64,000 bases of DNA from Carcharhinus amblyrhynchos (Eukaryota): assembly GCA_965287045.1 (NCBI GenBank), contig OZ336881.1, positions 45,818,001-45,882,000 of the forward strand, read 5' to 3'. The translations under genes and the position numbers were made by a program. The notes under the pieces are model-generated. The model worked only from the letters and a program-made list of their open reading frames with translations. It was not told the DNA's origin and searched no databases. Below are positions 1 to 64,000 of this stretch, piece by piece. Positions within the stretch are counted from its first letter, which is position 1; the number at the start of each line of letters is the position of its first letter.

Positions 1-260
1 TAGTGCCAGGAGACCAGGTTCGATTTTTGGCTTGAGTCACTGTCTGTGTGGAGTTTGCACATTCTGCGTGGGTTTCCTCCGGGTGCCCCAGTTTCCTCCC
101 ACAGTCCAAAAGACATGCCAGTTAGGTGCACTGGCTATGCTAAATTCTCTGTCAATGCACCTGAATAAGCACTGGAGTATGGCAACTGGGATATTTTCAC
201 AGTAACTTCATTGTAGTATTACTGTAAGCCTACTTGCAACACTAATAAATAAACTTAAAC
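1..260 (+). mobile_element. tRNA-derived V-SINE/HE1-like SINE (5' end cut by the window edge)
   Basis: B-box ggttcgatt, core tgtctgtgtggagtttgcacattct...gggtttcctccgggtg, tail ...actaataaataaact. Similar to copies at 3364 and 5432. Confidence 0.85.
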
Positions 261-1374
261 TCGTATTCTGTTCTGATGCTGAAGTCATAGAGGTTTACAG
301 CATGGAAATAGACCCTTTGGCCCACCCCTTTTTTAACTTCTAAGCTAATAAAGAATTTCAAAGTGTCCAGGTTGAACTATATTTGTAAAGGCCAGACTAA
401 TTTCCATATATTCCAGCTTATTGCATCAATTTTCAATTGGATTTGCACCAGTGATTAGTAAAATGAGGATGCGTAAAAATTTACCCAGGGAATTCTTGTG
501 TAATTACTTCTCCACAGTGAAAATCCTTTTCATTGATGTAACAATAGTGCAACTTAAATCGAAGGAACCTAATTTACAGATAGCATGAATCATTGATCTC
601 CAGTGAATACAAATTATGGGATGTGTTCTGATGCTTTGATATCACTGCACATTACATCATGCACATCCACAATCTGCCTTCATTCACTTTGTTATTTTTT
701 AAATAACTAGAAATAATTGTTTAGTAATAATTGGGAGCAAAGCTACTCAAAAGCATTTTCTTTCATGTGTAATCCAGTGGACCTGCTGCCAGTTTAGCAA
801 CTCTCCACTTTGCTATAACTTAACAGTTTCTCTCCATAGTTGCTGCTGCTTAAATCAATATCTGGAAGGTTGGTGCTGAAATGTACAATTAAACATTTTT
901 TTATTATATTTTGACTAGGTTCTTAATCATCTCATCAGAGAATACAGTTTTTTTGTGTGTCTGGAACATGCCAATAATTTGTGTTGTGTGCAGATTGTGG
1001 GTGGAGATTTTGAACCAAAGAAATGTTAAAATGCAGAAAGAGACCATTTGGCATATTGTGTATATGCTGGCCAAAAAAGAGAATAAAGATACTAGCTATT
1101 CATCTTAATCCAATTTTCCAGCACCTGGTCCATAGTCTTGCCTTGTACAGCATTTCTGGTCACCCTAATGTCAACGGGGTTTCCTATTGAAAGCCAAGAA
1201 ACCAAAAGATCCCACCAGCATAAATGGCCAGAAGCTTCCAGCCATTGTCTCAGACTTTCTCTTCTCTCCTTCAAAGTGAATTTAAAATTCAATAATATTA
1301 TGCCTGCTACCGAGGTGTATCTTCATTATGAGATCATTAATTACTCCCATCTAATTGCACAATGCCTGGACTCA

Positions 1375-3240
1375 TTCAGCCTGCTCTCTGTTTGGCTCCA
1401 AAACACACGGTTCTAAGAAATTATCCCAAAATTATCCTCATCATGGCTACCTTTTGTGCATCTGATTTTTACAGTCTATATGTAAATTAACATTTTCCAT
1501 GATTATCAACCTATCTTCCTGACAAACTCCATTTATTTCTTAGTTTATATTCCACCCAACCATATAGTTACTATTAGGGCACTGTACATAATTCCCAAAA
1601 GTCTCTTTTTGTCTTTACTATTTATCATCTCTATCCAAGCAATTTCCATATCCTGGTTTCCTGAATTTAACTTTTCCTTCTGTATTGTGCTATTACGATC
1701 ACTACCTAACAAAACCACCCCTCCACCTTTTCCTCGCTTCCTGTCCCTCCTAAATATTATGTACCCTTCATATTCGGGTCCCAGTTCATGTCCTTCAACA
1801 GTCATATCTCATTAATGACTGAAATCATAATTTATTTTCACGTATGCTTTCAGTTCATCTGTTTTGTTTTGAATGCTGCATGTATACAGATACAGAGCTT
1901 TAAGTTTTGTATCTTTTTATTTGTTTTATAACCTCTAATCTCATCTAACCTACTGTTAGATTTGTACTTTCTGTCTGCAATAATTGCAAGGATTGTGGAC
2001 CACTAGTTAGTATAATGAACCATAACAGGTCTTTTACAAGTAGATAAAAATACAGAGTACTTTCACAATGTTAACATTCTAGCTCTAGGATATGTTGTAG
2101 CTACAAAAGTCCACACTCTGCACCAAAATCCCTGCGCTTGTTCCCTACTGAGCAAACAGGTCAAATGACCCTCCCGATGTCCATCCCTTAAAGGGGTCAG
2201 CTACTACATTAATCCTTCTTGTCATGATCTGTTTTTCATTTTCTGTAATAATGCCTTTCTCTTTTACCTTGTCTCTGCTCTTTGCTCTTTGATGTATCAC
2301 ATCCTCCCAAATTTGACCCCTCAACCCCGCTATAAAATCTTCTCTACTTCCCCAGTTACTCAGCTCACAAGAATACTGGCCCCAGTGCAGTTAGAGTACA
2401 GACTATCCCAACAATACATATCCCACTTTCCTCAGACCTGGTGCCAGTGCGTCTCCCACAACAGTCTTTGAACCATATATTCATCTCTTTAATCTGATTC
2501 ATCCTATGCCAGTTTGCACATCGCTTGAGTAATAATTCAGAGATTATGCCCAATGAAGTTCTGCTTCTTATTTTGGTGCCTAGGTCCTCATGTTGACCAT
2601 GCAGAATGTCTTTCTCTGTTCTGCCTATATCATTTTTACCTATATGGACCATGACAACTGGGTCCTTGCCCTCCCAGTTCCTCCAGCCCTGAGCAAATGT
2701 CCCAAACCCAGGCACTGGGTAGGTAATACAATTGTCTGGACTCGCACTCTTTACTGCAGAGAATGATGTCAATCCCTCTGATCATTGCCTAATACCACCA
2801 CATTATTTCTTACTGCCCCACTTGAAAGGCTTCCTGTATCATGGCAGGTGGTTAGTTAGCTCATCCACCTTACAGCCTCCACTTTCATCCAAACAAACTG
2901 AAAAGACCTCAAACCTCTTGGACAATTATAATGACAATTGCAATAGCTGAGGCTCCTGTATTTCTTATTTCCCTCATCTGCCTCATTTGCAGTCATACCC
3001 TGCTGTCCTTGATCACTGACCAAATCAGAAGACCGTCCCAAAGAGGTTTGACTGCCTCCTGGTACAAATAATCCTAGTAATTTTCTCTCCCTATTGCATC
3101 AGTGTCTGTAGTTGAGCCTCCAGCTCAAACTCTAGCCGAAACTGCTCAAACTTCAAGCATTTACTGCAGACGTGTTTACCCTGGATTAAACTGGCATTAA
3201 GGAATCCCACATGCTGCAGTTGTGACTCATCACCCATCCT
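1375..3240 (-). mobile_element. degenerate CR1 LINE 5' portion (ORF1 SGNH-esterase-like region and ORF2 endonuclease start)
   Basis: ORF 1545-1805 GYIIFRRDRKRGKGGGVVLL (APE endonuclease motif). ORF 2365-2772 VVMVHIGKNDIG (GxND esterase block). Frame-disrupted. Confidence 0.85.
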
Positions 3241-3363
3241 TAAAGTGTTCTAATTAAATATTAATGATTTTGCTCAATCATATGTTTCATTTTTGCTTGT
3301 ACTACCACCAATTTCTAGACTATTTTGGACCTGAGGAATAGTCTAAGCCACAGTCATTTATCT

Positions 3364-3640
3364 GGAGTGGTACAGTGGTTAGCATTGCTGCTTCACAGTG
3401 CAAGGAACCTAGGTTCGATTCCTGGCTTGGGTCACTGTCTGTGTGGAGTTTGCACATTCTCCCCATGTCTGCATAGGTTTCCTCCAGGTTTCTCCCCACA
3501 GTTCAAAAGATGTGCATTGGCCATGCTAAATTCTCTCTGTGTACCTGGATAGGCACTGAGTGTGGCGATCAGGGATTTTCACAATAACTTCATTGCAGTG
3601 TTATTGTAAGCCTACTTGTGACACTAATAAATAAGCTTTA
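3364..3640 (+). mobile_element. V-SINE/HE1-like SINE
   Basis: A-box gtggtacagtggttagc, B-box ggttcgattcc, same core and tail as 1-260. Confidence 0.88.
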
Positions 3641-4780
3641 AAAGATATTTGCCAAATAACTCGCAAAGTATGAACACTTCCTGAAGGCTGAGAAAGTTAG
3701 AAAACAAAAAGCAAATGAGCACCTCATTTTCTTCTTTCCTTTATTCCTGAAATTATTCAATGTCCAGCACTCTATCCCAAGTCACACTTCTTGTCGTAAA
3801 CTTCACCCTCAACACCTCTTTCATTCTGTTGCATTAAATTGCCACTTCGAACCAAATTCCCAAATAGACTCACTCAGTTGCTGTCTCAATTTTCAATTTG
3901 AACCCGGTTCTCAAGTATACTCATTTGGACTCTGGCCAAAGTTTTCCCTCATTGATTGTGTGCCCTTACTAAAATATAGAAAAAAGAATAAACCATGAAA
4001 CATCACTTCAGCTCTTACCACTGGTTAACCCTTCAACACACATAGACTTCATCCATGTCAACCCATGCTACCTCAGGGCCTTTGCCCACTCTTCATGGCC
4101 CCTTGCATTCTCTATGCCACTTCATACCCTGTACCCATTCCCATGACTTAATATCAAATTATCTTACATCCAACATGCCAACTCATCCAACTTCCACCTT
4201 GGGCTGAACTCATATGGCACGCCACTGAAAATAATCACTGAAAGTAATAAAGAGTAACTTATCACCATGATATTGTATTCATTCTCATCCTCTGCAGCTT
4301 CTTCATTATAGGCAACTGACCATCACTTCTATTATCCCCATCTAATGGGACCACATGGTTTTGTGCAATTTGTGCATAGCAAATGCTTCACCAGTAATGT
4401 TTCGTCTTCCCTTCTCTTCAAGATCAACTTTCAAGTCACCAAGTATCTAACTGTGACTGTCTCCCCTTCTCCATATGTGCTACCCCTCTAACATCATTTG
4501 TAAGCATGTTATCTGCTTCTATATTTATTCTAATGACGTATATCTCTATCTCTCTCCCAGCTTCATCAACAACAATAACATTGTGTCGTGCCATTAACAT
4601 GGTAAAATGTGTCAAAACACATGACAGAAGCATTATTGAACAGAATTTCTCACAACTATATAAGCAAATAATATCACCATATGTGACATGATATCCTTTT
4701 TTTTAATCACTCCTGTGAAGCACCTTGAGATATTTTAAAGGCACTCTAAAACTGCACAAATATGAGGCAGTTTCACTTGT

Positions 4781-5915
4781 TGGGGCAATCTTGAATCTAC
4801 TCCCACCGTCCGCCGAATTGCCGACTCAACATTTGGAAATTACAGATCTCGCTGATGAGATCGTGATTTCGGATCTTCCCTATCCCTCACCAGTAACGTC
4901 ATCAGGTTCACGTCCATAATGAGCATGGCCTTGATTTACATACTTTTCAATAAATTTTAATATTAACATGCCCCTTGCCAGATATTGAATCCCCCCCCGC
5001 TGTATTTTCAAACCGCGCTGATGTGACATCACATTGGTGCAGTTTATGATAGATTCACCCAGATGTTAACCTGTCATAGGGATCCCCCAGCTGTGTGAAA
5101 CTGAGTATAGTCCCCAGGGGAGAGGGAACCACAGTGACTTGATAATGTTCTTGGACTTCCCTGGGCACAGGTTGGCACTGCTAGGTTGGCAACATGCCTA
5201 TGCCACCTAGAAGTGCCAACCTGACAGTGCCAACCTGTGCAAAGTGGCAGACCCCAGTGGGAGCCTCATGGGGGAGGGGAGAATTCATTTAAATGTGATG
5301 GAGGGTCAGCGCGGACAGAGGAGCTGGGGATCTCAGTGATGGCCGTTTGGGCCCATGGCAATGGGATGGAGGGGTGAGTACCGGCCCCAACTATGGGAGG
5401 ATGGGGAGAGGGGAGAAGGGGCTGATGATAAGGGGATAAGCACACAGTGGTCAGCGCTGCTACTTCACAACACCTGGACTCAGTTTCGATTCCCGGATTG
5501 GGTCACTGTCTGTGCGGAATCTGCATGTTCTCCCCATGTCTATGTGGGTTTCCTCCAGATATGCCAATTTTCTCCCACAGTCTGAAAGACTTGCTGGTTA
5601 AAATGCAATGGCCACGCTAAATTCTCCCTCAGTGTACCCAAACAGGTGCCAGAGTGTGGTGACTGGAGGATTTTCACTGTAATTTCATTGTAGTGCTAAT
5701 GTAAACCTACTTGTGACACTGATAAAAAAAATAAACTTAAAGGAGCCGATGATTGGCTGCTCCCGCTCCCTCCCCCCCCAATAATCAGAGGGCTGGCAGT
5801 GGCTCTCTAATCTGTGTAGTCAAGCTTTACTGGCGTGTTGAGGCCCCACCAATTTTCTCTGGATAGAAACATCCTACTTTTCCTGCCAAAAACATCACTC
5901 TTTTTGTTAAGATTT
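4781..5915. mobile_element. non-autonomous MITE-like repeat with GC-rich interior, containing a nested SINE
   Basis: Shares sequence with 53500-54533 (ggatctt.ccct.cc..c.cagt...gtcatcag). No coding potential. Confidence 0.55.
5432..5740 (+). mobile_element. V-SINE/HE1-like SINE nested in MITE-like repeat
   Basis: cagtggtcagcgctgctacttcaca...ttcgattccc...cttgtgacactgata...ataaactt. Confidence 0.85.
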
Positions 5916-6506
5916 TGCCAAACATCAAAAAAAAGACAATCATAAAAGTACTGTCATGGGTGTTTCGTTGAAATTGCAATTAAAGTATGTGCTTGAGACA
6001 GGAGATAAGAAGCTTTTGCCTGTATTTTGTAATGTTTCATCCACAAACTGAAGTCAAAAGAGGCCGCTTTTACATTTGAGAATATAAAAATAAACGAGCG
6101 TCCTGCTCTGAATAAATTTGGTAAAATAATCATCAGCATCTGTTATGGACACATTCGTCTTTTTGCTAACTATTCAAGGGGAGAAGAAAGCACATTAAAA
6201 ATGCTTACAGTCATTGCTCAATTACAAAAGATCTAGAAGGTACCACAAGGTGAAATTGATTTTTTTTTTATTGTTCGTTAAAGTGTTTGCATTCACCCAG
6301 GATCCAGAGACTGTTACTGCCGTGTCTTCCTAACTTCTACTGTAACACGTTTTGGCAGTTGCGAGATCGATTAGCCCAGCAGTTAGTGTGTTGCCGAGCA
6401 CAACCTTTACAATTTTGATCCCGATTGACATCTTCGGTTTGTTGCCATGCTCTGAAGCATTGAAGTGCCATTTGGCACAAGCAAAGTAGTCAGTTCACTA
6501 CGATAT

Positions 6507-7571
6507 GGGCCCTATTTTAACATTGCCCGTTTTCGGGCGTGAAAACGTGGTAAACGCGGGTGTGAGGCCATTAGCGTGATCCACGCCTGCATCTGCACAG
6601 ATGGCTACTTAATCGAAACCCAGGAATGGCGGCCGTCCGATTCGCACCCACAGTGGGCGCAACAGCGATTTAAATGCATTTGCATGCAATTCAGTTGAAT
6701 TACTGAACTGCCTGCCCAACTTTATCAGCATTTCCCCCTTTATCGCCATGTTTGCCGATCCAGAATTGCGCCAAAATGAACCTACTGAATGAAAGTTTGA
6801 ATTGGGCCCTCCAGCTACTGAAGAGGCGAGTTCAGAGCTTCCAACGCCTCTCTGACTCAGATCAGTGGTGGAGGAGGGAGGAGGGCCAGATCATTCTCTG
6901 GTGGGGGGGAGGGGAGTGAGGCTAGATCATTGCCTAGTTGAGGGGGCAGGAAGGGGAGGTGGGTCAGATGTAGTTCTGATAGTTGAGGAGGGAGGCGATT
7001 GTTGTCTGGTGATGGGGGGTGGCGGGGAGAGCCGATTTGTTGTCTGATGGTGGGGGTGAGGCTGACCATTCTCTGGTGGGGAGGGAGGGAGGAGGCGGTG
7101 GGCCAGGTGCCCCTCTGGGGAGCGGGTGGTGAGGCGTGGGGAGACTAAGGCCAGATCATTCTTTGATGTGTGGGGGGAAGGTCCGATTGCTCATGGGAGT
7201 GGGGGGGCAGAGGGGTCCGCTGCCACTCTGCAGGTGATCGGTGTGGGGGTAGGGCCAGGGGGTTCTGATCGATCTGGGTAGCAGGGGAGTGATGGGTAAG
7301 GGGGACAGTAATGTCAGTAGGGGCCATTGCTCCCACTTTTTGCTCCCAGGCCGCTTTATCCGCTTTCTGCGGCCTGGGACCATGCTTTTTCAAATTTTTT
7401 TCCAATTGCGCATATGCAGTTCAGAGCTCTAATTGTCTCGGTGCACAAAGCCCCACCCACACACAAATTTCAGGCTCAGTGCATATGGGGGCGCCTGAAA
7501 GCAGATTTCTAAGTTGGACCTGAATTGCGCCCAGATTCAGCACTTAGGACCTGATTTTACCATTTTCATTC
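6507..7571 (+). mobile_element. PIF/Harbinger-type non-autonomous element (MITE), 3-bp TSD TAT
   Basis: Left TIR gggccctattttaaca. Homologous, in opposite orientation, to 61745-62581. TAT at 6504-6506 and 7572-7574. Right TIR carries a micro-inversion. Confidence 0.75.
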
Positions 7572-8448
7572 TATGTCTTTCATTAAATCAAACTGTGATT
7601 TCCAACATTAAACAGGAACACATTAAAAATAAATATATTTTAAGATGCAAGCTTGTGTGAAGATGTATTTTAATTTGAGACTGATGTTTTTTAAGGGTTT
7701 ATTTTGTCATATTTCCTGCATAAAAATCTCTTATATACACAAATGGCAATTTAAAAAAAAATAAACCTTTTAAGTATAATGACTGATGAGTGGAACCTTT
7801 ATTTCATTTACAGTTCATTGCTTTTTTATTTGTAGTCAGTGATATTCATCAATTAATTTAACAATGCAAAGTTGGCTTTATTGTATAACAAAATATACCG
7901 CAAAAAACAAGTGAAAAGCAAAATGCAGGAACAAGATATTCCATTGTTCCTTTTTGCTGACAGGAATGCTTTAGTAAACATGAGAAGCTGATGAATGATC
8001 AAACACTTGTGTCTATGAATTACATAATGGTGGAATTATAAATTGCATTCTTAAGTTATGGACTAATGCTGAAAATTCTTCACCTTGTTGCCAACATAAG
8101 TACATGTTTGCTGCCATCTGTTGGACAGTGTGATAGTTTGCATGAAAAAATTTGTACGCACTGAATTGTGTTGTGATAACTGAAAAACGTTGGCCTTCTG
8201 CACTATTTTGAAGAATAAATATTATCCATAATATATAACCTGACAATTGACAAGTCTTTTATGGGAAAATTGTTGGATGTTTTCAGATGTAAATGAAAAC
8301 AAATAGATTTGGAATTGATGGGTGCATGTGTAGGTATTAAGTACAGAATTTAAACAGTATGTGGTAGTCAGCTCTTTCAACGATATGTCATTAAACCCTG
8401 TACTTTTTTAAACAACAAGTTTTTTTTAATATTTGCTTCTTATTTTAG

Positions 8449-8830
8449 ATCAAATGACAGGGGATCATACTCGTCTTGAGTTCCACAATATTGAAACTGG
8501 CATTGTGACAGAGAGACGATACATATCAAATGTCCCTTCAAATTTCATCGGCCATTTACAGAGCCTAATGTTCAATGGCATGCCTTATATTGATCTGTGC
8601 AAAATTGGTGATATTGACTACTGCGAGCTCAATGCTAGATTTGGTTTCAAAATTATTATTGCTGATCCTGTGACCTTCAAGACAAAATCCAGCTACGTTG
8701 CACTGTCCACGTTGCAAGCCTACACGTCCATGCACTTGTTCTTCCAATTCAAGACAACATCAGCTGATGGCCTGATACTCTTCAACAGTGGGGATGGCAA
8801 TGACTTCATTGTGATTGAACTTGTTAAAGG
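8449..8830 (+). CDS. NRXN1: alpha-neurexin internal exon (end of LNS4, start of LNS5), 382 nt, phase 1 to 2
   Basis: Acceptor ttcttattttag|AT, donor AAAGG|gtatgg. Encodes (D)[43 protein letters not shown]...[59 protein letters not shown], which is clearly neurexin. Paralog assignment is less certain than the family call. Confidence 0.96.
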
Positions 8831-9628
8831 GTATGGTTGCACTCATTGGATTTGAGATAAATGTCTGGAGTTGAGTTCTCACATCTGCTGTGTTTATAAT
8901 TTTGGAGACTGTGTGAATGTTATAATTCTATTCATTCATATCCTGATGAAGATTCAGGACACTTTACAGCTGTGGCCAGAATTGTCCCCATTTATAGTGT
9001 ATAGGGAAAAATTGATCTATGTATAAATTATTTTATAGTTACGTAATTAAGAATTATATTGTTTTGTAATTGATTTTATGTGAACAGAGGAATCAATGAG
9101 CAGTCTTTAATAGAGGTGAAGTGGGTTACGCCCACCAGTTGGCAAGAGCCCCATGTTGCCCCTTTTTAGGAAAGCCTGACAAATTAGGTGCCAACCAAGT
9201 GAAAATCAGCGGGTCTTCCTCAAGATTAAGGAACCAGTGGCAGGTATCCCAATTCTCAAGACCTGTTGATCAATCAGAGGTTGGCATTCCACAGGTGATG
9301 TTGGGATGAAGGCCATGTAGTTGGGGGCCACAGAGCAAGGGAAGGGGTTTGTCAGGCAAGGCAGGGGTGGTTCTCACCAGCCCCACTTACCAATGCCTGG
9401 TGTCTCAATCAGACACTTTGAACAAGACCTCCAAGACCTGTCTATCCCCTTCCCCACCCCCTTTCCCTCTACTGGCTGCAATAGGGTTTACTCTTCAGGG
9501 TTCCCACTGGTGAGTCCCCAGCCTGCTGCTGGTTGATAACAGTGGTGAAGAGAGAGAAGTTCCTTAAGTGGGCATTAATTACATACTTAAGAGCTTAAGT
9601 TGGCAGCAGGGTGGAAAGGCTATCCATG

Positions 9629-9932
9629 AGCGATGACATACCAATACAGTGGTTAGCACTGTTGCCTCACAGCACCAGGGACCCGGGTTCAATTTCAGCT
9701 TTAGACAACTGTGTAGAGTTTGCACATTATCCCCGTATCTGTGTGAGTTTCCTCAAGGTTCTCTGGACAATTGAAGGAAACCAAAGATGTGCAGATTAGG
9801 TGGATTAGATGTGGTAAATGTGTGAGGTTACAGGGATAGGTCGGGGGGGAGGTTGACTCTGATGCTCTTTCAGATAATTAGTCGATGGGCCGGAAGACTA
9901 CTTTCTGCATTGTAGGGATTTTATGATTCTAT
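9629..9932 (+). mobile_element. V-SINE/HE1-like SINE with CR1-type tail, nested in an older repeat (about 9110-10070)
   Basis: cagtggttagcactgttgcctcacagcaccagggacccgggttcaatt; tail gatgggcc...ctgcattgtagggattttatgattctat. Confidence 0.8.
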
Positions 9933-10118
9933 TGTCTATGGAGTCTTCCTGTCCCAAACTTCATTGGGGCAGAACTGGGCAGGCAATTGAGTCCCTACAC
10001 AGTTTCTTCCTGCAAAGGGCCCCCATTTTCCTACCAAACTTACCTTGGGAGGGGGCATTTAATTCCATCCAATTTTTGTTGTAATCTTGAACTGACTTCC
10101 TTATTTTTGTCCGTACAG

Positions 10119-10309
10119 GTACTTGCACTACGTATTCGATTTAGGTACTGGTCCTTCCCTCATTAAAGGCAACTCTGACAAACCACTGAATGACAATAAA
10201 TGGCATAATGTGCTGATTTCAAGGGACACAAACAACTTGCATACTGTGAAGATCAACTCCAAACTCATAACTCAAAATACAGTTGGAGCCAGAAATCTAG
10301 ATCTGAAAG
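10119..10309 (+). CDS. NRXN1: alpha-neurexin internal exon (LNS5), 191 nt, phase 2 to 1
   Basis: Acceptor ttatttttgtccgtacag|G, donor AAAG|gtaaac. Encodes [63 protein letters not shown], in frame with the flanking exons. Confidence 0.96.
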
Positions 10310-11439
10310 GTAAACGCAATGATAAATAAAACATAATTGCTTCTGTTTTTTGAAAAGGGAATGTCATTTTAGAATTCAGAATTATCTTCCAATCTTCATT
10401 TCCTGCATTGAGTCCGAGAACTTCTAGGATTTCTTCAGACTGATCACTGTCTCATTGGATTTTTACTATTCAAATTCAGTTAGAATGCCCAAGGCGCAAA
10501 TTGGCTCTAAACCTGAACTGGAGTGTTATGCAAGTATAGATATGAGCTACTTTTGCTCTGTTGTCAGGAATTCCTGGATTATCCTTGAGGGTGAAATATG
10601 AGAAAGACACTTTGCTCAGATTCTGTAGTCCATTGTTATTTTCGTTAACCCTCCCCCCAATATTAGCATCTCATATAACGTACCTGAAGTGTGCAGGTGG
10701 GGCGATATTGAGCATGTAACTTGCAAAGATGCCTGCCCTTTGGAATGAATTAAAAATTCAGACCCCATTTCAGGTTGATGATCTTTCAAAGGTGATCTTT
10801 GATACAATTATAGGCTGATCACAATTAACAGCATACCTCCTCACCCCACAATATCCAGAGCATCCCTATTTTACCACTAAACAAGATTCAGGCCTCCTTA
10901 GGATTCTGTGTTGTCAGGGAGCCATGCTGGTTAATCAAGCTTGCTCCCAGACAGGGAATTTGAATAAATTCTGGATATGAAGCTGTGATGCAATATTGCC
11001 CCCAGTGGTGAGATAATAAAATTGTAGCATGACTAATTGCTACTTATGAGCTCATTCAGCCACTCCTCAGATTTTAACTGTGAGGCTGTGGGTGGAGATC
11101 ACCTGGCAGCCTTGTTGTCAGCTGATGAAAGTGGTTTGCCTTTCATTTGGGCTGGAGGTCCTTTTCCCCCAGATACATTTCACTCCCCATCCTGCCTTTC
11201 AGAAGTAAGCCCTAACAGCCTGTCCAAGGCAAAATCCCATATGTATCTCTATGCTCAGTCCCATGCCTCCTTTTCACTGGGGATTTCCTGCAGTTCCGGC
11301 TGTGGTCACCATTCCCTGTGTTGAAGCTGGGGTAAAATAACTTCCCATCATTTGATTGGCCAGCAGCTCTTGGAAGTAGCCTGACAGCCAGCCATTAAAT
11401 CACTTTGGGTCAACCTGTCCAAGTGGAGGTGTGCTCACC

Positions 11440-12030
11440 TCTGAGCTGTATATAGTGCAAAAGCAAAGAAGTTATGTTAGTAGTTTGCATCGACTGGAGT
11501 ATTGTATCCAGGTCTGGCACCACACTTTTGGGATGATATGAAGGCATTAGACAGACTGCAGAAAAGATTCACCAGGAATAGTTTCCAATGATAAGGAACT
11601 GCAGTCATACAGATAGACAAGAGAAGTTGCCATTATTTTCTTTGGAGAAGAGAATGTTGGGAAGAGATTTACTGGAAGCATTCAAAATCATCAGGGGCTT
11701 GGACATAATAGAAATGGAGAAATCATTTCCATTGGTGGAAAGATTGAGAACCAGAGGGCAGAGCATTAAGGTAATTTGCAAAAGAAGCAATATGACATGA
11801 GGAAAAGCTTTTTACACATAGCAAGTGGTTAGGATCTGCATGACCTGAGTGTGTCTTGGAGACGGGGACAATCATGGCACTTGAATTATTATCCAAAAAG
11901 GAAGAATGTTCAGGGCTGTGAGGAAAGGCATAGGAGTGACATTTGGTGAAATGCTCCTTCAAAGGGCTGTCACAAAAAGAAAGGTTGAATGGCCTTCTGT
12001 ACTGTAACCAATTTTTAATTCTATGATTTA
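11440..12030 (+). mobile_element. degenerate CR1 LINE 3' fragment
   Basis: LPLFSLEKRMLGRDLLEAFKIIRGLD...LRTRGQSIKV (CR1 ORF2 C-terminus) followed by the 3' UTR tail. Confidence 0.85.
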
Positions 12031-12959
12031 GAAATGTTTATTTTGTGGTCTAAAAATGCATGAAATGGTGTAAAATTGACAGCTAACTGATACTTAATTT
12101 TCCACTTATGAAAAATATCTTGTTGATTGTATGCCACTATTACTTGAAATGATTATTTAATTCACAGCATAAAAAATGGGGGGCAATTGTTGCATATGGG
12201 AACAGAATAGCTTTCAAGTAGCTTTATGTATACTATGCATCGTACGTAGTTGTAAAGCACTTCAGTAAAAGCACCGGAAGGGCTGATGTAAACCAAAGAT
12301 TTGAATCGAGTTGGTTAGTGGATTCAGTCCTCAAATCACTAATATTTCTTAAATGAATAAAGCTGGATTCTACATCAGAAGCATAAACTGATAGAAAGGA
12401 GAATAATAACATGTAAAAACATTGGGTTGCAGAATGCAGTACAAAGTTCACACAGTAATAAAGATATATGCTTACTTGACGTAAGTGCACTGACACACAC
12501 ATACCTTTTGGAAAATTAGATAACTGTATGTGCCCTGAGCTTGCTTCTGTGTGACATTCATTGTGTAAAAGAGCTGAGTGTTGCATTACTTTCAGATACC
12601 TTTTAAGAAATTTCCAATGATATTATCATGATGGGCATAGGAACTAAAGATCATCATACATTCTAGTTTATTGCATTGGGGATGTCAGTGTAAAAGCTAT
12701 TATGCAAAGATAGTGTCCACGCTGAAAATAAATAATACCCTTCTGGGAGCATCAGCAATTCTTCTGTAAAGATAATTTGAAATATGGTAATAATTTCTCT
12801 ACTTGTTCTGAATGCTGAGATTACCTCCACCCGACAGTGCAAATTGAACGCCTGAACAATTCCGAAAATTACTCAAAGCAGCACACTGGTAGTTTGGATT
12901 TATGGTTCATCTATTTAAATACAGGTGTCCCCCTTTTAAAGCTCATTATTGACATGCTT

Positions 12960-13660
12960 CTGAATTCAACGGATCTGTGCCTTCACCAGATCGGAGACTG
13001 GCTTTGTCCTCACAACTCTTCTTGGCATCCAGGCAGGTCCACCACCAAAATTCTGTGCCAGCACAAGGTCAGCCTGTTAAATGATCTGTCACCTTTCAGA
13101 GAGTCATGATGCTCTTTCTGAAAGGCTTGCCTAGTCTCCACTCTCCCCAACAACTTTGGGAACACCAAGTCCACGCAGGTACAAGGTGCCAATCCATTAG
13201 CAGCTCAGAAGGCATTATCCCGTGATGGTGTGCAGTATACTGTTGCAGGACAACAAAGAACTTGCGAATGAACCTGTTTCTTTATGGAAGCCTTGAACAT
13301 CTGCATGGCTCAGTCCACTAGTCCAGATGAGGCAGGATGATAGGGGGCTGACCTAACTTGATGAATGCCATTAGACTTGACAAAAGTCTGAAATTCATTT
13401 GCTGTGAATTCCATTCCTTTGTCCAATATCAACACTTCAGGGAGACTGGATTGCAAGATCTGCCTCAGTTTCTCAATTGTAACATTGCTGTAGTGGATTG
13501 CATGAGCTGAACATCCAGCCACTTAGAATGGGCATCTTCTAAGATCCAGCAAAATCTACATGAAACTATGGTCTCTGATAGCCCAGCCCTTTTCAAGAGT
13601 GCACGTTCATTGGTGGCGCTAACACTTGCTGCATCTGACAACTTCCACACTGCCCAACCA
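12960..13660 (-). mobile_element. Gypsy/Ty3 LTR retrotransposon integrase remnant
   Basis: DAHSKWLDVQLMQSTT and LPEVLILDKGMEFTANEFQTFVKSNGIHQVRSAPYHPASSGLV (rve core), frameshifted. Confidence 0.85.
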
Positions 13661-13679
13661 TTTGTTCAATGTCTCTGTC

Positions 13680-14755
13680 AGTGCCAGACCATCAAGATTG
13701 CAATGTCTCTTGATAAAGATTCAAGTTACTACTGTGAGATTATGTACAAGTCAGGTAATTTGATGGTTGCATGAAATTAAAAGATTGCCCAATCCAGAAA
13801 AAATGGAAGATATATGAAATGATCTACAAGTTGACTTCATTGACATAAAACTTGAAAATATTCTACAAATTTATCTGATACATTTTGCACAATGCAAATG
13901 TCAGCAGCTACAAGAAGAAACAATGACAAATGCTACATCACAGACATAGTGGCATAGAACTGTTGAAAGGTTGCCTGATTCAATTTAATTTGTTCACAAG
14001 CATAAGATAATTTTAGCTTATCTTAGTGAGCTAGGCATCTGCTGGGAAGTCATTTTGAAAGGCAGCCAGGTCGTAAAACTAGATTTTCTGCAACTTGATA
14101 TTCTTAAAGAACTTCATCATTCGTACATGGACAGGTCAGACGTGAAAACTTGCAAGAAAGACTATTGGCCAGGTAACCCAATGAAATTGAAATTATCACC
14201 AAGAGGAGCAAGGCATGTCAAGAGTATATGCTAAGTCAGCACAAAGAAATACTGATTTCACATGAAGTTCCTATCCATCCTTGGTCCAAATTTGCATCTG
14301 AACTCTCATGTCCATGGCACTGACTCTATTGTTGCCTACTCTACCAAGTACCCAATTATTTGAGAATTACGCAGTATATCTAGCAGATCTATGGCACAGC
14401 CTCATATTGCTATATTCAGTTTATTGATATGCCTAGGAAGCAACTTTTAAAACTGCAAGAAGAGATGACCAATGTGCCTAATTGCCAAATTTAGAGTTGG
14501 GATAACAGGTTGCTTCCACAATCCCGTCACTGCCACTATGCAGCATGGCATCACTAGAAGGGAAGTGTGTCATATGATCCAGTTTTAGTTCCACTTTTGT
14601 ATTTGGGAAAAGCATGCAACACTGCTGTGGATGTCCTAAAGTTTCGTATTTTATGTATAAATATTATTTTGTGCCCATTCTAAATATATGAACCCTCAAC
14701 CTGTTTACATAATCCCTGCTGAGTGACTGGTGCTTTTATACCATTGTAACAACAC
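13680..14755 (+). mobile_element. second, highly decayed Gypsy pol remnant with possible PPT and 3' LTR
   Basis: ACQEYMLSQHKEILISHEVPIHPWSKFASEL at about 14213-14305 (integrase Zn-finger to core linker). Purine tract agaagggaag near 14556 followed by TG. Confidence 0.55.
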
Positions 14756-14890
14756 AACTGATGTGATGCCATTGCTGTGAGCATAATATAAATTGTAATT
14801 TTTCCATTACCAGAACTGCTGTTTGAGCATATTAACATAATCTCAAAACTTATTGAGTTAATTATATTTTATATTTTCTCTAATCCATAG

Positions 14891-15064
14891 GAGACTTGTA
14901 TATTGGAGGAATTGCCAAAGACATGTACAAAACATTACCAAAGCTGGTGGCATCAAGGGAGGGATTTCAAGGCTGTTTGGCTTCAGTAGACCTGAATGGG
15001 CGACTTCCAGATCTAATTTCTGATGCATTGTACTGCAATGGGCAGATTGAGCGGGACTGTGAAG
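14891..15064 (+). CDS. NRXN1: alpha-neurexin internal exon (LNS5 C-terminal part), 174 nt, phase 1 to 1
   Basis: Acceptor ttttctctaatccatag|GA, donor GAAG|gtatcc. Encodes [58 protein letters not shown]. Confidence 0.96.
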
Positions 15065-15599
15065 GTATCCTTAACGCACTTACTCGAGAGACAAATCAAT
15101 CACCATCATTCTATAAAGATACCTGCATATTTGTAATAATTGCAGTATCTTTTGCAACATCATTTTATTTCTCAATATAGTCATGTTATGTTTAACCTTT
15201 GGAATGCTGATGCTTTTCCACAAATGCCTCTATTTACTGAATACTTTATAAGCCAAAATCAAGTTACTCAGTAGATTTAAAAGCTAAGTAACGTAGTAAT
15301 GGGTTGAATTTTGGAGGCAGGTTTGTTTTTTTATTATCTTTGTTTTCAGTATGTTGTAAAACCATATTTGCAGTGCATGTAAATAGTCATGTATTAAAAA
15401 TTACTGAGCGATATTACTTACCAATATCTTAATGCAAGTATAAGTCAATTTAAAATAAATGGGTTAATGCTTCTATAAAATAAGTGGTGAAAGGAAATTC
15501 AATATTATTGTATTAAGTCTTCACCCAATAACATTCCAAACAATTTTCAAGCTTGATGTAATGACAGAACTTTGTCATCCAAAAGTGATTATTGTGCAG

Positions 15600-15890
15600 A
15601 TATATTTTTCCTTATTCTTTCATGGGATGTGGGTGTCACTGCAAAAGCCATCATTCATTATCTAAATGTTGTTCAATTGCCTTTGAACTGAATGGCTTAC
15701 TAGACCATTCCAGAATGCAATTAAGTGTCAACCATATTGCTGTTGGCTTGGAGTCAAATTTGGGCCAAACCATATACAGCAGCAGATTTCCTTCCTTAAT
15801 GGAAATTAGTGAACCAGATAAGTTTTTAAGACAATCCATGATGGTTGTTGTGTTCCACATTACTTTGTATTCCAGATTCCACTTATAAAA
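15600..15890 (-). mobile_element. SacSINE1-like (DeuSINE) remnant
   Basis: Reverse complement resembles 36700-36975 (tctggttcactaat...aggaaatctg...gactcca...tggttgac...ccattcagttcaaag). Confidence 0.7.
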
Positions 15891-16167
15891 CTTTTCTCAA
15901 AGCAATTATTTTGGTGTTAAGTTAAGTAAAAGTGACATACTCCTCCAGCACCCTATAATAATCATGTTTTATTCTCCTATGGGGGATCTAAATTTCCTTT
16001 TGGTTTAAGTTTGGATGGGCGAGAGTGGAATTCGGGACATGGCCTGATGTTCTGTCCTCCGTCCCTTTTTGCAATTATCAATAATGCTGGATGAATTGAG
16101 CACATCATATTTGTATTTGGGTCATTTATTATGATCACAAATGAATGAGGGAGACACACAAGAAAAT

Positions 16168-17056
16168 GTGAGCGATTTTCCCATCCTGCTGTGCTGCTTT
16201 TTTAGCGCAGTGGGCCAAGAGACTAGCAGAGGTCATTTTGCAGGCACAAAAAGTGCCAGAAATTGGCGCAGTGTTGAATAAGTTATGCAGCCTCTAATTT
16301 AAATGAAATTTGAATGCAATTAGTAGGCCCTGGTCTGAAATCTCTGGGACCACTAGCCTCTTCCCATCGCCAGTATTTCACTCCAGCAGGGATTATTATC
16401 ACACCCCACTAATGGGGAGCTAGTGGTCTGACCCCTGTAGTGAAGGGGAGGCAACTGAGGCACCCCAGAGAGTTGGGCACCAGGGGGGTGCCCTGAACGT
16501 TGACTGCTTGGCAGTGCCAGCCTGTGCCCCTGGCACTGGCCAAGGGCTATAAAGTGCCAATGCCAAGGGGGCATACCTGGTGGGCAGTGCCAAGGGGGTG
16601 GGGCATAATGGGGCAGGACCTCTGCGAGGGCAATCTGTGGGGTCCTGCTGCCACTCTGCAGTCTGGATTGGTGGGGGAGGGACGATGGGTAGGTTGAGAC
16701 TGGCGGACATGTCTGGGAGACCAGTGATCATGGTGGGCATCACACTGTCGATATTGTGGGATCGCAGGGCTGGCCAACGATCAAGCTGGTCAGCGATCTG
16801 TAGGCTAATAGCCAGGGGCCACTGCACATGCACTGGTCTCAGCACTGACAGATCAGTGCACGTGCAGTGGCCCCCTCAGCGCAATACCGCTGGCCTCTCC
16901 AGCGGGGATAGGCCCCGTCCACTGATTTTTAACATGATACACGAGAGTGGACTTTGCACACACTGGAGGAGTTTTTTTTAAACTCTCGCTGAAAAACCCA
17001 ATGTAATTTACTCCAGATTTTATCAAATTCAACATTTTTTTGGCAGAATCGCCCCC
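16168..17056. mobile_element. MITE-like non-autonomous element
   Basis: Imperfect terminal inverted repeats gagcgattttccca / tggcagaatcgccc around a GC-rich non-coding interior. Confidence 0.6.
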
Positions 17057-18274
17057 AACATATTTCTCAGCATTTGCTTTAATTTATCAAAACTGGCTGT
17101 TTTTGAAAATGGGACACTTTTTTCACCATATTGGATTACAAAAATCTTGTTCATCAGGCTACAAACCGGATATATCTGGATTTACTTATTCTGTGGCAAA
17201 GTGCAACAGAAATTTCACCCTCCACCCATCCCCAATGAAGTATGTCCCAGCTGGCACTGGGGTCTGCTTGGTAATTTAACACACTCTGACCCTGAAAAGT
17301 GGTTTGGGATTCAGGGCTAAAATAACAGGCAGAGTATTCACCCACTAAATAGGACCAGAAGAAATTTGGGGAAATGTCAGTGAACCAATTATTTAGCATG
17401 CTGTTTAAATGTAAACTACAAAATATAAACAGAAATATATGAACATTGTACTATATATTAAAAATATGTCTGCATTGACGAATCTCTGCACAGAACCAGG
17501 GCAGAAGCTCTACTAATATTGTATAATTTTAAATGCATTAATTTCTATCTACAATATATCACAGTCTAAAGGTTAAACACTATTTTGATCATTGTATACA
17601 TTATTTTGTAATTTTACTGATTTACATAATGAAAATGTTATGGAATCATAAAACATTACATTTATGACTTTTGTCCATTCTTTTTGTTGATATTACTTTT
17701 CATCATCCTGTTTTTGTGTTTTCTCATTCACCCTCGTTCCTGGTATTTTGTTTTAAGATTATATTTCATGAAGTAGAATTGTTACAATGTGCATTTCTGT
17801 GTCCAGCCATCTCTGAAAAGGTACAGCCAACAAAATTCAAATTTGCACAAAGCAGTTAGACTACACACCTTATTAACCAATCTATTTAATATGTTAACAA
17901 GAGACATTTGGGTACATCAGCAGAAACAGGAATGTGTAACCACTATAATTCACAATATTTAATTTCTTTCACTTCTGATTTCCCACACATTACAGAATGA
18001 CCTCTCAAACTTTTTACATACTGACAATGAATTCCAAACACAAATGTTATGTTTATTGAGTTTGAATTCAGTTGAAAGATACTTTTTGGAATACACAGTA
18101 GTTAATTGTTTATTGGGACTGAACCAGTAATAATAATGAATGGTAAAATGGTGAGAGAATTAGCCAGTTCTGGTGAGTGAAAGTGATGATGTGGATATGC
18201 CGGCGTTGGACTGGGGTAAACACAGTAAAAAGTCTGACAACACCAGGTTTAAGTCCAACCGATTGATAGTACAC

Positions 18275-18360
18275 TCACTAGCTTTCGGGGTTAGTCCCTT
18301 CGTCAGGTGAATCCCATTCACTAGCTTTCGGGGTTAGTCCCTTTGTCAGGTGAATCCCAT
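18275..18360 (-). ncRNA. two tandem 43-nt minimal hammerhead motifs (antisense)
   Basis: Units 18275-18317 (core CTGACGA, intact) and 18318-18360 (core CTGACAA, mutated), each reading ...agggactaaccccGAAAgcTAgtga on the minus strand. Confidence 0.75.
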
Positions 18361-18399
18361 TCACCTGATGAAGGGACTAACCCTGAAAGCTAGTGAGTG
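18358..18399 (+). ncRNA. minimal type I hammerhead ribozyme motif (sense)
   Basis: cattcac-CTGATGA-aggg(actaa)ccct-GAAA-gc-TA-gtgagtg: 7-bp stem I with one G-U pair, 4-bp stem II, and palindromic AGCT in place of stem III. Confidence 0.8.
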
Positions 18400-18427
18400 T
18401 ACTATCAAATAAATCGGTTGGACTTAA

Positions 18428-18604
18428 GAAATAGGAGCAGGAGTAGGCCATCTAGCCCTTCGAGCCTGCCCCGCCATTCAATAAGATCATGGCTGATCTG
18501 TCGTGGCTCAGTTCCACATTCCCGCCCTCTCCCCATAACCCTTAATCCCCTCGCTTATCAAAAACCCATCAACCCACGTCTTAAAAATATTTAGCGAGGC
18601 AGCC
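18428..18604 (-). mobile_element. 5'-truncated young CR1 3' end inserted into the Penelope-like element, flanked by TTAA
   Basis: Near-identical to 35336-35512. TTAA at 18424-18427 and 18605-18608; the host arm resumes exactly after it. Confidence 0.9.
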
Positions 18605-20184
18605 TTAAACCTGGTGTTGTCAGACTTTTTACTGAGTGAAAGTGACTCAGGGAAATTTACTATCATACTTAATCCCAGTTCTGACATTCTTTCAGGACTT
18701 GTTTCCAATTGCAACTTCATCAATTCAAATTTATCTTTCAAATTGTGTTTATTAATTCTAGTTCTGTTTAAATATGACATTGAAGAATTAATAATAATTC
18801 AGGAAGTTTGCATACTTTAAATCAATGAGTCTCCTCATTTTTGCTGTAGATACACGCCATCTACAGCCAAGCAGGCAGTGGAAAATTCTCCCTCCTGCCA
18901 ACAGCATTATTTAACTGGCAGTTATGAGAATATACAACAGCAACTGTTGGTGCCTCACACTTTGATTTTTTTCTTGCTGTGACAGTCAATACCCTACATT
19001 TGTAGCCCCCTACACTTGAACAACTAAGCCCAGATTTTCATTCCCAGTTTGGGTGCACAAAGATGGGAGAATTTCCAGCTCTATGAACCTGACCTTTAAA
19101 AATAGCCATTCGCAATTCTGATTTCCATTCTGGGGAAGGGGTGTTAGATTAGAATTCAAACCCATTGTATCCTGAATGAGTGTGGGAATTGCAGGGTGCG
19201 GAGGCAGATGGGCGAAAAGTCTCCATTAGTGCTCCAGTATGCTGTGGAATTAACTGAAAACAAAATTAAAACAAAAATGGGCCTCACCCCCCCCCCCACC
19301 TCCTTTTGCCACAACCCCCATAGACTGTCCATGCCTCATCCATACCAACCTATGCTACTTCATACCTCCCATCCAACCCCCTTGGTCCCTTTACTCCTTT
19401 TGACAATCCATGCAACTCTACTGACACTCCAGAACCTCTTACCCTCAACATCTCCATAGCCATTGGTGTCCCTGTGAAAATTAGTGCCAACTCATGCATA
19501 CCTACACCACCAACCACTGTGTCTTTACCCCCTCCATATCCAGTCACCTAGTTTCCTTGACAGTTCTATAACAGTCTTGACATTTCTGTGCACAATTTGC
19601 AAGGGTGCTTTACCTCTCCCAAATGTGTCCCAGGACCATATCAAAGCAGTACCTTACCTCTCCAAAAGAGTACCCACCTTATCCTAACAATTCATCAACT
19701 TCAGATCAACTTTTAACTGATCTCATCTGGACACTGAGTTTCACACATCCAGGGTACCGGAGTCCAACTTCAGTGGAGATAGCTTGTAATTTCATAATCA
19801 ATTGCCTCTGTAAGCCATGTATGCATCGACCCCAGCCTAATTCCAGTTCATCCCCACAAAAATACGAAGTGCCATGCTCTGTGGCAGGACTTGAATTTCT
19901 GAGCTAGTCTGTCATTTTTGCCAAGATGGAGTGGCTCTCTATTGTAAAAATCTGGGCTCTAATTTAGAAGCTCGCTGTGGGGGTTAATGTTTCCTTAGTG
20001 TTCTATTTGTAACGCAATTAAAAATGGGCAAATAATCACATTACAAATAATGCAAGAGGAAATCTTCCCCTGCTCTATGAAGCATTGAGGTACAAACATA
20101 CACCTTACATTGTGTTTCACAGCATGTTGGGCCTCAAATTGGTTTAGCTCTTCTAAAAACAAGCAAACATATTTAATGGTTACA

Positions 20185-20490
20185 AAGAAATAGAACCAAG
20201 AAATCAGGACATTTGGCCCAACATGTCCACATTATATTTTTTCTCCACACCTGTCTCCTGTGCCATCTCATGTAGCCCCCTCAGCATATCCTTCTAGGCT
20301 TTGCTCCCTCCTGTGCTTATCTAGCCTCTCCTTGAATGCATTAGTTGCTCCCAATGGTACTAACTTCCACTTTCTAACTTCTCTCTAAGTCAAGAAATTT
20401 CTCCTGAATTCCCCATTGGATTTATTTGTGGCTAAATTATATTTATGGCCCTGAGTTCTGGTGTCACTAGCAAGAGGAACCATTCTCCCC
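20185..20490 (-). mobile_element. old CR1 3' fragment
   Basis: aaagaaatagaacc...catttggccc tail, and gaaatttctcctgaattcccc...tttatggccc typical of the reverse-complemented CR1 ORF2 end. Confidence 0.6.
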
Positions 20491-23400
20491 ACATGCTGTA
20501 AAAAGGGGTTACAGGCTCCTTGCATCCAACTGAGCTGCCCTTGACACTACACTGCTGCACTGTGGGAACATGCTGCATTGCTCCAATATTGTCCAGCCTG
20601 AGTCAGAAGGTTGGGTGAAATGGGATCAAAAAGAAATTTGGGTGAGTAGGAGGGGAGCGGCAATCCAACTCTGATTACTAGTCTATGGAAGTTCCAGTCC
20701 AATATATATTGAGACGTAATTGTGTTGTTTGACGGCATCTCCAATAGCCTTTTTTTATGCACCACTATGATGTGCAAAAGAATGGCATTATATAATGTTA
20801 CAAGTCACACCTCACAATTGCATGATGAGCATTTTAAAAATAGTGGACAAAGCAGTTTATTTTTTCCATGGAGGGGCAGGCATGTTCAGTGCTAATAGCT
20901 TTGAATAGGAGCTATTCAATGACAATAGTAGATTTCCACTTGACCTTGCCATCTATAGAGCTTACTCTGCATCCCTAATTGGATGGCGAAAGCAAAGATG
21001 ATCCTTTAATTGCCTGCCTCCAGAAAAATAGTGCAGACAGGGGACCTAGATGCTACTGAGGTTGGGACCTATAAATGGGCCTGTACCCATTTAATAGTGA
21101 TGTTGGTAAAATTTCACCTGTTCAGTCTGTTTCTCCCTTCACACCTCTTCTCTCAGATGCTCTCAGACCAGCTGAGCATTTGCAGCATTTTCCTTTCTAT
21201 TCCTTGATGTGAAAATCTGAATTTTTTTTTGTGTTCAGAGGTGAAATTTGGTAATTCTTCACAAGACATGATACAGAATATTTATTGGATAGGTTTCACC
21301 ACTGGTTATTGTCAATATCCATAAACTATTATGATCCTTCTAGATTCTCTACATCAATGGAACTAACATAAACATTGCATTCAGCATCTATGACATTAAA
21401 AGAAGTTTGAAATATATATAAAAAAAAATTTTGAAGAGTAGGCACTTGTCAGAATCAAGTTTTTTAGGGTTCCTAAAAAGCATTTATTTCCAGCACGCTC
21501 TTTTTATTTCAGATTTCTTGTATCTGCAGTATTTTACCTTTGCACATCAAGGAAACAATGAAATTAATCAAACCAAAGAAAGAAAATACTTGAATATTTC
21601 AAGACCATAAATTATTGCAGCAGCAATTTAATTTAAAGTTTGAACACAGATTAATGTGTCAACAACAACAATATCTATTTGATTTGACAAATCTCAATTG
21701 AACCTTAAAATAAGACTGCAATGGTATCTATCTTGTACCAAGTGATCAAGTCAGTCTTCAAATGGTGGTTTGATCAACTGCTGATTTTGAGACCAGAGGA
21801 AGGAAAGGACTAATCACTAGCTCATATCCCTTTGCACAAACCTGTGGTCAAAGATTTCCATTTAAAAGTTTATTACACACAACTTATTGCACATACACTT
21901 ATACATGTTTATTGTCTAGTGTATTTTATATATGTGTGAAAATATGCATGATTAGTATGTGATTTCCACAAATATAAAATAGGCGGACAAACATGCATGC
22001 ATAAATGTGGGCATACAAACATACCTGTGTGATAAACTTCTATTTGTAGTTTCATGTTCAGGTCTTCTAATTCCATGTGTAAATCTTAATGCCACTATGA
22101 AAAACAAGCAGAAGAAAAATATAATAGCATGAGGGGCAAATAAATTATAATTTATATCTACAATTGTCCTATTTCTGATTTCCTTCATATTCCTGCACCT
22201 GCCACTGACTTTGTCTCGGCCATAAACATCTGCTCGTTCTACAGATCTCCCCACTTGATTCTTGCGCCTCCAGGTTTCTGACAGGACTCAACTTATAGCT
22301 GTTGCTTATTTTCCTCCTTATTTTAAGCCCCTTCCAGGCTTCTATTCGTTACCCAGGAGATATATTTGTGCATAAATGCATGCACGTATATGCAACTGGT
22401 ATCTTTCATTTTAGTACATTCAGTTACAGGTACTAGTTCTGTTCTATAGCACTGCTCATTTGCAACAACCTTTTGTGTTCTAAAGCTACAACTGTTTTTA
22501 GAATTCATTCATGTGTCAGAATTAAATGGCTTGCCAATGTTAATTTGATGGAATGCAAAGAAAAGGATTAAAAAAAATGTTCTGAGTGTTGACTGTGCCT
22601 ACCAACAAGAATACAAATAGGTGCACTTAGCCACAAAAAGAACAAAAATGAATTGCTAAGAAGAAACCTGAAAATTGAAAATTATTGGCTGGGTGTAGAA
22701 ATGTATTCTTAATTTTGTTTCATTTTTAACATTTAAACTGAAAGATGTTCATTAACAAGTTTAGGAAAACCAGTTTTTCCAATACATGTGATCATAAGCA
22801 AATGTTGAAAGTTGTGAAATTAGAATAATCTTTGTATTAAATATACAAAACATTTAGATAGATGGTTATATTATTATCTTTCACATACCATGGCTAACTT
22901 CTTTTAAAGATGACAAGTGATGCCTGTTTTGCTTTCAAGAGAGTTGCTACTTGTACCAAATGCTTTGTCCTTCCTGTGTTCCCATGTGGTCACCTTTGGT
23001 TCATTTTCTCCTCCTGTATCTGCAGTGAGAAAGTTTATTTTCTCACTTGCTATTGGTTTGTGTGAGAATTTCTTTCCGTTGGCTGCAATTCCCATCTGAC
23101 CTACTATGATACAAATAGTTGCTGAGAGCTATGTCTTCAAACTCTATTGAGTTCAGGAAGGTTTTTTCCAGTACCAGTTTCTGCTGATTGTTATACTTCC
23201 AAGTGTCATAAATCTAAATTTTATGAAGTCTATTGAAGAAGCCGTGAAGCGTAAAGACTTCCACAGCTTGAAGTGTTGAAGGATTTACAAGGATTATCAC
23301 AACTCTTTCCATATCTAAAAGACAAGTCACATTGATATTGCAAACAGGTACTCTTCATCCAGATGGATTTCTTTTTCCTTTCTGATGCTGATGCACCTGC

Positions 23401-26400
23401 CATGTACTTCTGATATTTGTCTTTTTTAATAACTCTTTGGCTTTCAATGTTTTTCTTATTTATCTCAGTGAATGAGGTATTGAAGTGGAATCACACTTCA
23501 GTACCAAACTTTTAGCAGAAAAAGGATTTTCTTTTCATCAGCACTCAGGATGCGAAGAAGCAGTCAAAATTCTTCTTGGAAGTCTATATCAGGATGAGGA
23601 TAGACTTATTTTAGGAATAAAGAAGTCATTAGGCTGAGGCACTGCTGTGACATTAACTGGAACCTATAGAGTTGCAGATGCTTACAGCCTCCCATTTCGG
23701 TGAACAGATCAGGAAGTGAAATCTGTACTGAGAAATTGTGCAAATGGACTGTAGAATGTCCTAAATCTGCTCCACTTTATTTTCCGTTAACCCTAGTGGA
23801 TTCAGTATATGCTGCTTGAAAGGATTGAGAGGCAGATACAATAGCAACATTCAAAAGGTTTCTGGAAATTTACGTACGTGAAAATGAAAAGGCATTTGTA
23901 AAGCCACGGGGAAGGTACAGGAGAAGGATCCATTTGGATAGTCTTTGCAAGGTAGCAGCACAAACACAATTGGCTGAATGGCATTGTTCCAAGTTATATT
24001 ATCGAATTACGTATCTGACAAATTAGAAAGCTAAAACAGCAAGGCCTCAATCTTATGATATCCCCTGAACTAAACAAAGTGAGAACAGTAAAAGCGGACA
24101 AGGATCACAGAAGGGTGATCAATGGAAAAACAATAACTTCTTTCATTTCAAATATACATTTTCAGTAGTCAAGTGCATTGTGTCATGTTGTTCAGGTTTC
24201 TAGTGATTTATTTTTGATGGGGTATTCATTTTGTTTTCAGGCTGCACAGGTATTGACAAAGTTCAGAGAACATTTTAAGTATATCAGTGCATTTTGTTTC
24301 CTACCGCATCATTCTGACTTGGAACTTTATCTCAATGACGCTGAGTCAAACCTTGAAACTCCCTCCATACACCACATGGTCTACACCACTTCAAAAAAGT
24401 GCCTCACTACCACCTTTCAAGAACAATGAGGGATGAGTGACAAATTCTGGGGTGCCAGCAAGTCTCTCAGCCCAACAATGAAAACAAAAATGATAAAAGA
24501 TTTGAATATTTGAATAAGTGCTTCAGAAGAAGTTATTTAATGTTCATATTGGTCATTATCCCAGGAAGCTGTCGCTCTCAGACCCAGTAAAAATGTTGTC
24601 AGGATTCAGATGGTTTTGTAACCTGAGTAAAGTGAACTGCCTTTTGCTCTGTTTTAAGCTTCCACGATCTTAACAAAGTGCCTGTTAAAGATGCCTAAAC
24701 AGGTACAAATATTCAAGATTAAAGCTAACTTTATCCAGAGTGCTTTGTTATCAAGGTAAAGTTAATTGTCCACTATTACTCTCCTTCAGTAACTGGCTGC
24801 ACCTGATAGCAGAAAGGTACCAATTGGAATATTCTGGAAAAAAACCTTTTAAGCAGTGAGTTTCCAGGTTCTGTTGGATTGGTCTATTGGTCGCATAATT
24901 ATTTGTTTAGTAGCTTCTTGAAACGTGTTGACATTTTCTAAACAGCCACAAAACTGCAGCTGAAAGTATTCCTCAAGGTTTGAGTTAAATGGCACCAGCC
25001 ACCCTTGTTTCCTATATATCAAACTCTAACTACCTGAATTGAATTGAACAATATAATGCTCATCTGGACTGTATCATACATTTTTTTATGATGCAGGAAA
25101 ATCCTGAGTAGCAGAAGATTGACATTCTGAAGCTCACTTTGTTCTGGACCACCTTTTTTATTGTTCACAACACAATTTTTTCAATGCTGCTGAACACCGC
25201 TTGCTAACACATGAGGAAGTAGCACATTGTTTTGTTAAGGAAGCTGATTGTAGACCCGTACAATGCTTTATTACTCAAATTCAAGGCTACCCAGCCTAAG
25301 TAAATAAAGAGACTTTTTTTAAAACAAGTAGAGCATGTCATGTTCTTTAACTTGCTTAAACAAAACTGATGAAGATCACACATTGGTACTGGAGGTAAAA
25401 CCTTGTACTTAGCAACTCAATCGGTATTCAGAAAACTGTGCAGGCCTACTCAGCACAATCCTAATGTTGCCTCATCAATTAACTGACATTTCTTGCCAAG
25501 AAAGAGCTATTTATCACCAGCAAAAACATTTAATTTGAAACCTTTGAAAAAAAAATTAACTTCTGTGAATCTCTTTCCCACCATTCTGGCACCTTGATGA
25601 TACAACTGTTAGTTATGACAAGAGAAGGATAACCATTATTTCCCTGATTCTAATGTTGAGGGTATTGATGAAGAACCTTTTTCCAATTTGTTCATTATAA
25701 TGAGTAGCATCAATTTTAAACTGTATCAGAACATGCAAAACTCCGCCCTCCAATAAGACTGGGACCTAATTATATTCCTCCCATCATCTCGGGGTACTTG
25801 TTTTCAAAATTGCCTCCCTTTCTGTCTTCAAATCTACCTTCTTGAAAACTTGTATGTATTCATTGCAGTGGATAATGAATTTCCTTATGTTTTCCTTGTA
25901 TCATTTTATAAGTTTTCTAATTTTATAGGAACAGCCATTAGCTGTTAAATTATCCATTGCATAGAAGGTCTGTCTAGCTTATGATTTGCTAGTACAGTTT
26001 TCAGTATGGCTGCTCCAATATTGATCTTATCATCTGCATTTTGAAACTTCTTGAATCTTATTCATGAAAGGTTTTGGTTAATCCAAAACCAGGTTCTGCC
26101 ATTGTATGCATTTGAACAAAGTGCCATCGTATGGTCTCCCATGAAATCTACATTTGGGTCTTTAGTATAGCAGGGCTTCCAGTAACAGGTTTCAGTATTG
26201 GGAGAGAGCACTGTGCAGAAGAACAGATTTGCCTGTCCCTGCAGGGAGCAATGCCTTTGACAAGCTGAGGGGCAGAGCCAGATACTGAGAGGCGAGAGTG
26301 AAAGCAGCAAGAATGAGTCCACAGCTTGTGAGCGGCAGGAGCTTAGAGCAGATTGAAGCCCTAAGATTGGCAAAGGAGTCAGGGAGAGAATCAAAAACTG

Positions 26401-27723
26401 AGTCAAACTGAATGGCAGCACCAATGTCTGAGAATCCTTATTCATGAGAGAATAGGACTGCAGCCAGGAACCAGGCAGTAGAGCAAGCATGGTGACTGAC
26501 TGTATTGATTAGCCAAGGCCCCGAATAAGAAAAATATCTGGAGCATCGGCAGTGAATATTCTCTGTAGCTAGTTTGTTCCTGAAAGTTATACTTTCCCTT
26601 GACAGTTTATACAGTTATGATACTGGTGGACTTTTTTTCTTAACCTTCATGCAGTATAGATTATGAAACCACACAATTCCTCTTGGCATAATTGGTATGA
26701 TTCCACAAAACAAGCATTAGGTTATGACAGACAAAACAGAACAGTGCCTGGTTGAGATAAAACAGATGGGATAGGAACTTGAACTGCACCTGCCCCACTA
26801 GGGAGGCTGAAGCAGCTGCAGTTCCAGCAGAAGCACAGGATGAAGCTGAGAGTTGAAGCAGTGATCAGAGAACTGCTTCCAGTGTGCCTTCCTTTAATGT
26901 AACAGGGGATGCATGACATATCCCATTATTGATACCATGCCACAGGGTGGGAAGCTGGATAGATTTGGGGGAAGACTGGAGATGTTCAATAACCTGGTGG
27001 TTGAGAATGGGTTGGATATAGCATCCAGTGGCATCAATGAGAGGGAGTCCACAGAATTTGTGATGGAACATCTGTACAGAAAAGCTTGGCAGGAAATATT
27101 GGAAAAAGTTGCAGATGCTCAAAGAGGTTTGTGGCAGATTTTTGACATCCAGGCATTAGTTTTTAGGGACAAGAGTAGTCTTTCAAAGCTACAGCGTAAG
27201 TTTTATGATTAAAAGCAAACCAAAGAAAAGGACCTGGTCTCTGTATCCCTGGATCTGGTGAAGTTGTTGACCACATTGCCTTCCTGGATCTTGCTTCAGT
27301 TCGACCAGGTATCTGCAGCTGAAAGATCGCCTTGCTGTTGCGTTGAGGGATGAAGATTTTCACAGGGATTTAATGAGACTCAACAGTGAAAACCCCAATT
27401 GTTTTCTTTGACATGTATATTTATTCTCTGGAGCATTTGCAGGATGGCAGGCTGTTACTAGTGGGGTATTGCAAGAATGAGAATTAGCTCCACAATATGT
27501 ATAAATAATTTAGATGTGAGGGCTAATTGTAATATTTCCAAATTTGCTAATGACACCAAACTGTGTGGGAACATAAGTTGTGAGGAGAATGCAAGGAGGC
27601 TTCACAGGTACTTGGACAGGATAAGTGAATGGGCTATAATTTGGCAGATGTTACATAAATGAGTAAGTGTGAAGTTACTCACTTCGGTGGTAAAAAAAAA
27701 CAAAAAGGTAAAATATTTCTTTA

Positions 27724-28610
27724 ATAGAACATAGAACATAGAACATTACAGCGCGGAACAGGCCCTTCGGCCCACAATGTTGCGCCGACCAGTCTTATTT
27801 TTAAAAAAAAACATTGACCCACTAATCTAAACCACTCCTTTTTCGTCCATAAACCTATCCACCAATCTCTTAAACGCCCCCAAACTAGGCGCATTTACAA
27901 CTGCAGCAGGCAGGGCATTCCAGTCCCTCACCACCCTCTGGGTAAAGAACCTGCCCCTGACATCCGTCCTATAACTACCCCCCCTTAATTTAAAGCCATG
28001 CCCCCTCGTGCTAGATTTCTCCATCCGAGGAAACAGGCTATCACCATCCACCCTATCTAAACCTCTAATCATCTTATATGTTTCTATAAGATCCCCTCTT
28101 AGCCGCCTTCTTTCCAGTGAAAACAACCCCAAATCCCTCAGTCTCTCCTCATAGGACCTCCCCTGCATACCAGGCAACATCCTGGTAAACCTCCTCTGCA
28201 CCCTCTCCAAAGCCTCCACATCCTTCCTGTAATGTGGGGACCAGAACTGCACACAGTACTCCAAGTGCGGCCGCACCAGAGTTGTGTACAGTTGCAACAT
28301 GACGCTGCGACTCCTAAATTCAATCCCCCTACCAATAAACGCCAAGACACCGTATGCCTTCTTAACAACCTTATCTACTTGATTCCCAACTTTCAGGGAT
28401 CTATGTACACATACACCTAGATCCCTCTGCTCCTCCACTCTATTCAAAGTCCTCCCGTTAGCCCTATACTCAACACATCTGTTATTCCTACCGAAATGGA
28501 TTACCTCACACTTCTCCGCATTAAACTCCATCCGCCACCTCGCGGCCCAGCTCTGCAACCTGTCCAAGTCACCCTGCAAACTTCGACACCCTTCCTCACA
28601 ATCTACCAAT
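27724..28610 (-). mobile_element. young 5'-truncated CR1 LINE (open 260-aa ORF2 C-terminus)
   Basis: LQGDLDRLQSWAARWRMEFNAEKC...LVRPHLEYCVQFWSP...TRGH. Tail (TAGAACA)3 at 27725. CpG-rich, so recent. Confidence 0.93.
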
Positions 28611-28650
28611 CTACTAATCTACCAATCTACCAATCTACCAATCTACTAAT
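28600..28650. repeat. 8-bp tandem repeat (AATCTACY) x6 at the CR1 5' junction
   Basis: aatctacc aatctact aatctacc aatctacc aatctacc aatctact aat. Confidence 0.9.
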
Positions 28651-31600
28651 GGTGAGAGAGTAGAAGTGTGGGGGTCAAAAAGGACTTGGGTGTTCTTGTT
28701 TATGACTCTAAAACTTAGGATTTAGGTAGAGCAAGGATTTTTTTGTTGCAGTATATAGAACTTTGGTGAGGCCACAGCAATTTTGGTTCCCCTATCTGAG
28801 GAGGGATATACTTACCATATATCACGTGAAACACAGGTTCACCAGATTAGTCCCTTGGATAGTGGGATTTTCTTATGAGGAAACTGGGTCTGTGTTCCCT
28901 AGAGTCGCCAAGAACAAGAGGTGGCCTTATTGAAACTGATTTTTTTACAGGGCATTATAGGGTGGATGTATATGAGATGTGTCCCCGGCTAGAGAAAGTA
29001 AAACGAGGGGACATAATCTTGGGTTAAGGGGTACACCATTTAAGACTGAGAAGAGGAGGAATGCCTTCTTCAGAGGATGGTGAATCTTTGGAATACTTCA
29101 CACCAGAATGCTGTGGAATTCAATCATTGAGCATATGCAAGACAAAAATTGATACAATTCTGGAGGTGACTAACATCAAACAAATGGAGATAGTAAGGGA
29201 AAATGATTTTGAAGTAGTTGATCAGCCATGATCTGATTGAATGGTGGAGCAGGCTCAAAGGAGTGAATGGCCTCCTTTGTTCCTATATTCTTATTGTATC
29301 ATTCAGAGCATAGGGTAAAACTAGACGTTTAAGACCAGGAAAGAGACCATGATCAGGGAGTTGGTGGGAACGTAATCCTCAAGCTGAAGAGGCAACAGAA
29401 TAGACTACTGCACAGCAAGCTCAAATCCAATTCTTGCTGCCGTTGATTGAGGACATATCGTCATGACAGGATATGTCCAGAGTATACTTCAAAGAGGTGC
29501 TGGAATTCCAACAGGGTTGGGCATTTCCAATGAAACTACCCTCAACATACACTACAAACATCAAGCATGATAACTCTGTCTCCAAAACCCCATTCCTCAT
29601 CCAACATCAGAAGATACAGGCCTAGCAAAGTAAATGAAAATGCTGAGGCCCTCAGCTGGATGACTGACTATGGAAGACAACCTACTTTTGCCAGGTTAGA
29701 GAGGATTATAGTAGATGCCATGCCCATACCTCAAGAAAAGGCAGCATTCACACACCAATCCTCTGTAGAATCTGGAAATGGAATCATCATAATTTCACCA
29801 AAGCAGGAAGGTGGTTTGGCATTGATCATCACACCCATAACATCAGATGTGGAGCTGGAAGTCAAACTCAGAAAGCCATTCCCACGGGGGAAATGCTTGA
29901 TGCCAAAAGTTGAGTGAATGATTTGAGGGCAAGGAGCCCACTTAACAGTTTGGTGGAACCTGAAGCAGTAGCTGACAGTAGTCTAAGTGAAGAGGAATCA
30001 GATAGTGATAGGACATCCTGGAATGTGTGTGTCAGGGATTCTGTGAGTGCTTCTGTACAGTGGCTGACTCTAGTGTTGGTAGGAAATGCCAAGATGTCTG
30101 ACAGGGAATGCTGCTGATCATATGTTCCACTGGAGACTTGATCAATTTCAATCCCTATATGGCTGATCCATCACAGAGTCTGGGTAATTTTGGCAGTGCT
30201 TGATTAGAAGGAGGGCTATGATGGTCATCTTGAGCAAGTGCTGGATATCATCCCAACCCATACCATTTGTCCAGATTAGTGATGCACAAAGGGAATGTTC
30301 CCACCAACATGGACTTGAATCTGCTAGCTGTTGTATCTCAATTGAACCAGCTGATTATGCAGTGGCTTAGTAAGCAGTCACTGTGTGATATGTCTCATTG
30401 CTGAGACGGCAAGGCACAAGTTGGGAAGCGTTTTTAGGGATCCCCAGCAGCAGGTGGCGATATTGAAAAAAAAATACTGAGGAGGGGAACTGGTTGGCCC
30501 ATGTGCATCTCTCCCTGCAGGGAGCAGTGTCTTTCACAAGTTGAGGGACAGTGCCAAATTTTGTCAGATAGGGAGAAAGCAACAAGGATTAATTCAGGGT
30601 GTGTGACAGGAGCCTAGGGGAGTTTGAATCTCCTCATATTGGCTGTAGAGACTAGGAAGGATCTGGAAACCTAGCCAAGCTACCTTGCAACACTCTGGAG
30701 TCTGAGAAACCATGAGAGGATAGGACTGCAGCGAGGAGCTGGGCAACAGGATAAGTCTGAATAAGCCTGGGAGTTGGCTGTGTTGAGGAGTCAATGTCTT
30801 GTCTAAATAGGGCAGAGATTTGAAGCAGTGATATTCTAAGTTTGTTTCTTGGACTTGCACTTTCCCTTGAGAGTTTATACAGTTGTGACGCTGGTGGGAT
30901 AAGGGAATATTGACTTTAACCTTTGTTGCTGTTTGGGTGCTTAATCCCTATGTTGCCCTAGCATCTTGAGCTACCCTGTTTGTGCTATAATTAGTGACTG
31001 ATCACTGACTCATTCCATGAACCCTGTCATTCTTTGGGGTTGGCTTTTTCTCCCAGTCATATCAGTACAATCTCCACTCATTATCCAAGTAGATCTGACT
31101 CTTATGTGCATTAATCAATTTCAATCAAATCATTCTTTTAAGTACTCACAAACGCCACCCTTCTGAAGCTTCAGTGGGATCCTCTCATACATGGTGCACA
31201 AGCTGTTCATTCTTGTTAGCTTCAGGTCTGAACTATTCTGAAAGGCTAACTACAGCTTGCTAATTTTAGGAAAATGGGATACTAAACATGTCATGTCAGC
31301 ACAACTAGTGCAATCAGTAAGAGTGTGAAAGGTTATCAGAAGATAGGCAGGGATGGGAAGTTGCGATTCAAACTAGTTCAGTCATGATCTTATCCACTGA
31401 GGATCAGGCTCGAGGGGTCAAGTGGCCTACTTTTGCTTTTAATTCCTATGTTCATCTAAGCAAAAGAGATCAAATCACCAATAATGTGCGTTAGCCTCAT
31501 GGAGCAGGCACTGCAATGGGATAATGACCAAATTCAGGCATGATCCAATTTCATGCATTCAAGGTTCCAAGATAAGTTGGGATGATAAAATCTTTGCAAA

Positions 31601-33499
31601 CTGATTTCATATTTCTGGAACAGCAACTGTGCTTGATTCTAATTATTTGTTCTCAGGATGGGTGTGATACTTGCAAAATTACATTTATTGGCTCGCACCA
31701 GTTTCTCAAAGAATGGTAAAGTTTTCCTTTGAAATTTTACAGTTTTTGTTCTGAAAGTGTTTTCACAATCATGTTAATGGAAAGAGCTTGTATTTAAATT
31801 GTGCTTTTTGTGACTGCAGGACTAATAAATTGTTTGAAATTGAAGCATAGTATGAAGTGTAATAATTGTTGGAATGGAGGAAGATATTGTGCAAAGTAAA
31901 GCCCCACAAATGGCAGTGATGATGAACACCCTAGTGACCTGTCAGCTTAGATTGTGACAAAGTTTTTGACTTTGTTTTTAACTGACAACTTCTGAATTAA
32001 AAATAAGAGTGCTATCATTGCATCAAGTTTCATACTTGAAGGTAGGGAATGCTAGGATTTTGACCCAGTGATGATAAAGGTACAGTTATGTGGCTTTCTG
32101 GGAATGTTATTGTGATACTACTACAAATATGGCTGCACTTCAAGTAAATCCCATGTACTGGCTTCAACAACCATCTCCAGTGATCACCTGAATAAAGAAA
32201 TGCTTTCGGGATTCTGTCACAAACTGGCCATTCAAAACCTTGTTTGTACACTTGTCCTACTGCTTTAGTATAGTTGAAACATATTGGGAAGGATTTAATA
32301 TGGTGGCAAAGGAAACCATAATCTGGTTGCACCCTTGCTGACCTGACCTCTGGAATCACACCTACCCAAGCTCCAGGCTCTCCTGAGGATATTTAATTGC
32401 TGCGCTATTAACTGGGGTCAAGAGCAAGGGTGGATAGGTGTCCACAACAAGGTCTGAGTGTGGTTTCTGTGGGCTGCACTTTCCTGATGCTGGATCCCTT
32501 AAATGGGCATGCAGTGCCTGAGAACTCCTCTACAAAGCCTGCAGCCAAACCAAACAGGATTTGTTGGATGAAGTGTCTCCTCCCTGCCAATGGTTGAATG
32601 GCAGTGAAATGAGACCCTGATGTAGCCTATTCGGAGCCTCAATTGGCCTCTAGGCACAGTGGCCACCCACAATCCCTTCAGCTCTGGACTTAATAGGGGG
32701 AAGGTAGCTGCACCTCCACACTGTACCCCCTGCCCCTGCAGTCCCCTCCCCCCACAAATCACACAGCCCCTTAAAAGTCAACCATTGTTTCTTACCTTTT
32801 CTGTGATGTGATTTTGGGGCTAAACAGCCCTACCTTGGCTAAATGATTGTTAGATTTGATCCTCCTTACATCAACGATCAGGCCTGTTGCTCACCTCTGC
32901 CCTGCCTCTGTGTTTTGATGATTTTCTTATGATACCATGGCCACAGTTCAATTGAATTTCAGCACGATCACGAAGATTTCAATTCAGCAAATTTGGCAAT
33001 ATAGCTCATCATTTTTGTACTCTTGGTTGCCATCTCATATTTGAAAGTTTTTAAGTTCAGTGATAATATCTTGCGTTTTATTCAATCTGAACTTGATTTG
33101 CTATATCGAAGCAAATGCAAGTCTTCTAACTTTCCCTGTCTTATCTTTTGCACTGATGACAAGGATTTGATAATAATTCCAGCTTTTTTTGGTGAAAAAA
33201 TGACCACATGGGGAATATTTTACAGAGGACACAGCTAGGCAATGACACATGATAATGAATAGAAATGAAGTGCAGGCATTACTTTTTTTCCCATGTTATG
33301 TGAATCATAATTTAGAAACGTCTAATTATTATGCCTAGAGGTGAGTAATTTTCCTCATCTTATAGTTTTGTCATGCTTGCCTTTCCAAAATAATTTATAA
33401 TTATTATAGTGCTATGGTAAAGTGTATCATTCTGATGGCAATATATATACTTATTCTTTCTTGCTTGCTTTTTGATGGTCAAAGGCCTGCTGTCATATC

Positions 33500-33628
33500 T
33501 TTTATTTGTTATTGCATCTTTCTCTCCTTTTAGCAGCATGTTTGCGCTAAATTATTTCTGATGTTTGCTAACATGCCACTAATGCTTACTAACCTTTTAC
33601 ATATTTTGCTTTTATTTTGCTGGCAAAG
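33500..33628 (+). promoter_or_regulatory. splicing-regulatory region upstream of SS6 microexon
   Basis: Four CTAA motifs (33547, 33568, 33579, 33589) including TACTAAC, GCATG at 33536, and TGC motifs between the U-rich tract and the AG. Confidence 0.6.
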
Positions 33629-33655
33629 TTGCATTGATGAAAGCTGACTTGCAAG
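33629..33655 (+). CDS. NRXN1: 27-nt alternatively spliced neurexin SS6 microexon (VALMKADLQ), between LNS5 and EGF3
   Basis: aag|TTGCATTGATGAAAGCTGACTTGCAAG|gtagat, phase 1 to 1. The peptide matches the mammalian NRXN1 splice-site-6 insert as I recall it. A TACTAAC branch point lies at 33587-33593. Confidence 0.92.
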
Positions 33656-34062
33656 GTAGATAGCTGTGTGTTTGTACAAAACAAGACTGAAATCTATGTT
33701 TGTGCAATACTTATACAAACAGCACATATCTGCTTTGGAACTCGATCGCATTCATGTCAAAATTTCAGAATCAGATCAATATTTTTAAGAAGTATTGCCT
33801 ATATGGGACTTTCAGTCTTGAATGTTTCTATATCAGTTATTTTAGTATGTTGAGTACATTTGTTTTACATTCTTCTTTGGATTCTGGTTTCCACTAGTAA
33901 CTGTTTTAGAAACGTAAAGTTATTTTCTTCATTCTGACATCCAACCTAACCATGTTCCTTTCTATGTCCAATTATCAGTTGACAGAACGCATGCAAAACT
34001 CATTAATATAAGACTAATGATGTGCTTAGGCCAAAATGCATGTTTTGTCTGTTCTAACTTAG

Positions 34063-34182
34063 GGCCAAGCACAACCTGCCAAGAGGATTCTTGTGGAAAC
34101 CAAGGTGTCTGTCTACAGCAGTGGGATGGCTTCAGTTGTGATTGCACTATGACTTCCTATACGGGAACCCTGTGTAATGACC
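34063..34182 (+). CDS. NRXN1: alpha-neurexin EGF3 exon, 120 nt, phase 1 to 1
   Basis: Acceptor ttttgtctgttctaacttag|GG, donor GACC|gtaagt. Encodes [40 protein letters not shown], a six-Cys EGF domain. Confidence 0.96.
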
Positions 34183-35298
34183 GTAAGTACACAAATGGGT
34201 GTTTGGGATGTATCATGCTGTTGTGGTTCCAAAATTATTGCATTGCTTTGAACTTTGACAAATTATAATGCAGCCTGAAGTTGAAGGATTTGTGCAATAA
34301 TCCAATGAGTGTGGGATCATTTGATAAAGAGGTTGATTATGAAGGGCAAAATTAAATGCTGAAACCAATATAAGGTGCTGCTGATCTAATTGTTTCAGGT
34401 GCAATGAGTGGTGCTTAATAAAAATATTGCTGAATGTGGTTGTCCAAAAGTAAAAAATGTATAAATATGGCAGAGTTCTGTAAAGTTTGTTTGAGAGTAT
34501 CTTCCTAATTTGATGTTGCCTAACAGTGTCTTTCTGTGGCATTATTCTGTGAAATTAGCTAAATGAGAAGCAGTGGTGAATAGAAGTCTAGTTAGTGAAG
34601 GTAGATTGTGTGAAGTGCACTGATACGTTGAGTAACGTGTAGGAAATATTTAGCTTGCCAGAGCAATACACTATCACATTGTTAACTGATCTTTGGCTCA
34701 GTCTGCTTCTTTCTTATCCTGATTGCAGCCAATCACCTGATTCTGCTGCTCTTTTCCAATACTCAAGGGATGATTCTAACCCTGATTGCCACGCAGACAG
34801 GAAGTTAAAATCATTAGTGGATTTCCCATTATCAGCTCTCTTTGACACACGTGAGATTATGACCTGTTAGCCCAGTCCTCCTTTAAATTTGCAGAATGGG
34901 CTCCAATGATGACATTATTCAGGCCTGATTATATTCCAGTTGTGGGCCTGAGCAGGGAAGCTCTTGTGGCTTTCCTCTGCAAGATCAGAATTCAGAGCCT
35001 GAAGAGGTCCAAAAAGCCCACATTTTTCACTTTCTTGTAGGATCATGAACACCAAGAAATGCTCCCCCCGGCCTCTCAAAGAAGATCTAGGCCTTACCTA
35101 CCCAGGACTTCCTCAGATGATCAACCCACTGGCATGTTGGGAATTATTACTTTGGTCATTGGCTGCCAGCCTTTGTCATTGCTCACTCACCTGCCAGCCA
35201 CTGATTGTTGGTTACAGGTAGAAAATTAACTGGAATTTAATGCCCTCCCTTTAGGTATGTTTGGAGGCAGTGGAGTATTTAATCAAGCGGGAGGCTGT

Positions 35299-36980
35299 AG
35301 GTAGCATTGATCATAGTAGTATTATAAGAACATAAGAAATAGGAGCAGGCGTAGGCCATCTAGCCCTTCGAGCCTGCCCTGCCATTCAATAAGATCATGG
35401 CTGATCTGTCGTGGCTCAGTTCCACCTTCCCGCCCTCTCCCCATAACCCTTAATCCCCTCTCTTATCAAAAACCCATCAACCCGCGTCTTAAAAATATTT
35501 AGCCAGGCAGCCTCCACCACTTCAACGGGCAGAGAATTCCAGAGATTCACCACCCTTTGAGTGAAGAAGTTCCTCCTCAACTCCGTTCTAAACCGCCCCC
35601 CCTTTATCTTGAGGCTGTGCCCCCTAGTCCTACTGTCTTTTTTGAGCGAGAAGAGTCTCTCCACCTCTATCCTATCCATCCCATTCATCATCTTATACGT
35701 CTCAATGAGATCTCCCCTCATTCTTCTAAACTCCAACGAGTACAAGCCTAGTTTATTCAGCCTGTCCTCATAGCTCAACCCCCTCAACTCCGGTATCAGC
35801 CGAGTAAACCTCCTCTGCATTCCCTCCAAGGCCAAAATATCTTTGCGCAGGTGCGGCCTCACCAATGCCCTATACAGCTGCAGCAAGACCTTCCTCCTTT
35901 TATATTCAATCCCCCTCGCTATGAAGGCCAGCATCCCATTCGCCTTCCTGACCACCTGCTGCACCTGCAAGCTGGGTTTTTGCAACTCATGCACAAGGAC
36001 CCCGAGGTCCCTCTGCACCGTCGCCTGCTGCAGTTTTTCACCACGTAAGTAATAGTCCTTCCTACCATTCTTCCTACCAAAGTGGACCACCTCACACTTG
36101 CTAACATTAAATTCCATTTGCCATTTCCTGGCCCATTCGCCCAGCCTATCTAGATCCTTCTGCAGACTCTCCACACTCTCCGCACAATTTGCCATTCCCC
36201 CAATCTTGGTGTCATCAGCAAATTTCGACACCCTACACTCGGTTCCCTCCTCCAGATCATCTATATAAATGGTAAAAAGCTGAGGCCCCAGCACCGACCC
36301 CTGGGGCACTCCACTAGTCACCATCCGCCAATCCGAATAGCACCCGTTGACCCCCACTCTCTGCCTCCTATTTGACAACCAATCCTCTATCCACGCTAAC
36401 ACCCTACCCCCAACTCCATGTCCCTCGACCTTCTGCAATAACCTCTTGTGAGGTACTTTGTCAAACGCCTTCTGAAATTCCAGAAAGACCACATCCACCG
36501 GCTCTCCTCTATCCACCGCCCTAGACACATCCTCATAGAACTCCAGTAAATTTGTCAGACACGACTTCCCTTTAATGAAACCATGCTGTGTCCGCTCTGT
36601 CAAGCAATTGCCTTCAAGATGCCTCGCAATTTCCTCCTTAATGACGGATTCTAACATTTTACCTACCACAGACGAGGTCCAGTCTAATGATCTGGGGACA
36701 TAAGTCAAATCCCAACGTGGCAGCTGCTGGAACTTGAATTCAATTCATAAAATTGGAAATGAAATCTAGTCTCAATAATGGTGATCTTGGAACCATTGGT
36801 GATAGTCATAAAAACCCACCTGATTCACAAATGCCACATTAGAGAATAAAATCTATCTGTGTGTGACTCCAGTCCCAGAGCAAGTTGGTTGACTTTTAAC
36901 TGCTGTCTAAAATAGCTTAGTGAGCCATTCAGTTCAAAGACAATCAGGATAGGCATCCAATGTTGGCCTGGCCCTGAAGT
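35299..36980 (+). mobile_element. SacSINE1-like DeuSINE split by the CR1 insertion (35299-35324 plus 36673-36980)
   Basis: Head ggtagcattgatcatagtagtatt continues as gaggtccagtctaatgatctggggaca...aaatccca...gcagctg and the Deu-like core. Confidence 0.65.
35325..36672 (-). mobile_element. young 5'-truncated CR1 LINE (RT domain to 3' tail), probably RT-dead
   Basis: 430-aa ORF: QHGF...KSCLTNL...FLEFQKAFDKV...SGVPQGSVLGP...FADD. Tail taagaacataagaa. Contains an in-frame 10-aa deletion. Confidence 0.95.
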
Positions 36981-38298
36981 CCGATTAAAGAATACATAAA
37001 GTATGGTGACCCTGTCACCTTCCTTTCTCTGCCCGGATTAAGTCCAGGGTTGAAAGACACGTCAATGCTTCCTACCCCAGTGCCAATTGAGGTCCTTAAG
37101 TGAGCAATTAATGTCTATTTAAGGGTTTCATCCCGCTGTGACTGGTATTCATTCACTGACAGCCAAGACAGTTACCGTGCAAGAGGCTTGAAAAGGAAAC
37201 CTTGAGTTTGGTTGCGGCTCCCAGGGGATCCCCTGAGTACCTCTGAATGAGGGGCCTGGTATTCACATGAAGGGGCTGCTGAGAGCTACCCCCTGCCCTT
37301 TCTTCCAAATCTCTGTGCCCCCACTAGCCAGTGATGCACTTCTTGCAATCTTCAACCTACACTTACCTGTAGCCTAGATCCTGCATTGCTAGCAGCTACC
37401 ATCTAGTGGCAGTATTGAGCAATGAGGAACGACCGGCCGCTGTTTAACTCGCAACTCCCGGAGCGCGGAGATGGACTTCTGGAGTCTCACAATCCTGATA
37501 TCCTGGACCTCAGGGAAATTTTGCCACTGGCTACTTCAGTGCTTTTCTGGCATTTAATATGGTAGGCCTTACCCAAAGAAAGTGTCGCACCAACATGTCA
37601 AGTCTCCAATGATGTAACTAAATTGCAGATTTAACTCAGGATTTATGACATTAAATCTTTCTTTTACCATCATATTTAATGATGTTAGATAAATATAATT
37701 TTGAGCAAGTTACTGAAATGTTAATGTTCGTTGCATAATTATAAAAATTGCAAGATCAGAAGACGTCAGAAAGCATGACATTGAAGCCAGCCAGCTTCTC
37801 AAAGTATTGTTTCACAACTCCCGGGAGAATGCACCTGATTCTGTATTGTACATGAAAGACATTAATACATTACAAATACATAGAACAAAGTACAAATAAT
37901 GGGCTTTTGGCTTCTTGCGAGAGATAGTGAGTGTGATGCAAGCATTTTAATTAATGAGGTGGGTAAATGTTATGGATGGTAATTTCTTTCAACTACGTTT
38001 CTTTGAAAAAGTAGGGAAATAATAGATGATTTGAAGAATGTTAGCTAAACAACAATTAAGAAACTTTTTTGTTTAAACAGGCTTATTACTTTCTGAAATA
38101 AGTTACTCCACATGAAAGCCTAACCTTACTAAATTTCCAGACTTACTAAAAGAATGCTCGGCAGAATCTGCTGCCACGAAACAGGATGAAATTTTGATTT
38201 GATCTGTGTCATTGAAGAGGCTCAAGTTTAGACTAAACAACTCTCAAAAAGAGGAAATAATACCTTTGACCTTTACAGTCTTATGATTGGTACTCATT

Positions 38299-38487
38299 GG
38301 GCAGGATTTTCCATGCTTCGGAGTGGCAGAGGTAGCTTACCGTTGCCAACAGCGGGATCTTCTGATCCTGCCGCTGTCAACAGGGTTTCCCATTCTACAC
38401 ATCTCCCTCACTGTTTAGAAACCTGTGGCAGGGGTTTTTCATCAGCAGGACCGGAAGATCCCGCGAGCGAGAACGGCCAGAAAATAA
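38299..38487. mobile_element. short MITE
   Basis: Internal inverted repeats cgggatcttctgatcctgc / gcaggaccggaagatcccg. Related fragment at about 56590-56700. Confidence 0.6.
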
Positions 38488-39364
38488 GTATTTGTGAAAG
38501 AATGATGTGTGGTTAGATATTTATTTTTAAAAAGTGGCCCTGATGATGGCAAATATGGGTTTGTTTAGCGGGGCCTGGATTTTTCCATGTGGCATAGAGC
38601 GTTAACTCCACAGTACACCATGATTTTCTGACAGGATTTCCAACTGGAAGTAAACCCGGTTAGCTGGCTTAGCTTCCAGTCAGGTAGGAACCACTCCAGA
38701 GCAGGCTGCAGCCACTCCTAAGGTGAATGCTCTTTCAGTAAGCTCATTGGTCAGGCTTTAATTGGGAGCAATTTACTACGAGTAACAAACTTGGGGAGAG
38801 GAAATAAAAAACTCTTCCTAATGGTTATTTAGTTAACAGTTTTTAAATCTTTGATTATTACCCTAGTTTTATCCAGCAAATTTAAAGGCGTAAGGAATTA
38901 TCATTCATTCTATTTATCCATTTAATTTATTAAAATAGTGAGAATGTGGGTGGGCAGGATCTGATCCTGAGGAGGGGAGAGTTTGTATTAAGTGTTCAGT
39001 GTAATGTAATTGCTTTTAAGTCACATTTGTTGTTGAGCTTTTGAATTCCTTGAGATTAATAACCAGTAATTAGATGAACTGTCTAAGTCTAAGAATGCCA
39101 TGTCTAAGTTTCAAAACAAAAGTAGATTGCTTTCATCCTTGTTCATATATGTATGCATGTTTGCGATGTGTATACACTTTATCATGTATTATTCAGTAAC
39201 AAGAAATGGAAAGCAATTGTGAATAAGTTATATGCCATCTGAACATGAGGTGAAGCTGTGTGCCAAAATCTATCACAAATTATAAGTGTCATCACATGCT
39301 AACTGTCCTTTACTATTCCTTCATGTGCTGTAGGAACTCAATGTTAGCACTGAGATATTAACAA

Positions 39365-39383
39365 TGACCAGCAGATGGCATTG
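39365..39383 (+). promoter_or_regulatory. candidate CTCF site
   Basis: TGACCAGCAGATGGCATTG fits the CCASYAGRKGGCR core, in non-repeat intron sequence. Motif match only. Confidence 0.4.
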
Positions 39384-41712
39384 CACTCATTTAAATTGTA
39401 TCATAGTAGCTACAGTTCTGCTTTTATCCCTGAGGTACACATAGAATTAATAACCATGAAGACAGTCATACAAAATACTTAACCTTTTATTCCTTGCAAT
39501 CTAATGCTGCAGTAAGTTCACAAAATGATACCTTTGAAAATTCTGCTTGACTCAAGTATGTTACTTATTTGCTTATAAAAATATGAGTCAGTAAGATTCT
39601 GTTGCTGCTGTAACCAGTTGGCACTTATGTTGGCAAAAGTATGCTGCTCTTCTAAGATGTACATATGTCAGCACATTTTATAAATATTATTGATTTCCCA
39701 GTTTCATTTTCCATGATCCTTTGAGCATAAATTGGAACCCAGGAAAGGAAATAACACAGAATTCAGCATCATCACTACAGAGCTATTATTATTGAACACA
39801 GAAACAACTTCTAATTCTTCCCTTGGCCACCAGTTAGACTAGCTGAGTCCATGAATACAATGTGCACAGTCATAGGCGTGCACCCAATTCATTCCATGTT
39901 CTTGAATAATTTGGAGTTGAATGTTAAATGCAAGTATATACTTCTCTAAATAGTGAACTAACTGATCTTAACTGGAAAATATTGCACTATCTTATGTTGT
40001 GAAGTAAAAGATATGCTTTGTCTCAGATGCTTGGTAGGTTTGTGATGAAACAATGCAACTATAATTGCCTCATTTAATTTTGTATGTGTGCCATTTGTGT
40101 TAATGTATAACATAATAAAAACATACGCATGATTTCACTAGAAATAGTGGAGAGAATCTGCTCCTCCCTCCAAAGTTAGTGGTACTACTGTACAGTGAAT
40201 GGATTCAATGCCTGAATGTGCACTGTTTAGTTAAATGTTCATTGCTTTAACTTGTTATGTTTTATCTTAGAATGATGTCACATAGTTTGCATTGTTTGTT
40301 ACAAATCAATATACCAATTAAAAATGTAGGCATTAATATCTCTGTTAAAATAGAGGACAAATAAATATAGTTTAAAGAAATCAGGAGAATGAAAACCCAT
40401 GAGTCACAATGCCAGTGCTTAAACTTCTTAGAATTTCAGGGGTCAATTGGAGGGCACAACACATGTAAAGTTCTCATGTATCCATTCATTGTTCATATGC
40501 AGAATAACTGCTGACATTAACTAAAATTTGAAGCCTGAATGATATGCACAGTTGAATGAAGTGGGTAATGATGTTAAGTGTACTAATCTGTGTGAAGAGA
40601 GCTCACACCAAATGAATGCTAAAGGTAAAGGACACCCACAAGCTGGCTCCCAGGCCTGTGGAATATTTTCAGCAATTTCTGCTTTTTAAAAAAAGGTTTC
40701 CAACATCTTAGGTATTTTGCTTCTGCAGCAAACATAAAGCTACTTGAGTAATCTGGAATGTTGCAGTTGGAGAGTGGGCAAATAGTGAGTGGAACCAATT
40801 TCATCAATCCTGCAAGCATGCAGGGACTGAGGCGTTTCTTACCCAAACAGTGCAAAATGAAAGGGAATCTGGGGGGAAATGATCCCAAATGCTAAATAAT
40901 GTGCAAAGTATGGTGCATTTTAAGCCAATTTTCTGAAAAAAACTACACTTGTAACAAGAAAAGGATTAGAACTGTAATTTTACCAGATGCAATGATTAAT
41001 GTTGAATATCAGAACAAATGTGAAATATCACTGAAATATATAAATGAATAAACCATGAGATTTCCTAATATATTAGTGATTTCTGTTTAACATATATCAG
41101 CAAGTTTTCTATCTTCCCTTTAGTGATCTGTTTACAGGACACGGCTATGGCTAGTCACGTTTGCCTTATAATTACTAGAATAAACTGTGATTTACCAGTG
41201 AATTCCATGCTCAGAATTGCACTGAATTACTGTCAGTCAGTGAAAGGACTGATTGGTTCATTGTGCGTGCGTGTTGTGTGTGTGAGTGTGCGTCGGAAGT
41301 AGTTTCATTTAATTATATCCTAGATACATTTATGGTAAGACCTGTCACTTGTAGCGAAGCACAGTATTTGTATTTAGATAGCATCTAATGCGTGCACTCA
41401 AAATTTGTTTTTCCATTCAGGTCTGTGGAGATGTCCATGGACCAACAGCGCAAACTTTGTATTCCCTCCGATTCTAAGATCCAGGCTTCAATTAAATAAT
41501 GAGCCACTTAGTTGTGTTTATGTTGTCAGTGGTCCTAACTATATCTTGCTTTATATTACTGGTGTCCCTTTCAACTCTACAGCAGTTGCTGTAATGCTCC
41601 AAAGTTTTACATGATCTTGACTCAACTTCATGTTCCACATCTGGTCTATTATTATAAAAAACTGGTTGCTCTCAAAGATATTGACTGTTTTTAACTTCTT
41701 CCCATTGCTATT

Positions 41713-42917
41713 GAATCTCTCCATCGAACCTTTATGCTCTCACTCTTTACAATAATGTCCTAACTAGCCTCTCAGTTCCACCTGACATCCATCATTTGTT
41801 GCCCATAATCTCACATCCACTATTCCCATGTTTATATCATATTCCCAAATTGTCTCTGTGGAAACATGTTTATAGGAATTTCCCTCCCAGGAGGCTGAAC
41901 ATTCTGCCAAACTATGCTCAACTTGCAACAGGTAATGTTTTGATTATTTCAGGACAAACTGAATCTTGATCTGTGAAATGAATGTTTGCATAAGTTGATA
42001 AATCTTTGAAATTCAATCTGGCAGTGATGTTGAGTAGTGCAATAAAGCATTGTGCATTGCAGTTCAATACCCCCAACTCTCAGTAGAGGAGAAGCATCTT
42101 CAAAAGGAAACCAAAGCTAAATCAGAGACTACTGAGAGTTGGGGGTATTGAACTGCAATGCACAATAATGCTTCTGTAGGCTTTTAAAGGAAAAACTTAC
42201 AGCAGAGGTCCAACACAAGTCACTCATCTGCATTTTTGGCCCACAAGCCCAGAAGAGGAGAAAATCAGAAGGAAGGTCAGCGATAATATCATTGAATTAT
42301 AACTTGTGGCTACAAGTTTTACATTATAATCCAAGTTTAAGCAAAAACTGAAACTGGCACCTTCATGTTTAAAAACTGTGGTTCATCTCTCCCTATTTAA
42401 ACACTATATTCACAAATAGAGAGGAAGGCCAATGTCAGACAAAGTTTGCTAAACATTTACAACCAGAGATGTCCCAACACAACAACCTCAATTTTAACTT
42501 GGAGTGAGTAGCCTGGGAGGGAAATTCCTATAAACATGTTTCCACAGAGACAATTTGGGAATATGATATAAACATGGGAATAGTGGATGTGAAATTATGG
42601 GCAATAAATGATGGATGTCAGGTGGAACTGAGAGGCTAGTTAGGACATTATTGTAAAGAGTGAGACCATAAAGGTTCGACGGAGAGATTCAGCTTTGGTT
42701 TCCTTGGGAAGATGCTTCTCCTCTACTGAGAGTTGGGGGTATTGAACTGCAATGCACAATGCTTTATTGCACTACTCAACATCACTGCCAGATTGAATTT
42801 CAAAGATTTATCAACTTACACAAACATTCATTTCACAGATCAAGATTCAGTTTGTCCTGAAATAATCAAAACATTACGGGTTGCAAGTTGAGCATAGTTT
42901 GGCAGAATGTTCCGCCT
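41713..42917. repeat. permuted long inverted duplication A(179)-B(227)...A'(179)-B'(227) with extra 38-bp hairpin
   Basis: 41713-41891 is the reverse complement of 42512-42690; 41892-42118 is the reverse complement of 42691-42917; 42129-42166 is the reverse complement of 42049-42086. Confidence 0.95.
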
Positions 42918-43504
42918 TCTGATCAACTAATAGGCCAACATTGTATAGCAATGTATTGCGTAATATCTATATCTATATCTGTGTTCATGGAATGATTCTT
43001 GAACATGTACCTTTTCTTTAAAATGTGATTTGGGAAATAATACACTGCTGTGCAACATAATTATGAAAACAACCCTAATGCAATCAGTTTGCAAAACAAT
43101 ACAAAAGGAATTGTGTTAGTTGAGGGAACATTCCAGACATTGGATATTGTATGTGGAATGAGCTATTAAAATTATAATCAGGGGTCAGGATTAATCAGTG
43201 AAATGTTATGTACATAAAAATGGGTGATTATAAACAAAGATAGGAAAGATCAACTGCAGATTAGGTCCATTAACAAGAAAAAAGTATTTTACCATCATAC
43301 TGAAAATTCCTCTTAATGGAGATGAAATTGTTCCTTCAACACACCCAGTTATATGCTGGCTGTAAATTATACACCAGATGTTGTTCCTTCCATCAGTGCT
43401 TTCACCCCCAGGAAGACATTCATGAGCCTAAGACTCGTATTGTTCGGAATGCCTTTATCCATCTTGTATCAGTATAGTTGTTACTCGTGTCATCTTCTTG
43501 CAGT

Positions 43505-44530
43505 TTTTTTCTTCATTCACAGGATGTGGGAATTGCTGGCTAGGATAGCATTTGTTGCTTAATTGCCCTTGAGAAAGTGGTATTGAGCTGACTTATTGAA
43601 CCACAGAGGTCCATATCATGTAGGTACACCCATGGAGCTGTTAGGAAGGCAGTTCCAGGAATTTGACCCAACAACAGTGAAGGAACGGTGATGATTGTCA
43701 AGTTAGAATGCTATGCATCTTGGAGGGGAACTTGCAGGTGGTGATGTTCCTATATCTGCTACCCTTGTCCTTCTAGGTGGTAGAGGTCATGGGTTTGGAA
43801 TATGATGTTAAGGGAGCCTTGGTGAGTTGCTGCTGTGCATCTTGTAGATTGTACATACTAATGTCACTTTGTACATGGTGAAAAGGGAATGAATTTTAAA
43901 TTGGTGGATGGGTTGGCAATCAAGCAGGCTGCTTTGTCCTAGATGAGTTTTTTGAGTGTTGTTGAAACTGAAACTTCCCCATTGTGGAGAGTATTCAATC
44001 ACACATCTGTAGATGATGGGCAATTTTTGGGGAGTCAGAAGGTGAGTTACTCATTAAAGAATTCCCAGCTTCTGACCTGTCGTTGTAGCTGCAGATTTAT
44101 ATGCTGACCCAGTTCAGTTTCTGGTTGGTGGTGACCCTGCAGGATGTTGACAGTTAGGGATTCAGCAATGATAATGTCAATAAGTGTCAAAGAGAGATGG
44201 TTAGATTCTCCCTTGTTGTAGATGGTCATTCCCTGGCATTTGTGTGATACTCGTGTTAATTGCTCCTTTTCAGTCTAGGCTTGAGTGTTGTACAGGCCTT
44301 GCTGCTTATGGACACAGATTGCTTCACTATCCGAGGAGTCACAAGTAATGCTGAACATTGTGCAACATTAGTGAAAATGCCCATTTCTGACCTTATGATA
44401 AAGGGAAGGCCATTGATGAAGCAATGGAGATTGTTGGGCCCAGGAGACTACACTGAGAAACCTCTGTGATAATGTTCTGGAACCAGGATAATTGACTTCC
44501 AATGGCCACAATCATCTTCCTTTATGTTAG
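43505..44530 (-). mobile_element. old LINE (CR1/L2-group) 3' fragment, tail shared with SacSINE1-like SINEs
   Basis: Homologous fragments at 53110-53500/54535-54930, 59100-59600 and 63660-64000, the last with ORF EYSSRAW...KKLDTIQDK. Confidence 0.7.
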
Positions 44531-47500
44531 GTATGACTCCAAGCATTGAAGAGTTCAGAACTTCCATTTGGCTGTCATGGTAATGCATCTTTTATTTTAC
44601 ATGAACAATACGATATCAATGATATGTTTTAATTGCCACTATGCTTACAGCTGGTTAAGAAATCCAGGGAGGAAAACTTTGTTCATATAGTACCATTTTG
44701 CTACTCAGACAACAATCAATTCCCTGAGATGAGACAGTATCATGGGCTATCGCCTGTAGATTTGAAACCCAAGCAGTTGCACAGGTAAACTCACTATCCC
44801 AAAAGGGAAAAAAACAGTATGGAGTGCTTAGGGGAGAAGAAAAGGAGACGATGCAGAATATTGTGCTACAGTCATAACTAGGGTGGAGGGAAAGATCAGC
44901 TTAACATAAGGTAGATTGGCCAATACTCCTGTGTTAGCTGAATAGCTGGAGATTCGTGTAAGCAGCGAGAGGTAAATATAATACCTCTTGCCCCCTGGCC
45001 CCCAGGTTCTACTTCACCATGGTCTCTGAGACCGTGCCTCCTACCCTCCTCATCAGGGCCTGTCAGATTGTCACCTGGTGAAACTGAAATACGTACAACA
45101 TTAATATCTAGCACAGCTTCTCACTCATCGCCTGCTTGTGGCACTGGCAGTAGCCACTGCTGCTCTCGGAACAGGATTTGTCGCATCCGTCATGAGTGAA
45201 TAGGAGTTGTTCTCATTCTAACAAGCACCCGCTACCCCCACCACCACCATTTTCATTATTTCCCAGCCCCCCCAGCCAGCCCAGGAATTTTGAAATATTG
45301 AGCAAGGTGTTAAATTGCATTGTGGAGACTATAGCCCAAGGCTTTCTTCAGCTGATGTCAAAAGATGAGTGTTTATATGTTCCTCAATCACTCTCAGTCA
45401 CCTCCACCCGTCTGTACTCTTGGGATGCTGAAAACAATTGCAGCAGTTGTCAGTTAAATATGTGAAAAGAGACATTGATATTTAGATGCTAGAACTGAGA
45501 CATCATTTTGATCCTTCTGATTAAGCTGTACACTGAATTTAATCGTACTCCTTTTTTAATTTAGCACTGTTTGGTTCGCCATCAGTTCACTCCTCATCAT
45601 CTGTTTAATTTTCTGTTTTCAATCCCAAATTGTCAAGATTCCCCAGTTTGAATTTTTCAAAATATACTTCCTAACTATTCAGCTGAAGGCACATTTCCAG
45701 CAATTATTCCACATTCATTTACAGAGGAAAAAAATCAGTGACATCAAAAGATTACAACAACAGCTCTGTGAAAAAGAAGTGTTCTGTGATTTCTCCATTT
45801 GAATTCTTTATTAATTCATTATACCTGCGTCCTGATCAAATATAGTTCTTTCTAAATATTAATCTTTCTTTTGTTCCACATATCCCTTGTTTTACCGCAG
45901 GCATATAGTGATATACATTATTAAAATAAGAGAATAAATGACATAAATATTCCCCTTTGTTATATTTTAAAGACCTGGATTATTTTTAAGCTCTATTTGT
46001 GCAGTGTGATTTTAAAATCGCCTGCAGTGATTATTAGCAAAGGGCTAGCTGTTCTCTGTATTGACACAGCAAAAGCCTGAACTAATAGGGAAAAAAAACT
46101 TCCATTTTAGTTTGTCTCCTGTCTCCTTTTCTGTTTCAACACTCACCACCCCCCCCACCCATGCAATATTTGACTTGCATGAAGGTAGTCACTTTTTAAA
46201 AAAATGTGTTTGTTTCCAAAGTCTTCAAATGATTTATTTCTGAACCTTTTCATATGAAACCCCTTTCACAACTATATTAATGAAGGAGTTAACCCATCTA
46301 TTTTGAACAGGTACTAGCTCGATTAAATAATATCAAAGCATTGTGATAAAATGTGTTCAGCAGTCATACGCTAATATTGCACCAGATTCTTCAAGGCTCA
46401 AGTGTTTTATTTGCTCTCAAGTTGTAGATTCCCCAGCTGTCTTGCATCCTTTCCTGCTTGAGAGAGCAGACAGGCAATTTGTTCCCAGGCGACTGTTGAT
46501 GGGCACTCTCACCCAGCTGCTAAGAATCATTTGAAAAGTGCCTGGGGTAGCTTGCCTGCCACTTTACTTTCCCTCCCTTCGTCCCTATAGAGAAAGACCT
46601 GGCCTTAAATGAAGAACTATTATGTGAAGAATTCTGGGTGTGAGCACATTCTTTACCACATGTGGATCAGCACCTTGGAGCAAAAATCTGCTGCACTGAA
46701 ATACAGCTTTCATTTCTTTATTTTTGCTTCTGATTTTAAATGCTGAATGCTTTCTACTTTTTCAATATTCACCTTGCTCCCCAATTTCTCAGTTCCCTGG
46801 GTCAAGTGATTGCTTGCTATTATTTCCAAAGAATTAATCATCATTTGAGGGTTGATTGACAGCAGATTTCAGGGGCTCTTCCCATAGATTGCTTGCCAAC
46901 AATGTGTGTGATAGTTGTGACAGTCTGAGGTACAAAGGAATCATTGACAATAGCTTGAATAGAAACAGAAAGGTCAGTCAGTGGCTTTGACATCATTGAG
47001 AGAATGCAATTTATGCAATGTTATGCTGTAACACCTTCCAGACAGCCAATCACTACTTATACAAATATTTGTCATTGTGAGTCCTTGAATGAAATTCTGT
47101 TCTTTATATATTGCTGAGTCATAGTGTTTTGGGGGGAAAAAGAACTCTATGCTCTTGGTTAAAAGTTGTTGGAAGATAGTTGGCATTAATTAAGAAGAAT
47201 CTCATGAGAAATGTTTAACATATGACAGATTATCAAACAATTATCCTTTTAGCTTGTCACCAGCAAAGGTGCTTGTTCGACTAATGTTTGAGCAGAGACT
47301 AGAAGAGTTGGGAATGTGGCTCAAATAGTTGCTGAATTAGTGATAATGCAGTCTGCCCATATTATCCTAGGGAACTGACGGTAACATATCATCACCTGAT
47401 TTTCCAGTTTGATGTACTCTGCTCAGTTCCTCGGGGCAATGCAGGTTGGCTATCTATCATTACTTAATGCTGCATAAAATGCAATTTTAATGCAGTCAGA

Positions 47501-48639
47501 TTCTACTACAATTTGAATTGAGCTCTGTTTATGACTTTGCAAGGTAAGATGTGAATCACTTGCCACAGAGTACCTAGCCATTGTCCTATTTTTGTAGCCA
47601 TGGTGTTAATAATTGACCAGTTCAGCTTCTGGCGAATGGTGTTGTCTGCCCAAATACTTATCCACTGATATGCTTAAATTACTCTATCAACTCAAAATCA
47701 GTCTGCCCAGAGAATTAGGGGAAATTTTAACCTTATCTGCTTGCCCCAGACCAGGCAAATAGTTAACTTTTTCAGGTGGTTTGCCTATTGACATCTCCCA
47801 CCAATCCCATGATCATCTATTTCAGCCTGCTCTCCTCAGCAGTTAGCTACCTTAAAGCCTGAAGCCAACAGAGTCCTTCTTTAATATGCAAATCAGGGGC
47901 CAATTGTGTAATCAAACTCAACCACAGTTTAACTGTGATCTGAGCTGGAAAACCTTTGTGGGAAGATGCCTAAACATATCATAATTGTATTTTCCCTGTA
48001 TGGACAGGAGGAACAGCAGTATTTCTTGGTCACAAAAGAAAAGTTTACACTTGTCCTGTGCTGCAGTCCCACCCTACCCATCCCACCCCACATTCTTTCT
48101 CTACTTGAAAATCCTCCTGAAAATTCCTTCCCCATGATCTACCTTCTTTCCAGAGACCCTTTCTTTTAGTTTAGGCTGGTGACTATCTGATATCCTGCCT
48201 AAAGCCACTGGCCAGCTGTTGCTTCCAATCTGTTTTGGCTCGGCCATCACGAATGGTCAGTAGATTAGTCCAGAATTTAATACCACTTGAATCTTATGCT
48301 GAGGTCAAGTAGTTTGCGCTCACCCCTGTTTGCTCAATTCCTTTTCACAGTCAAAATTAGGGTTGCTAGGTCCTGTATTATCACCCCACATGTGAAGAAA
48401 TTTGTTGCAGCATCAGTCTTGAACTTGCCTTTTGCCGGCTACTACCTATGTTGCTTTGTTCTTTAGTCACGTTTAACTTGACATGACTTTTAAGGTGAAA
48501 GGTTTATATTCTATTTTGTATCTCTCATACTACTTGAGATCCCATCTTATTTATCTCCTTTGAAGGCAAAAGATTGTTCCAACCTTCCTTCATAATTTCA
48601 TCTACTGATATTGGGAACTAATCTTACCAACTTTCTGTA

Positions 48640-50200
48640 TTATTTTCATGGCTTGGACATATCCCTTGTGTGTCACTGATTAGGACTGAATGCAGTATTT
48701 AAGATGAGTCTGACCCAAGCATCTTCAGCACGATCATGTCTTATATACTTTACTGACATGGTGATGCTGCTCAGTATTTTGTTTGCTTTGTTCATTACTG
48801 TTTTTCAATAATTTGGCATCATTGGTATAGGTTAGTGACACTATCAGGTTGTTTTCAGCTTCTTCGCCAGCTATAGCCTGTGCCATATTCTTTTGTATTT
48901 CCTCGTGTTTTCAAAATGTATAAAACCTTGTGCTTTTATTTTGAATTTTATATGCAATAATCCTCCCCACTTAGAAATATGTTCAAAGTCCTTTTTCAAT
49001 TCTTTGACAGTTCTGTTTAACTGAACTGCTTTCTTTCCTCCGATTGCATAACAGAGCAACTTGCAGTGTGTGTCTGAATCCATTAATTTACATAGATCAG
49101 AAACTATTGGTGTTCTGATGCCAATCACTAGGGCACTCCATTAATTCCATCTCCCAAGCCTGTCATTTTCTTCTGTTACTCAACACTTCTCTTTTCGCCA
49201 ATTCTATATCCTCCATAATTTATCAGGATGCACATACTGTCTTAAACTTGTGAAACAGCCGTTAATATAGAATTTGATAGGAAAATATTTTGGAATTTTT
49301 TGGGGAAGTCACTTGCTCAAAGAATGTTGAAGAGCAGTCAGACCTCATTTGCCCTTTCTAAAACCATGTTCCACATTGGCTAGTGTGTAAGAGGATTATT
49401 TTTATGTAGGCAATTGCAAAAGGATTTAATGAACGATTTTCAATATTTTGCCATTTACTGACGTAAAACTATTGAGCCTGTTTTTTTTTTGAAGCAAAAC
49501 AGAAAAATGCTGGAAAATCTCAGCAGGTCTGACAGCATCTGTGGAGAGAGAATAGAGCCAATGCTCTATTTGGCCCTGACAAAGAGTCATTCAGACTCAA
49601 AATGTTGGCTCTGTTTGCTCTCCATAGATGCTATCAGATCAGAGATTTTCCAGCATTTTTCTGTTTTTGTTTCAGATTCCAGCACCTGCAGTATTTTGCC
49701 TTTTTCTGTCTTTGTGGAGGTTTGATTAGTCACCTTTTTTGAAGTAGGTATCATGTTGGCTTGTTTCAAATTCAGTGAGACCACACATATATGTTCATTG
49801 ATTGCTTCATGATGACTGTCAGCACTAAGTAGATTTTGCCTCTAGAATCATTTAACAATCTTGGTTGTGCGAACTCATCCCTTGAGATGGTTTTGAACTC
49901 TTGCAAGTGAAACCAAAGTTTGGATTCCTGTCAGACCTCCGATGATAAGTGGCATGCTACTGGTGTCTTCTATTGAGTACTCCTAGGAGGTAGTAATTTA
50001 ATACGGTAACTATTTTCATATGATTTATAAATTTGCACCCCTTTTTCTTTAATAGTGCTCTTGCTCTATTGTACTGTCAGATTTTTGTTTTGTAATGTCT
50101 GACTTATGCAGCTATTAATTTCCAATTGTCTTTGACCACCACGTTTACATTAGTTTGGAAATTCCTGTCGGCTTTCAAAGGTATTTACCCAATTTTTGGA
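48640..50200 (-). mobile_element. very old CR1 LINE remnant
   Basis: Decayed RT motifs: ggcactccatt at 49132 reads GVP on the minus strand; ORF 48871-49128 LKKDFEHISKW...KF. Confidence 0.55.
49495..49705 (+). mobile_element. second palindromic Penelope-like non-autonomous element with decayed hammerhead
   Basis: Arms aaaacagaaaaatgctggaaaatctc...gcatctgtggagag / ctctccatagatgc...gagattttccagcatttttctgtttt. Centre ctgacaa-a-gagtc(attca)gactc-aaaa-tgtt. Confidence 0.75.
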
Positions 50201-50429
50201 TAGAATTTCATTGTAACACACTCACTGACAGTTGGGGTTAGGGGTGTGGAGGAAGTAGTGAAGGGCAGTGTTTCAGTCACAGACTTTGCTGTGGCTATTT
50301 AATTCAGCCATAGTATTAACATACTGCTTTTGGATTTCCTGTGAGAAGCTTCTCAGTGAAAGGCTCCATACTAAAAGAAACCCAGTAACGGTCCAAATAG
50401 CTACATTCAGCATTATTTGTGAAGGCAGA

Positions 50430-50655
50430 ATGATAGAGAAGGTTGCCCCCTTGTTCTGTGACTCTTTTTTGAAGGTGATGCTGGTAATAATCAGATGAGA
50501 AGAAAAGTGTTGTTCCATACAGATGGGAGGAAGAGGCCAGTTGCCTAAACTAAGCGGGAAGTCCCTGAACTAGTGGACAATACGAATGTGTTGATGCCTT
50601 GTAACTGGATTCAATGCTACAAGAGGTTATTGACTTAATAATGGCAGGAAAAGTG
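50430..50655 (+). pseudogene. Harbinger-type Myb/SANT-like DNA-binding protein remnant
   Basis: Frameshifted peptides EKVAPLFCDSFLKVML / RRKVLFHTDGRKRP / WIQCYKRL resemble the APRF...LF...W.QC.KRF pattern. Confidence 0.5.
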
Positions 50656-51295
50656 AGTGGCATCCCATTTGCAGGTGTCAGCTCCCACTTTCAGAATTAC
50701 CCAGCATCCTCTGCACAGCACTGCCCAGACTAGCACACTTTCCATTCCATGCTCCAGATCCATTCATGCTCCTCCAGGCACCACTTCACTTGCCCATCTC
50801 AACAGCCAACACACATCCACCCCCATCTTATTAGTTTCTCACAGCCATCCCTCACAATCATCTTGCACAAATATTGTCATTCAACCATTGCCACATATTC
50901 ACATCTCACACTCAGAGATCTCTGCTCTCTTTGATTACAGAAGGGAGCTTGCAACTTCAGGGAGAAACAGATAACTGGGGTGGGCCTATGGGCCACATTG
51001 ATTGCTATGGAGGAACAAACTTTTTACATTGGAAAGGTAACACAGTTCATGGGTTTAGGCAATGGAGAGATTTAGGCCTCATAAGTACCTGGTGATTGCA
51101 TTAGATATCATACTTCTACTTAACACAACACTTACTCATACCCATGTCAACAACAATTCATTCATTCATTCATTCAGAGGAGTCAAGCACTCTGAAGATG
51201 CACAACCGCTTAACTCATGCACACTGCACACTATTGCAGATATACACACCTTAGTGGGTACTGCAGAACCTGGTGGAAGGCACTCTGTCATATTT

Positions 51296-51495
51296 TAGAA
51301 ACATAGAAAAACCACAGCACAATACAGGCCCTTCAGCCCACAAAGTTGTGCCGAACGTATCCCTATCTTAGAGATTACTAGGCTTACCTATAACCCTCTA
51401 TCTTACTAAATTCCATGTACTTATCTAAAAGTCTCTTAAAAGACCCTATCGAATCCGCCTCCACCACCGTTGCCGGCAGCCCATTCTATGCACCC
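51296..51495 (-). mobile_element. short CR1 3' fragment
   Basis: tagaaacatagaaaa...acaggcccttcagcccaca...gcctccaccaccgttgccggcagcccattc. Confidence 0.8.
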
Positions 51496-53499
51496 ATTAT
51501 AACATTTTTAAATGTTATACTCTCAAATTAATTTTAAAATAACTACCCTGGAAACATCTGTTCATAACTTCACAGGTCTGCACTGCCAGCAAAGATCTCT
51601 ATATGGATGGACATTGTCTATATAGTCTTCAAGCTATTAATTTTAATCTTGGGCTCAAAATTACCCCTTCAGTGCTTGTAAAAAAAAAACACGACTCTTA
51701 CCTACTGATGAAATATAATCTACAGCTATTGAGATGTCTTTTGCTGAAAGACAGAGGAAAGGTGAAAGGAAATACTTATTGTTCAAAGGCTCACCCATAG
51801 TCTGTCACTTTTTTTGGTAAACAATGCTACTTACATGAAAAAAATTACCCTAATGGAGAGTCATCATTTTTGTTCTCCCTTTCTTTCAAGGTTGCTGCGA
51901 TTAGATTTGATCAAACGTGGAGTTCAGCCATCTACATTGAACATTAGACTCCATTTAATGATAAATCATCTTGAAATCTTTTGAATATCTATTCATCTTA
52001 GGCCTGAAAGTTTAATGTTTGCTTAGCTGTCTGAGTGCAGAAAGTATTGATAAAATTTGAAGGTAAAGGTACAGCTAATGTAGGCTTTGTTTATGATCAT
52101 TCATTATCACTTCATGAAACAGATGTTGAGTTGCTTCTTCCAGTATAAATATTGAGCATATTTGCCTCAGGGAAGCTGTTGTCATTTCAATTGCATAGTA
52201 CATAACCATTTCCTTCTGAGGAATTAAAAAAAATGATTATTTCATTCTTGAAAACAAGAAGCCCCCATGCGAGCATTATTGAGTCAGCTTTGATATAACA
52301 AAAACAATTAGGAGATTGGCATTTATTAAATTTTCAAAATAACTGTTTTCTGCAGTATCATTTTCAAACATGAATTTTCTTCACATGATAGTTTGCAGGA
52401 ATTTAAATGCTGTGAAAATAACGTAGCATGTTATCCAGGTAAACAAAATAAATCTGTCTCTCTTGATATCACTGATCTTTCACATGAGCGGATTTGTGTA
52501 ATATAATTTCCACGCAGCCAAAATTGTATCACTGCCTCTCTGCATTTCATGTTTATATTGGATAGAGTTTAGGGTTACACACAAGTACTTTCAATCTGAT
52601 TTCATTCCAAACCTGTTTGGCTAAGTTTTCTATTTTTGCAGCTCACAGTGACTACTGCCTTCCACCCCCACCACCTCCCCACCACCCCCGCAACACACCC
52701 CTCCCTCACCCCACACCCCTGTTGCATTGAGCTAACTTTCTCATGTTTAAGATTAAGAGTAGCTGCTTTCTATTTAGAAGATGGGGATAAAGAAGACTGA
52801 AAATTTCATTTGAAGAATGTATGAAACCTAATGTCAGATATAATTGTAATATACAAGTGGCATTAAAGATAACTTTGGGGAAAGATGAATTTGTACTACA
52901 TATAAACATTCTTAACGCAGCTAAAATTATTTTAGTTCTTTTCTTTCTCTATTTTCTACTGACATTGCTAATCCTATTAGGTATATGATTTCATAACTGA
53001 TGGGTTTTTTTTAACCTCTCCCAAGAACTATTCTTCATGTTATGATCTAATTAATGATGGTCAATTAGCTATTCAGGCACAAGATGAATCACTTTTTAAA
53101 AAACTTATTCATTCTTTGGCATTTGGATACCACTGCAAAGGCCAGTATTCCTTGTTTTCACTGAAATTGGTGAGCTGCCTTGTTGAATTGCTACTGTCTG
53201 AGTGGTGAAGATTCACTACCACTGCTATTGAGCAGGTAGTTCAAGGATTATGATATGATATTATGATATCATAAGGATTATGATACATAATAAAGGAATG
53301 GCATCATATGTTTAAGCCAGAGAGGAATTTTGAGGTGATGGTATTGCCATGCACCTGCTACTCCTCCTCCTAGGTAATGGAGGTTGCAGATTTGGGAGGT
53401 GCTGCCAATGAAACCTTGGCAACTTACATCTTCTGAATGATACATAATGCCATTGGGTGGTATCTTGAACCTGTGTTCGCTGTCTGTCAGTTGCCAGTG

Positions 53500-54533
53500 G
53501 GGGCTCAAGATCCAGAAGGCGCAGTTCTCTCAGGTGAGAATGCAATTTTGGATCTTACCCTCCCTTCGTCAGTGTTGTCATCAGATCATGCCCACAACAT
53601 TGTGAATCTGATTTGCGTGGATTTCCATTTCATTTCAATATTATTAACCCAACCCCTCGCTCAATATTGACCCTCCTGCCATATCTCCAAACCACACTGG
53701 CATGAAGTCACATCAGAATGGTTGAGTGGTTTACAGCAGGTACAATCAGGTTCACACAGACATGAGCCAGTTTTGTGGGTCTCCCCGGAGTGCTAAGCAA
53801 AACATAGCCCTGGGGGACAAGGGACATGTTCGAGCAGTCAATGCCCCCTTGACACTGCCCCTTGGACCATTCTGTCCAGACCACCCTGGCAGTGCTAACC
53901 TGTGCCAAGGGGAGCCCCAGTGGGAGCCTAATTGGAGGAGATGGGGAGGGAGGTGGATCTGTGCTAATGTGGTTGTGGGCCAAGAGCAGACAAATGAGGA
54001 ATGACAATGAGGGTCATTTGTGGGGATGAGGGTGGTGACACTGGAGAGAAGGAACCTATGTTTGCTGTTGGTGGGGGGAGGTCAGAGGTGGGGGGAAGAG
54101 AAGGGACCAATGATCATGGGAGGGAGAGAAAGGGCCAATGGTTGAAGGGGGGACCAAAGGGGCTGATGATCATGGTGGGGGAGGAGAAGGGACTAATGAT
54201 CACAGTTGGAGGGTGGAGAAGGGGACGGATGATTGTAAGAGGGATTTTCGTGTGAATGCTGGTTCCAATTGGGGGGTGGGGAGGGGAGCCCCTGAGCCCT
54301 CAGTGATGGGGAGAGGTTTAGTTTTGCTCTGATTGGGGTGCCCTTTAATGGTAGCATCTGATCTCTGAGCAACCGGGTTTTGGCAGTGTGCTTAGGACCT
54401 GCCTCCTGTATCATGCTCCCTTGGCAGTGTGGGCTAGAATTTGGAAACAAACCCGAGTGGTATAGCTGGAGAGAAATATGTGATTTTCTCACCAGAAACT
54501 ACACTCTGTCATTTTTTTGATAAAATTTTGTCC
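53500..54533. mobile_element. MITE-like element inserted into an old LINE
   Basis: Related to 4781-5915. LINE sequence continues on both sides. Confidence 0.55.
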
Positions 54534-57429
54534 ACTGTATGCTGGTAATTGAGAGAATGGATGTTTCAGCTGGAGAATTGGTTGCCATTTAATTTGAATT
54601 ATTTGTCCATGATAGATTTAAGGTACTTGGATGTTTATACAAGCTGTACAAATACAAGCGAGTGAAGGGTATCCCATCACTCTTCTAACATGCCTTTGAG
54701 GTGATGGAGAAGCTCTGCTGAGCCACTCACCACAAAATACCTAGCCTCTTATTCAAATATCAAGTTACACGTCAGATGCAATGGTTTTGAGAGTTTCTGG
54801 TCAATGGCTACCCCCAAAATGTTGATAATGGACCTCAACAATAGTGATTAGTATTGAATGTCAAGGGGACGTGGTTAGGTTCTCACGTGTCAGAGATGGT
54901 CATTGTCGGACATTTGTTTGACGTGAATTGACCATAAACCTTCTGTCCCAATCATTCGCCAGTTGTTTTTAGTGGGTGAATGTGGTTAAAAACCGGACTG
55001 GTGATCTTAGTTAATTAGCATGGAGGTTGGAGGGACAAATGGTGCTGGGAAGGTTAGAATATGTTTGCATGAGTTGTCATTGGAGATATCAAGAGCCATG
55101 TGGATGAATGCAGATCATGGATTATCACGGAGGGTATGAGTGGCCATTGGAGGTAGACATTGACATGGGGAGTGGGTGGGGGGAGGGGGGTGCTGAGGCT
55201 GTGTGAAGGGTGAGGGCTAGAGAGACTAATGTTGAAGAAAATAACTGGGCAAAGTCCTAGAGAACCAAGGTAGGCCATTTGAACACTTGCCAGCCCCTGT
55301 GGTCACCTCCACTTGGCAGTCAGGAGCAACAAGTCCAAATCTACCCTCACCCATCCCTTGAAATGGAGATCCTATCATTTGAGCAAGTTTCTCCCAAAGT
55401 AGCAGGGAGATTTCCCGACTCTCACTAACCAATTTAGGAACAAAAATCTGGACCCAAATATTTGATGATCGAACCATTTTGCTATTTTTCTTTAAATTAT
55501 CTGGAAAATAATTTGCAAGAAATAAATGCTGTAAAATTTCTTTGGTTATGATCCTGATTTACAATCACTAGTATTGCATTGACCAATGTTCTCCAGTGCT
55601 GGCTGTACGAGAGTTTGCAGGGTCAGCAGCAGGGCCACAGATTAGCATGGGTTCGTTGGGGTCCCTAAATTGGTTATTGCAGCACTATAGGAATAACTGT
55701 GGGCTCTATCTGTCCCTTGCCTATGGAATTTTGTGCTTGAGTGCACTTTTGGTGAGGGGCGGGGAGGTTTGCGCCTCTCCCAATGTGAGACACATTCTTC
55801 TCAAATTGAATGAGAAACCAATCTTTTGAGGTTTTTCTTAAATGTTAACCTTCAGCAATCCAGGTTGTTTGTTTTATTTGTACCCTTTTGGTAGCCTAAT
55901 ACGTGCTTCTATGGAGGCTGGTACACATCCATTCACCACGAACACCAATCATCGACTACCAACTTAGGAGCAAGATTGACTTTGTTCCACATCAGCCTGT
56001 CATTTATCTTGTAAAGGGTGGAAGTTTGATGCCCTATAAAACACAGAAGAAACGTTATCATTTTCCCAGGGGTTGTAGCAAGAGGCTGACAATGCAGAAG
56101 GAATTTCAAAGTCAATATAATTTAACGAGCTGCAGCCCAGACAATGTGCTCATTACTGAAGAATTGCATATTGCAGGATGTATTGGGCCTGAGCTAGAGA
56201 ACGTTGATAAAGTGGTCCTATGATAATACAATGCATTCAAACATTGAATTAAAACAAAAATATAAATATTTATAAAGCTGAGGCTTGTCAGCAAAAGGAG
56301 ATAGCACAACTTTCTCAGAGTACGCCATATCAGCATCACATGTGCTCAGGTCAGGTATATCATGAACAAATGTTGTTTGAAAGCTCTCTTGACATGAATA
56401 ATAAGCCTGAACCATAACCCCAGAAGACAAAATTCCATGTATGTATATTTCCCACACCATCTATCTTTATGACTTGTTTTGTAATAACCTATTTATGCTG
56501 AATGAGGGGAGTTCTGTATAATGTTATGATGGCAGCTGTTCATACTGGATAAGTTAGATCCCAGAGTGAAACCTGACTTGATAGATGCTGACCGGAATTC
56601 TCCACCGGATAGGTTTCCTGTTTGCATAGGGTTGCTTCAGTTGGAACTGCCATTGACATCAGAGAGAGCAGAAGATCCTGCCATCGAGAAAAATGCTGAG
56701 TGGAGGCTAACTTTTTTTTGAAAACCTAGAGGAAAGTTACTGCACAAATTCATGTGAGTCTGTTAAAGAAGTTTTAATGCAAAGAGTAGTATATTTATCA
56801 AACAGGAAAAAATAATATTACACCAGACACACCGTTTAGAAAGATCTCAATACAAACACAAGAAGGCAATTCAAATTCCCATTATTTCTTTAGCCCAGCA
56901 ATATCTTTATAGAGATACAAACCGATCTTGATTTACCACTAGCTTGACATAAATGTTTCTCACCGGGGACTGGCACACTTTCACATTATTTTCTTCAGGT
57001 GGATTCCTGAGCATTCGCTGCACTGTAAACTCACTGCTTCTTCTAACTACAGAGCAAATAAATAAGTTTCCTAAATATAGATTTCCAGTAGCACCCCTGC
57101 TAAACTGATCACTTTACTGAGTCCCATTACTTATTATTCAGTTAACTACTGTCCCCCGGCCTTGCTGTTTTTATCTTCAGAAGAAATCCTTGTATCTTTC
57201 TGGCATGCATTCTGAACTCACCCTCTCTCAACTCTGCCTTTTCTGTGTGCCGCTATGCAACAGTAGGCAACACTAGGCAATGGACAAAACCTTTTCTACT
57301 TCATGCTTTGTTTTCAGAATCTTTGAGTGTTCAAATCCTTTTAACCTACTCCTTTAAACTTGGGGGCTTTAATGTTTACATATACAAATCCAAAAGACTT
57401 CAAACCGTTCAGTCAAGTCTATCCAGACA

Positions 57430-57738
57430 GCTAGGCATCAATATCTTCACTCACCCTGCACGTACTCTCATCCACCTCCTTCCATTGGGAAAAAAATACA
57501 AAAGTCTGAGGTCACGTATCAACCAACTCGAGAACAGCTTCTTCCCTGCTGCCATCAGACTTTTGAATGGACCTATCTTGCATTAAGTTAATCTTTCTCT
57601 ACACCCTAGCTATGATTGTAACACAACATTCTGCACTCTCTCCTTCTCTATGAACGGTATGTTTTGCCTGTATAGTGCACAAGAAACAATACTTTTCACT
57701 GTATGCTAATACATGTGACAATAATAAATCAAATCAAA
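57430..57738 (+). mobile_element. LINE 3' end (Rex-Babar/L2-group)
   Basis: THPARTLIHLLPLGKKYKSLRSRINQLENSFFPAAIRLLN followed by the tail aataaatcaaatcaaa. Confidence 0.75.
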
Positions 57739-59346
57739 AAAACTGTCCCCAATACTCCAGGTGTGGTCTCACTAAGGCTTTTTAGAGCAACATAAAGACA
57801 GCTTCTCAATTGAAATTTGCTTGCCTGGTGTGTAACCAAGTATTATAGACAAACAACAAGCCAGATTCAATCCTTAGTCTCTGCTATGTTAGCTGATTTC
57901 ACCTGTGATGGCCCTATGGGCACTACAATTTGTATCAATTCACCTAGACTTGGAATGGGAAAATGAAGCATTTCTCCTGATCACTATTGCATTGATTGGA
58001 AAATACATCCATGTGAATCTCAACTGAAGATAGAATTAAATTCCAAGTGATAATTGACCACTTGACCAATGAGAGTCCATGACCATGCTCCTTTCCCCAG
58101 TTTGAATTACTGACTTCTGAAGACAGATAAAATTGGAGAAGAGTAATGTCGATGGTGAACTATTCTGACAGAAATTGATTCCTCCACTTCCTCACATTCC
58201 ATGCCCTGCCAATGATTTAAAACTTGAGTGAATAAGATGTTCTTTCTCTTTGACTGCAAGACTTGGAGCTTGCTGGTTTGAGCAAATTGCAAATCCTTTC
58301 TTTGACTGAGAGCAGCCAGCACACCTATAAATATAACTATAGCAACAGCAAAGAATACTGTCACATGTTATCTCCTACACTGCCTTGAAGCAAGTTACAG
58401 TTGCTAACAGGTTCTGTATTAATTCAAAAGTAAATTGTTATATAACACATAAAAATGTGATAAAATGAGCTATCATGTGCAATGGCGTCAAGTGGACCTG
58501 ATAGTTGGGAGAATAGATTCACATAATTTGCACACTAAAGTACAAACCCCAAATGACTGAAGCAGAAGAGGGGGGAGGGAGTTGAGTCATCCCATTGTAC
58601 AGAATAATCAAAGTATGGGTCAATTCATCATAAAACAGTGCTTAATGCTAATTGAGCTATGTAAAATTCATTAGGAACTGTGTAAATTAAAATGATCAAA
58701 TTGCATAAGGCCACACCACCCAAAGTTGAAAATAAATGACAAGACTGCACAAAATTAGATATAACGTCATTTGGCTTTTCAAGTTTTAGCCAACATTGGA
58801 ATTACTTCTAAGTTCTTAAATAGAATTTATGGATGAATTTCTATCAAGAACAGAGTAGTCGCTGCCAATGATTCCTCTTGTTCTTTACAGCTAAAAGAAT
58901 GAAGATGCAAAAGCTCATGGTTAAAACAATGAAAATATATGTGTCTGGTGTATTGGTCTTTATAGCTTGAGCAATAATGCTGCATAGCACTAAATAGTGT
59001 TAAATCCAGAAGCTGACTGCTCTCAACTTATATGTCAGGATATGAGACATTATTAAATAAAACCCAACAAAACCCAATATTCACTGAGAATTTGTCAGCT
59101 TTTTTTTAACTTGTTCTTGGAATTTGAGCATTGCCGACAAAGCCAGCATTGTTACTCTTAAGGAACCTTCAGAAGATGGCGGAGAGGTGTCTTCTTAAAC
59201 CACTGCTGCCCATCTGCTTGGGTACAGAGTGCTGTTAGGAAAAGTGTTCCAGGGTTTTAACCTAGTAATAGTGAAGGAACAACAATATTATTCCAAGTCT
59301 GGCTGTATGGCTTGGAGAGAATTTGTAGGTGGTGGTGTCTGCATGT

Positions 59347-60750
59347 GTCCAGGATCTCACTGGGTCAGTCTGGAGGGGAGGTTTGGGAGGTCGCCAGAGG
59401 TGTGATGTTGGCAAGAAGTGACATGTCATGACAGGGAGTGGTGAGGAGAACACAGTGGGTGAGAGTTCAGAGGAATGGGCACAGGATATCCTACTTGTCC
59501 TATTATGTGGTATAGATCACAGTTTTGGAAGGTGTTGTCAAAGAAGTCTTGACAAGTCACTGCATCTGATAGAGGCTGTTGTTCCTTATGTGTTGAATGA
59601 TGTAATTTAGCACTGTGTATGCTCATATGGATAAATTACATGGTTTCCCACTTCTTTTCAAAAAGGACTGTCTTAATTTTTTTCATGTTTTACTGACTGT
59701 AATTTCAACAATAGAGCACAAGTAGCAAATCTTTGTGAGTATGCATTCTTGGCAAGGTGGCAACTGGCTGTTTTTCCCTTAAACTACATTTACAAATCAA
59801 AGAACAAAGAACACAGCACGGGAAACAGGCCCTTCAGCCCAACGAGCCCGCACCGCCATCTTAACAATGTGTTTTTCCTCCTCCACCCTTCACCCATGTC
59901 TATGCTTATGGTACCCCCATTGGAAACCAGATTAAGGGGAGAATAATTTAGGGACAATTTGTTACACCAAGCAGCCTAAGAGCACATCTTTGGGGTGTGG
60001 GAGGAAACCGGAGCACCCGGAGGACACCCACGCAACCACAGGGAGAATGCGCAAACTCCCACAGACACTGGCCCAAATCCATGTATCTGCACAGCAAACA
60101 GTGATAGTCACTGAGCTGTTGTGGTGCCCATCTGCTGGTCTAGTTTTAAGCATACACAAATGACACAAATCAAGTTTTGTAACTGGTTTACAAAGCCTTC
60201 CTGATCTCTGTAGAGATTTGTGACTGTTGAGCTACAGTTCAGTCTTCATAGAAGAGCTTAGCTACAGGTTTATGCTCCCTTCAGGGCAGGATGGGATGAT
60301 AGGTGGGGGTTTGGGGGGTGCGGTGCATGATAGGTGGGTAGGGTTGTAAGGTGGGAACCATGCCAGTGAAAACATGCCCACAGTCTAATCAGCCTTCCCA
60401 CCAACCAGCAGGTAATTTTATGCAGGTAGGAGGAGTGTTGGATGACCTGCTTGCCTGTGGGCCAATTGAGACCATTAATTGGTCAACTAATAGTCACTTA
60501 AGTCCGACCTCCTACCACTACTAGGATTTTACCCACAGCAGGCACACTAAAGGCCACCCAGAAAGATCTATCAGCCTGTTGAATGGATCAGGGGCGGTGC
60601 CTCCTGGTTGGGTATCCTGTGCCCATTCCTTTGAACTCTCACTCACTGTGTTCTCACCACTCCCCATCATGACATGTCACTTCTTGCCAACATCACACCC
60701 CTGGCACCTCCCAAACCTCCCCACCTGTCTGACCCAGTGAGATCCTGGAC
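59347..60750. repeat. about 140-bp inverted repeat pair (59347-59491 / 60610-60750)
   Basis: gtccaggatctcactgggtcag...gttggcaagaagtgacatgtcatga...aggaatgggcacaggata versus its reverse complement about 1.1 kb downstream, with a few substitutions and small indels. Confidence 0.92.
59798..60129 (-). mobile_element. V-SINE/HE1-like SINE with CR1-type tail
   Basis: Minus strand: gtctgtgggagtttgcgcattctccc...tccgggtgctccggtttcctcccaca...gggctgaagggcctgtttcccgtgctgtgttctttgttcttt. Confidence 0.85.
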
Positions 60751-61744
60751 TCGTCTCACAGTCTGGGCTGCATCACAGAACATCTTCCTTGGGGACTGTT
60801 GTAGTCCCAGCTGTGGCCACTGCTTCTAGTGATGCTGCTGGGACCAACTATTTAATTGGCAACTCTTTTAGACAGACTTCCTCTTAGAATGGGAAAGAAA
60901 GCTCAGCTCAAATCAATTGAAGATCCAGTGGTCATTACATGTTTGTGGGATGAGCCAGCCAGTTTGTTCTTTTGTTCAGGCATTTGCTGTATTTGTTTTC
61001 TTTTGATCAACTTTTATATTTTTGTGTTTCATTGTCTCAGCAAGTATATTAACAGCCTGTGTTTTAAGAGTACAGTGTGACATTAAATTCCATCTATGTA
61101 TGTGTTTAATGTGAGATATTGCTGTTTCTCATGAACCACATTAAACTGTACTAAATGTGAGACAAATCCAATTTTGTAAATATCTTAGTTCCCACAAACT
61201 CTACATGCAAATCTTGAGAGCTTGATATTGGATACTGCTCATTATACACTACCTGGTTGACTTTGAATGCCTGACTTGGGAACTGCTATAAATAGGATTG
61301 CCTGATCACTGTTGTCAATTTTTCCACCTGCCATTTTTGGAACATCTGCAGAGTGTCCACGATGCCAAGAAAATCCAAATCCAAGGAGGCCAGCTCCCGT
61401 GTTTAATGACCTCATTGAGCACTGTGCATGTTCAAAACATATGAATACATAACAACAGCTTTTACAAATATTGAGTTCAACAATTTCAGACCATAACCTC
61501 GGCTTCTTTCTTTACTTTTAAGTAGTGGCTGCTCATCATTCTGCTATTCAGACCTCCTCTAGTAATATTTATTGCTTCTATACTTGCCCGTTCCCTTTGG
61601 TTTCACCAACGTTTGTGTCACTTAATATCTTCTGTCTTCCATACTACCCCAGATCTTCTCTTTATATATTTATTTTCATTCCACCCTCCCTACTTTCAGT
61701 TACTGCTTCAGATGAAAATCTTTAATCAGAAAAGTTGACTCTTT

Positions 61745-62581
61745 GGGTCGTATTTTACCACTTTAATTCTAAGTGCTGGGCAGACTTGAAACTGGGGGTG
61801 TTTTAGATCTGACTTTTAGACCCATTCTCAGATGCTCCTATATGCACTCTGCCTGAAAAAAAAAATCAACAATTCTGAATCAGGCTGCAGAAGCCTGTGA
61901 GTGGGGCTTAATGTGCCCAAAATCCTGCAGCTCCAATTGTTGCCTCCAACTGTGCATGTACAGAAAAAATGAATTTAAGAATGTGGCTCCCCTGCCACAT
62001 CACTCCCGGGTTGGTTAATGCCTTCACCGGCCCCCACAGACATTGCCCCACCCCTACACCATTACTGATCCTATTACCACCCCCCTCCACCTCCCTCAGC
62101 CACTCAGACCAATTGCAGGCCATAACACCCCTCCCCTCCCACACTAATCTCAAGCAGAGTAGCAGCAGACCCCTTCCCCCCACACCCCCACTGATCCCAG
62201 GCAAAGTGGCAGCGGATGCCCTCTTCCCCCTTACTAATCACAGGCAAATTGGCAGTGGATCCCCCCACTGATCTCAAGCAGAGAGTTGTCGGACACTCGG
62301 CACTTACCTTGTCACTAACTGGAGCGCCCAAATCAGACTTTTGTAGAGTGCATCGAAACTGGATCGGCAAATGCGGTGATAAAGGAGGAAGTGCCAATAA
62401 AGTTGGGCATGCAGCTTATTAAGTCAATTTAAACACATGCAAATCGCCCTGATCGCAGCCATTTTTGGGCCTTGGTAAAGGGGAAACAATGGCAGGTGCG
62501 GATCGCGCTACTCAACTCACACCCGACTTTGCCAAGTTATTGTGCCTGGAAGTGGGCAGAAGTTCATGGTAAAATTGGGCC
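61745..62581 (-). mobile_element. PIF/Harbinger-type MITE, TSD TTT, same family as 6507-7571
   Basis: TIRs gggtcgtattttacca / tggtaaaattgggcc; TTT on both sides. Confidence 0.75.
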
Positions 62582-63247
62582 TTTTATCTCGGCCTCGCCA
62601 GCTGCATATTTCCAGCATTTTTTCTTTTATTATAGCACTCTTGATTATGGGATGGAAATGTACTGCCTAAATGATTCTTGTGGGATAGGGAAAAGTGTAC
62701 CTGAGAATGTCTGAAACAGCCTTTGCTATATAAATTCATCAATATTGTGGGCAACTTGCTTCAAAGGAGTCTGAAAATAGCTTTCCTCAATTCTGTTGTT
62801 CATAGATAAACTACAAGCTGCTGCAATATGTGTGAGCACTAATAGGAAGGAAACTGGTTATATCTTTTTCAATGGTGAAGGCAGTAGACAAGTACATTTT
62901 TTTCTCATCTTTTTGAAAGCATTGATAGTATCTTCACCTTCAAGAAGGACTTTTTGCCAATATTTCGTGTTTGTAGTCGAACGTCTTCAGATTTTTTACA
63001 AGGTGCTCATTGGAAATCATTTTGGCCCAGATCTTCCAGTCAGTGTCAATGCCGTCAGCTTGGTCACTGCCTGCAAATATTCCTGCCATCCAACATATTG
63101 TGTTACTTCAGCTGGCTTCCGATCCTGGCTAAAGCAACAGCGGGTCAGCACAGACATCCAATGATCTGCGAAGAGAGGAAATACACCCTTCTCACAACAT
63201 TAGCTGCTGTATTCAGATAAATTTTTAATTGGCTCAACTATTTCATT

Positions 63248-63500
63248 GGGTGAGTAAGTGCATGAGTGTGTACCTGGGTGGGTGGGTGGCTGAGTGAGTG
63301 AGTTAATGGATGAGTGGGTTAGTGAGTGAGTGGGTGACTAACTGATTGAATGGGTAGGTGGATGAGTGGGTGAATTGGTGAGCGGTCAAGTGAAGGTGTT
63401 GGTGGTTGGAGAGAGAGTTGGGTCAGATTGTGCAGGCGAGGGAGGGTAGTTGGATCATATTGTTGGGGTAGTTGGGTGCGATGTAGTCGTATTGGGAGGG
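63248..63500. repeat. degenerate (GAGT/GGGT)n simple repeat
   Basis: gggtgggtgggtggctgagtgagtgagt... low complexity. Confidence 0.8.
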
Positions 63501-64000
63501 AGTAGTTGTTGGCTATCATGCTTTGATCAATTATAATTACTAATCACACAGATAGATCTGTTATTAACTGGAATAACATTTCCAGGATAAATATGGAGTT
63601 AAGTCCCATGTATTGGGCCTAAATTTCTAACACTAAACTCAGTGTTAATGACTTTCATGCAGGTTCAAGGTAGTGGGTCCAGATCAGTGGAAATCAGTCC
63701 ATCAGAAGCTTAAACTTCCTGGGTAATTTTAATGCATGTGTACTATCAGAAAAGTGACTTGGTGAGTTGCTGCAGTAATCTTGTAGATGGTACACATTAC
63801 TGCCTCTTTGTGTCCGTGATGGAGGGATTGACTGAATGTTGAATGAGATGCTAATCAAATATGGTACTTTGTCTTGGATGGTATCAAGCTTCTTGGGTTT
63901 TGTTGGAGTTGAATTCATCCAGGCTCGTGAAGAATATTCCGTCATATTCCTGACTTGTGTTTTGATGGTGGACAGGCTTTGGCTGGCTCAGTTCAATTTC

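Follow-up and report, generated by a model that had tools for sequence, protein, structure and literature searches.

The question raised by this locus is whether an insertion with three hammerhead-like motifs, one on the sense and two on the antisense strand of a neurexin intron of Carcharhinus amblyrhynchos, is a compact, retrozyme-like non-autonomous element, as the original prediction had it, or the remnant of something else. The whole stretch of DNA analysed, here called the window, comprises 64,000 nucleotides (64 kb) of contig OZ336881.1 (positions 45,818,001 to 45,882,000). The plus strand carries the host gene, a neurexin: 967-1023 of neurexin-1-alpha in the PDB is matched by 14890-15063 (E-value 2.8e-30), and Pfam domain matches place three exons that tile one Laminin G domain and an EGF domain in the next exon found. 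The intron that separates the EGF exon from the last of the Laminin G exons found, with splice sites read from the sequence, runs from about 15065 to 34062 (+), so the predicted intronic location stands. In neurexin numbering, the flanking exons are presumably LNS5 and EGF3. Whale shark introns have been reported to be rich in CR1-like and Penelope-like elements. The insertion is made up of three layers, a Penelope-like pLTR pair, a local 43-nt duplication and a nested LINE 3' end. As argued below, it is very probably a dead-on-arrival, 5'-truncated EN+ Penelope-like element (PLE) insertion that was later altered by the local duplication, by the LINE insertion and by CpG decay.

A minimal-hammerhead descriptor, written after the motifs had been seen, gave two exact matches (18365, plus strand; 18306, minus strand) and one single-mismatch match (18349, minus strand; CUGACAA) in the 64 kb, all of them at the neurexin locus. 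With the same descriptor, ten shuffled windows yielded no exact match and two single-mismatch matches in total. The sense copy has intact core boxes (core 18365-18371) and its H17 lies at 18392, in agreement with the predicted cleavage site after this position, and the two antisense copies, one intact (CUGACGA) and one mutated (CUGACAA), were likewise recovered as descriptor matches. CUGANGA and GAAA boxes, helices I and II, palindromic positions 15/16 and an NUH site, the parts of a minimal type I hammerhead, were found without exception in two of the three copies, and the third differs by G8A. The copies, all at one locus, are nearly identical and show no covariation. The motif follows the published consensus CUGANGAH-G..C-GAAAN-palindrome-NUH, and its architecture, including the AGCU palindrome, is that of published PLE motifs, as had been anticipated. 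The plus copy has U at 11.1, compared with C in both minus copies, which turns the G10.1-C11.1 pair into a G.U wobble of a kind that occurs in published PLE hammerheads.

The motifs share CUGANGA-H, G10.1-C11.1, the palindromic 15.2/16.2 positions and the absence of helix III with the metazoan PLE minimal type I hammerheads of Cervera and De la Pena 2014 (PMC4209133), but helix II at the neurexin locus has just 3 bp. In that study the lamprey Poseidon row has the same UCAC/GUGA helix I, and the painted turtle row, which is not marked as PLE-linked, has the same AGCU palindrome and CAAAUAAAUC 3' flank; a term search of its supplement file 2 returned no shark row. The same work places minimal hammerheads in pLTRs and describes opposite-strand pairs 100-700 bp apart, and one opposite-strand pair has been reported at the 5' end of a truncated element. 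Bidirectionality is thus no novelty of the neurexin locus, having been in print since 2014 (PMC4209133). No Rfam family matched anywhere in the window at the gathering score, and at E up to 10 the region 18150-18670 gave 12 matches, none of them to a hammerhead family. The best of these, to miRNA models, were discarded as generic hairpins far below the cut-offs. A GTDB scan gave no match to the downstream arm motif, and its sole match to the hammerhead motif (Treponema MAG, L001 2001-2026) was rejected as a chance one, in which helix I does not close.

The insertion is bounded by the 13-mer TGAGTGAAAGTGA, present at 18174-18186 and 18633-18645 and nowhere else in the window on either strand, which confirms the predicted TSD with a length of 11-13 nt, the first 2 nt of the 13-mer also extending the match between the arms. 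The inverted arms and the 43-nt tandem were found at the positions first given for them, and the arms meet head to head at an inversion centre with 6-bp arms and a 3-nt spacer (18350-18364). To the left, the minus arm consists of a 36-nt tail with an A/C-rich 3' end, present in this arm only (18187-18222, -), of the sequence downstream of the hammerhead, without 5 nt (and the AATAAA) of the plus arm (18223-18274, -), and of the tandem units described below. To the right, the plus arm is split in two, the first part carrying the minimal hammerhead and AATAAA at 18408 (18359-18427, +) and the last part ending where the tail of the other arm starts (18609-18634, +). The arms therefore run 36 nt longer on the minus side than on the plus side. 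The region folds with a z-score of -16.5 (none of 100 shuffles being equally stable), and no further copies of the arms were detected elsewhere in the 64-kb window.

A single palindromic element of 472 nt, the form originally proposed, was not what we found, as 181 of the 472 nt (18428-18608) are non-palindromic and correspond to a LINE 3' end. Over 184 nt, the stretch 18422-18605 shares 96% identity with 35330-35513. The latter is the 3' end of a LINE on the minus strand, and RVT_1 was detected in the frame of this LINE at 35419-36744(-) (E 7e-28). The piece is flanked by its own 5-nt TSD, CTTAA, at 18423-18427 and 18604-18608, and is 5'-truncated (18428-18608, -; 176 nt plus one CTTAA copy). 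Homology to the 3' end of an RT-coding element, an own TSD and 5' truncation, all expected of a LINE 3' fragment, are thus present. Moreover, excision of 18428-18608 restores the plus arm without a scar at the site, after which the arms differ by one 5-nt indel and otherwise agree at 88 of 90 aligned positions. The own TSD and the exact restoration of the arm imply that the LINE inserted into one arm after the palindrome had formed, and the alternative that these central 181 nt are the element's own spacer or cargo was rejected on account of that TSD and of their presence in one arm only. Without the LINE piece the insertion measures 265 nt, and 222 nt if one tandem unit is removed as well.

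The nested LINE and its relative at 35330-35513 are candidate members of the CR1/HER1 type (HER1/HE1 of cartilaginous fish, a pair listed for sharks and rays). They resemble such elements in the 5'-truncated 3' end, the short terminal repeat and, for the longer copy, the RVT_1 frame. Long open frames were found in two LINE fragments of the window, 35318-36744(-) with 442 aa, the closest relative of the nested insert there, and 27827-28618(-) with 263 aa, each of which has a short terminal repeat at its end. The same LINE/SINE 3' end is also present in older copies that have diverged further, at 29220-29293 (83%) and 31375-31454 (73%).

With the LINE removed, what is left is a head-to-head inverted 5'-truncated pLTR copy, a tail of 36 nt, within the 30-40 nt of known cases, at one end, and a TSD, which together characterize truncated EN+ PLE insertions. 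According to Craig et al. 2021 (PMC8557442), an inverted 5'-truncated copy frequently accompanies truncated PLE insertions, as does a tail of 30-40 bp at one end. In Adineta, most such insertions are arranged head to head, and their TSDs measure 8-10 bp (Arkhipova et al. 2013 PMC3846280). The neurexin locus is like the insertions of both studies in its head-to-head pLTR pieces, one-end tail, TSD and hammerhead near the 3' end, and differs from them in having no ORF, an extra 43-nt duplication and a nested LINE; its TSD of 11-13 nt is also longer than the 8-10 bp of Arkhipova et al. 2013. This match supports the Penelope-like origin that had been proposed, and membership of the PLEs is very likely on the basis of architecture, not of homology to a named element. 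None of the 103 stop-free frames of at least 80 aa in the window corresponds to a PLE RT or GIY-YIG partner (the four that match Pfam are one RVT_1, from the LINE, and three neurexin exons), and no ORF lies inside the insertion.

The tail offers a further comparison. Its 3' end and the start of helix II lie 112 nt apart, and its proximal part is predicted to close a hairpin with sequence downstream of the minus hammerhead. In anole Poseidon, reverse transcription starts 111-118 nt into the ORF that begins at stem II, in an AC-rich stem-loop, and the tail lies between two start sites (PMC11167929). The neurexin locus thus resembles Poseidon PAc of Anolis (PMC11167929) in an A/C-rich end by a stem-loop, in two end points with a tail between them and in a 3' end about 112 nt from helix II, an agreement in distance that may be a coincidence.

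The third hammerhead, for its part, is probably the product of a local duplication. A 43-nt tandem repeat spans 18275-18364 with 2.1 copies. Unit 2 (18275-18317, -) has the intact core CUGACGA (C3 at 18306, G10.1-C11.1, H17 at 18279), and unit 1 (18318-18360, -) has a G8-to-A change at 18344, a CpG transition, with H17 at 18322. The junction between them (18307-18321) is identical to the inversion centre at 15 of 15 nt, and if one unit is deleted, a simple palindrome with a 3-nt spacer remains. TCAC occurs at 18275, 18318 and 18361, and forms a direct repeat because the strands of helix I are complementary (TCAC/GTGA) and the arms are inverted. As the duplicated 43 nt contain the inversion centre, the duplication probably arose at the neurexin locus itself.

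All three substitutions among the hammerhead copies are CpG transitions, at position 7 and C11.1 in the plus copy and at G8 in unit 1. Taking copy 2 as the reference, with its own 90 positions in the denominators and the indel removed beforehand, 3 of 16 CpG positions were substituted against 0 of 202 others (Fisher p 3.3e-4); leaving out copy 2's own positions, the counts are 3 of 10 against 0 of 118. CpG transitions are the pattern expected of unselected methylated DNA. Deamination of methylated CpGs would explain the substitutions, one of which would have killed a core.

From published PLE biology and the features above, a history in four steps can be proposed. The element's endonuclease would have nicked the intron and reverse transcription would have begun at the end of the tail, copying the pLTR over about 130 nt and stopping shortly beyond the hammerhead; an inverted second copy without the tail would then have been made head to head, leaving the 11-13-nt TSD. 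Hammerheads are found on both strands because each inverted arm carries the pLTR hammerhead. Later on, slippage between the TCAC repeats 43 nt apart, a mechanism suggested by the observed junction, may have copied one minus-strand hammerhead together with the inversion centre. Either before or after this duplication, the LINE 3' end would have entered the plus arm, as its TSD and the exact restoration indicate. Finally, methylated CpGs would have been deaminated, at the cost of one core.

The behaviour of RNA from the locus was estimated by nearest-neighbour folding with ViennaRNA, whose energies include no term for the hammerhead core or for proteins. On the minus strand, a type III-like hammerhead can be drawn in cis, with a predicted cut after 18322 (-). 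Unit 1 would contribute site 1 (H17 at 18322) and unit 2 the core, which is intact; the junction hairpin would serve as helix I (6 bp, 3-nt loop), and AGCU would form a further helix of 4 bp. This hybrid costs 5.1-5.6 kcal/mol for minus RNAs starting at 18330-18364, 7-10 kcal/mol for those starting at 18367-18385, and 23.7 kcal/mol for read-through RNAs starting at 18399 or beyond, in which site 1 is predicted to be captured (probability 0.999) before core 2 is made. The proposal that the tandem supplies a dimer partner in cis therefore holds as far as geometry and the intact core are concerned, but the penalty is about 5 kcal/mol for the hybrid by itself and about 24 kcal/mol with read-through. 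Because the reciprocal cut needs the core killed by G8A, release of a circle in cis is not possible. In published work, single minimal motifs gave no cleavage in vitro and dimers cleaved weakly, the anole Poseidon ribozyme depended on its protein for cleavage (Frangieh et al. 2024 PMC11167929), and of nine predicted Xenopus dimers, eight showed no cleavage (Li et al. bioRxiv 2026.07.22.740005).

Three other explanations of the locus were weighed against a truncated PLE insertion. The tandem could have been inherited from a source PLE family with tandem hammerheads, the plus arm having lost one unit after fold-back at the hairpin. Palindromes at inverted junctions have been read as signs of self-priming (PMC3846280), and the linker hairpin could serve for it. 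However, what follows the plus hammerhead is the flank of copy 2, not the linker, removal of a single unit already gives the simple palindrome with its 3-nt spacer, and a family-wide tandem requires an extra, precise deletion in the plus arm, so by parsimony one slippage event at the locus would account for the tandem structure and inheritance appears quite improbable. A functional explanation, in which neurexin is regulated through intron cleavage by a sense hammerhead retained for this purpose, draws on the intact core boxes on the transcribed strand and on the cofolding of two isolated sense copies as a swapped-helix-I dimer at -28 kcal/mol. Against it, the descriptor search found no second sense hammerhead in the window to act as partner, single minimal motifs did not cleave in vitro in published work, and two CpG changes have accumulated in the sense copy. 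On the plus strand, adopting helices I and II costs the isolated motif 3.5 kcal/mol, but this fold is disfavoured by 48-61 kcal/mol in all five contexts that include the inverted arm; the antisense arms emerge before the sense hammerhead in the transcript, and the core G5 is predicted to be paired with probability 1.0 at all five transcript lengths. As regards the two fates originally suggested for the sense copy, folding thus favours masking by the inverted arm and speaks against cutting of the intron, which is unlikely because the hammerhead is predicted to be buried in the hairpin. Retention for regulation of neurexin is accordingly extremely improbable, and in RNA the locus is most likely no more than a long intronic hairpin in which the ribozymes are buried.

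As for a mobile retrozyme-like unit, either the whole 472-nt composite or the tandem palindrome within it would have to move, its minus-strand RNA cleaving itself in cis and being remobilised by PLE protein. The tail and the hairpin where reverse transcription would start are both kept, the core of the cis hybrid is intact, pLTRs by themselves have reportedly moved unrelated sequence in trans (PMC3846280), and retrozymes have been proposed to derive from pLTRs (Li et al. bioRxiv 2026.07.22.740005). The composite, however, is not a compact unit, 39% of its length being the later LINE insert with its own TSD in one arm only. Nor does the tandem qualify, as it includes the inversion junction, one of its two units is dead and the window holds no second copy of the arms. 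G8A in that unit makes two-site excision and a circle impossible in cis, the hybrid stands at +23.7 kcal/mol when the RNA starts at or beyond 18399, and the arms are cut 6-9 nt upstream of the core, which would leave no obvious promoter. Non-LTR retrozymes (PMC7229834; Li et al. bioRxiv 2026.07.22.740005) resemble the locus in their tandem units with a type I hammerhead and their derivation from pLTRs, yet here two 43-nt units, one of them dead, lie within an inverted repeat with no circRNA route. Published vertebrate families have units of 51-972 nt (typically about 300) and require two complete motifs; the unit of 43 nt falls below this range, and one of the two motifs is complete. Taken together, these data make a mobile unit of this kind very improbable.

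Under the preferred explanation, a truncated PLE insertion altered in place, the duplication may still have had a consequence for the ribozyme. In a head-to-head PLE palindrome that is cut upstream of the hammerhead, the complementarity of helix I gives rise to short direct repeats one ribozyme-length apart, and slippage between them could have circularly permuted the hammerhead by accident, from a dimer-dependent type I into a self-contained type III-like form. The permuted parts would be the unit 1 site, helix I in the form of the hairpin, the intact core of unit 2 and the 4-bp AGCU helix as helix III. Such a permutation seems rather unlikely to us. If true, it would provide a natural example of permutation by duplication, a model that Eckert et al. 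2023 brought up by way of analogy, and a local first step towards the pLTR-derived arrays of Li et al. bioRxiv 2026.07.22.740005, whose retrozyme families include one chondrichthyan and whose tables may list related units. If 18330-18275(-) cleaves as a monomer and such duplications recur in PLE-rich genomes, there would be a general route from PLE debris to retrozyme-like arrays. We found no report of a hammerhead duplicated across a PLE inversion junction in a literature search from which most subscription journals, Repbase and Dfam were excluded. In any case, the locus as best explained is one more truncated Penelope-like insertion in a long neural-gene intron. Its useful feature is a natural construct of 56 nt with which cis rescue of a dimer-dependent hammerhead by accidental duplication can be tested, and which also bears on whether slippage seeds retrozyme-like arrays.

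Insertions of this kind occur twice in the 64-kb window. The second, a head-to-head palindrome built on the same plan, lies at 49496-49693. It has a longer plus arm and, at 49576(+), a decayed hammerhead-like motif with a 5-bp helix II and changes consistent with CpG decay. Measured to an end that was placed by eye, its core-to-end span is 118 nt, compared with 120 nt at the focal locus, and its similarity to the arm of the neurexin insertion is weak (22 of 2000 shuffles being as good), so it is probably an older PLE insertion of another family. Other repeats were also noted in the window. A complex inverted duplication at 41712-42921 pairs 41888-42123 with 42686-42921 (96%) and 41712-41891 with 42512-42691 (98%); it has an inner 38-nt repeat and no hammerhead motif, and could be a local rearrangement or an assembly feature. 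Short GC-rich palindromes lie within other repeats at 16815-16874 and 5165-5240, and 59347-59494 and 60607-60750 form an inverted pair of about 148 nt with 91% identity. Finally, a dispersed repeat family of about 260 nt is represented at 2-259, 3372-3641, 5444-5741 and 9645-9760, its copies being 72-77% identical.
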